A stretch of DNA of 32,000 nt from Candidatus Saccharimonadota bacterium (GTDB lineage: Bacteria; Patescibacteriota; Saccharimonadia; Saccharimonadales; SZUA-47), in contig JAGONL010000001.1 of the NCBI GenBank assembly GCA_017993025.1, positions 12,750 through 44,749 of the forward strand, written 5' to 3'. This document shows positions 1 through 32,000 of the stretch, piece by piece (the stretch's first letter is position 1; each line of letters opens with the position of its first letter). The translations under genes were made by a program, and so were the position numbers. The notes under the pieces are model-generated. The model did not search any database. It worked only from the letters and a program-made list of their open reading frames with translations, and had not been told where the DNA came from.

Positions 1-28
1 CTCTTGCAAACTGCCACTGGCAGTTTTC

Positions 29-75
29 ACCTACGAATGCTCACTCGTAGGTGATTCCTTCCGTCCCTAGAACCA
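29..75 (+). other. Degenerate tRNA-Gln-derived fragments (not a functional tRNA)
   Basis: acctacgaatgc (29-40) is identical to 292-303 inside the tRNA-Gln gene. It is followed by its inverted partner ctcgtaggt (44-52). GATTCCTTCCGTCCCTAGAACCA (53-75) is a diverged copy of the tRNA 3' end GAATCCTACCGTCCTAGCCA in the opposite orientation. No acceptor-stem partner, so no cloverleaf. Confidence 0.4.
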
Positions 76-79
76 ATTT

Positions 80-101
80 AAAAACCCACCTTTCGGTGGG
101 T
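80..101 (-). terminator. Rho-independent terminator (minus strand)
   Basis: Stem cccacc (85-90) / ggtggg (95-100) with loop tttc. The A5 run at 80-84 gives a U tract after the hairpin on the minus strand. Confidence 0.7.
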
Positions 102-108
102 CATTAAA

Positions 109-127
109 TTGGCTAGGACGGTAGGAT
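109..127 (-). repeat. Exact 19-bp copy of the tRNA-Gln 3' end (att-like direct repeat)
   Basis: ttggctaggacggtaggat at 109-127 equals 269-287. It covers the last 2 nt of the T-loop, the T-stem 3' strand, the acceptor 3' strand, the discriminator and CCA. The match ends inside the T-loop, so no T-arm can form here. Confidence 0.75.
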
Positions 128-235
128 GCTTTACCTAAATAATCTAAGCGCCGAATATAATTCGGGCTTGAGACTATTTAGCGAACCTACTCGCTACGCG
201 AGTTGCTAGGTTCGAAGACTGCTGTAGTAGCCAAA
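128..235 (-). other. Hairpin-rich spacer between the two att-like repeats (possible element remnant or small RNA)
   Basis: On the minus strand there is a hairpin GAACCTA-gcaa-CTCGC-gta-GCGAG-TAGGTTC. A second long hairpin is CTAAATAGTCT-caa-GCCCGAAT-tata-TTCGGCGC-tt-AGATTATTTAG. GGCTA at the 5' side can pair with TAGCC of the tRNA-like 3' end. There is no room for its own promoter between it and the upstream terminator. Confidence 0.3.
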
Positions 236-237
236 TG

Positions 238-260
238 AAAAACCCGTCTCGAAAGACGGG
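238..260 (-). terminator. Rho-independent terminator downstream of tRNA-Gln
   Basis: Stem cccgtct (243-249) / agacggg (254-260), loop cgaa. The A5 run at 238-242 gives a U tract on the minus strand. Confidence 0.7.
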
Positions 261-269
261 CTCTACATT

Positions 270-344
270 TGGCTAGGACGGTAGGATTCGAACCTACGAA
301 TGCCAGTACCAAAAACTGGTGCCTTACCACTTGGCGACGTCCTA
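270..344 (-). tRNA. tRNA-Gln (anticodon UUG), CCA encoded
   Basis: The reverse complement is TAGGACGTCGCCAAGTGGTAAGGCACCAGTTTTTGGTACTGGCATTCGTAGGTTCGAATCCTACCGTCCTAGCCA. Acceptor TAGGACG/CGTCCTA; anticodon stem CCAGT/ACTGG with loop TTTTGGT; T-arm GTAGG-TTCGAAT-CCTAC. The D and anticodon arms closely resemble E. coli tRNA-Gln as I recall it. Confidence 0.9.
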
Positions 345-407
345 ACGTCGTAAGTGTGATAGTGATTTAATCACACTGCCAGCAAAACAAGTTTCCTGGC
401 ACTGTCG

Positions 408-416
408 ATTATATCA
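408..416 (-). promoter_or_regulatory. Extended -10 element (TGaTATAAT) upstream of tRNA-Gln
   Basis: The reverse complement of attatatca (408-416) is TGATATAAT, about 60 nt upstream of the tRNA 5' end. No good -35. Confidence 0.4.
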
Positions 417-570
417 CTAAGCCTTCTCCTCTAAAATTCAAGAATCCTCTCTTGAATTTTTAAAAGCTACAAGCTAGAAAACATCTTAAAACTAGACAGA
501 TTATACCTAAAAACTCTGAACTTTTCCAGAGTAGAAAAAGACTTTATGATTAGACTATACTTAAGAAGTA

Positions 571-1545
571 TTGAAAATTTTCAACTTCATCACTAAAAAA
601 CCAATTAAAGCAGGCGTTTTAAGCGGCATAGTACTATCTGCTTCTTTAATAATAGTTTTCACACTAGTTACCCCAAAAGCTGATGCACCTGTCACTACCT
701 ATGACATTCCTGAGGAACTTAAAAAACTCCTTGAGTCTCCAGAACCTGTTGAACTACCGTTTGGTGGGCGTAGTGTCATACCAGATTATAGGTTTGTGGC
801 ATTGTACGGTAGCCCAGAATACCCCTCACTTGGTGCACTTGGCGAGCAACCTCTTGCTGACTCCATTACCCGTGTCAAGAATTTGACTGCTGAATACCAG
901 ATATTATCACCAGAAAAAATAATCCCAACATTTGAAATAATCACAACCGTAGCATCAGCAGAACCAACAGACAACCAAGATTACTCCCGCGAAATAGACC
1001 CTGCCAAGCTAAAACCCATTATAGACACGGCAAAAGAGCAGGGAATATACGTTGTGCTTGATTTGCAACCCGGTAGGACCGACTTCCTATCCCAGGCCAA
1101 GATATACGAGTCGCTACTACTAGAACCCCACGTAGGCCTTGCTCTTGACCCAGAGTGGCGACTTCAAACACCGCAGGCTAGGCACTTAAAGTCAGTAGGT
1201 TCAGTATCGGCGGACGAAATAAACCAAACCTCCGCCTGGCTATCAGAAATAGTTAAAACCCATGATTTACCCCAGAAAATATTCATGGTTCACCAGTTTA
1301 AAAACTCCATGATAACCAACCGCGAAACTCTTAAAACCGACTATCCAGAACTAGGCTACATCATCCATATGGACGGCCACAGCGCTCTGTCACAAAAAGT
1401 TGATACCTGGAACACCATTAGGGTTAATCTACCGGCAAACGTCTATATGGGCTGGAAGAATTTCTACGACGAGGACCGCCCAACTCCAACACCGGCAGAT
1501 ACCATGGCCCAACAACCAACCCCTCACTTCATTTCATATCAGTAA
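571..1545 (+). CDS. Membrane-anchored/secreted protein of unknown function (possibly a glycoside-hydrolase-like TIM barrel)
   Basis: 324-codon ORF with a TTG start and an N-terminal hydrophobic anchor (GVLSGIVLSASLIIVFTLV). The block VLDLQPGRTDFLSQAK...GLALDPEWR resembles uncharacterised actinobacterial lipoproteins as I recall them. The function is not established. Confidence 0.6.
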   Translation: MKIFNFITKKPIKAGVLSGIVLSASLIIVFTLVTPKADAPVTTYDIPEELKKLLESPEPVELPFGGRSVIPDYRFVALYGSPEYPSLGALGEQPLADSITRVKNLTAEYQILSPEKIIPTFEIITTVASAEPTDNQDYSREIDPAKLKPIIDTAKEQGIYVVLDLQPGRTDFLSQAKIYESLLLEPHVGLALDPEWRLQTPQARHLKSVGSVSADEINQTSAWLSEIVKTHDLPQKIFMVHQFKNSMITNRETLKTDYPELGYIIHMDGHSALSQKVDTWNTIRVNLPANVYMGWKNFYDEDRPTPTPADTMAQQPTPHFISYQ

Positions 1546-1586
1546 TTCTACAGCAACATATTTTTCTATCGTTGTAAATATTCTAC

Positions 1587-1615
1587 TTGCAAAGTCGACT
1601 TAACTTGTTTAGTCT
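1587..1615 (+). promoter_or_regulatory. Sigma70-type promoter, leaderless layout
   Basis: TTGCAA (1587-1592), 17-nt spacer, TAGTCT (1610-1615), then 6 nt to ATG 1622. Confidence 0.5.
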
Positions 1616-1621
1616 TTATTT

Positions 1622-2419
1622 ATGAGCAGGCACAGTTTAATTGAAAGACCAGGGATGATTGAATGGGATGTGCATGCCACTAAATTGCTAAATGCACCAA
1701 ATTCAGACCAAACAATAGAAAAGAGACAAGAATTAGCCCAAAAACACGAAGTGGTTGCCGTATTTTTTGATACAAACGAAATTGCATCACAAGTAGCTAT
1801 TCACGCAGCAAGAGAAGTAAATACAGGAAGAGCAGCAAGAGCAAAACAAGTTGTTATGAAAAACGGCGGAAAGCCTTACCATGATGACAAAATTGCTGCA
1901 ATTAAAAAAATAGACCCAAATATTGTGGTTAAAGAAGACCATATTAGGACTAGTGCATATGACGGACCAGTATTTGTCGGTGCCCACGTTTTAACAGACA
2001 ATCCAGACATGCTTCCTCAAACTCTAGAACCAGGAGACGAAGTTGTTTTTAACGATGACGGTTTAGATACAGGTGAATCTCTTATGGTGTCCGCAGATTT
2101 TGTATATGATAATTATGGAATAACAGACTTCTCAGCTGACACCGCCTTAACGAAACAACCAGGGTTAATAATTGCAGGGTTCCGAGAGACAACAGCTTTG
2201 TTCTCGACACCTTTTGGTGTATTTGGAGAAGGTTATGGATTTGATAATAATGGAAAAAACAGGGAGACTCGCATAGTAGCGGTTTCTTGGAACCAAGATC
2301 CTGCGAATTTCGAGAGAGTTGAACATACCTTGGATGTACTAGGCGGTACTGCCGGTTTTGCTATAGCATCAATTGATGAAATCATAAAATACAACAGAGA
2401 AAGACTTAGTTTAAACTAA
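1622..2419 (+). CDS. Hypothetical protein (265 aa)
   Basis: Uninterrupted ORF with the promoter placed directly upstream. No motif I recognise. Confidence 0.65.
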   Translation: MSRHSLIERPGMIEWDVHATKLLNAPNSDQTIEKRQELAQKHEVVAVFFDTNEIASQVAIHAAREVNTGRAARAKQVVMKNGGKPYHDDKIAAIKKIDPNIVVKEDHIRTSAYDGPVFVGAHVLTDNPDMLPQTLEPGDEVVFNDDGLDTGESLMVSADFVYDNYGITDFSADTALTKQPGLIIAGFRETTALFSTPFGVFGEGYGFDNNGKNRETRIVAVSWNQDPANFERVEHTLDVLGGTAGFAIASIDEIIKYNRERLSLN

Positions 2420-2446
2420 TTTGCTAGTCATTGACTACTTAGCAAG

Positions 2447-3586
2447 CTACAGAATTAACATGGCGTCGCCAAAAGAGTAGAACCTATACTTTTCAGCAAT
2501 TGCGTGGTCATAAATCCGTTTTAGTTCAGCCTCAGACCCCACAAAAGCCTCGACCATCAAAAGTAAACTTGTACCAGGTAGATGAAAGTTAGTAATCATA
2601 CTATTAACAGTCTTAAAGCTATACCCAGGCTGGATAAAAATATCCGTACTGCTCATCAAATCGCCAGACACAGCCCAGGATTCCAGTGTACGTACAGTTG
2701 TCGTACCGACCGCTGTTATGTGTTTTGCACTCAGTAGTTTATCAGCCACCCCAGGCTTTATCTCATACCATTCAGCATGCAGTTTTCCGGTCTCAAAGTT
2801 CACATCTGTCAAACTAGCGAAAGTGCCAAGCCCCACGTGTAATGTTACTTCCTCTACGTCATGTTCAGTTTTAACCTTTTCAAGTAATTGGTCTGTAAAA
2901 TGTAGCCCAGCAGTAGGCGCAGCTTTAGACCCCAGTGGTTTAGCATAAATCGTCTGGTATTCTTCGGCCAGTTTGTCGTTTTGCAGGCATACACTACATA
3001 CTACTCTTTCTGATTCAGGGGCACCTGAAAGTGACGAGATAGGTGTTTTATCTGACTGAGGCGATACTGAAGTATCGGTGATGGAGGAAAAACGACTAGA
3101 TTGTTGCTTTAGGTGTTCCTGAACTCGAGAGCAGGAGTGTGTGGGGTGTGCCCTAATGTAAGGTGGCAGGGGGATATGCTCAACGGCTAGCAATCGCTTA
3201 TCGTCATGTTGGATATTCAGTTTTAGCGTTCTAATTCCATCATCATCAATAGCAGTCGTCTCCACCGATAGCCATTTATTAATCTCAGACTTTTGGCCAA
3301 GTTTAAACTTACTTCCAGGCCTTATTAGCGCCCTAATGGTGTGAGTATCCAGCTTTTCCAGTACAAATATCTCTGTTTTGCCAGCGTCAAACAACCACCT
3401 ACAGTTTTCAACCTTAGAGTTATTAACAACTAATGTCGTATCTGGTTTCAAAAATTTAGGCAGTTCAGAAAAAACCGTATCAATTATAGTTTTATCAGCA
3501 CGTGAATATACCAGTAACCTAGCAGAATCGCGAGGGTGGGCAGGCTCCTGAGCAATCAGCTCCTTAGGCAATTCAAAATCAATCAT
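2447..3586 (-). CDS. queA: S-adenosylmethionine:tRNA ribosyltransferase-isomerase (QueA) with an internal insertion
   Basis: N-terminus FELPKELIAQEPAHPRDSARLLV. Also PLPPYI, YQTIYA, APTAGLHFT, VGTTTVRTLES, TNFHLPGTSLLLMV and YRFYSFGDAMLI, all collinear with E. coli QueA. Confidence 0.9.
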   Translation of the reverse strand: MIDFELPKELIAQEPAHPRDSARLLVYSRADKTIIDTVFSELPKFLKPDTTLVVNNSKVENCRWLFDAGKTEIFVLEKLDTHTIRALIRPGSKFKLGQKSEINKWLSVETTAIDDDGIRTLKLNIQHDDKRLLAVEHIPLPPYIRAHPTHSCSRVQEHLKQQSSRFSSITDTSVSPQSDKTPISSLSGAPESERVVCSVCLQNDKLAEEYQTIYAKPLGSKAAPTAGLHFTDQLLEKVKTEHDVEEVTLHVGLGTFASLTDVNFETGKLHAEWYEIKPGVADKLLSAKHITAVGTTTVRTLESWAVSGDLMSSTDIFIQPGYSFKTVNSMITNFHLPGTSLLLMVEAFVGSEAELKRIYDHAIAEKYRFYSFGDAMLIL

Positions 3587-3623
3587 CCACTACTTTATAA
3601 CAGATTAGATTGAACATAATCTA

Positions 3624-3652
3624 TTGACTTATATACCATTTTGTTATATTAA
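3624..3652 (+). promoter_or_regulatory. Sigma70-type promoter, leaderless layout
   Basis: ctaTTGACTt (-35 at 3624-3629), 17-nt spacer, TATTAA (3647-3652), then 7 nt to ATG 3660. The same ctattgactt box recurs at 4181-4190. Confidence 0.55.
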
Positions 3653-3659
3653 TAATTTA

Positions 3660-4136
3660 ATGTATGGAATATTACAAAACTACACCTATGCTGAACAGCT
3701 CGGATATAATCCGGAAATAGTTAAGGGCTATGTAGTCGGACTTCAGAGGAATAATCATGGCGTATATATTTTTGATGTTGCCGCAGCTAGGGCACCTCAC
3801 CACGGGTATGTTGAAAGCCTAACAGGATTTGTCGCTTTAGAAGTAGATATTGGTGCCAATATTGATTCTCCTTACCCTGTTACAGATATAAGCTTCGAAA
3901 CAGACCCAAATAATCCTCTCTTAATAGAACTATTTACTTACGAAGCCGACCCGGATGACGATGATTCTGAAATAGTTCTCGGGGTTGCACAAGCGCTTTG
4001 GATGGCATTAAAAGGTAAAATTCCTAAGTCAGAAAGCATGAGGTGCAAACAAGTTTTTGACCAAAATACTACACATAAATCTTGGCTAAACGAAATAGAT
4101 TTTCTTGGCAAGATAAAAGCAGAAGAACAATTTTAG
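3660..4136 (+). CDS. Hypothetical acidic protein (158 aa from ATG 3660)
   Basis: The ORF track starts at TTG 3624, which is itself the -35 box, so ATG 3660 is the more likely start. No recognised motif. Confidence 0.6.
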   Translation: MYGILQNYTYAEQLGYNPEIVKGYVVGLQRNNHGVYIFDVAAARAPHHGYVESLTGFVALEVDIGANIDSPYPVTDISFETDPNNPLLIELFTYEADPDDDDSEIVLGVAQALWMALKGKIPKSESMRCKQVFDQNTTHKSWLNEIDFLGKIKAEEQF

Positions 4137-4183
4137 TTTCTATTGTGTTTCTATAACCAAAGATAAAAAAATACGACAAGCTA

Positions 4184-4212
4184 TTGACTTTATTGTAATT
4201 ATGTGCTATTAT
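4184..4212 (+). promoter_or_regulatory. Sigma70-type promoter with extended -10, leaderless layout
   Basis: TTGACT (4184-4189), 17-nt spacer, TGcTATTAT (-10 at 4207-4212). ATGs follow at 4216 and 4219. Confidence 0.6.
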
Positions 4213-4215
4213 AGA

Positions 4216-6018
4216 ATGATGAATAGTCCCCAGAATACTCTTTTTTACTTAGATTTTGCGACAATTGAAGCAAGAGACACACTTTGTGCTGAAGTCAGCA
4301 AAAGACTCGACCCAGATAATTCAAGGCTACGCCAAGATCCAGATTTTTCACTATTGGGTCAGCAAATGGTCGTAAGAGCGCTTGAACTTAAGCCAGTAGA
4401 CATAGTAATTCTTACAGAAGATGCCAAACGAGACGAAGATTCAGATGATTTTAGAAAACAACAAAGGTCTGCTGAGCTTACTAACGGTATTGTCCAGGCA
4501 AGAGAATTCCAACCCTCATTAGTTGTATTAAATTCACTTAATAGAATAACCAGAAATGACATATCAGGTGATCTAAACCTTGAACTAGCACGAGGATATA
4601 GCGAAATTGCATTGCGAACTGGAAAAACCGGTCCTGAAAGCATTTTCTTGCAACGCGCAAACGAAAACGCACTAGTGGCTATTGTAAAAATGACTGATCA
4701 ACATGATACCGAAAAATTGATAGAAATATCTAAAGAAGCTTACTTGACAGATTTTGTAGCGACAAAAGTAAAATTAGCTTTGCTTTCAATGAGCGACTAT
4801 GACCAGGTAAGGGACGATCACGACCAATCAGCAGAAGAAATCTACCAAGAGCTAAAGCCAGGTTTTACTGAAATTGTGAGTCAACCAGACTTCATTAAGT
4901 CCGATTTAGACAAGAAATTATTCACTCAATTTATAGAAAGCACAGTCGAAAGTAGGCTAGATCATTTTGAAGAACTACTAGAACTTATTGAAAAGGCTCT
5001 AGACGAAGATAGTATATTCAACTACGCTATCAAACGACTATACGAAGCAACCATGGAGAGTGCTATTTTCAGAGGCTCAAAAATGCTACTTGATGCAGAA
5101 AAAACAATTGAAAGAATAAAAAGCCCTAATACTCTAAATTTCTATTTACTGGACCTACACGCAAAATACGAACTTAACGAGAGGCTGAGGAGTGAAGCAG
5201 GCGAAGCACCACAAGAGCCGTTCTATGTCCAGGCTCTTGATGTAATGGATAAAGTTAGGCTAAATACTGATAGAAACAGCATATACTATGGAGATGATGC
5301 AGACTTTGTAAATGTCGTAATAGAGGATATCGCACGGCACAATGACCTAGATGCTTTTACCAGATTTACTGAATCAGATGTTCGAAAATTTATAAACGCT
5401 GGATACTCTCAAAATATTCTTTTTGAAAAACTACTTTCTTTTGGTGATATAGATGTTGCAAACGAAATCCTACCTGTTATTGTAAAAAACCTTCAAAACG
5501 ATTTACTGATCAGGTTCTCACAAACTGCATCAGAAATGGGCAGAACAGATTTGTGTAATAATGCATTTAATTTGGCTGGTGGCAAGAGATTAAGGGCAGA
5601 ACTTCACGGAATTTTAATGGATTCAAAAAAAGACGATGTTTCGGGAGTTGTAAAAAGTCTTGAAGACCGAACTGTACCTGCATTATCTAGAGTCAAGAAC
5701 TACCTAACTTTCAGAGCAGATAATGAAGCCGTAGATATCCCAGATTCAACAATCATCAAGATGATTGAGCAGTGCGATCAAAAATCAAAAGGTGCACTAA
5801 GGCCACTTATGGAAGTCGCCAAAATTGGCTTCATAAAAGAGAGTCTAGCCGTAGTCTTAGCAGTATTTCCTAAACTAAACGATGAATTTAGAATTAATGC
5901 TCTATTAGTTACACGTCACTCGCACCCAGATTGGGTTGAACAGATGCTGTTAGTTTCTGATGCTAAAACAGCTAAAGGCTACTATGAAATTCTAGAATCA
6001 CTAGGCTTGTCGAAATAA
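4216..6018 (+). CDS. Large hypothetical protein, probably all-alpha/repeat-like (about 600 aa)
   Basis: Long uninterrupted ORF. The track start 4201 lies inside the -10 region, so 4216 or 4219 is preferred. No catalytic motif recognised. Confidence 0.65.
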   Translation: MMNSPQNTLFYLDFATIEARDTLCAEVSKRLDPDNSRLRQDPDFSLLGQQMVVRALELKPVDIVILTEDAKRDEDSDDFRKQQRSAELTNGIVQAREFQPSLVVLNSLNRITRNDISGDLNLELARGYSEIALRTGKTGPESIFLQRANENALVAIVKMTDQHDTEKLIEISKEAYLTDFVATKVKLALLSMSDYDQVRDDHDQSAEEIYQELKPGFTEIVSQPDFIKSDLDKKLFTQFIESTVESRLDHFEELLELIEKALDEDSIFNYAIKRLYEATMESAIFRGSKMLLDAEKTIERIKSPNTLNFYLLDLHAKYELNERLRSEAGEAPQEPFYVQALDVMDKVRLNTDRNSIYYGDDADFVNVVIEDIARHNDLDAFTRFTESDVRKFINAGYSQNILFEKLLSFGDIDVANEILPVIVKNLQNDLLIRFSQTASEMGRTDLCNNAFNLAGGKRLRAELHGILMDSKKDDVSGVVKSLEDRTVPALSRVKNYLTFRADNEAVDIPDSTIIKMIEQCDQKSKGALRPLMEVAKIGFIKESLAVVLAVFPKLNDEFRINALLVTRHSHPDWVEQMLLVSDAKTAKGYYEILESLGLSK

Positions 6019-6063
6019 TTGCTATTTGATAGTTGCCAGTATTTATCCCGGCCGATATTGGGT

Positions 6064-6097
6064 GTTTAGTTCAGGCGTAGAATACTAAACTTTTTTT
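6064..6097 (+). terminator. Rho-independent terminator
   Basis: Stem gtttagt (6064-6070) / actaaac (6084-6090) followed by T7 (6091-6097), 46 nt after the stop of the 4216-6018 gene. Confidence 0.7.
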
Positions 6098-6159
6098 GTT
6101 GCTCGTGGGCTAGCCGGCTCCTGAGCTATCAGCTCATTTGGGAGTTCAAAATCTATCAT
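6085..6159 (-). pseudogene. Remnant of a queA 5' end (24 codons: MIDFELPNELIAQEPASPRATKKV*)
   Basis: 6101-6159 aligns without gaps to 3528-3586, the true queA start, at an offset of 2573 bp. The best block is ggctcctgagc.atcagctc....gg.a.ttcaaaatc.atcat. The reading frame dies in the T7 tract of the neighbouring terminator. Confidence 0.8.
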
Positions 6160-6278
6160 TGTGTTATGCATATTATAATAAAGTAACGGTAAAAATAGTA
6201 ATTAGTTTTTCAAGATAGTTGTAATCTAAGGCACTTTAAAGTGGCCATTATTTCAAATAAAGTCTTGAGGCTTGCAAG

Positions 6279-7229
6279 TTATGATACCTGTGAATTAGCA
6301 GGCGGTAAGTTTATAGATTCTGGCGGTAGCTGTTTAATGATTCTTTGCAGTCGTGTGTATAGTCCGCCTTCATGACACAAATAGCTTCCGCTTTTATATA
6401 TATAAGTTGGAGATATGTAATCATACCCATCGCGTCCACCGGGATCTGTTAAGACCTTATTACTCCACGCAAAGACTTGTCCGTCACCAATCACCAGCGG
6501 TCTTGAGTAATGCCCTTCAGAGCCATTTATTTTCATATGGTCTGCATGTTGCTTATCGAGAGTTGTAGTATCTTTAGGTACGTCATTCACAGCTTTAGTT
6601 ACAACCCACTGCCCTAGTAAGTACGCATCTTTACTGACAGCAACTCGTTCGTCAACTTCTCTAAGCAGACCGTCAGTACATAAATATACTTTTTTTGTAT
6701 TTGTAGGGTCAAGGTCGATTGCACTGTTGTCATGTCTATAATTAGCAGTAACCACACTCGACATTCCGTTTCTTCCAAATTGGACGCCACCAAGTACCCT
6801 AGCTCCTAATAAATAACCCGATGGCGCAGGTACGGATCTTGCCTCCTCAAAAATTTTATTTCTTGTTAGCCCAAACCATCTACGCTCAGTAACTTGGAGT
6901 CTTTTTTCTTCACTGACTAGCGCTTTAGCTCCTGGTAACCCAGCACTTCGCATTGCATTTAGAAAATTAGCAATAAGATCAACTTCATCACCACTGAATA
7001 TTTCAGCTGGGTCGGTTCCTGAAAATAAGTGGTATTCATCAAGCCACTCCTGGTGGCAGCTAATTTTTGCCGCAGTGATTGTCTCTAAGTTCTGTCGAAT
7101 AGCCTCTTCTTCAGCAACACGCTTAGTCTCCGCTAATTGTCTCTCGGCTTCTTCTTGAGTAGGGTCAATTGGTGGGAGCAGTTGATTAGACATAGCTTGT
7201 GCTCTTAGCGCTTCGATAAAGTCTGCCAT
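6279..7229 (-). CDS. Hypothetical protein, paralog family Q (316 aa)
   Basis: Paralog of 7587-8564, with collinear N-terminal halves (FEALR.QA...DP.Q.EA.RQLAE, ITAAKI, YHLF.GT.PAEIFS, SAGLPGA.AL.SEEKRLQ, KKVYLC.DG.LREVD, LGQW.VTKAV). GAGG sits 8 nt before the ATG. It contains LGGVQF at residues 146-151. Confidence 0.7.
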   Translation of the reverse strand: MADFIEALRAQAMSNQLLPPIDPTQEEAERQLAETKRVAEEEAIRQNLETITAAKISCHQEWLDEYHLFSGTDPAEIFSGDEVDLIANFLNAMRSAGLPGAKALVSEEKRLQVTERRWFGLTRNKIFEEARSVPAPSGYLLGARVLGGVQFGRNGMSSVVTANYRHDNSAIDLDPTNTKKVYLCTDGLLREVDERVAVSKDAYLLGQWVVTKAVNDVPKDTTTLDKQHADHMKINGSEGHYSRPLVIGDGQVFAWSNKVLTDPGGRDGYDYISPTYIYKSGSYLCHEGGLYTRLQRIIKQLPPESINLPPANSQVS

Positions 7230-7264
7230 ATTAAAAACCTCAACAATATTATTTAATTATGTTT

Positions 7265-7293
7265 ACAATAACGCAAATTTCATAGAAAATCAA
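7265..7293 (-). promoter_or_regulatory. Promoter of Q-family gene 6279-7229
   Basis: On the minus strand: TTGATT (7293-7288), 17-nt spacer, TATTGT (7270-7265). The 5' UTR has GAGG (7241-7238). The block is about 90 percent identical to 8600-8628. Confidence 0.55.
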
Positions 7294-7334
7294 TCATTAT
7301 CTTTGTCTATAACAGATAAGAATATTGTTAACGA

Positions 7335-7363
7335 TTGACTTTAATATGTTTTTATGATATGAT
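7335..7363 (+). promoter_or_regulatory. Sigma70-type promoter with extended -10, leaderless layout
   Basis: TTGACT (7335-7340), 17-nt spacer, TGaTATGAT (-10 at 7358-7363), then 8 nt to ATG 7372. Confidence 0.6.
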
Positions 7364-7371
7364 TAAAAGAT

Positions 7372-7563
7372 ATGGCCACTCTGCCCGACGTAAATCATTA
7401 TGGAATACCATATTCACCTGAAGATAAGCAGAATCATCTTCGGGTTGTACCTGTTGAAGCAACAGTGCCTGATGTAATTGAAAGAATAATATCTGCATCA
7501 CCCAGAGAGACAGTTGCTAGTTTCGCACTTCGCAACGGCATGGATGCTCTTTTTGAATCTTAA
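7372..7563 (+). CDS. Small hypothetical protein (63 aa)
   Basis: An ORF with a near-consensus promoter placed for a leaderless start, sandwiched between the two Q-family paralogs. Confidence 0.5.
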   Translation: MATLPDVNHYGIPYSPEDKQNHLRVVPVEATVPDVIERIISASPRETVASFALRNGMDALFES

Positions 7564-7586
7564 ATCACCTAGTGCTAGTTTATAAT

Positions 7587-8564
7587 TTACTCGTGAGAAG
7601 TGGGTCTCTCAGCTGGTATTTTTATTGATTCTGGAGATAGCCCCTTAATGATTCTTAATAGTCTTGTATGTAGCCCTCCATCCTCGAAAGGTAAATAATC
7701 AGTATGAGTGATCTCAAATGTTGGACTTTCGTAGTGATATCCGTCTTGTTCTCCTGAGTTGCTCATATGTCTGTGTCCTTTACCGCATATTTGTCCATCA
7801 CCGAATATCAATGGATTAGTGTATGAACCTTTGATAACTGACACTCTATTATGATTTCTAACTTGTCGATTGAGACTCATTGTACCTTTAGGTACTTCAA
7901 GCACTGCCTTAGTTACGGCCCATTGACCAAGAAAGTAAGCTTCTCTATTAATAATTACGTTGTCATCGACTTCTCTAAGCATACCGTCAGCACACAAATA
8001 CACTTTCTTTATTTTTGTACTATCAAAAGAGCTGTATGATCCACTCTCTCCTTTTTGTTCTCTATATTGAACTGTACCAAGTTCAGCATCTTCTAGTCTA
8101 CTACCACCTAGCTCGACAGAAGCACCTGCTAATCTTACTCCAAGTAAGTACCCCAGCGTGACTGGCAGTGATCTGGTTTCATCAACTGTTATAGTTCTTG
8201 TCCTGCCGAACCTTTTTCGTTCAACATCTTGAAGTCTTTTTTCTTCGCTTGATAATGCAACTGCACCAGGCAATCCGGCTGAGTGCATAACTGGGAGAAA
8301 ATTCGCGAGTATTTTTAACTCTGTTTCCGAGAAAATTTCTGCGGGGTTAGTTCCTGGGAATAAGTGATAATCATTAAGCCACTTTCGGTAATCTCCGATT
8401 TTGGCTGCAGTAATAATTTTTAAATTCTGTTCCGCGATAGCTGCCTCGTTGGCATGCTGTACTTCTGCTAACTGCCTATCTGCCTCGACTTGTTGGGGAT
8501 CAACTGGCGGGGGTAGCGGGTTGGGTGTGGCTTGAACTCGTAACGCTTCAAAATAATCTACCAT
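7587..8564 (-). CDS. Hypothetical protein, paralog family Q (325 aa)
   Basis: Paralog of 6279-7229 with the same upstream promoter and SD block. Confidence 0.7.
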   Translation of the reverse strand: MVDYFEALRVQATPNPLPPPVDPQQVEADRQLAEVQHANEAAIAEQNLKIITAAKIGDYRKWLNDYHLFPGTNPAEIFSETELKILANFLPVMHSAGLPGAVALSSEEKRLQDVERKRFGRTRTITVDETRSLPVTLGYLLGVRLAGASVELGGSRLEDAELGTVQYREQKGESGSYSSFDSTKIKKVYLCADGMLREVDDNVIINREAYFLGQWAVTKAVLEVPKGTMSLNRQVRNHNRVSVIKGSYTNPLIFGDGQICGKGHRHMSNSGEQDGYHYESPTFEITHTDYLPFEDGGLHTRLLRIIKGLSPESIKIPAERPTSHE

Positions 8565-8599
8565 TCAAAAAACCTCAACAATACTATTTAACTAAATTT

Positions 8600-8628
8600 A
8601 CAATAACGCAAATATCATAGAAAATCAA
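8600..8628 (-). promoter_or_regulatory. Promoter of Q-family gene 7587-8564
   Basis: TTGATT (8628-8623), 17-nt spacer, TATTGT (8605-8600). Duplicate of the 7265-7293 promoter. Confidence 0.55.
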
Positions 8629-8721
8629 TGTCTGTTTTCGTTCAGACTATAGCAACACAAAACGGTATAGAATCACTTTTTCTTCTCTAGTTTAGCTTGA
8701 TTATTAGTTTATAATTATAAT

Positions 8722-9231
8722 ATGAAATCGATAGTTCTAGGCGGTGGATGTTTTTGGTGCTTAGAAGCCGTATACCAACAGGTACGTGGTGTTGAAAAGA
8801 TAGTCTCAGGCTACGCCGGTGGCGATTTGCGCAATCCGACTTATGAAAATCATGGTACTCATGCAGAGGTAGTTCAAATATCTTATGATGAATCAGTAAT
8901 AAGCCTCGAAAAACTATTAGAAATCTTTTTCTACGTTCACGACCCAACAACAGTCAACCAGCAGGGTAATGACATAGGCACTCAGTACCGGTCAATTATT
9001 CTTTGTAACGACCACATAGAATCAGATTTAGCTCGCTCTATTATTAGAGGCTCACAAGGCTTGTGGCCAAATCCAATAGTCACAGAAGTGACTCTGCTTG
9101 AGAAATTCTACCCGGCAGAAGATTATCACCAAGATTTCTATAACCAAAATCAGAATAATGGCTACTGCCAAGTCATAATCAACCCAAAACTAGCCAAATT
9201 TAAAACAAAATTTGCAAAATATCTTCAATAG
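8722..9231 (+). CDS. msrA: Peptide-methionine (S)-S-oxide reductase MsrA
   Basis: GGGCFWC active-site motif at the N-terminus. Also SGYAGG, NPTYE, HAEVVQISYD, HDPTT.NQQGNDIGTQYRS and DYHQDFY. TATAAT (8710-8715) lies 6 nt before the ATG. Confidence 0.9.
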   Translation: MKSIVLGGGCFWCLEAVYQQVRGVEKIVSGYAGGDLRNPTYENHGTHAEVVQISYDESVISLEKLLEIFFYVHDPTTVNQQGNDIGTQYRSIILCNDHIESDLARSIIRGSQGLWPNPIVTEVTLLEKFYPAEDYHQDFYNQNQNNGYCQVIINPKLAKFKTKFAKYLQ

Positions 9232-9391
9232 GACTTTCGCGCTTTTCAATCGTTACAGATACAGAATTTTAGTGAGCTTTCGTATATACTTCTTTATTCG
9301 AGGGCTATCCAAAGATAACGTGAGGATAAAAAGTTAGACGAAAGACGCTAAAAGCTGTAGGTGTTTGGTTGATAAAGTGCGAAAGTCCTAT
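9228..9391. repeat. 164-nt nested imperfect inverted repeat / long hairpin in the msrA-guaC spacer
   Basis: The outer 13-bp perfect pair is ataggactttcgc (9228-9240) / gcgaaagtcctat (9379-9391). Nested pairs are gctttt..cgt (9241-9253) / acg..aaaagc (9345-9355) and ctttcgt (9277-9283) / acgaaag (9338-9344), plus the inner tatc-caaa-gata. The structure starts inside the msrA stop codon. Confidence 0.6.
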
Positions 9392-9468
9392 GAAGTAAAT
9401 ATGTGTTAAATGTCACACTATTTACTCCTGAGGCTCATGTTATACTCTGTCAGTAAAGAGGGTAACAA

Positions 9469-10548
9469 ATGCACATTGAGCAAGAGTTGAAACTAGATTT
9501 CAACGATGTATTACTGCGCCCAAAACGCAGTACGCTAAACAGCCGTAAAGAAGTTAAGCTAGAACGAGAATTCAAGTTTTATCATAGTTCTAAAACTTGG
9601 TCTGGCATACCACTACTGACTGCCAATATGGCAAGTTGTGGCACTTTTGAATTAGCCCAAGTATTATCAGAAAAACAAATAATCACCACTTTTCACAAAT
9701 ATTATACTATCGATGATTACAAAAAGTTTTTTAAGAAATTCAAAAACCCAGACTATGTTACCTATACCTTGGGCATCCGTGACGAAGATCTCGCCCAAAT
9801 CCAAGCAATGGCTAAATCAGACTTACTTAAACACTTCACCTTTATTTGTATTGATATACCTAACGGGTATTTACAAAGATTCAGTAATTTTGTGCGCAAA
9901 ATCCGTAAACTATGTCCAAACCACGTAATAATTGCTGGTAATGTCGTCTCAAAAGAAATGACCGAAGAATTAATCTTAGCCGGTGCAGATATAGTAAAAG
10001 TCGGCATTGGAAGTGGTTCTGCCTGCACTACCAGACGTATGACTGGCGTAGGTATGCCACAGCTAAGTGCCGTTATAGAATGTGCTGACGCTGCTCATGG
10101 CATGTCTAGTGATAATGGTGCTTGCGGACTTATTATTTCCGACGGCGGGGCAGTAGTACCCGGCGACGTAGCTAAGGCATTTTGCGGTGGAGCAGACTTC
10201 TTAATGAGCGGGCAGATGTTTAGCGGGTTCGAAGAATCGGCCGGAGAAACCGTAGAAATCGACGGTAAAAAATACAAAGAATACTACGGCAGTTCATCTA
10301 ACAAAGCCTTACAGGTAAACTATGGCAAAAAAGAAGCTCACCGAGCCAGCGAAGGTCGTCACGTACTCATGCCACATAAAGGTTCAATCCACGATTCTAT
10401 GCAAGATTTATTTGGTGCTCTTCGAAGTACGGGTACATACATTGGCGCCCGCAAATTAAAAGAATTCTCACGACGTGCTACATTTGTGCGCGTCAACAAC
10501 CAGCTCAACACGTCATTGTCATCCTACGATACGGAAAAAAGGTCTTAA
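9469..10548 (+). CDS. guaC: GMP reductase (GuaC; IMPDH/GMPR family without a CBS insert)
   Basis: Collinear with E. coli GuaC: LKL.F.DVL.RPKRSTL.SR..V.LER, GADIVKVGIG.GS.CTTR..TGVG.PQLSAVIECADAAHG, SDGG...PGDVAKAF.GGADF.M. AGAGGG precedes ATG 9469. Confidence 0.85.
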   Translation: MHIEQELKLDFNDVLLRPKRSTLNSRKEVKLEREFKFYHSSKTWSGIPLLTANMASCGTFELAQVLSEKQIITTFHKYYTIDDYKKFFKKFKNPDYVTYTLGIRDEDLAQIQAMAKSDLLKHFTFICIDIPNGYLQRFSNFVRKIRKLCPNHVIIAGNVVSKEMTEELILAGADIVKVGIGSGSACTTRRMTGVGMPQLSAVIECADAAHGMSSDNGACGLIISDGGAVVPGDVAKAFCGGADFLMSGQMFSGFEESAGETVEIDGKKYKEYYGSSSNKALQVNYGKKEAHRASEGRHVLMPHKGSIHDSMQDLFGALRSTGTYIGARKLKEFSRRATFVRVNNQLNTSLSSYDTEKRS

Positions 10549-10555
10549 ACATATT

Positions 10556-10600
10556 CATAAGCACTTTTATATTTTATAGCCGTTGATATACTAAATTATT
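10556..10600 (+). promoter_or_regulatory. Conserved promoter block of cassette gene A1 (extended -10 TGaTATACT, leaderless layout)
   Basis: TATACT at 10587-10592 is preceded by TGa, then 8 nt to ATG 10601. The block 10556-10609 is 53/54 identical to 11884-11937. Confidence 0.6.
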
Positions 10601-11281
10601 ATGGGAAGAAAAAATGCAAACGCCAAAAAAGGCGGTACCAAACAACAACAAAGTAAAACAAAAGGTTCGCCTCGCAGAAGACACAGCGAACATTACGAGT
10701 ACAATGTTTTGGGGGCAGGTCCAAAACCCAACGCTGAGTCCAGACGTGCACCACAGAATCAGCGCAGGAATCCACAAGCAACAAAATCAACTTGGCCTAG
10801 CATATTCCGAATACCACTTGATGAAGACGCGCGAGCAATTAACAGTTTTTTAAGAAGTACTGGTGGAAAATACAAAAGAAATCCTTATTGGGGCATAAGA
10901 TACACGCCAGTAATGCCTTCCGGCATTGAATTAATTTATAGCAAGTTTGACCGAGAAACTGCTGATACTCTAAAGGCAGAATACCTACGAGAGCACAGTC
11001 ATCAAATACCGTATGGTGTAAATTATCTATACCAACACGTTACTAAAACAGGTCAAATACAGTTGGGGGCTGACCCTACTGAGGAAACTAGACGATTGTT
11101 AGAATGGGATATTGAAGGCCTTTGGAATATTTTTGGAATTTCAGATCCCTACCCGCATAAAGGCCTAATAATCGGGAGATATCCAACGCTAGAATTATAC
11201 AATGACGCTAACACAAAGCTAACTAATACATTACTTCGTCAAGGCGGTGTTTTACTGACTTTTGGAGGAGTTCAGCTATAA
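10601..11281 (+). CDS. Cassette protein A1 (226 aa): basic disordered N-terminus plus a C-terminal GG-tail domain (...VLLTFGGVQL)
   Basis: Paralog of 11929-12615 (GIRY, IY.KFD, GQI...A.PT.ET, FGI.D, YNDA, RQGGVLLT.GGVQ). The N-terminus MGRKNANAKKGGTKQQQSKTKGSPRRRHSEH is Lys/Arg-rich. Confidence 0.75.
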   Translation: MGRKNANAKKGGTKQQQSKTKGSPRRRHSEHYEYNVLGAGPKPNAESRRAPQNQRRNPQATKSTWPSIFRIPLDEDARAINSFLRSTGGKYKRNPYWGIRYTPVMPSGIELIYSKFDRETADTLKAEYLREHSHQIPYGVNYLYQHVTKTGQIQLGADPTEETRRLLEWDIEGLWNIFGISDPYPHKGLIIGRYPTLELYNDANTKLTNTLLRQGGVLLTFGGVQL

Positions 11282-11302
11282 TATTAAACTTAAAAATTAA
11301 TA

Positions 11303-11331
11303 TTGTTCATATGTCTATAAGTTGATATAAT
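11303..11331 (+). promoter_or_regulatory. Promoter of cassette gene B1 (leaderless layout)
   Basis: TTGTTC (11303-11308), 17-nt spacer, TGaTATAAT (-10 at 11326-11331), then 8 nt to ATG 11340. Confidence 0.6.
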
Positions 11332-11339
11332 ATACTTTA

Positions 11340-11888
11340 ATGTCAAATTTACCTAGTCCTGAAGCCCTTAACTTCGACTCTGGACTTTATCGTCCGGCTG
11401 TCGCACACCACTACCTTGACGCCGGAATGGGCGAAGGATTAAGTAGTGGAGTTAATGAAAATGCCAGAATGCCCTTCATCTTAGACGGTAGTTTACGTGC
11501 AGCATTTAACAAGACTGTAGTCCCAGATAAATTAATAGATTCTCTCAATGATTTATGTAAAGATGCAAACAATATTTTTCCTTTCTATTGTGAATCTATA
11601 CGTCCAAAATTATCTAAAAATCGAAAATTTGTAATTCAAGCTTTGCCAAACGATGAGACCAAAGAACAAATAAGAATAACCTACGATATGGCTAACAAGG
11701 CAGCTGATGTTGCAAAAGTAGGCTTAAGAGCTCATCTACCAGGAAATATTGTGCTTGGATCGTTCGATGACCTAGATGATGCAGCAAAATTTGCTCAAAG
11801 AATTAGCGACAATTATTGCGGAGTTCGTAGCCTAGCACCTATAGTAACTTTAGGTGGACTTACCGCTAAATCCTTAATAATTCCATAA
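11340..11888 (+). CDS. Cassette protein B1 (182 aa) with a C-terminal GG-tail domain (...PIVTLGGLTAKSLIIP)
   Basis: Same position and MSN start as 12671-13246. It shares the strand-helix-strand-helix-strand(GG) C-terminal pattern with the other three cassette proteins. Confidence 0.7.
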   Translation: MSNLPSPEALNFDSGLYRPAVAHHYLDAGMGEGLSSGVNENARMPFILDGSLRAAFNKTVVPDKLIDSLNDLCKDANNIFPFYCESIRPKLSKNRKFVIQALPNDETKEQIRITYDMANKAADVAKVGLRAHLPGNIVLGSFDDLDDAAKFAQRISDNYCGVRSLAPIVTLGGLTAKSLIIP

Positions 11889-11928
11889 GCACTTTTAAAT
11901 TTTATAGCCGTTGATATACTAAATTATT
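11884..11928 (+). promoter_or_regulatory. Conserved promoter block of cassette gene A2
   Basis: TGaTATACT (-10 at 11915-11920), then 8 nt to ATG 11929. Near-identical copy of 10556-10600. Confidence 0.6.
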
Positions 11929-12615
11929 ATGGGAAGACATAACTTAAACATCGGAGGAGAAGAAGAACCGGAACGACCGCGACCGCGACTGCACAAAAAT
12001 CATCACGGTGATTTAAGAACAAGTCATAGAAAGCCTGCTCGATATCGTTTACTAACAAGTTTACTAAACCCAGATAATTCTGCTATCCAATCTGCAGATT
12101 CACATGGCTGCAACCCTGAACCTGTGCACACAAGTGCATACCGTGCACCAATCTCAAATAAACTAGTCACTATTGAAGACTTTTTGAAAGTCACGCAGGG
12201 AAGAGCGCCAAAAAGATTTCGCTCAGGTATTAGGTACCCTTCAATAGACACAGACTACATGAGGAAAATATATAATAAATTTGATTCAGATAAAGCGGAA
12301 GAATTACTTCAAAAATATATACAACAACACGCGGGAACCATAGATTATTCTGTCGTTGAATTGGGTGATTTTCAAGAAAATAAAGGACAAATATTAATGA
12401 GAGCCAAGCCTACTGATGAAACATTAAAAGCTCTAGAACTAGATAGTACAGATTTACTCAATACTTTTGGTATTGAAGATAATTTTACGTTCACAGGATT
12501 AAATATTGGCGCATTTTTGGGTATGAAAGCATACAATGATGCAGAACGTGAACTTTGCGAAATACTTGAAAGACAGGGTGGGGTGCTTCTAACACTTGGC
12601 GGCGTCCAAATATAA
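11929..12615 (+). CDS. Cassette protein A2 (228 aa): basic/Pro-His-rich N-terminus plus a C-terminal GG-tail domain (...VLLTLGGVQI)
   Basis: Paralog of 10601-11281; see that entry. Confidence 0.75.
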   Translation: MGRHNLNIGGEEEPERPRPRLHKNHHGDLRTSHRKPARYRLLTSLLNPDNSAIQSADSHGCNPEPVHTSAYRAPISNKLVTIEDFLKVTQGRAPKRFRSGIRYPSIDTDYMRKIYNKFDSDKAEELLQKYIQQHAGTIDYSVVELGDFQENKGQILMRAKPTDETLKALELDSTDLLNTFGIEDNFTFTGLNIGAFLGMKAYNDAERELCEILERQGGVLLTLGGVQI

Positions 12616-12633
12616 CAATTCTAAATATTAATA

Positions 12634-12662
12634 TTGCTTAATTGTCGATTTATAGTTATAGT
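12634..12662 (+). promoter_or_regulatory. Promoter of cassette gene B2 (leaderless layout)
   Basis: TTGCTT (12634-12639), 17-nt spacer, TATAGT (12657-12662), then 8 nt to ATG 12671. tatactttaatgtcaaattt is 20/20 identical to 11331-11350. Confidence 0.6.
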
Positions 12663-12670
12663 ATACTTTA

Positions 12671-13246
12671 ATGTCAAATTTTTTTACTTCTGACCAAATG
12701 CCAATTGAGCCAATTCACGGCGTAGAAACACCAGACTCAGGTTTTACCAGATATTCTATACACGCATTAATACGTCCGGCAATAGAAACAGCTTTTTTAG
12801 ACATGGCGCCTTCAGATTTTGATACTACCTCCACTTTTGGTGATTTACATATTGTTGCCGCTTTCAGAGGAACCGTGCTTCAGCTGCTGGATCGAGGACT
12901 TACTCTGGAAGACCTAGATCAAAAGTTAGATGATCTTGTTACTAAAACAGAAAACGATCGCATAAATTACTTCCCTAATGCTTTTGGTGTAAATGAAAAT
13001 AAAGGCGTGTTTACAGTACTAGCTAGTCCTGACCAGCTAACCAGAGCAAGAATTAAAGGTTCGACAAGAGGTGTGGATAGAATTATGGGCGGACAAGTAT
13101 CCCATAATGCTAAAAATTTCCCTTTAGCAAAGTTTCTCAGTAAGGAAGAAGCCGATACTTATTTTGTAAAAATTGCTAGACTTTATAACTTAGACATGAA
13201 GCCAGAAGGCATTCCGCTAGCAGTGTTCGGCGGAGTCCAACGCTAA
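12671..13246 (+). CDS. Cassette protein B2 (191 aa) with a C-terminal GG-tail domain (...PLAVFGGVQR)
   Basis: Positional paralog of 11340-11888. Its C-terminal FGGVQR matches the A-type tails. Confidence 0.7.
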   Translation: MSNFFTSDQMPIEPIHGVETPDSGFTRYSIHALIRPAIETAFLDMAPSDFDTTSTFGDLHIVAAFRGTVLQLLDRGLTLEDLDQKLDDLVTKTENDRINYFPNAFGVNENKGVFTVLASPDQLTRARIKGSTRGVDRIMGGQVSHNAKNFPLAKFLSKEEADTYFVKIARLYNLDMKPEGIPLAVFGGVQR

Positions 13247-13290
13247 ATCTACTCTTTAGTATTACCCCATAACCGAGGTACAATAGTTCT

Positions 13291-16200
13291 ATGATTGGTA
13301 GCGGAGTTACTATAAAGCTAAACCCAGCCCAGCAAACAGCTGTTGATGCAATTGACGGACCGGTGCTTGTTATTGCCGGACCAGGAACGGGCAAAACACA
13401 ATTGCTTAGCATGCGCGTTGTCAAAATCCTAGAAACCACAGACACTAGCCCGCAGAATATTTTGTGTCTGACTTTCACGAACAAGGCCGCAAACAACATG
13501 CGTGAACGGCTATTCGATTTAATCGGTCCAACCGCCTACAGCGTCGCTGTACATACTTTTCATAGTTTTGCGGCAGATATCATGAACAAAAACCCTGACC
13601 ATTTCTGGAACGGTGCTTCTTTAAGTGTCGTACCAGACGCGGTACAGCTAGAGATTATCCAAGATATTCTGGGTTCGTTGCCACTAGACAACCCCTTGGC
13701 GCGCAGATTTGCCGGCGAGTTAACTGGACTTAAAGCTACCAAAGAAGCCCTTAAACTCACCAAAGAAGCCGGCCTAACCCCAGAAAAGTTGCGAGCCATA
13801 ATTGAGCTAAACCTAGCATATATAGACATTGCCGAGCCAATTTTAGTAGAGCATTTAAGCGCTCCACTTTCTTTTAAAAAACTACAAACCCTAGCTGATT
13901 CACTAGAAGCCGATCTGCCAGAACAATCCATAGATGAACACATGGCACCGTTAATGTCACTGCGCACTGTTATTCTCAAAAGCCTAGACGACGCAATCAA
14001 TCAGGATGAACCAACCGGCAAATCAACTAATACTGGCAAATGGAAAAAACGCTTTATCCAAACCGTGGCCGGCCAAAAGCTCATGGATGATGAACGCAGG
14101 CGCAATAATTGGTGGCTGGCCCTTAGTGATGTCTACACAAAATACCGCGACTCTTTGCATGAACGGGGCTACTATGATTATGCCGACATGCTGGTCGAGG
14201 TAATCGTACAGTTAGAGAAAAACGACGAACTACGGGCTTCTGTGCAGGAGCAGTACAACTACGTACTGATTGACGAGTTTCAGGACACCAACTCTGCCCA
14301 GTTACGCCTAGCTCACCTAGTTGCCGATCATTATTCTAGTGCAGGCAAGCCAAACCTGATGGTCGTTGGTGACGACGACCAGTCAATCTACAAATTTAAC
14401 GGCGCAGAGCTCAATAATATGCTCGGATTTAGGTCGTTCTACGGCGTAGACAAGCCTATTGTACTGTCAGAGAATTATCGCTCATCGCAGGCCATTTTAG
14501 ACGTGGCAAAACTTGTTGCAGAGCAATCCACCGACCGTTTAGTCAACCGTGAAAAAGACATTACTAAAAACCTTGTTGCCACAAGAGACGCTACAAAAGG
14601 CAGTGTGATTGAGCATATTCACTACCCTTCAGAACAGCACCAGTTTAGCTCTATCGCCAGAAAGATTGACGACACGTTCAGTCCAGAAAAAACAGTTGCC
14701 GTACTAGCCCGCAATCATCAAAGTCTGCGTAATATGGCCTCACGACTCCAGGCTCTAAACGTTCCTGTGCGCTATGAACAGCAAAACGACGTGCTGGCAC
14801 ATCCGGCGGTAGAACAGGTGATAATACTTGCTCAGGCTATGGTTGCTATCGCAGAAGGCGACGAGCCAGAAGTAAACACACTGCTAGCGCATACTTTGCG
14901 TCATCCAATGTGGGGGATAGATGCAAAAATTTTATGGCAATTGGCAATAGACAATCGCTATAATGCCCACTGGCTAGATTCAATGCTAACTAGTGACGAC
15001 GAAAAGCTAAAATCCATAGCTGGTAGTATGATTGTTTTTGCCCAAACCGCCGTCAGCGAACCACTGCCACTAGTTTTAGAACAGTTACTAGGTCTCCGTG
15101 ACCATGAATCATTTCACAGCCCACTAAAAGATTATTATGTTCAAAACGCCCAGCTTTCCCAGCAGTATCTAGAAACACTTTCTGCTTTGCAACTCTTAAG
15201 GTCAATGGCTGATGAATTTTCACGTCATAGCACCGCTAAACTCACAGATTTTGTTAATTTTATAAAAGTTAACCAGGGCGGTGATTCACTAGTTAGCGAC
15301 CAGACTGTATTTTTGAGCGGGCAACACGCTGTAGAACTACTGACAGTACACAAAGCCAAAGGTCTAGAATTTGATACCGTTTATATTATCGATGCCGTCG
15401 AGAGCAACTGGAAACCAAGCACCAATGGCCGTAAACCGCCGGCCAATTTGCCACTGCAAGCATATGGCGACGACCAAGACGATTATGTCCGGTTGTTCTA
15501 CGTGGCAGTTACGCGCGCCAAGCAGTCGCTAATTGTTTCTAGCTATGCTACCGACACTTCCGGCAAAGATATTTTGCCCGCCGCCTTTGTACGGGCTAGT
15601 CTGCCAGAGCGTATAGCAAATGAAGAAATTGAAACACTGACAATCTTAGAAGAATCCAGCACCTGGCCACAGCTATCTAATGTGGACGAAAAACTGCTAC
15701 TAACACCACTGGTAGAGGACTTCAGGCTTCCGGTAACGGCAATGATAAATTTCCTAGACGTAGACGCTGGTGGACCACAATATTTCAAAGAGCGTAATCT
15801 ACTGCGCCTGCCAGAGGCAAAATCTATCAGTCAATCCTACGGTACGGCAATTCACTCAGCCCTAGAATATGCCATGATACTGACCAACCGTGGCAAATTT
15901 GACCTAGACGACATAACCACAAAGTTTGAAGACGCCCTAATCAAAGAACACGTCCCAGCGCACGAATTTGAGCGTTACCACACCCAGGGCCAACGCCTAC
16001 TTTGGACACTGTTTGAAACCAATAGATACGAACTACCTCAGGGTAGTCTATCAGAACAATCACTGAATTATATATTGCCAGGTGGCGCACAGCTGGGTGG
16101 TAAACTTGACCGCGTCGATACGCAAGATAAATCAAATCTAGTCATAGTCGACTACAAAACTGGCAATGGGCTTTCAAGCTTTTCAACCCAGAACAAAAAC

Positions 16201-16506
16201 TTGATGGTCAAAGCCTGGAAGCACAAAACACAGTTAATCTTCTACGCACTTTTAACTTCGCTTGACCCACGCTACAGTGGATTTAAGTCTACCGAATGCC
16301 AGATGGTCTATGTAGAATGCCCAGAAATCAAAGACCTAATCCGCAGTTATTTTCCATCACCAGATGAAGTAGCCCGCATGGCCACACTCGCCTCAAAAGT
16401 CTACGCTCATATTCAAAACCTAAATTTTCCAGATATATCCGGCTACCCAGAGGGAATAGACGGAATTCTACAGTTCGAACAAGACTTAATCGACGACAAA
16501 ATCTAG
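13291..16506 (+). CDS. UvrD/PcrA-family SF1 helicase fused to a C-terminal RecB-like PD-(D/E)XK nuclease (AddA-like)
   Basis: Helicase motifs AGPGTGKT, LIDEFQDTN, VGDDDQSIY, ENYRS, TVHKAKGLEFD and YVAVTRAK. The C-terminal nuclease signature is GKLDRVD ... VIVDYKTG ... QLIFYAL. GAGGT sits 10 nt before the ATG. Confidence 0.85.
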   Translation: MIGSGVTIKLNPAQQTAVDAIDGPVLVIAGPGTGKTQLLSMRVVKILETTDTSPQNILCLTFTNKAANNMRERLFDLIGPTAYSVAVHTFHSFAADIMNKNPDHFWNGASLSVVPDAVQLEIIQDILGSLPLDNPLARRFAGELTGLKATKEALKLTKEAGLTPEKLRAIIELNLAYIDIAEPILVEHLSAPLSFKKLQTLADSLEADLPEQSIDEHMAPLMSLRTVILKSLDDAINQDEPTGKSTNTGKWKKRFIQTVAGQKLMDDERRRNNWWLALSDVYTKYRDSLHERGYYDYADMLVEVIVQLEKNDELRASVQEQYNYVLIDEFQDTNSAQLRLAHLVADHYSSAGKPNLMVVGDDDQSIYKFNGAELNNMLGFRSFYGVDKPIVLSENYRSSQAILDVAKLVAEQSTDRLVNREKDITKNLVATRDATKGSVIEHIHYPSEQHQFSSIARKIDDTFSPEKTVAVLARNHQSLRNMASRLQALNVPVRYEQQNDVLAHPAVEQVIILAQAMVAIAEGDEPEVNTLLAHTLRHPMWGIDAKILWQLAIDNRYNAHWLDSMLTSDDEKLKSIAGSMIVFAQTAVSEPLPLVLEQLLGLRDHESFHSPLKDYYVQNAQLSQQYLETLSALQLLRSMADEFSRHSTAKLTDFVNFIKVNQGGDSLVSDQTVFLSGQHAVELLTVHKAKGLEFDTVYIIDAVESNWKPSTNGRKPPANLPLQAYGDDQDDYVRLFYVAVTRAKQSLIVSSYATDTSGKDILPAAFVRASLPERIANEEIETLTILEESSTWPQLSNVDEKLLLTPLVEDFRLPVTAMINFLDVDAGGPQYFKERNLLRLPEAKSISQSYGTAIHSALEYAMILTNRGKFDLDDITTKFEDALIKEHVPAHEFERYHTQGQRLLWTLFETNRYELPQGSLSEQSLNYILPGGAQLGGKLDRVDTQDKSNLVIVDYKTGNGLSSFSTQNKNLMVKAWKHKTQLIFYALLTSLDPRYSGFKSTECQMVYVECPEIKDLIRSYFPSPDEVARMATLASKVYAHIQNLNFPDISGYPEGIDGILQFEQDLIDDKI

Positions 16507-16642
16507 AAACTTAGCTCCTTACGCCATGCCCAAATCTTGTACCAAATGATACAACCAATAAATTGTTGTGGATAAATCAATAATTATATTTATGTAAATT
16601 ATGCTTATGCATTATACTTCTAAGCATAAAGAGGGGCGCAAA

Positions 16643-19600
16643 ATGAAAATTAGTAGTATATTGAGGCGTTTTAAGTACGCATTAGTAAGCATAGCCTATG
16701 CAATTTCAATAATGTTAGGGCTATTTAGTCCATCAATAGCTAGTGCCGATGCGCTAATTAGCTATGGTGGTAGTAGTGTAAGTGGGGCAGTTGAATCAAT
16801 AATAGATCTACCAGGTATTACAGTTAGCGGTAGTGATCCAACAATACCAATGACAATTACTATTGATGATGGCTATCTTTATATGGACGACGTAACTGGG
16901 CTAGACTTTACCTCAGATTTAAGGGCCTCTGCATTATCGTTCAGTGGCACAGTTTCCGAAATAAATAACGCCCTTACTACTCTAAAATACCGCTCAATTA
17001 ACGCAGGCGCAAAAACACTTACTGCAACAATTGTCGGCGCCGGGGTTGTTTTCTTCCCTGAAAACGGCCATCTTTATGAAGTTGTAAATAACGGCTCATC
17101 ATTAAGTTGGGACGATTCAGTACCTCTAGCTACCGCCAGAACAATGAATGGCGCAACTGGTTATCTCGCCACCGTGACGACGCAAGCAGAAAATGATTAC
17201 CTAGTTGGACGATTGTCAGGTGATGGTTGGTTTGGCGCTTCTGATTCTGGCATTGAGGGTGACTGGAAGTGGGTTTCAGGACCAGAAACCGGCACATCTT
17301 TCTGGGCAGGCTTAGGTGACGGCGCACCAGTAGACAGTTTATTCTCAAACTGGGCAAGCGGTGAGCCTAACGATTATGATGCCGGCGAAGACTGTGCACA
17401 ATTTTACTCAAGCGGGTCAGGCTGGAACGACCTACCATGTAACGGACCATACCTAGACTACTATATTGTTGAGTACGGTGCTCCTGGTGATTTACCGACA
17501 GCCCCAGACAACGTAACTTTTACTGTTAACGTAACAGCACCAAGCGCTGATGTAGTGCCAATTTCAAGCTGTTTAGACCTTATTGATGTCGAAGACAACC
17601 CAGAAATAGACAATCGCTATGACACACTTCAGCTTACTACTAACGTAGATTGTACGGGTGAGTCACTTCTACCAATGTTCGACGATAGCGACACGGACTT
17701 TGGCAACATCGGATTTCGTGGAGAATTTGACGGCAACGGCTATACTCTAAGTAATATAGATATCAACAGCCCTATGACTGATAGTGTAGGGCTATTTGCA
17801 TCAACAAACGACGCATCTTTCACAGATCTTACAATCAGTGGTGGTGTTGTTGGCAGTTACTGTGTTGGTGGTTTAGTAGGTAGTGCAACAAACACAAGCT
17901 TCACAAATGTCACTTCAACTATTAGCGTAGAAGGTAACTCAGAAATAGGTGGAATAGTAGGTTGTTATACCGCCGAAGATAGCGACGATAATATGTTTAG
18001 TAATGTGTCAGTAACAAACACGCTGACAAACAATGATGACGATGCTATAGGTGGACTTATTGGTGATTTTGAATCTAATGACGATAGTACGACATCATTT
18101 GACGTAATTTCTGCAGATACTACTTTCGTTGCCAGCTATGGTCGTCTTGGTGGATTAATCGGTAAATTCGACTCATACGGTAATAGTTCTGTGGATATCA
18201 GTGGAGTCACAGTAGATACGATAGACGCAGATGTTTCTACTGTCGGCGGTGTCATAGGCGAAGTTGATATGGAGGATGACGCAACCCTTAACATCGAAAA
18301 TATTACCGTAACTGGATATATTTCAGGCGATAGCGAAGTGGGTGGAATCATCGGAGAACTTGACAGCGATGCAAACCAAGAAAATGCAGTTATCAGAGAC
18401 ACGCACATCGAAGCAGATATTGACGGCTACTCCAGCGTTGCCGGTTTAGTCGGAGAAGGCGACACAATGCAAATTAGAAATTCGTCATACCAAGGCACAT
18501 TAACAGCAGAGGATAGTTACGTTGGTGGAATTATCGGACAAGCAGACTATGCTCTAGTTTACAAATCCTGGACGACCGGCACACTAGATAGCCCTTCCGG
18601 CGGTTACGTTGGCGGTATCTTTGGTGAATCGTACTATTCAACCATCGACGAATCCTACAGCACAATGACCTCAGACGCATCAAGTTCAAGCTACGTCGGT
18701 GGTCTTGCTGGTTACTTATCTTATGAGAGTGAAATAAACAACTCCTACGCCAGAGGCAACCAAAGTGCTGGTAGCTACGTTGGTGGTCTTGCTGGTTACT
18801 GTGAAGAAGCGACAATTACAAACTCCTACGCAACAGGCCAAGCAAGTGCAGAAGGAGGCACAGGTGGTCTAGTTGGAGATGATAGTGACTGTACGCTCAC
18901 TAATTCATTCTGGGACACAGAAACTTCAGCCCAGGCAACAACCAACGGCGACGGAACCGGCAAAACAACTTCTGAGATGAAAAACATTGCAACTTTCACA
19001 GATACCGATACAGAGGGCTTAGACGAATCCTGGGACTTCAGCGCAGTATGGGGCATCAACTCATCACTCAACGATGGCTACCCATGTCTACGATGGCAAG
19101 ATGAAGAGTGCACAACACCTGAAATAGACGATGAAGATGGTATTAGCCCAGAAACCGAAAATTCTTCACCGAACAGTGGCGACGCCAACAATGACGGCGC
19201 CCAAGATAGCGAACAAAGCCACGTTAGTAGTTTTCTAAACCCAGTAACTGCAAAGTACTCAGTAATTCAGGTAGACTCAGCATGCACACTTTCACAAGTC
19301 TCATCTCAGCAAGAAGCATCAAATACTACTGCAGATAGTGGCTACAACTACGCAACTGGTTTAGTAAACTTTTCAGCAAACTGTGGCACTCCAGGATATA
19401 CCACCACGGCAAAAGTTATAGTCTTCGGCGTATCAGCTAGCAACTTAGTCTTACGTAAGTACAACCCAAACACCAAAGCCTATTTCACTATTACTACAGC
19501 CACTATCACAGACGTCACAATTGGCGGCCAAGCCGCAGCCTTAGCAACATACCAAATCACTGACGGTGGTTCACTAGATACAGATGGCACGGCTAACGGC

Positions 19601-19669
19601 ACAATTGTTGACCCAGTTGGACTAGCTTCGCTTGCTGTCGGTGTACCTAGCACAGGCTTCCAGCGCTAA
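16643..19669 (+). CDS. Secreted surface protein: signal peptide, C-type lectin domain (EPN/WND intact), GLUG-motif repeat region, C-terminal choice-of-anchor-like domain ending ...VGVPSTGFQR
   Basis: ATG 16643 is preceded by AGAGGGG; the signal peptide is ...LFSPSIASADA. The CTLD at about 17054-17476 has WFGASD, GDWKWVSG, NWASGEPND (EPN at 17363-17371), EDCAQ and WNDLPC. Many GG(L/I/V)(V/I/A)G repeats follow (VGGLVGS, IGGIVGC, VGGIIGE, VGGLAGY). The tail reads ITDGGSLDTDGTANGTIVDPVG. Confidence 0.8.
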   Translation: MKISSILRRFKYALVSIAYAISIMLGLFSPSIASADALISYGGSSVSGAVESIIDLPGITVSGSDPTIPMTITIDDGYLYMDDVTGLDFTSDLRASALSFSGTVSEINNALTTLKYRSINAGAKTLTATIVGAGVVFFPENGHLYEVVNNGSSLSWDDSVPLATARTMNGATGYLATVTTQAENDYLVGRLSGDGWFGASDSGIEGDWKWVSGPETGTSFWAGLGDGAPVDSLFSNWASGEPNDYDAGEDCAQFYSSGSGWNDLPCNGPYLDYYIVEYGAPGDLPTAPDNVTFTVNVTAPSADVVPISSCLDLIDVEDNPEIDNRYDTLQLTTNVDCTGESLLPMFDDSDTDFGNIGFRGEFDGNGYTLSNIDINSPMTDSVGLFASTNDASFTDLTISGGVVGSYCVGGLVGSATNTSFTNVTSTISVEGNSEIGGIVGCYTAEDSDDNMFSNVSVTNTLTNNDDDAIGGLIGDFESNDDSTTSFDVISADTTFVASYGRLGGLIGKFDSYGNSSVDISGVTVDTIDADVSTVGGVIGEVDMEDDATLNIENITVTGYISGDSEVGGIIGELDSDANQENAVIRDTHIEADIDGYSSVAGLVGEGDTMQIRNSSYQGTLTAEDSYVGGIIGQADYALVYKSWTTGTLDSPSGGYVGGIFGESYYSTIDESYSTMTSDASSSSYVGGLAGYLSYESEINNSYARGNQSAGSYVGGLAGYCEEATITNSYATGQASAEGGTGGLVGDDSDCTLTNSFWDTETSAQATTNGDGTGKTTSEMKNIATFTDTDTEGLDESWDFSAVWGINSSLNDGYPCLRWQDEECTTPEIDDEDGISPETENSSPNSGDANNDGAQDSEQSHVSSFLNPVTAKYSVIQVDSACTLSQVSSQQEASNTTADSGYNYATGLVNFSANCGTPGYTTTAKVIVFGVSASNLVLRKYNPNTKAYFTITTATITDVTIGGQAAALATYQITDGGSLDTDGTANGTIVDPVGLASLAVGVPSTGFQR

Positions 19670-19680
19670 ATTACTTGTCC

Positions 19681-20316
19681 ATGAAACAATACTTAGCAAA
19701 ATTAACGCACATTAATCGCCTAATCTTAGTTTTAGCAGTACTGCTTGTCACTATGCTGTTTCTTGAGGTAAAAACTTCAGATTATGTTCCTGCACCAGTC
19801 GTTACCTACAGTACAGAAACGCCAGAAGAAAAACTACCCGTTGACGCAGGCTATTCCTGGAAGGGGCAAAAAAACGATCCAAAACGTATTGTCATATCAA
19901 AAATCGGTGTCGATTCGCTAGTGCAAAATGTCGGCGTAGACCAAAACCAACAAATAGCCGTTCCAAACAATATTCATATTGCAGGTTGGTTTATAGATTC
20001 TGTTCGCCCTGGGGAGAGTGGCCTTAGTATTATTGACGGTCACGTTAATGGCGTATCAAGTGATGAAGGTGTTTTCAAACGCTTAAATGAGCTAGCAGAA
20101 GGGGATACAGTGCAAATAATCATGGGTGACGATTCAGTTGTAGACTTCAAAGTTTACAGCAATCAGGAAATAGCCACCGCAGACAGTGCATCGGTGCTTT
20201 ACTCTCAGGTTCCAGAAATTGAAAACCAGTTAAACCTTATAACATGCACTGGCAATTTTGACCGCACAGTTCGTCAATATGACAAACGCCAAATTACAGT
20301 CCTCGAACGCGTGTAA
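19681..20316 (+). CDS. Sortase-family transpeptidase (class not assigned)
   Basis: N-terminal TM (LILVLAVLLVTMLFL). Catalytic-type motifs are IIDGHVNG (His), LNLITCTG (Cys) and a late Arg. The track start TTG 19675 lies 6 nt upstream of ATG 19681. Confidence 0.8.
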   Translation: MKQYLAKLTHINRLILVLAVLLVTMLFLEVKTSDYVPAPVVTYSTETPEEKLPVDAGYSWKGQKNDPKRIVISKIGVDSLVQNVGVDQNQQIAVPNNIHIAGWFIDSVRPGESGLSIIDGHVNGVSSDEGVFKRLNELAEGDTVQIIMGDDSVVDFKVYSNQEIATADSASVLYSQVPEIENQLNLITCTGNFDRTVRQYDKRQITVLERV

Positions 20317-20356
20317 ATAAACAAGGTCCGTCAAAAACTCCTAAATTATGTAGCTG

Positions 20357-20402
20357 ATACTGCCAGCAATTCTTCGGTTTTATTCTTGATGTTTTGCCTG
20401 TA
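20357..20402 (-). pseudogene. Fragment of an X-family gene 3' end (paralog of 24454-24993)
   Basis: atactgccagcaattcttcggttttattcttgatgttttgcctgt matches 24470-24512 at roughly 88 percent, with a 2-nt indel that shifts the frame. Weaker similarity continues to about 20455. The translated remnant is ..GKTSRIKPK.. versus ..AKTSRIKRR.. Confidence 0.6.
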
Positions 20403-20463
20403 GCCCAACCACACCTTTGCAAACTTAATAGTACTATCAGAGCGATTTCATCGAAAACAAAAT

Positions 20464-21192
20464 CTAAAGATTTAAAAAATACCAAAAATAAACAAAAATC
20501 ACTGCACCAAACATACTACTAAAACGGTCCGAATAACCACCGTGCCCAGGTATTGACTGACCCCAGTCCTTGATTTTTAAACGTCGCTTAACATAACTAT
20601 TTAATAGGTCTCCGTATGCGGTGCCTAACCCCACAATTACTGCCACAAACAAACTAATTTTACTTACTTCAATAAAATACGCATTTACTAATACACCGCC
20701 CATGAATGCGCCAATTATTTGCCCAATAACACCCTCCCAACTTTTACGATTGTTGATAATTTTTGGAAGTTTATGTTTGCCTGCATAGTTACCCAAGAAA
20801 AACGCTGCAACGTCGGAGATGACAGATGCATATACAGTAAACAAAACTAATTCTTGCTGATTATTAGAGGGCAGGGATAAAACAAACAATGCTAGTGCGC
20901 CTACGCTCAGGTGAAAAAGCAAAAATATCCTGTATCTAATAAACCCACTTCGCCCACGAAGTATTTCAAACATACTATATAACAAAATAAACGACAGTAT
21001 TAATGCTCTAACTAGCTCAACAGTATTCATAAATAAGACAAAAGTACCCAAGATAGGCAACCACATGAGTATTTTAATAAATAGCGATGATTTCAGATAC
21101 AGTTTCCAGCTCTTATAGAACGGTCGGCAAGCAATCAAACCAAGAAGCACGATATTGAGGGAAACTAAAAATATTTGTTCATAATTTATCAT
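20464..21192 (-). CDS. cdsA: Phosphatidate cytidylyltransferase (CDP-diglyceride synthase)
   Basis: Polytopic membrane protein with the C-terminal signature SYVKRRLKIKDWGQSIPGHGGYSDRF. It overlaps plsY by 4 nt (ATGA). Confidence 0.85.
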   Translation of the reverse strand: MINYEQIFLVSLNIVLLGLIACRPFYKSWKLYLKSSLFIKILMWLPILGTFVLFMNTVELVRALILSFILLYSMFEILRGRSGFIRYRIFLLFHLSVGALALFVLSLPSNNQQELVLFTVYASVISDVAAFFLGNYAGKHKLPKIINNRKSWEGVIGQIIGAFMGGVLVNAYFIEVSKISLFVAVIVGLGTAYGDLLNSYVKRRLKIKDWGQSIPGHGGYSDRFSSMFGAVIFVYFWYFLNL

Positions 21193-21755
21193 ACGTGCTT
21201 TTCTCTTTTAGCGTGAATTTCCCGCAAATTATTTCTATGTGTCCATATTACAAACAATAGGTTCACAACTAAAAACCACTTAAACGGCGACGAAATTATA
21301 AATCCAATTAATACCAAACAGCCGATAGTTCCTAGCGACCTTAGCGCCGCATCTTTCAATAATTTCCGTAAGATTAAATATGCAACAAGCGCAACTCCGC
21401 CAAAAAGTATATTTAATCCAGTAGCAACACCTATAGAAGTAGCTATCGCTTTTCCACCTTTAAAACCTAACCATACAGGGAACACATGTCCAATTATTGC
21501 TGCCGCACCTACCAAACTTAGCGTTGTGCTATTAAGGTCATTCGACCGCGCTAAAACGACCGGCAACAAACCCTTCGCAATATCGCCCACCAGCACAGGC
21601 AACGCGTACTTTAGCCCCATAACTCGCTCTACATTAGCAAAACCTATATTACCGCTACCGACCTTCTGAATATCAACACCCCGCATCCCAGCAATAATCT
21701 TGGCAAACGGAATTGACCCTGAAATGTACGCAATTACTACAAAAATATACTCCAT
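21189..21755 (-). CDS. plsY: Glycerol-3-phosphate acyltransferase PlsY
   Basis: YISGSIPFA, VGSGNIGFANV and FKGGKAIATS motifs; five or six hydrophobic helices. Confidence 0.85.
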   Translation of the reverse strand: MEYIFVVIAYISGSIPFAKIIAGMRGVDIQKVGSGNIGFANVERVMGLKYALPVLVGDIAKGLLPVVLARSNDLNSTTLSLVGAAAIIGHVFPVWLGFKGGKAIATSIGVATGLNILFGGVALVAYLILRKLLKDAALRSLGTIGCLVLIGFIISSPFKWFLVVNLLFVIWTHRNNLREIHAKREKHV

Positions 21756-21795
21756 GCTATAATCCTACTAAAACTTAAGCTAAAAGGAAATTTAT

Positions 21796-22455
21796 ATGCT
21801 GGGGTCAATCGCTTTTTCTATAACCGGAATCATTGTTTTGCTTTTTGCAAGCACTATTAAAAGATTACTCACTAAAAAAAGATCTACGTTTATTGTAATG
21901 GCCTACACACTCCTAGCCTTAGTATTTATATCATATGGAATAGGTGCCGGATACAACGACGGCTCAAATCTAGCATTCTATACACTGATCGGAAATCTAC
22001 TTCTAGCTTCCGCTACAGTACTAATGGTTACCTACAAAACCAAGCTAAGTCTATTAGTCAGCATGACAGCTGGTTTATTTATTGGGCTATTTGCACTGCT
22101 AATACGTCGCACATACTTCTATCCAGAACCAACAATTACTGGAGACGGGGTGGTCATATTTAATACCCAGTTAACTGTTGCTGTTTTTATTGCTGCATTA
22201 TTCCTTCTTTTTTGGCTACCCATGAATCTAGCAATAGCTAAAGAAATTTCGGAAAAAATAAAAATGTCCGAAGCAAAACTAATCTACAGTGGACTGTTTA
22301 CTATGATGGTGTGTTCGGCAATCCTTTTTATGTCTGCTAAAACTTCTACAGGTGTAATTCTGACTTTCACGATAATTGCAGCATCTTTTCTAACAGTTAG
22401 TGCTCTAAACGTTGTCGCATACGGAATTTACAAAAGGAGCAGTCATGGAAAATAA
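21796..22455 (+). CDS. Polytopic membrane protein, unknown function (219 aa)
   Basis: Six or more hydrophobic segments; no motif recognised. Confidence 0.6.
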   Translation: MLGSIAFSITGIIVLLFASTIKRLLTKKRSTFIVMAYTLLALVFISYGIGAGYNDGSNLAFYTLIGNLLLASATVLMVTYKTKLSLLVSMTAGLFIGLFALLIRRTYFYPEPTITGDGVVIFNTQLTVAVFIAALFLLFWLPMNLAIAKEISEKIKMSEAKLIYSGLFTMMVCSAILFMSAKTSTGVILTFTIIAASFLTVSALNVVAYGIYKRSSHGK

Positions 22456-22849
22456 CAATCAGCCTCAGGATAAAATAGTAGTAGGCGGGGTAGAATACGT
22501 CAAAACAGATACATTATCACCACCGAACGCATCATACACCGAGCCTCTAGACTTCAAAGAAAAAACCAATGCTAAAGACAAAATGTGGCTAACTTTAGTT
22601 TTATTAGTCGTATTATCATTTGTAATTCCCGGTTTAGGCATTATATCCATACCCGCTATCGCTTACTTTGCATCACATGGATCCAAAAAGATGGAAAAAA
22701 ACGACATTGAAATCTACGGTAAACGTACGGCCAGTTCGAAATTATTCAAATTAATTGGCTGGATAGCAATGTCGATTATTATGGGGGTTGTTGGTATTAT
22801 TATTCTAATAATCATATTGTTTTCTTCTAGTGACTTCAAAATAGGCTAG
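22445..22849 (+). CDS. Small membrane protein (134 aa from ATG 22445)
   Basis: AAGGAG (22434-22439) sits 5 nt before ATG 22445. Two hydrophobic helices. The track start 22412 is less likely. Confidence 0.6.
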   Translation: MENNNQPQDKIVVGGVEYVKTDTLSPPNASYTEPLDFKEKTNAKDKMWLTLVLLVVLSFVIPGLGIISIPAIAYFASHGSKKMEKNDIEIYGKRTASSKLFKLIGWIAMSIIMGVVGIIILIIILFSSSDFKIG

Positions 22850-22854
22850 CAACC

Positions 22855-23565
22855 ATGCTCCCAAACGTCTTTGTCTATTTACTCAACACTCTTATTATTC
22901 AGCTCAGCATTATTGCTTTCTGTCTACCGTTTTTTGTTATTTATATGCGCTCTTCAAAGCACGCTACGGGACATAATATAAGCTGGCATATTCAAAATTT
23001 CTTTTCAAGCAAACAGGCCAACGCACTAATTTTCTGCTGGGCACTTGCAGAAGCCTTTATCTGGTTTGTTATACCAGAATTTTTACTGCTACTTATGGTT
23101 TTTATGCGGGTACGCCGCAAACGCCAGCTATTAACTTATGACATCCTCGGCACAGTCGCTGGTACAATATTGGCACTTAATCTTAATCTTTCAGATTCCG
23201 CCATTGAATCTCTTCCATACGTACAACAAAACATGATTACCCAGGCACATGTGTGGTTCACAAATATAGATGTTTGGGCATTACTGCACCAACCATTTTC
23301 TGGTGTGCCGTTTAAAGTTTTCAACCATGTCGCTCTTGATCATGACGTAAACATTTTCTTATACATCCTTCTTGCTGTTGTAGTTAGGGTAAGCCGTTAT
23401 GCACTATTTTACTTCTTATTAAAAGGTATCTATAGACATATACATAAATTTGTCTATAAAAACTATACGGCATTATTCATCATAGCTACAGCCATATTCG
23501 CAGTACTTCTATACGATGTATACCAAAGTTTCGGACCTGACTACGTTATAAGAACCGGCCTCTGA
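22855..23565 (+). CDS. Membrane protein, possibly DedA/YqaA (VTT-domain) like
   Basis: ALAEAFIWFVIPEFLLLL resembles the A.AE....P.P.E.LL box of YqaA/DedA proteins (recall only). Confidence 0.5.
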   Translation: MLPNVFVYLLNTLIIQLSIIAFCLPFFVIYMRSSKHATGHNISWHIQNFFSSKQANALIFCWALAEAFIWFVIPEFLLLLMVFMRVRRKRQLLTYDILGTVAGTILALNLNLSDSAIESLPYVQQNMITQAHVWFTNIDVWALLHQPFSGVPFKVFNHVALDHDVNIFLYILLAVVVRVSRYALFYFLLKGIYRHIHKFVYKNYTALFIIATAIFAVLLYDVYQSFGPDYVIRTGL

Positions 23566-23575
23566 AATACTGATT
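23563..23575 (+). repeat. Partial copy of the IR core (tgaaatactgatt)
   Basis: A 13-nt exact match to 24978-24990 inside IR-L, in the same orientation. It overlaps the stop codon of 22855-23565, at the left edge of the accessory block. Confidence 0.5.
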
Positions 23576-23588
23576 AGTTCTGTTCAAA

Positions 23589-23616
23589 TATCAATTATCA
23601 GATATCAAGTATCAAT
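23589..23616. repeat. Four tandem heptamers tatcaat-tatcaga-tatcaag-tatcaat
   Basis: Exact 7-bp periodicity with starts at 23589, 23596, 23603 and 23610, about 55 bp upstream of the kinase -10 element. Confidence 0.7.
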
Positions 23617-23668
23617 TCCTACTTATAAAACCGAACGTCGGTCATAAAAACAAAGCACGAAATACAGG

Positions 23669-23677
23669 TGTTATACT
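23669..23677 (+). promoter_or_regulatory. Extended -10 (TGtTATACT), leaderless layout
   Basis: TATACT at 23672-23677 is preceded by TGt, then 6 nt to ATG 23684. Confidence 0.5.
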
Positions 23678-23683
23678 TTTTAT

Positions 23684-24307
23684 ATGATTATAGAAATTGA
23701 CGCATTCAAAAAACAGTTAGCTGGCTACGACCCCAAACATAGCGAAAAATTTCATGAAGAAAGTGCTAAACTCGCAGATAAAGTTTTTCATACAGAGCTT
23801 AAGTCCGGCAAATACACAGAAGTTGTCTTTCTAGCCGGTGGTGCTGCGAGTGGAAAAACCGAATTTGCGTCAATATTTCTGCAACAAGAAAAAATACTAG
23901 TTTACGACGGCACTATGCAGAATGTAGCTGGCTTTGAGATTAAACTTAAGAAAATTATTAAACACATTCCAATATCTAAAGTTAGGGTTATATTAATTAT
24001 CCCTGAAGATATGCGCGTAGCTTATAAGGTATTTCTAGGGCGTGAGCGTAAAATGAGCGATGATACTTTTGTTCGGACACAGGTTAAATCAAAATTAAGC
24101 GTTCTTAATATACTAAAAAATCACCCTGAAGTTGATGTACAAATATTTATGAACTTCATTAATGAATCATCTCAAGCTTCAAGTATTTTCAAAAAAGTAG
24201 ATTCTAAGTATATTGTGCCATTCCTGAATAAGACTTTAGAAGACTTAGAGAAGACCTTACCCAATATTATAAAAAATGTTATTATAGATAATAAGGAAAA
24301 TATATAA
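23684..24307 (+). CDS. P-loop NTPase/kinase, zeta-toxin/AAA_33-like (207 aa)
   Basis: Walker A GGAASGKTEF at residues 52-61 follows an N-terminal helical segment. The size and layout resemble zeta-toxin-type kinases (recall only). Confidence 0.55.
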   Translation: MIIEIDAFKKQLAGYDPKHSEKFHEESAKLADKVFHTELKSGKYTEVVFLAGGAASGKTEFASIFLQQEKILVYDGTMQNVAGFEIKLKKIIKHIPISKVRVILIIPEDMRVAYKVFLGRERKMSDDTFVRTQVKSKLSVLNILKNHPEVDVQIFMNFINESSQASSIFKKVDSKYIVPFLNKTLEDLEKTLPNIIKNVIIDNKENI

Positions 24308-24457
24308 ATGAGCACATCAGAAATATTGAAATCAGTTGGCGGAACCCTAAAGCCCATGCCTAATGCCAAGATAACCAAAGAGGTTAGGGAATACCGGGCT
24401 GCATTTAAGCGTGGTGAAAAAATCCTAGCAGACCGCCAAAAGAAACAATCGCTTTAA
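24308..24457 (+). CDS. Small basic protein (49 aa), translationally coupled to the kinase
   Basis: ATG 24308 directly abuts the kinase stop (TAAATG). Translation: MSTSEILKSVGGTLKPMPNAKITKEVREYRAAFKRGEKILADRQKKQSL. It is absent from the ORF track because it is under 60 aa. Its stop overlaps the stop of the convergent gene. Confidence 0.45.
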   Translation: MSTSEILKSVGGTLKPMPNAKITKEVREYRAAFKRGEKILADRQKKQSL

Positions 24458-24993
24458 ACTATATACCCTATACTTCCAGCAATTCTTCTACGTTTTATCC
24501 TTGATGTTTTAGCTTGTTCAATTTCAAAATCACTAACAACTTCATCAATCCACGAACGCGGGCCACGCCGTTGTTGTCTAGAAACACTATGACCAATAGA
24601 TAGACTTCGTAGTCCTGTCCACATTGAACCGAAAACAACGGTGGCTTGTTCTGTCGCGGTGGCAATAAGATAATCACTGCCCACATCTCTATATGGACCG
24701 TGCTCAAGTACTGCAACTACTTCTTGGTCTGCAAGGGCTAATTGAGTATATAAATCGCCCAAAGTATAGATTCTAGGGTAAGTTTGACGTCTAAAGCTTG
24801 TTTGATTAATATTATAATCTCCGTCATAACCAGTTTGTTTATTTACAAAGTTGGCGCCTACAAAAGCTATTGGATTTGACCCATCTAGTCCAAGTAATTG
24901 ATTCATAGATTTAAGTATATTGGTTGAGCACGTGCAGGTGCAAGCATAAGGGTAAAGAGAATAGCCAAACCACCCCTTGAAATACTGATTCAT
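24454..24993 (-). CDS. Hypothetical protein, X family (179 aa; start uncertain)
   Basis: Uninterrupted ORF. The first 11 codons (MNQYFKGWFGY) lie inside the 43-bp inverted repeat and inside a tandem repeat unit, so the true start could be the internal Met at codon 30. Fragments of paralogs occur at 20357-20402 and 27475-27522. Confidence 0.55.
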   Translation of the reverse strand: MNQYFKGWFGYSLYPYACTCTCSTNILKSMNQLLGLDGSNPIAFVGANFVNKQTGYDGDYNINQTSFRRQTYPRIYTLGDLYTQLALADQEVVAVLEHGPYRDVGSDYLIATATEQATVVFGSMWTGLRSLSIGHSVSRQQRRGPRSWIDEVVSDFEIEQAKTSRIKRRRIAGSIGYIV

Positions 24994-25004
24994 GACAATC
25001 AGCC
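24962..25004. repeat. IR-L: left copy of the 43-bp perfect inverted repeat
   Basis: tagccaaaccaccccttgaaatactgattcatgacaatcagcc is the exact reverse complement of 27464-27506. Confidence 0.95.
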
Positions 25005-25131
25005 CGCAGTAGCCCCTGTAGCCAAACTAGCCCCTGTAATACTGATTCAAGACAATCATCCATCCTTTTATTTGTAGCTAGGTCAGCCTCTGCAAACTCT
25101 TAAAGACAATCAGAGCCTGGTCGAGTAAAGC
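24962..25131. repeat. Three tandem ~57-bp units (first is IR-L; second and third degenerate)
   Basis: Units start with tagccaaac (24962), tagccaaac (25019) and tagctaggt (25075). Each contains gacaatca(g), at 24994, 25051 and 25105. Unit 2 is about 85 percent identical to unit 1 over its first 41 nt; unit 3 is about 60 percent. Confidence 0.7.
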
Positions 25132-25246
25132 CCTGAGCTAAGTCAAAAGTACTCAGTTATTAAACTCACTTTTGACCGCTTGCGTCCTCAGGGCGCGACT
25201 AGTCTCTGGTTAGTTTGTCTTTAAAGATGTTTCTGCAGACAGGCTG
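25084..25246. repeat. 163-nt long imperfect hairpin / palindrome
   Basis: Nested pairs: cagcct.ctgca.aac (25084-) / gtttctgcagacaggctg (-25246); ttaaagacaa / ttgtctttaa; gccctgag (25130-25137) / ctcagggc (25187-25194); gtcaaaagt (25142-25150) / acttttgac (25168-25176). The apical loop is 17 nt. Confidence 0.65.
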
Positions 25247-25258
25247 CGGGGCGTTTTG

Positions 25259-25316
25259 CATACTTTTGCACCTGTAGGGAAAAGTATGACTGGGTCTAAG
25301 GGCAGGTAACGCCCTT
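25259..25316 (-). other. Conserved hairpin pair A/B, left-arm copy (candidate structured leader or protein-binding module)
   Basis: On the minus strand: hairpin A is AAGGGC-gttacct-GCCCTT and hairpin B is CATACTTTT-ccctacaggtgc-AAAAGTATG. A homologous pair with compensatory stem changes lies at 27269-27325. Confidence 0.55.
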
Positions 25317-25352
25317 TGATTGCGCTTATAGTCGCTTACTAAATTATTTTAT

Positions 25353-26081
25353 TTAAAAAAACCGTCTATTCCAAGAATTTCCCGTCGCCTGCAATCGCCC
25401 ACCATGCACCAGCTTTTGCAAATACCCAGACGTTAGTTTTTCAGACAACCCAACACTTTTAGCTATTTCATGTACAGATATTTGTGGTTTGCCTCTCACA
25501 ATTTTCTCTATTTCACTCATCCGCTCATTCATCCGCGCAGTGCGGCTTCTGTTTGCCTGTGCCTGCGCCGTACCTATATGCTCTCTAGCCCAAAGTAGCC
25601 TTGCTGCGTTTATTTCCTCCGCCGTTAGTTCTAATACTTTTTGCGGAATATCCTTAAGGTACTTTGGGTCATGCACCGCCGGCACTACTACTGGTGTCGT
25701 TGGTGGGATTTCCACCACAGGTAGTGTACTTTCAACCTTCGATTCCGAACCCGCATCATCTTCTACCTTCGTACTTCTATCTTCGGTCTTATCAACTGGC
25801 TCGTCTTTTACTGGGGGCTTTGGAGGTTCGGGAGCTGGTACAGGTTCTTCTACTATTGGTTCTGGCGTGGGCTGTGGTGGTTCGATAGTTGGTTGCGGTA
25901 CTATTTCAGGTTCTGGGGTCGGTGCAGGGGTTGGGGTTGGGGGTGGCTCAGGAGCGGGGTCAACCGGCGGCGGAGGTGTCTCTTCGACTACAGGTTCTTC
26001 GACTTTCGACTCCGATCCCGCCGACTCTTCAACCTTAGACTCTGTGACTTTCGACTCTGTTGCTACCGGCTCGTCTTGCAT
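25353..26081 (-). CDS. Pro/Glu-rich protein with a C-terminal winged-HTH-like domain (242 aa)
   Basis: The N-terminal two thirds are low complexity (SKVEE repeats, PAPEPPPTPTPAPTPEPE). The C-terminus ISVHEIAKSVGLSEKLTSGYLQKLVHGGRLQATG looks like a wHTH recognition unit. TATAAT (26093-26088, minus strand) lies 6 nt before the ATG. Confidence 0.65.
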   Translation of the reverse strand: MQDEPVATESKVTESKVEESAGSESKVEEPVVEETPPPPVDPAPEPPPTPTPAPTPEPEIVPQPTIEPPQPTPEPIVEEPVPAPEPPKPPVKDEPVDKTEDRSTKVEDDAGSESKVESTLPVVEIPPTTPVVVPAVHDPKYLKDIPQKVLELTAEEINAARLLWAREHIGTAQAQANRSRTARMNERMSEIEKIVRGKPQISVHEIAKSVGLSEKLTSGYLQKLVHGGRLQATGNSWNRRFF

Positions 26082-26139
26082 AAGCGTATTATATATTATT
26101 TTTGAAATCCAGATTTAGAAAATTTAAATGTTCAAAAAA

Positions 26140-26207
26140 CGTGAATTTGAAGTACTTTTGCATTATATTCACGGTATATTGACATTTTAGCGTGAATTTA
26201 TTATACT
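26140..26207 (+). promoter_or_regulatory. fic promoter overlapped by CGTGAAT operator-like repeats
   Basis: TTGACA (26179-26184), 17-nt spacer, TATACT (26202-26207), then 6 nt to ATG 26214. cgtgaat occurs at 26140-26146 and 26191-26197 (the latter inside the spacer), and its inverted partner attcacg at 26167-26173. Confidence 0.6.
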
Positions 26208-26213
26208 TAAGCT

Positions 26214-27092
26214 ATGATAAACAATAATGACCAGGCGCACATCAAAGCACTCAAAAAAGAATATGAGTCACTTATTGATGGGAAAGAATCCTTATTAAAA
26301 ATACTTAAAGAGACTGAGTTACCCGAGCTTGTTTATAACTCAAATGCCATAGAGAATTCTACACTCACACTCAAAGAAACCGAAAAAATCCTGCTTGAAC
26401 AAGAGGTAATGCGCGACGTATCAGTTCGAGAACTTTTTGAGGCAAAGAATCTTGCTCGTGTACTAGATTATTTGGAATCAAAACCTAAACTAGAACTTTC
26501 TGCAGAGAATATACTTCTACTGCATAAAATGCTAATTGGTGGTATTGACGACGCTATAGCAGGTAGACTCAGAAAAGAGCATGAGTATGTTAGGGTAGGA
26601 AATCATATCGCTCCAGCACCAGAACATGTAGAGCAACTTTTAAACAATCTAATCGATAATTTTAATAGTAACCACGATTTATACTACTTGGATAATATTG
26701 CATATTTTCATGTTGAGTTCGAACGAATTCATCCTTTCTGTGACGGTAACGGGCGTATAGGTAGAGTTCTTATAAATTTACAGTTAGCATCCTTAGGATA
26801 TCCTCCATTAATAATCCGCAATAAGGGCAAACACAGTAATTATTATCCAGTATTTCAAGAATATACAGACAGGGGTGTTTACAGCGGTATGTCTGATCTG
26901 CTGGTACTAGCACTTTCTGAGTCATTACATAAGAGATTGGCGTACATGAAAGGGCTAAATATTATTACTTTGTCAGAATTTTCTAAGCAGAATAATCTTG
27001 CATTAAATGGGCAGTTAAACTCCGCTAAACGGCAGACAATACCGGCATTCAGAGAAAAAGGTGTCTGGAAAATTGGTATCACTCTAACATAA
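26214..27092 (+). CDS. fic: Fic-domain protein (class II, with an N-terminal inhibitory helix)
   Basis: The Fic core motif is HPFCDGNGRIGR. The N-terminal SNAIEN fits the (S/T)xxxE(G/N) auto-inhibition motif. Confidence 0.85.
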   Translation: MINNNDQAHIKALKKEYESLIDGKESLLKILKETELPELVYNSNAIENSTLTLKETEKILLEQEVMRDVSVRELFEAKNLARVLDYLESKPKLELSAENILLLHKMLIGGIDDAIAGRLRKEHEYVRVGNHIAPAPEHVEQLLNNLIDNFNSNHDLYYLDNIAYFHVEFERIHPFCDGNGRIGRVLINLQLASLGYPPLIIRNKGKHSNYYPVFQEYTDRGVYSGMSDLLVLALSESLHKRLAYMKGLNIITLSEFSKQNNLALNGQLNSAKRQTIPAFREKGVWKIGITLT

Positions 27093-27196
27093 AAAAATGG
27101 TCAATAAAATTTAAAGAACCTGACTTGTGTAATCCAACACTGCCGAGGTCCTTATGAGGCTATTATATCTGAGGATATAGGTAATTTCAAGATGGC

Positions 27197-27217
27197 GAAA
27201 AGGACTGCTGTCCTTTT
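27197..27217 (+). terminator. Hairpin terminator after fic (A-tract/T-tract, possibly bidirectional)
   Basis: aaaaggac (27198-27205), loop tgct, gtcctttt (27210-27217). Confidence 0.5.
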
Positions 27218-27268
27218 AATCCTGCTTTAATACAATTTATTTTTTTAGATATTTTGGTTGTTTGGTTT

Positions 27269-27325
27269 GTGGCTGTTTCGGCGCCACACCCCCGACTATC
27301 TTTTCCCAACAGGTGCAAAAGATAG
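27269..27325 (+). other. Conserved hairpin pair A/B, right-arm copy
   Basis: Hairpin A is GTGGC-tgtttcggc-GCCAC (27269-27287). Hairpin B is CTATCTTTT-cccaacaggtgc-AAAAGATAG (27296-27325). It is followed by caaaagccccgcaccctgt, as in the left arm. Confidence 0.55.
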
Positions 27326-27463
27326 CAAAAGCCCCGCACCCTGTTGAATATACATAACTCATGACAAATACCACCCACTTCTGCGTGGCAAGAACAACAA
27401 GCGTCCAATAAGCAATTTAAAAGTTATATGCTTTTGGATTAGCTTGCCACTTGATTCAGAAGT

Positions 27464-27506
27464 GGCTGATTGTCATGAATCAGTATTTCAAGGGGTGGTT
27501 TGGCTA
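27464..27506. repeat. IR-R: right copy of the 43-bp perfect inverted repeat
   Basis: ggctgattgtcatgaatcagtatttcaaggggtggtttggcta is the reverse complement of 24962-25004. Confidence 0.95.
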
Positions 27507-27522
27507 CAATAAATATCTGTAA
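27475..27522 (+). pseudogene. Truncated X-family 5' end (MNQYFKGWFGYNKYL*)
   Basis: The ATG and the first 10 codons are identical to those of 24454-24993. A stop follows after 15 codons, once the repeat ends. Confidence 0.6.
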
Positions 27523-27560
27523 ATGTAGGAAATATCACCAAACAGGTTTAATATTTAATT

Positions 27561-28220
27561 ATGAAAATGTCCGAGAAACCAAAAGACTTACGGCCAAGGG
27601 AAAAGTTGCAGAAAAAGGGCGCTCAGTCTTTATCCGACCTCGAGCTATTACAAGCACTTATTGGTAGTGGAAACAAGCAAGCCGATGTTAGCAAAATTGC
27701 CCAAAGCGTGAAAAAGCTACTTCAAAAACACGGTGCAGACATTTCATACAAGCAACTTACAGAAGTAACTGGCATGGGTGAAGCGAAAACTACGGAAATA
27801 TTAGCTGCCTTTGAATTATCAAAAAGATATTTAATTGACAGCGAGGCGCCAATAATTGACTCACCCGAAAAAGTCGCAGAACAACTATCTGACATCCGAG
27901 ACAAGAAGCAAGAATACTTTGTATGTTTGACTCTGGACGGTGCTAACAGGCTTATCGCAAAACGTGTAATAACAATAGGTACGCTAAACTCTAGCCTTGT
28001 CCACCCGCGTGAAGTCTTTGCAGATGCCATAACCGACCGCGCCGCAAGCATAATAGTCGCCCACAACCACCCCAGCGGCACTTTAAGCCCGTCTGAAGCG
28101 GACCGGAATATTACTGTTAAACTTCATGAATCAGCAAAACTACTTGGAATAAATCTTACGGACCACATAATCATCACAAAAACGGAATACTACAGTTTTA
28201 CAGATGACAACAAGCTGTAA
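27561..28220 (+). CDS. radC: RadC-like JAB/MPN-domain protein (UPF0758)
   Basis: N-terminal LRPREKL...LSDLELLQALIGSG, a helix-hairpin-helix-like segment, and the C-terminal JAB motif HNHPSG...PSEADRNIT. Confidence 0.85.
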   Translation: MKMSEKPKDLRPREKLQKKGAQSLSDLELLQALIGSGNKQADVSKIAQSVKKLLQKHGADISYKQLTEVTGMGEAKTTEILAAFELSKRYLIDSEAPIIDSPEKVAEQLSDIRDKKQEYFVCLTLDGANRLIAKRVITIGTLNSSLVHPREVFADAITDRAASIIVAHNHPSGTLSPSEADRNITVKLHESAKLLGINLTDHIIITKTEYYSFTDDNKL

Positions 28221-28258
28221 TAAGCGTACAATCAAAATAAAGGAGTTGTACTACTATT

Positions 28259-29944
28259 ATGGATAATCCTAAAAATCAGGCTGGCTTAATTTGGAATATT
28301 GCCGATATCCTACGTGGGGGTTGGAAGCAACACGAATATCAAGATGTTATTTTACCGTTAGTTGTGCTTAAGCGTCTAGATAACGTGTTAGCTACAAATA
28401 AACAAAAAGTATTACAAACATACAACCAAATGCATGGCACCATGAGCGACGAGTCATTGGTACACTTTTTGGAAAAAGAAGCTGGCTACAAATTCTACAA
28501 TACGAGTCCGTATGACTTCAAAAAGCTACTGGACGATTCAGAGGGTATTTATGCCAACTTTATCAACTATCTAGACGGTTTCAGCCCTAATGTACGAGAT
28601 ATCGTCACGAAGTTCGAATTTCAAAAGCAATTAAATAAACTCAAAAGCGGCAAGATGCTGCACCTTGTGCTTAAAGAGCTAGACAAAGTAGACCTGCGAA
28701 CTGAGATAGTAAATAACCACGATATGGGCTATATTTTTGAAGAACTTATCCGTAAGTTCAATGAACAATCGAATGAGACTGCCGGTGAACACTACACGCC
28801 GCGCGAAGTTATACGCCTAATGGTCCGTCTGTTACTTGAACCAGATGCGGATCGTATTAAAGGCGAAAGTAAGATCATTGAAATGTATGACCCTGCTTGC
28901 GGTACAGGTGGTATGCTTACGATTGGCAAGGAGTATATTCAGGATAAGATAAACCCAGACGCCGAGGTCTTTCTATATGGCCAAGAGCTAAACCCTCAGA
29001 CGTTTGCAATAGCGAAATCAGACATCCTTATCAAAGGAGAAGATGCCAACCGTATTAAGGGTGGTAGCGGCGAACATGCCGAAGATAGCACTCTTAGTAA
29101 CGACCAGTTCTACGACAAGACATTTGACTATGTTATCGCTAATCCACCTTACGGCGTTGACTGGAAAAAAGATAAAGACGCAGTTGAGGCCGAAGCTGCT
29201 CGTGGAGATGCGGGTCGCTTTCCGGCCGGAACTCCCGCTGTTAGTGATGGTCAAATGCTCTTTTTGCAGCATATGATCAGTAAGATGCGACCAAAACACG
29301 AAGGTGGTGGGCGCGTAGCTGTGGTACATAACGGTTCCCCATTGTTTACTGGTGCGGCAGGGAGTGGTCCAAGTAATATTCGTAAATGGTTGCTTGAAAA
29401 TGATTACCTTGAAGCTATTATCGGTTTACCGACCAACATGTTCTACAACACGGGCATCGCAACATACATCTGGGTCCTGACAAACCGAAAGATTGATGAT
29501 CGTAAGGGCAAAGTACAACTTATAGACGGCAGTGAAATTTTTCATAAGCTACGCAAAAACCTAGGTGACAAGAATAAAGAACTAACACTGGATGATATTG
29601 ACGAAATTTATACGTTATATGAAAACTTTCATCAATCAAAACGAAGCAAGATTTTCAATAATGAGGACTTTGGCTATACGCAAATTACTATAACGTGGGA
29701 TAAAGAAAAAGACACCGAGAATGTACCACTGGGAGAAGACATAAATGAATACTTTAAGCGCGAGGTGCTCCCGCATGTACCGCATTCCAAAATGGATAGA
29801 AAGAAGGACAAGATTGGCTATGAAATACCATTTAATCGCTACTTCTACGACTATAAACCACCGCGTAGTCTCGACGACATCGATGATGACCTCCAGAAAG
29901 TCACCAAAGAAATTCTTGACCTTTTGAATGAGGTAACAGAGTAA
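28259..29944 (+). CDS. hsdM: Type I restriction-modification system, methyltransferase subunit
   Basis: N-terminal HsdM-type helix (LIWNIADILRGGWKQHEYQDVILPLVVLKRLD), AdoMet motif DPACGTGGML and catalytic NPPYG. AAGGAG lies upstream of the ATG. Confidence 0.9.
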   Translation: MDNPKNQAGLIWNIADILRGGWKQHEYQDVILPLVVLKRLDNVLATNKQKVLQTYNQMHGTMSDESLVHFLEKEAGYKFYNTSPYDFKKLLDDSEGIYANFINYLDGFSPNVRDIVTKFEFQKQLNKLKSGKMLHLVLKELDKVDLRTEIVNNHDMGYIFEELIRKFNEQSNETAGEHYTPREVIRLMVRLLLEPDADRIKGESKIIEMYDPACGTGGMLTIGKEYIQDKINPDAEVFLYGQELNPQTFAIAKSDILIKGEDANRIKGGSGEHAEDSTLSNDQFYDKTFDYVIANPPYGVDWKKDKDAVEAEAARGDAGRFPAGTPAVSDGQMLFLQHMISKMRPKHEGGGRVAVVHNGSPLFTGAAGSGPSNIRKWLLENDYLEAIIGLPTNMFYNTGIATYIWVLTNRKIDDRKGKVQLIDGSEIFHKLRKNLGDKNKELTLDDIDEIYTLYENFHQSKRSKIFNNEDFGYTQITITWDKEKDTENVPLGEDINEYFKREVLPHVPHSKMDRKKDKIGYEIPFNRYFYDYKPPRSLDDIDDDLQKVTKEILDLLNEVTE

Positions 29945-31221
29945 TGCAAACATACCAGAAAATGAAAGATTCTGGTGTTGCATGGCTGGGTGACATCCCG
30001 TCAGAATGGGATCAGAAACAAGCCAGATACATCTTCAAGCAAACAAAGGACTCTGTGGGCGAAGATCCGAGTAAATATGAGCTATTGTCACTAACTTTAA
30101 GGGGTATTATCCCAAGAAGTCAGGTCGATGGCGGCAAGAACCCTGAAAACTATAGCGCCTATCAGATAGTTCGTGAAAACGACTTGGTAATGTGCCTTTT
30201 TGATTATGACGTAACACCAAGAACCGTCGGACTAGCTACGTCTACAGGGATGGTCACTGGTGCATATACAAACTTACGGCCACTGAACGGTATATCAACA
30301 CGCTATTTCAATTATTTTTTTCTAGCCCTTGATACAACAAAAGAGCTCCTTCATTTATGTACTGGTCTACGAAACGGGATTTCGAAACAGACGTTTTTTA
30401 GTCTTAACCTGCCAGTCCCAGAGTATGAGACTCAAGAAATTATTGCAGACTATCTTGATGAAGAGACCGCAAAAATTGATGACTTAATTTCCAAGCAAGA
30501 ACATTTACTTAAACTTATCGAAGAAAAAAAGAAAGCAACAATCAATTGGGCAGTCACAAAAGGTATCAACCCGACAGTTGAGCTTGCGTCTTCGGGCGTA
30601 ACATGGATTGGCCAAATGCCTGAACATTGGCAAATCAAACAGATTAAACACATATCGCCAGTCAAGAGAGGTGCTTCACCGAGGCCAATAGAGGACCCTA
30701 AGTATTTCGATAAAAACGGTGAATTTAACTGGGTCCGAATTGCTGATGTGACTCGATCAGGGAAATACTTGTTAAGCACACCTCAAAAATTATCAATTCT
30801 AGGGGCTTCGCTTAGTGTTAAACAATATCCTGGAGACATTTTTGTCAGTATTGCTGCTAGTGTCGGTAAGCCAATGATTACCAAGATTCAATGTTGCATC
30901 CATGATGGTTTTGTATATTTCCCCTATATTGACGAAAAGATGATAGAAAGAGAGTTCTTATACTATATTTTTGATGCCGGACAATGCTATCTGGGGTTAG
31001 GTAAGATGGGAACTCAACTAAACTTGAACACCGAAACAATTGGTTCTATCAAGATTGCAATCCCTCCTCTTGACGAACAGCTTGAAATTGTTGAGTGGAT
31101 TCGAAGCTATGAAAAAGAATATGGAAAGTTGAAGGCTCTTGCCGATAAGCAAGTCGTATTATTGAAAGAGCGTCGAATGAGCCTTGTTTCAAATGCTGTG
31201 ACCGGAAAGGTTAGAGTGTGA
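29944..31221 (+). CDS. hsdS: Type I restriction-modification system, specificity subunit (two target-recognition domains)
   Basis: The start overlaps the hsdM stop (TAATG). Two TRD halves are each followed by a conserved helical spacer: LDEETAKIDDLISKQEHLLKLIEEKK and LDEQLEIVEWIRSYEKEYGKLKALADKQVVLLKERR. Confidence 0.85.
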   Translation: MQTYQKMKDSGVAWLGDIPSEWDQKQARYIFKQTKDSVGEDPSKYELLSLTLRGIIPRSQVDGGKNPENYSAYQIVRENDLVMCLFDYDVTPRTVGLATSTGMVTGAYTNLRPLNGISTRYFNYFFLALDTTKELLHLCTGLRNGISKQTFFSLNLPVPEYETQEIIADYLDEETAKIDDLISKQEHLLKLIEEKKKATINWAVTKGINPTVELASSGVTWIGQMPEHWQIKQIKHISPVKRGASPRPIEDPKYFDKNGEFNWVRIADVTRSGKYLLSTPQKLSILGASLSVKQYPGDIFVSIAASVGKPMITKIQCCIHDGFVYFPYIDEKMIEREFLYYIFDAGQCYLGLGKMGTQLNLNTETIGSIKIAIPPLDEQLEIVEWIRSYEKEYGKLKALADKQVVLLKERRMSLVSNAVTGKVRV

Positions 31222-32000
31222 AATTTAAGCCTATTGCCAAACGCTACCAATTCGATGATGTGCTGTCTATGACTATTGAGTCTCACTTAAAAGAGCCGAT
31301 TGCTAATTGGATTTATGCAGTGCTAAAAAGAAAGCAAGCTCTTGTAGAACCAGACGGTATATACAGAAATTATCCATATATAACTACTCAGCTCAAGGAG
31401 ATTCTTCATGTAAATTTAAGAGAAGTGTATCCCCAGAAATGGGGTTCCTTCATTGAATTCGTATTGAGCGATAATGAGAGGACGCTGGTAATACTACAGT
31501 GGTGTCTGAATTATTTTGCGCGTAGCGAAGAAGCTAATGATCTTGAGTGGGCCTTGAGTAATGGAGGTTCTGCTTACGCTGTTGAAAAAGTAAACAAGGA
31601 TGCTTCCGAGTATGTTGAAGGTGTCTATGATTTAGTTGAGCGAGTCCCAGAACCAGTGAAAGCAATGGCTAAAGAGGCACTAAGTAACAGCGAACAACTT
31701 TTGGAAGGTTGGCGTGCCTGCTATGGTAAGAATCCAAATTATAAAGAAACAGTGCAGCAATCCCAAAACGTTCTAGAAGAATTACTAAGAGATAACTACC
31801 TGCCGTCAGATAAAAAAGCTCAACTTGGAAAACTCATCAAAGATATAAGAGCCGGCAAGACATTGTCGTACAAAGGCTCGGATGTCGTCAAGCAACCAAA
31901 TACACTTCTTGAATTGATACAGAATATCCCCGAATACCGTGGCATGCATACTGCCGGGACAGGTAAAAACCCTACGAAACAACAAGCTGAATACATACTT
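31218..32000 (+). CDS. Hypothetical protein embedded after hsdS (partial, runs off the window)
   Basis: The frame is open from GTG 31218, which overlaps the hsdS stop as GTGA, to the window end (261 codons). The first in-frame ATG is at 31269. Translation begins VKFKPIAKRYQFDDVLSMTIESHLKEPIANWIYAVLKRK... It is absent from the ORF track because it has no stop in the window. No motif recognised. Confidence 0.6.
   Translation, partial: MKFKPIAKRYQFDDVLSMTIESHLKEPIANWIYAVLKRKQALVEPDGIYRNYPYITTQLKEILHVNLREVYPQKWGSFIEFVLSDNERTLVILQWCLNYFARSEEANDLEWALSNGGSAYAVEKVNKDASEYVEGVYDLVERVPEPVKAMAKEALSNSEQLLEGWRACYGKNPNYKETVQQSQNVLEELLRDNYLPSDKKAQLGKLIKDIRAGKTLSYKGSDVVKQPNTLLELIQNIPEYRGMHTAGTGKNPTKQQAEYIL

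Follow-up and report, generated by a model that had tools for sequence, protein, structure and literature searches.

What does a long perfect inverted repeat mark when it encloses two genes beside a restriction-modification (R-M) operon? The question is raised by a 32,000-nucleotide stretch of a Candidatus Saccharimonadota genome (hereafter the window), in which positions 24962-25004 are the exact reverse complement of 27464-27506, a match of 43 nt at 100% identity between copies 2459 nt apart. A 26-nt core of this 43-mer occurs exactly twice in the window, against 0.00 occurrences expected from 100 shuffles. A sequence-only reading, which first reported the repeat, offered three explanations: an invertible segment that switches the regions upstream of the flanking genes, a foldback-type mobile element, or a head-to-head duplication of 5' regions of the adjacent gene, here called X. 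The reading favoured here, to which a probability of about 0.65 is assigned, is that the repeat represents the terminal modules, or tips, of two paralogous structured non-coding elements that point outward and flank a winged helix-turn-helix (wHTH) gene, together with a Fic gene in the strain of the window.

The inverted repeat and the genes it encloses

24962..25004, minus strand: left perfect 43-mer, outer member of the left element's tandem array of three tips
27464..27506, plus strand: right perfect 43-mer, the 3' strand of the right-element rod base, pairing with 27339-27368 in the predicted fold
25353..26081, minus strand: Pro-rich protein with a C-terminal winged-HTH, member of a tiny family
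26214..27092, plus strand: class II Fic protein (PF02661, 1.5e-21; PADLOC PDC-S04/SoFic)

The enclosed genes had been described as a divergent wHTH and class II Fic pair. The Fic assignment is borne out by the Pfam match and by both motifs that define the class, a core HxFx(D/E)GNGRxxR and an N-terminal inhibitory (S/T)xxxE(G/N), which are read in the translation of the same chain as HPFCDGNGRIGR and SNAIEN, respectively. For its neighbour, the C-terminal winged-HTH stands, but the domain match is weak (HTH_24, 0.0028) and falls below Pfam's cut-off. This gene lies between the two elements in 3/3 strains seen, its product varying in length by strain (242, 234 and 206 aa). Fic, by contrast, occurs in the strain of the window but is missing from L001 and L011, and is therefore an insertion/deletion polymorphism.

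Each 43-mer was also found, as reported, to carry an outward-facing ATG with the reading MNQYFKGWFGY, in frame on the left with a 179-aa open reading frame (ORF) and stopping on the right after 15 codons. This mini-ORF (ATG plus 10 codons) is not a conserved coding sequence. Among the tip copies compared its length is 7, 15, 17 or 36 codons, and its codon changes comprise 10 nonsynonymous and 2 synonymous. Gene X itself is predicted to start at Met30, behind its own promoter-like sequence, because its homologs are 149-150 aa long and L021, from another species, has an in-frame stop upstream of X. In L021 the tip is 33/33 identical, whereas X is only 74% identical at the DNA level; such cross-species conservation indicates a sequence constraint on the tip. 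Tips of the 43-mer type were seen in the window's species, L021 and L040 alone; the elements of other lineages end in different modules.

The arms are structured non-coding elements

24962..25340, minus strand: left element, comprising the P1 hairpin, the P2 hairpin, a rod of ~165 nt (25084-25246) and then three tip copies
25259..25288, minus strand: left-element P2 hairpin, CAUACUUUU-CCCUACAGGUGC-AAAAGUAUG, inside Block 1
27262..27506, plus strand: right element, comprising P1, P2 and a rod (27330-27505) whose base is formed by the tip; minimum free energy (MFE) z-score -5.9
27296..27325, plus strand: right-element P2 hairpin, CUAUCUUUU-CCCAACAGGUGC-AAAAGAUAG, with compensatory stem changes relative to the left P2

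The longer homologous arms described inside the perfect tips are present, but significant sequence similarity is confined to one block of ~70 nt (local score 66, versus 18.8 +/- 2.3 for shuffles); the mean column identity of a whole-arm MAFFT alignment is 67%. Outside this block the homology of the arms lies in their architecture and not in their sequence. Each arm is a structured non-coding element of 250-390 nt that ends in the 43-mer and is composed of a GC-rich hairpin (P1), a hairpin with a conserved 12-nt loop (P2) and a rod of ~170 nt, the tip providing the 3' strand of the rod base. With orientation quoted, by convention, from Block 1 towards the tip, the two elements point away from each other around the wHTH and Fic genes. 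The 78-nt Block 1 stretch (25243-25320) shares 97% identity with L021, which belongs to another species.

Conserved secondary structure with compensatory changes, of the kind that characterises structured non-coding RNAs generally, was found in P2, the rod and the apical hairpin. In P2, the pair 44/71 is AU in five copies, UA in four and CG in one, and the observed covariation score was reached by 0/500 shuffles. Compensatory changes affect 16/77 pairs of the rod among three paralogs and 6/9 pairs of the apical hairpin among eight copies, both window arms included. The fold z-scores of the right arm, the left arm, L030 and L049 are -5.9, -2.6, -4.4 and -7.35, respectively. As to the strand, the antisense folds better in 10/10 copies and has the lower z-score in 8/10; at odds with these scores, a G.U pair conserved in 7/8 copies favours the sense strand. 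The element most likely acts as a stable structured RNA, read from one strand or the other, structured DNA being the alternative.

A family of elements across Saccharibacteria

The element family is previously undescribed. No match to the Rfam 15 covariance models was obtained at E<=1 for positions 24400-27700, the models for riboswitches, ribozymes, 6S, SRP, group I/II introns, HEARO and IS605-associated RNAs among them. The window contains exactly two copies, and the family was found in at least 7 other Saccharibacteria contigs, with five copies in one metagenome-assembled genome (MAG). Searches of species-representative genomes gave seven genuine matches, four of them on separate contigs of one MAG, to which L021, L040 and a fifth, degenerate copy in L032 are added. 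One copy lies upstream of radC in four lineages, whilst the radC of another species has no element upstream. As a qualitative pattern, in most loci the tip faces accessory genes and Block 1 faces housekeeping genes; 3/10 copies face a convergent gene.

In other genomes the element also occurs singly, beside unrelated genes. This distribution bears on the head-to-head duplication, which comes closest of the three original candidates in that the arms are indeed duplicates. What was duplicated, however, is an independent non-coding element and not the 5' coding region of the X family, and that version is rejected.

Evidence against a promoter switch and a transposon

24454..24906, minus strand: gene X as conserved, 150 aa, start at Met30
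27561..28220, plus strand: radC, a widely conserved Saccharibacteria gene
28259-29944: hsdM, downstream of radC
29944-31221: hsdS, downstream of hsdM

The sequence-only reading envisaged inversion as a means of exchanging the regions that feed two outward-facing starts, one of them leading to the R-M operon. In this scenario a recombinase encoded elsewhere would flip 25005-27463 by crossover within the 43-bp tips, altering the upstream regions of X and of the radC-R-M operon. The repeats are perfect and contain a recombinase-like dyad, and right tips resemble one or another of the left tandem copies depending on the strain, as past exchange between the sides could produce. Against this, the promoter-like sequences of X and of radC both lie beyond the repeat (TTGCAC-N18-TATACT at 24914-24943, 18 nt beyond the left tip, and TAGGAA-N17-TAATAT at 27526-27554, 19 nt beyond the right tip) and are conserved in relatives, so that inversion would swap no promoters. 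The segment was not found to hold a promoter or alternative gene ends, and no site-specific invertase is encoded among the window ORFs. Furthermore, the window and 6/6 other left-junction contigs carry the left-type arm beside X, a single orientation, in consensus assemblies that would hide a minority isoform; a scan for inverted junctions returned 0 matches in a collection that lacks this organism, and so carries little weight. Inversion is consequently regarded as highly unlikely.

A mobile element of foldback or composite type, bounded by 43-bp terminal inverted repeats and carrying the wHTH (and Fic) genes, fares even worse and is barely credible. It would account for the perfect terminal repeats and for a smaller version in L011, which has 34-bp repeats and wHTH only and whose protein gives a weak match to a Tc3-type HTH (E = 0.0012, below Pfam's cut-off). 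However, the repeat ends show no target-site duplication, the flanks being aagagaa and caataaa as first described, and the left flank is alike in every strain. The absence of recombinases and transposases noted earlier was confirmed for the window ORFs scanned, in which no such domain occurs beyond the weak, sub-threshold HTH matches. The paired unit is found only at this locus, the arms being independent elements that are single or in another orientation elsewhere, and they match nothing in viral, plasmid and phage collections. On this evidence the 43-bp repeat most probably does not delimit a discrete unit that inverts or moves, and an invertible promoter switch or a transposon is very improbable.

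Three further candidates were rejected. Integron attC sites have RYYYAAC ... GTTRRRY core sites at the hairpin base and are served by the IntI integrase; the right rod base reads GTTGAAT (5' strand) and ATTTCAA (3' strand), an imperfect match of the wrong polarity, the left arm has neither core site, and no integrase was found. A retron non-coding RNA is discounted, there being no reverse transcriptase domain in the window or beside the other copies. In ToxIN-like type III toxin-antitoxin systems, the gene for a ToxN-family toxin is immediately preceded by tandem RNA repeats that are almost identical; here the tandem tip copies are only 86% alike, and X belongs to no Pfam, NCBIfam or PADLOC family.

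The tip as a probable recombination-prone junction

25019..25061, minus strand: second, degenerate tandem tip copy, 86% identical, 57 nt from the outer copy
25074..25117, minus strand: innermost degenerate tip copy, the 3' strand of the left rod base
23555..23575, minus strand: tip half-site remnant, AATCAGTATTTCAGAGGCCGG, its first 13 nt exact
20342..20420, minus strand: remnant of the 3' part of the tip, joined to a duplicate of the final 56 nt of X

The left 43-mer includes the dyad CTGATT-GTCATG-AATCAG, and the spacer of this dyad occurs as gtcatg, gtcttg, ggaact or agaact in different tips. The tandem copies of the left arm have a period of 57 nt, and L015 is a copy-number variant of this tip array. 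The half-site remnant keeps only the right half of the dyad and overlaps the stop codon of a 236-aa membrane-protein ORF; with the left tips it forms direct copies that bracket X, p49 and zeta207. The more distant remnant (20342..20420) appears to be a deleted 'tip-X' module. On the opposite side, strain-specific DNA starts inside the right tip: beyond ...GGGGTG the window continues into radC-hsdMS and L011 into an SNF2/PLD-methylase operon. At this junction L044 has another variant of the tip on its radC side, which the innermost left copy resembles at 86%.

The right arm itself is composite. Its P1, rod and apex resemble the right arms of sister strains (0.82-0.87), whilst its P2 plus linker (0.90) and its tip (1.00, 43/43) match the window's own left arm, in a comparison of short segments whose baseline identity is already about 0.55-0.7. 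This mosaic points to patchy gene conversion. The earlier suggestion, that conversion acts at the tips and leaves them perfect next to diverged arms, agrees with the mosaic and with the tandem, half-site and strain-variable tip copies. Short-tract conversion between the two inverted copies would maintain the 43/43 identity, on top of the constraint on tip sequence; for the tip alone, conversion and pure purifying selection both fit, and conversion is the one that we infer.

Tandem and remnant copies, together with strain-specific DNA from within the right tip onward, suggest that the tip (dyad CTGATT-N6-AATCAG) is a recombination-prone junction for the exchange of flanking accessory DNA. The mechanism would most likely be homologous or illegitimate recombination, since no site-specific recombinase is seen. 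Alternatively, the tip could be an att-like core, with inverted arms and a 6-bp spacer, that terminates a chromosomal RNA gene and serves an integrase encoded elsewhere, much as the ends of tRNA and tmRNA genes do. The tandem and half-site copies would then be scars of serial integrations, and the identical left and right tips would derive from related islands. The dyad layout, the spacer variants, the half-site remnant, the direct partial copies at 23555 and 20400, the bracketing of X-p49-zeta207, the start of strain-specific islands inside the right tip and the accessory genes on the tip side all agree with this model. Nevertheless, no integrase or recombinase occurs in the window or beside the ~12 copies examined, including ~9 kb of the L011 island, the junction varies in position (34, ~39 or 43 nt) and plsY and cdsA, untypical island cargo, lie between the two remnants. 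Site-specific integration is therefore judged unlikely.

The dyad also allows a regulatory explanation, as HTH dimers bind dyads: the wHTH protein would bind the tips as operators and thereby control the outward promoters of X and radC together. The constant position of the wHTH gene between two tips and the distances of 18 and 19 nt from the tips to the downstream -35-like hexamers are in keeping with this proposal. Conversely, L048 and L032 do not keep this spacing, a wHTH homolog encoded in L042 is not accompanied by the element, no such homolog is found near other element copies and the 300-nt covarying structure is left unexplained. Operator function is considered distinctly improbable.

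A broader version of the favoured reading, which can be offered only tentatively, holds that the arms form a new structured RNA family of Saccharibacteria (~250-400 nt), one member of which is anciently linked to radC. Its terminal module would be a hot spot where defence and conflict islands (type I and II R-M, SNF2/PLD, Fic, CdiA-C and zeta-like) insert, swap and homogenise, a tRNA-like anchoring without integrase in naturally competent episymbionts of reduced genome.

Significance and comparison with known systems

For the original reading the outcome is deflationary, as the perfect inverted repeat is very unlikely to mark a transposon or a switch for phase variation of the R-M operon. Exposed instead is a covariation-supported structured element of several hundred nt without an Rfam match; to our knowledge, only a few large conserved non-coding structures have been described, and the non-coding RNA of Saccharibacteria and other bacteria of the candidate phyla radiation is poorly characterised. 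The element is located where conserved genes give way to strain-variable defence genes. This position, coupled with the adjacency to radC in four lineages and the apparent repeated exchange at the terminal module, could offer a concrete handle on defence-island turnover in reduced genomes.

Invertons and shufflons (fimS, the invertible promoters of Bacteroides, the R64 shufflon) likewise have inverted repeats around a segment beside surface or defence genes. An invertase is encoded close to those segments, which have shorter repeats (some 9-30 bp) and usually enclose a promoter or alternative coding ends; at the present locus no invertase was found, the promoter-like sequences are external and a single orientation is observed. 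The element is neither a tRNA nor a tmRNA, yet it resembles the tRNA and tmRNA genes that anchor islands in being a conserved, structured RNA-like gene with variable accessory DNA on one side, partial direct end copies at island borders and a dyad in the junction. It differs from them in lacking an associated integrase and a fixed junction position. The 'minimal mobile elements' of Neisseria are cassettes swapped between conserved flanks by transformation and homologous recombination. Strain-specific defence cassettes in the same slot of a naturally transformable lineage, with no dedicated recombinases, recall this arrangement, although here a structured non-coding repeat takes the place of the housekeeping gene pair as the conserved flank, and exchange by transformation is putative.

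Structured intergenic repeat families of bacteria include ERIC/IRU, REP/BIME, the Correia elements of Neisseria and pneumococcal BOX/RUP. In common with these, the Saccharibacteria element is multi-copy and intergenic, forms long imperfect hairpins, often lies just 3' of genes and can adjoin variable regions. In contrast to them, it is present at low copy number (2 to 5 or more per genome), its copies differ strongly in sequence whilst compensatory changes preserve pairing, one copy is syntenic with radC across lineages, and neither target duplications nor terminal-repeat transposase sites accompany it. The low copy number, compensatory divergence and radC synteny therefore argue for vertical inheritance under structural selection rather than recent transposition.

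The inverted repeat and the element that it terminates

The inverted repeat is perfect: its two 43-nt copies, termed tips, are 100% complementary and lie 2459 nt apart, and a 26-nt core of the repeat occurs twice in the window as against zero times in 100 shuffles. The features concerned are listed below.

Features of the inverted repeat and its surroundings
24454-24906 (-), gene X
24962-25340 (-), left arm, with the left tip at 24962-25004
25353-26081 (-), wHTH gene
26214-27092 (+), Fic gene
27262-27506 (+), right arm, with the right tip at 27464-27506
27561-28220 (+), radC, followed by hsdM and hsdS

Inside the tips, significant similarity between the arms is confined to one block of ~70 nt (left 25214-25284, right 27300-27368), which scores 66 against 18.8 +/- 2.3 in shuffles. 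Despite this sequence divergence, both arms have a common architecture composed of a GC-rich P1 hairpin, a P2 hairpin and then a rod of ~170 nt. The P2 loop reads CC(C/A)(U/A)ACAGGUGC, and a second conserved block sits at the apex of the rod: ..GGA(A/C)GCAAGCGGUC, succeeded by a variable hairpin and then GACU... The 43-mer of the right arm serves as the 3' strand of the rod base, pairing with 27339-27368 (z = -5.9). The corresponding strand of the left arm is an innermost, degenerate tip copy (25074-25117), beyond which lie two more tandem copies with a period of 57 nt, the outermost being the perfect 43-mer. The sequence-only reading suggested recombination or conversion at the tips and offered, as one of its explanations, a head-to-head duplication of X-family 5' regions; this is essentially right as regards the duplication and the conversion, except that a structured non-coding element, rather than the 5' end of X, has been duplicated.

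A family of elements under structural selection

A scan of species-representative genomes for the P2-loop motif yielded seven genuine elements among 16 matches, four of the seven being on different contigs of one MAG; the other matches fit chance, with ~4 expected by our own calculation (19 specified bases, 596 Gb). Further copies are present in contig L021, from another species, and in L040, with a degenerate one in L032. A profile search of the collected DNA found exactly two copies in the window, itself from a Saccharibacteria bacterium, and showed that the right-hand copy is also present, inverted, in each of the sister strains L001 and L011. The family sample thus assembled holds ~15 copies, from taxa reached through exact-pattern scans. 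No match to the element was found in Rfam 15 at E<=1, no similarity in viral, plasmid and phage collections, and nothing relevant in a literature search.

Selection acts on the structure of the element. At P2 pair 44/71, five copies have AU, four have UA and one has CG; 95% of P2 cells pair, versus 40-56% in slid registers, and the covariation score was reached by none of 500 shuffles. At 16 of the 77 rod pairs, three paralogs of one genome differ by double changes that are compensatory, and six of the nine pairs of the apical hairpin covary across eight copies, both window arms included. The region upstream of radC in L049 differs greatly in sequence and has the same layout of P1, P2, rod and terminal hairpin (z = -7.35). 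The antisense strand folds better in 10/10 copies, with a z-score below that of the sense strand in 8/10; a G.U pair kept in seven of eight copies favours the sense strand. We infer a biochemical role for the element. In the contigs L027, L032 and L048/L049, the element ends in another dyad module, GTGCAAATACATAATTTGC (e.g. L048 28-46), which persists even in the degenerate L032 copy.

The ATG in the tip

Each tip contains, as had been noticed, an outward-facing ATG and ten common codons, the left ATG sharing its frame with a 179-aa ORF, whereas the ORF opened by the right ATG ends after 15 codons. The proposed use of this ATG as a gene start does not hold up: every homolog of X has a length of 149-150 aa, and its alignment with X begins at Met30. 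In L021, an in-frame TAA is located seven codons upstream of the Met30 start. Promoter-like sequences end 7 nt before Met30 of X (TTGCAC-N18-TATACT, kept in L021) and 6 nt before the ATG of radC (TAGGAA-N17-TAATAT, kept in L032, L044 and L048).

Several further roles were considered and set aside. The ORFs that start at the tip ATG have 7, 15, 17 or 36 codons, or are fused to X, and the variants carry 10 nonsynonymous versus 2 synonymous codon changes; with this varying length, mostly nonsynonymous change and no Shine-Dalgarno sequence seen by reading, a mini-ORF or leader peptide is out. Reading in either direction gave no acceptable -10 element for a promoter. A cis-acting leader of the downstream gene is unlikely: a convergent gene lies ahead of three of ten copies, and X and radC possess promoter-like sequences themselves. 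Finally, GGCTACAG was rejected as an uptake or Chi-like motif of the whole genome, with 6 occurrences versus ~3 expected. X itself had no sequence match in Pfam, NCBIfam, PADLOC or PDB; its AF2 model has a pLDDT of 68, and Foldseek found nothing for it in the PDB (best E = 0.05, TM < 0.3).

Strain comparison and the identity of the tips

From 14.5 kb to 25839, a point inside the wHTH gene, the window shares 99.5% identity with the sister strains L001 and L011; their right arms are only ~78% identical to that of the window. L011 has a perfect tip of 34 nt and, after ...GGGGTG, an SNF2/PLD-methylase-Eco57I operon where the window has radC-hsdMS. Short-read contigs from many samples end inside the tip and imply right-hand repeats of 43, ~39 and 34 nt. 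Independent verification of the tip-to-radC junction comes from contigs L044-L047, in which it is the same as in the window, radC is 87% identical and the variant of the tip is similar to the innermost copy on the left. The left array of L015 is without one 57-nt unit.

A sequence constraint on the tip is visible in L021, where one tip copy is identical at 33/33 positions and Block 1 (the stretch containing P2, 25243-25320) is 97% identical to the left arm of the window, with X DNA at only 74%. The right arm of the window shows a mosaic pattern, with P1, rod and apex similar to the right arms of the sister strains (0.82-0.87), and with P2 plus its linker (0.90) and the tip (1.00) similar to the left arm of the window itself. 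We infer, rather than prove, that the two inverted copies exchange short tracts by gene conversion, on top of a constraint on the module itself, as the segments are short and the baseline identities high.

Two further proposals were weighed. An invertible segment, exchanging the regions upstream of the two outward-facing starts, is unlikely, since inversion would move no promoter, no invertase is present, and all six other contigs crossing the left junction share the orientation of the window. An exact 57-nt inverted-junction pattern gave no matches in JGI metagenome contigs, and a follow-up based on a degenerate core of the tip picked up L040 alone and missed L011, a known JGI contig, which leaves the negative result with little power. 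A foldback transposon is contradicted by the constant left flank and by arms that occur singly elsewhere, as well as by two absences already recognized from the sequence: no target-site duplication adjoins the repeat ends, and the scanned window ORFs contain no recombinase or transposase domain. Head-to-head copies of the structured element, with conversion at their tips, remain the preferred reading.

Genes between the arms and elsewhere in the window

The cargo is as first described, a Fic protein and a Pro-rich protein with a weak, sub-threshold winged-HTH match. Fic matches PF02661 (1.5e-21) and also the PADLOC candidate defence family PDC-S04/SoFic, and its translation, by reading, contains an SNAIEN inhibitory motif and a HPFCDGNGRIGR core. 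The Fic block (26103-27197) is missing from L001 and L011. A promoter-like TTGACA-17-TATACT for Fic (26179-26207) is flanked, within 26140-26208, by CGTGAAT...ATTCACG and direct CGTGAATTT repeats, operator-like in appearance, and a terminator-like hairpin, AAAAGGACTGCTGTCCTTTT (27191-27212), between Fic and the right element is kept in the Fic-less L001. The N-terminal half of the wHTH protein (25600-26081) is Pro/Glu-rich, repetitive and variable in length, the protein measuring 242, 234 or 206 aa depending on the strain, and the point at 25839 where the 99.5% identity stops falls within this half; a role of the protein as an obligate partner of the element was rejected. Database look-ups with Fic and wHTH returned only short contigs, none crossing the tips, and those with RadC and HsdM found no record.

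Elsewhere, adjacent paralogous ORFs of 316 and 325 aa (6279-7229 and 7587-8564, -) match no Pfam family and have similar N-termini (MADFIEALRAQA / MVDYFEALRVQA). A two-gene module is duplicated in tandem at 10601-13246 (226 and 182 aa, then 228 and 191 aa), its larger proteins ending ...GGVLLT(F/L)GGVQ, with a Pfam match (DUF1828) in the last ORF only. A queA-like ORF (2447-3586, -; Queuosine_synth, 1.5e-92) seems to contain an internal insertion of ~55 aa, as it encodes 379 aa versus a profile of 322 positions. On the right side, where RadC, HsdM and HsdS occur in succession, no hsdR was seen within the window; 3' of hsdS (31269-32000, +), an ORF that is open at the window end encodes 244 aa or more and has no family match in Pfam or PADLOC.

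The tip as a probable site of exchange

Two partial copies of the tip lie further to the left.

Partial tip copies in the window
23555-23575 (-), half-site tip copy in which the right half of the dyad alone is retained, overlapping the stop codon of a 236-aa membrane-protein ORF
20342-20420 (-), deleted 'tip-X' module, a remnant of the 3' part of the tip (GGTGTGGTTGGGCTACAGG) fused directly to a copy (82% identical) of the final 56 nt of X

The half-site and the left tips bracket X, p49 (a 49-aa ORF) and zeta207 (a zeta-like 207-aa ORF), and the deleted module sits between sortase and cdsA genes. Homology of zeta-p49-X with the neighbourhood in contig L050 was not supported. In other genomes, the Block-1 side of the element adjoins housekeeping genes (histidine kinase, pterin dehydratase, NUDIX), and the tip side conflict-type genes (CdiA-C, DUF5677, an AbiEii-like ATPase, or radC with R-M). 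In L032 (1377-6716), two convergent elements, of which the second is degenerate, enclose radC together with genes for a MutH/Sau3AI-like endonuclease, a C5 DNA methylase and a NERD protein.

The radC gene is itself widely conserved, and in several species allelic type I R-M systems come after it. This arrangement is widely conserved in Saccharibacteria (L044, L048, L050-L054), and the R-M alleles differ between strains with the same RadC (L050 versus L051). The element is found upstream of radC in four lineages (the window, L044-L047, L048/L049 and L032) and not in L050-L054. As no recombinase was found near any element copy, exchange at the tip is more likely to be homologous or illegitimate than to reflect integrase-mediated insertion.

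What the first reader, a model, noticed from the sequence alone, without database searches (positions are those of the whole stretch)
25259..27325. Two hairpins in the inverted arms show compensatory base changes: candidate structured leader RNA or protein-binding module
Read on the strand pointing towards each outward ATG, the arms share a module of about 90 nt.

**Hairpin A.** AAGGGC-gttacct-GCCCTT (left, 25298-25316) versus GTGGC-tgtttcggc-GCCAC (right, 27269-27287). The stem sequences differ but pairing is retained.

**Linker.** An A/C-rich linker, agacccagt versus acccccga.

**Hairpin B.** CATACTTTT-ccctacaggtgc-AAAAGTATG (left, 25259-25288) versus CTATCTTTT-cccaacaggtgc-AAAAGATAG (right, 27296-27325). 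Three consecutive stem pairs are flipped (ATA/TAT to TAT/ATA). All three flips are compensated, and 11 of 12 loop nucleotides are conserved.

**Downstream.** caaaa(c)gccccgca(g/c)cctgt follows in both arms.

Covariation in the stem with a conserved loop is the classic signature of a selected structure. The module lies about 150-270 nt upstream of the X-family starts. I cannot match it to a riboswitch or RNA family I know.
Basis: seen in the sequence. Interest (0 to 1): 0.6.

Follow-up and report, generated by a model that had tools for sequence, protein, structure and literature searches.

The report
Head hairpins of a Saccharibacteria repeat
The two hairpins are real and kept by compensatory mutations, but they are the front end of a roughly 250-300-base folded repeat scattered between genes of many Saccharibacteria, not a control region for the neighbouring genes.

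Summary
Observation confirmed. Both hairpins sit exactly where stated, and the 22-nt core of hairpin B occurs twice in the window against 0.01 expected.

The module (hairpin A, linker ACCCnnG, hairpin B, A-rich spacer) is not specific to these two arms or to the "X" genes. It is the head of a modular intergenic repeat: head, then a ~170-nt rod-like hairpin, then a tail ending GGCTACA.

- **Copies:** the 0.8-Mb genome holds 21 copies. Twelve carry this hairpin B and nine carry one of two unrelated hairpins in the same slot.
- **Range:** the hairpin-B type occurs in 22 of 31 genomes of the family and 30 of 151 sampled genomes of the order. The exact core occurs only in Saccharibacteria among ~185,000 species.
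- **Covariation:** significant in hairpin B in two sequence sets, and in the rod.
- **Location:** copies lie beside unrelated genes, in either orientation, and often at contig ends.
- **Polymorphism:** one orthologous site is filled in one species and empty in a congener.
- **No partner found:** no Rfam family, promoter, Y1/RAYT transposase, TnpB or reverse transcriptase goes with it.
- **"X-family starts":** these are the rod's 3' arm.

Best reading: an undescribed REP/BIME/BOX-like structured repeat. Function and active strand are unresolved. This scan has flagged the same class before, including on another contig of this genome.

The parts
25298..25316 (-). Hairpin A of the left (minus-strand) element: 6-bp G/C-rich stem, 7-nt loop. 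It is the first feature of the repeat and begins 37 nt after the stop of the wHTH gene.
   Evidence: A hairpin of variable sequence ends 6-9 nt before hairpin B in nearly all of 74 distinct copies. Median MFE is -9.9 against -5.3 +/- 3.1 for random 44-mers.
25289..25297 (-). C/A-rich linker (AGACCCAGT). Family consensus is ACCCnnG.
25259..25288 (-). Hairpin B (type B1) of the left element: 9-bp lower stem, 3-bp upper stem, tetraloop TACA, 2-nt bulge.
25077..25258 (-). A-rich spacer CAAAACGCCCCGC, then rod D of the left element (subtype 'M3'). Rod D has a long imperfect outer stem, an inner 8-bp helix, an unpaired GACGCAAGCG, a terminal hairpin and an unpaired TTAG.
   Evidence: Fold -85.6 kcal/mol, z -4.1. 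Other M3 copies lie on contigs C6, C12, C39.
24962..25061 (-). Two extra 43-nt units (25019-25061, 86% identical; 24962-25004, 100% identical). They copy the 3' arm of an M2-type rod. The distal unit is the 'perfect 43-bp inverted repeat' and contains the ATG taken as the start of ORF X.
27269..27287 (+). Hairpin A of the right (plus-strand) element. It begins 177 nt after the fic stop.
27288..27295 (+). C-rich linker (ACCCCCGA).
27296..27325 (+). Hairpin B (type B1) of the right element.
27326..27508 (+). A-rich spacer CAAAAGCCCCGC, rod D (subtype 'M2', about 27330-27505) and tail GGCTACA (27502-27508). The 3' arm of the rod, 27464-27506, is the right half of the 43-bp perfect inverted repeat.
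   Evidence: Fold -86.6 kcal/mol, z -5.9. Eleven M2-type copies in the genome give 58 consensus pairs, 22 of them with double compensatory changes.
25353..27092 (.). Context, not part of the repeat: divergent wHTH (25353-26081, minus) and Fic (26214-27092, plus) genes enclosed by the two head-to-head elements.

Best explanation
**What it is (shown).** The two hairpins are the head module of a modular, structured, interspersed intergenic repeat of Saccharibacteria, about 250-300 nt long. The order of its parts is:
1. Hairpin A, whose sequence varies.
2. A C-rich linker, ACCCnnG.
3. Hairpin B, with a U-rich 5' arm and an A-rich 3' arm.
4. An A-rich spacer.
5. A ~170-nt rod-like hairpin with conserved unpaired motifs.
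6. A tail ending GGCTACA.

The window holds two copies head-to-head. Each starts shortly after the stop codon of one of the divergent wHTH and fic genes, which is why they look like inverted arms.

**How it works (inferred).**
- The element is a non-autonomous, semi-selfish repeat that is gained, lost and recombined between intergenic sites.
- Its stems stay complementary because a folded single strand, either transcript or single-stranded DNA, is the active form.
- Hairpin B is a structural slot rather than a sequence-specific operator.
- The most likely effect on the host is at transcript ends. In this genome the head abuts the 3' end of the upstream gene. On the opposite strand the rod is followed by a U4-U6 tract, like an intrinsic terminator.
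For: **Copy number and range.**
- 12 B1-type copies in the 0.8-Mb genome, with 0 hits for the control pattern.
- 9 further copies have the same architecture but hairpin B replaced by type B2 or B3.
- The covariance model finds it in 22 of 31 genomes of the family, at 1-19 copies each, and in 30 of 151 sampled genomes of the order.
- The exact core occurs only in Saccharibacteria MAGs among ~185,000 species genomes and in no viral contigs.

**Structure.**
- Covariation in hairpin B is significant.
- A variable hairpin A is present in nearly all of 74 distinct copies.
- Both arms fold the same way, into A, B and the rod.
- The rod has 22 of 58 pairs with double compensation within this genome alone.

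**Repeat-like behaviour.**
- The arms are mosaics of interchangeable modules.
- Similarity between copies begins exactly at the 5' foot of hairpin A.
- Many copies lie at contig ends of MAGs.
- Five tail-to-tail pairs occur in this genome and five more in G001 (shown).
- G001 carries about 640 extra nt, including an element pair, between a gene stop and a tRNA-Asp promoter. Its congener G024 has only 14 nt at that site.
- der is followed by an element in three genera but directly by pth in most others.

**Neighbours.** Neighbouring genes are unrelated in both high-copy and low-copy genomes.

**Head position.** Hairpin A begins from about 7 nt inside the called upstream ORF to about 300 nt past its stop in 16 of 21 copies, where that gene is co-oriented.

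**Terminator-like feature.** On the reverse strand the rod is followed by U4-U6 in all three B types.
Against: - No enzyme that could move the element was found.
  - Y1/RAYT is absent from this genome and from G001, G005 and G017. Where it is present (G003, G006) it is not next to elements.
  - TnpB is in 1 of 31 genomes and reverse transcriptase in 5 of 31.
- No target-site duplication or exact empty site could be defined, because congeneric species are only about 70-75% identical.
- Order-wide conservation of a 60-nt module at 50-65 bits, and a head 85-92% identical between genera, are stronger than expected for a purely selfish repeat.
- The orientation bias towards gene 3' ends holds in this genome (16:5) but barely in relatives (19:16).
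- The forward strand has no U-tract after hairpin A, hairpin B or the rod, and fic has its own terminator-like site at 27191-27212.
- The active strand is unresolved.
- All genomes are MAGs and no transcript data were available.
Confidence: 0.6

Rival explanations
1. A domesticated cis-acting RNA module. The element is kept because, as part of mRNAs, it ends, insulates or stabilises transcripts in gene-dense genomes. Hairpins A and B would protect the 3' end of the upstream message. A reversed copy (rod plus U-tract, then A plus U-run) would terminate incoming transcription, and tail-to-tail pairs would act as bidirectional terminators.
For: - The head follows the stop of a co-oriented gene in 16 of 21 copies here.
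- The rod is followed by U4-U6 on the reverse strand in all B types.
- Tail-to-tail pairs between genes are frequent.
- Conservation is order-wide and covariation is strong.
Against: - Orientation is nearly random in relatives (19:16).
- About 80% of sampled genomes of the order lack a B1-type copy, and most genes lack the element.
- fic already has a terminator-like hairpin upstream of the element.
- A ~270-nt multi-domain fold is far more than a terminator needs.
Confidence: 0.25
2. A REP/REPIN- or IS200/IS605-like single-stranded-DNA element. Hairpins A and B at the element's end would be the recognition site of a hairpin-specific (HUH/Y1 or unknown) enzyme that excises and inserts the element. 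The GCTACA tail (GTAG on the other strand) would be the cleavage motif.
For: - A conserved 'loop' sits on freely covarying stems.
- The element boundary lies at the foot of hairpin A.
- GCTACA ends the element and precedes hairpin A in about 10 of 74 copies.
- Inverted pairs resemble REPINs.
- Y1 genes exist in some relatives.
Against: - Y1/RAYT was not found in this genome (85% complete), nor in G001 (19 copies, 98% complete), G005 or G017.
- The Y1 genes of G003 and G006 have no element within 1.5 kb.
- The element is about 10 times longer than a REP.
- Three unrelated hairpins share the B slot.
Confidence: 0.15
3. Portable homology or recombination sites. The elements would flank accessory or defence cassettes (here wHTH-Fic next to RadC and a type I R-M system) and promote cassette exchange by homologous recombination after natural transformation. 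Alternatively the 43-bp perfect inverted repeat could drive inversion of the 2.5-kb segment.
For: - A perfect 43-bp inverted repeat lies at the outer ends of otherwise diverged arms.
- Elements sit at synteny breaks downstream of der and glmS.
- Elements cluster in accessory regions, including one near a Drt2-like RT in G001.
Against: - Many copies lie between housekeeping genes.
- The only Fic homologue in the family (G014) shows no element nearby.
- Only one tyrosine recombinase gene occurs in the genome, and none near the elements.
- Recombination would not explain compensatory changes in stems.
Confidence: 0.1
4. One reading: a gene-specific structured leader or riboswitch, or an operator for a DNA-binding dimer such as the adjacent wHTH protein, controlling the outward X and radC genes.
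For: - The module lies 236-266 nt upstream of the outward ATGs.
- Hairpin B is a palindrome with a conserved centre.
Against: - The module lies next to unrelated genes in all genomes.
- X is single-copy and its 'start' is repeat sequence.
- There is no Rfam match and no promoter-like site in the arms.
- Stem sequences differ between copies within one genome while pairing is kept, which a single dimeric DNA-binding protein would not tolerate.
Confidence: 0.03

Closest known systems
REP / BIME / REPIN elements of proteobacteria (with RAYT transposases)
   Same: Multi-copy, strictly intergenic and hairpin-forming. Built as mosaics of interchangeable modules. Often found as inverted pairs between convergent genes. 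A GTAG-containing motif lies at one end.
   Different: About 10 times longer, with three distinct structural domains. No RAYT/Y1 gene in this genome or in the highest-copy relative. Copy number is tens, not hundreds. Conservation spans an order of CPR bacteria.
BOX, RUP and SPRITE repeats of Streptococcus pneumoniae; ERIC/IRU; Correia/NIME of Neisseria
   Same: Modular (boxA-B-C-like), 100-300 nt structured intergenic repeats with no transposase of their own. They are thought to act on transcripts through stability or termination.
   Different: No sequence relation. No terminal inverted repeats plus target duplication as in RUP or Correia. The rod has conserved unpaired motifs and covarying inner helices. 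Comparison is from my own knowledge of these families, not tested with a tool.
MITEs (non-autonomous DNA transposons)
   Same: Small, repeated, and polymorphic in presence between species. The arms of the long hairpin could be read as inverted repeats.
   Different: The whole element is asymmetric: head at one end only. No target-site duplication and no parent IS were found.
Subterminal hairpins of IS200/IS605 and integron attC sites (folded single-stranded DNA substrates)
   Same: The structure is conserved while the stem sequence is free. The hairpin lies at the end of the unit.
   Different: No Y1 transposase, TnpB or integron integrase context. Copies occur in both orientations rather than in a one-way cassette array.
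Riboswitches / cis-regulatory leaders (Rfam)
   Same: Covarying stems with conserved unpaired bases.
   Different: Not tied to any gene family. It usually lies after genes rather than before them. No Rfam hit even at E <= 10.

Membership tests
Gene-specific leader RNA / riboswitch | Found upstream of one gene family or pathway, in a fixed orientation. | tested here: not met
   Neighbours are unrelated. The head follows a gene's stop in 16 of 21 copies here. Orientation is mixed in relatives.
Gene-specific leader RNA / riboswitch | Match to a curated RNA family. | tested here: not met
   Rfam gives only a tRNA in the window at gathering threshold. Nothing relevant appears at E <= 10 over 24900-27600.
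REP/BIME/REPIN-RAYT | Many intergenic copies of an imperfect palindrome, often in inverted pairs. | tested here: met
   21 copies in 0.8 Mb, including 5 tail-to-tail pairs.
REP/BIME/REPIN-RAYT | Cognate RAYT (Y1_Tnp, PF01797) in the same genome, typically flanked by REPs. | tested here: not met
   0 hits in this genome, G001, G005 and G017. Hits in G003 and G006 have no element nearby. This genome is only 85% complete.
REP/BIME/REPIN-RAYT | Unit of 20-40 nt with a conserved 5' GTAG. | tested here: not met
   The unit is 250-300 nt. GTAG occurs in the reverse of the tail and in the B1 tetraloop region, but not as a 5' cap of each hairpin.
MITE | Terminal inverted repeats plus target-site duplication. 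| tested here: inconclusive
   The rod arms are inverted repeats, but the head lies outside them. GCTACA flanks both ends in only some copies. No clean duplication was seen.
MITE | Presence/absence polymorphism at orthologous sites. | tested here: met
   G001 against G024 at the site upstream of tRNA-Asp. The site downstream of der also varies.
MITE | A related autonomous IS with the same ends. | tested here: not met
   No ORF-bearing version was seen. Y1, TnpB and RT searches were negative or uncorrelated. DDE families were not searched.
Intrinsic (Rho-independent) terminator | G/C-rich hairpin immediately followed by a U-tract on the transcribed strand. | tested here: inconclusive
   Forward strand: hairpin A is followed by ACCC, hairpin B by CAAAA, and the scan finds no site. 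Reverse strand: the rod is followed by U4-U6 in all B types and was called once by the scan at 25231-25251.
Retron / DRT ncRNA | Lies directly upstream of a reverse transcriptase gene. | tested here: not met
   No RT in this genome; RT in 5 of 31 family genomes. One G001 copy lies about 400 nt upstream of a Drt2-like RT, but the other 18 copies do not.
TnpB/IscB guide (omega) RNA or IS605-derived PATE | Associated TnpB/IscB or Y1 gene. | tested here: not met
   PF07282 is in 1 of 31 family genomes, one without strong element hits.

The most novel reading that the evidence does not exclude
The head-rod-tail elements would be a new kind of structured mobile or replicating nucleic-acid element of CPR bacteria, one that spreads without any known transposase. 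Two routes are conceivable. It could use a self-acting RNA/ssDNA activity of the conserved rod core. It could instead hijack the natural-competence and recombination machinery, with hairpins A and B as the recognition head. Order-wide conservation of the fold would then reflect the needs of its own propagation.
Probability: 0.1. Interest if true: 0.85.

Novelty: new variant of a known kind. Interest (0 to 1): 0.5.

Why it matters
Saccharibacteria have some of the smallest and most gene-dense bacterial genomes. This one still spends about 0.7% of its DNA on a large, elaborately folded repeat, and the head and fold of that repeat are conserved across an order.

- **If it acts on transcripts:** it would be a lineage-specific solution for ending or insulating messages in organisms whose terminators and RNA biology are almost unknown.
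- **If it is mobile:** it moves without any recognisable transposase.
- **Practical consequences:**
  - The repeat breaks MAG assemblies at contig ends.
  - It creates false gene starts, here the first 11 codons of ORF X.
  - It mimics inverted repeats around cargo genes. Annotators should know about all three effects.

Tried and rejected
1. **Pseudoknot between the hairpin-B loop and the linker.** GGTG/CACC or GGCG/CGCC complementarity exists in some copies. It is absent in the left arm and in the GTTG copies, and it would overlap the stem, so it is not supported.
2. **Which strand is active.**
   - The reverse strand has the lower MFE in 20 of 21 elements.
   - Shuffle-corrected z-scores are mixed: right arm -5.9 forward against -7.5 reverse, left arm -4.1 against -3.6, A+B module better forward.
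   - G-U against A-C exceptions in the rod are 18:13. The question stays unresolved.
3. **Partner enzymes.** Y1/RAYT, TnpB and reverse transcriptase showed no association.
4. **Empty-site comparison downstream of glmS.** Synteny is not conserved, so it was uninformative.
5. **DNA-level empty sites within genus g2.** The species are too diverged for exact boundaries.
6. **Fic-wHTH plus arms as a composite mobile unit.** The only family homologue of Fic (G014) shows no element in the sequence available.
7. **Conserved neighbour gene in low-copy genomes.** None was found.
8. **Recent inter-genus transfer of whole elements.** Full-length identity is about 70-80%, like the housekeeping genes. Only the head reaches 85-92%.
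9. **Literature.** Four full-text searches found no description of this family.
10. **Formal covariation count for hairpin A.** I did not attempt it, because its length varies too much for the MAFFT alignment to stay in register. Per-copy folding was used instead.
Full report
**1.
- Reading the window gives hairpin A at 25298-25316 (minus strand) and 27269-27287 (plus strand).
- Hairpin B is at 25259-25288 and 27296-27325.
- The 22-nt core of hairpin B with up to three mismatches occurs twice in 32 kb against 0.01 expected.
- Each A+B stretch folds into the two hairpins, with z -3.65 and -2.52.
- No Rfam family matches, either at gathering thresholds over the window or at E <= 10 over 24900-27600.

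**2. It is not peculiar to these two arms.**
- The hairpin-B core occurs 12 times in the window's own 806-kb assembly (84 contigs, 85% complete), on contigs C12, C31, C32 (twice), C33 (twice), C39 (twice), C57, C58 (twice) and C74. The control pattern gave none.
- Every copy has the same layout:
  - a G/C-rich hairpin A of variable sequence;
  - a linker of consensus ACCCnnG;
  - hairpin B;
  - then CAAAAnCCCCGC.
- A pattern search found the core in 11 of 60 relatives.
- I built a covariance model of hairpin B plus its flanks.
  - It hits 22 of 31 genomes of the family at 1-19 copies each. That count includes weak hits in the unpublished genomes G007 and G019; no other claim here rests on them.
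  - It hits 30 of 151 sampled genomes of the order, in more than 20 families.
- The exact core is found only in Candidatus Saccharibacteria / Saccharimonadales MAGs among about 185,000 species genomes, and in no viral contig.

**3. The structure is under selection.**
- On 34 copies from 12 genomes, hairpin B is 93.7% paired.
  - Five pairs show changes on both sides.
  - 27 cells are double-compensated, against 7.4 +/- 2.4 in shuffles (0 of 500 reach this) and at most 6 in slid controls.
- Sixteen further copies from 12 other genomes of the order give 89.8% paired and 18 against 7.4 +/- 1.8. That alignment is fitted to the model and so leans towards the structure.
- The '12-nt loop' is better read as a 3-bp upper stem, a tetraloop and a 2-nt bulge.
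  - Most copies have ACC-TACA-GGT.
  - Others have GCC...GGT (a G-U pair), GAC-TACA-GTC or GTC-TACA-GAC.
  - One distant copy is a plain 8-bp-longer hairpin with a GTCG loop.
- Hairpin A has a dozen unrelated stem sequences, yet a hairpin ends 6-9 nt before hairpin B in nearly all of 74 distinct copies. The median MFE is -9.9 kcal/mol, against -5.3 +/- 3.1 for random 44-mers of the genome.

**4. The hairpins are the head of a larger element.**
- Both arms fold the same way: A, B, then a ~170-nt rod.
  - Right arm 27262-27512: -86.6 kcal/mol, z -5.9.
  - Left arm 25060-25322 (minus strand): -85.6 kcal/mol, z -4.1.
- The rods of the two arms are different subtypes. BLAST shows that heads and rods are shuffled among copies.
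- Rods that at first seemed to lack a head are in fact preceded by a hairpin A and by a different hairpin in the B slot:
  - B2: CTTCATTTCTTT-GGTCGY-AAAGAAATGAAG;
  - B3: CTCTCATTTTTT-AATCGC-AAAAAACGAGAG.
- That brings the genome's total to 21 elements, about 0.7% of the assembly.
- Eleven elements with the same rod subtype give 58 consensus pairs, 22 of them with double compensatory changes.
- The element ends with (G)GCTACA, which also precedes hairpin A in some copies.
- The window's '43-bp perfect inverted repeat' is the 3' arm of the rod.
- The ATG within that arm was taken as the 'X-family start'.
  - X (24454-24993) is single-copy and only its first 32 nt recur.
  - On the right arm the same ATG opens a 15-codon frame.

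**5. Where the copies sit.**
- Neighbours include glmS, der, gltX, a sortase and others in this genome.
- In low-copy genomes of other families the neighbours include RNase III, tsaD, a tRNA ligase, an AddA-like helicase and an R-M methylase. No gene is shared.
- In this genome, hairpin A begins from about 7 nt inside the called upstream ORF to about 300 nt past its stop in 16 of 21 copies, where that gene is co-oriented.
- Among relatives the ratio is only 19:16.
- Five tail-to-tail pairs occur here, and five more in G001.
- Many copies lie within 400 nt of contig ends in MAGs, as expected for a repeat.
- The promoter scan finds no promoter-like site inside the arms. It does find a terminator-like site for fic at 27191-27212, upstream of the element.

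**6. Gain and loss.**
- Upstream of a tRNA-Asp gene, G001 has about 640 nt, including a tail-to-tail element pair, between a gene's stop and the conserved tRNA promoter region. Its congener G024 has 14 nt there.
- der is followed by an element in this genome, G003 and G010, but directly by pth in most other genomes.
- Exact boundaries and target duplications could not be defined, because congeneric species are only about 70-75% identical.
- Between genera, whole elements are about 70-80% identical while the head reaches 85-92%.

**7. Partners sought and not found.**
- Y1/RAYT (PF01797):
  - none in this genome, G001 (19 copies), G005 or G017;
  - the copies in G003 and G006 have no element within 1.5 kb.
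- TnpB: 1 of 31 genomes.
- Reverse transcriptase: 5 of 31 genomes. One G001 element lies about 400 nt upstream of a Drt2-like RT, which I take as coincidence within an accessory island.
- One tyrosine recombinase gene in the genome, on another contig.
- The Fic gene has one homologue in the family, with no element nearby.

**8. Reading.**
- Shown:
  - the hairpins are a selected structure;
  - they form the head of an order-wide, multi-copy, modular intergenic repeat;
  - they are not a leader of X or radC.
- Inferred: the element behaves like REP/BIME or pneumococcal BOX-type repeats. It is non-autonomous, gained and lost, and recombining. A folded single strand is its active form, and its likely effect is on transcript ends.
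- The active strand could not be settled.
- Rivals, in order of my credence:
  1. a domesticated transcript-end module;
  2. a single-stranded-DNA element with an unidentified hairpin-specific enzyme;
  3. portable recombination sites around accessory cassettes;
  4. far behind, a gene-specific leader or operator.

**9. Novelty.**
- Four full-text searches found no description of this family, and it is not in Rfam.
- Earlier notes of this scan describe the same class in Saccharibacteria, including on another contig of this genome. They agree with my reading but are not independent evidence.
- I rate it a new variant of a known kind (structured interspersed repeats).
  - It is much larger and more elaborate than REPs.
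  - It is conserved across an order of CPR bacteria.
  - It has no recognisable mobilising enzyme.

**Caveats.**
- All genomes are MAGs.
- ORF calls are mechanical.
- Copies within a genome are related, so shuffle tests overstate significance.
- E-values from the covariance model are rough.

Noticed in passing
window 24454-24993 (minus strand): The first 11 codons of ORF 'X' (179 aa) come from the repeat's rod arm. The true start is more likely the internal ATG about 29 codons downstream (MNQLLGLDG...). X has no Pfam match and is single-copy in the genome.
   Followed up: partly
window 27191-27212 (plus strand): Terminator-like hairpin with a T-run, about 100 nt after the fic stop and upstream of the repeat. 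It is probably fic's own terminator.
   Followed up: no
window 23553-23575: A partial copy (83% identical) of the rod 3'-arm unit overlaps the stop codon of the gene at 22855-23565, at the edge of the accessory block that holds a zeta-like kinase, X, wHTH-Fic, RadC and hsdMS.
   Followed up: no
L178 (G024:C11, about 23290-23560): Two tRNA-Asp-like sequences lie in tandem. The first is interrupted after its anticodon arm by an insert of roughly 130-190 nt before the T-arm resumes. This could be an intron or a disrupted duplicate.
   Followed up: no
L182:1339-2658 (minus strand; G001:C7): A 439-aa reverse transcriptase whose best match is antiviral Drt2 (300 bits, below the 390-bit cut-off). It lies in a region dense in the repeat, and one element sits about 400 nt upstream of it.
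   Followed up: partly
L128, L130, L132, L133 (G003); L129, L131 (G006): Several diverged Y1-transposase-like ORFs (about 206-212 aa, one of 293 aa) occur in two relatives. They are not recent duplicates of one another at the DNA level, and they are not flanked by the repeat.
   Followed up: partly
L109 / G000:C31 9645-9670: Downstream of glmS, a solitary hairpin A plus ACCC linker (ATGGGC...GCCCAT ACCCG) sits immediately before a complete element. A second case of tandem hairpin A units is on C39 near 24400. This suggests insertion or recombination at the A/B junction.
   Followed up: no
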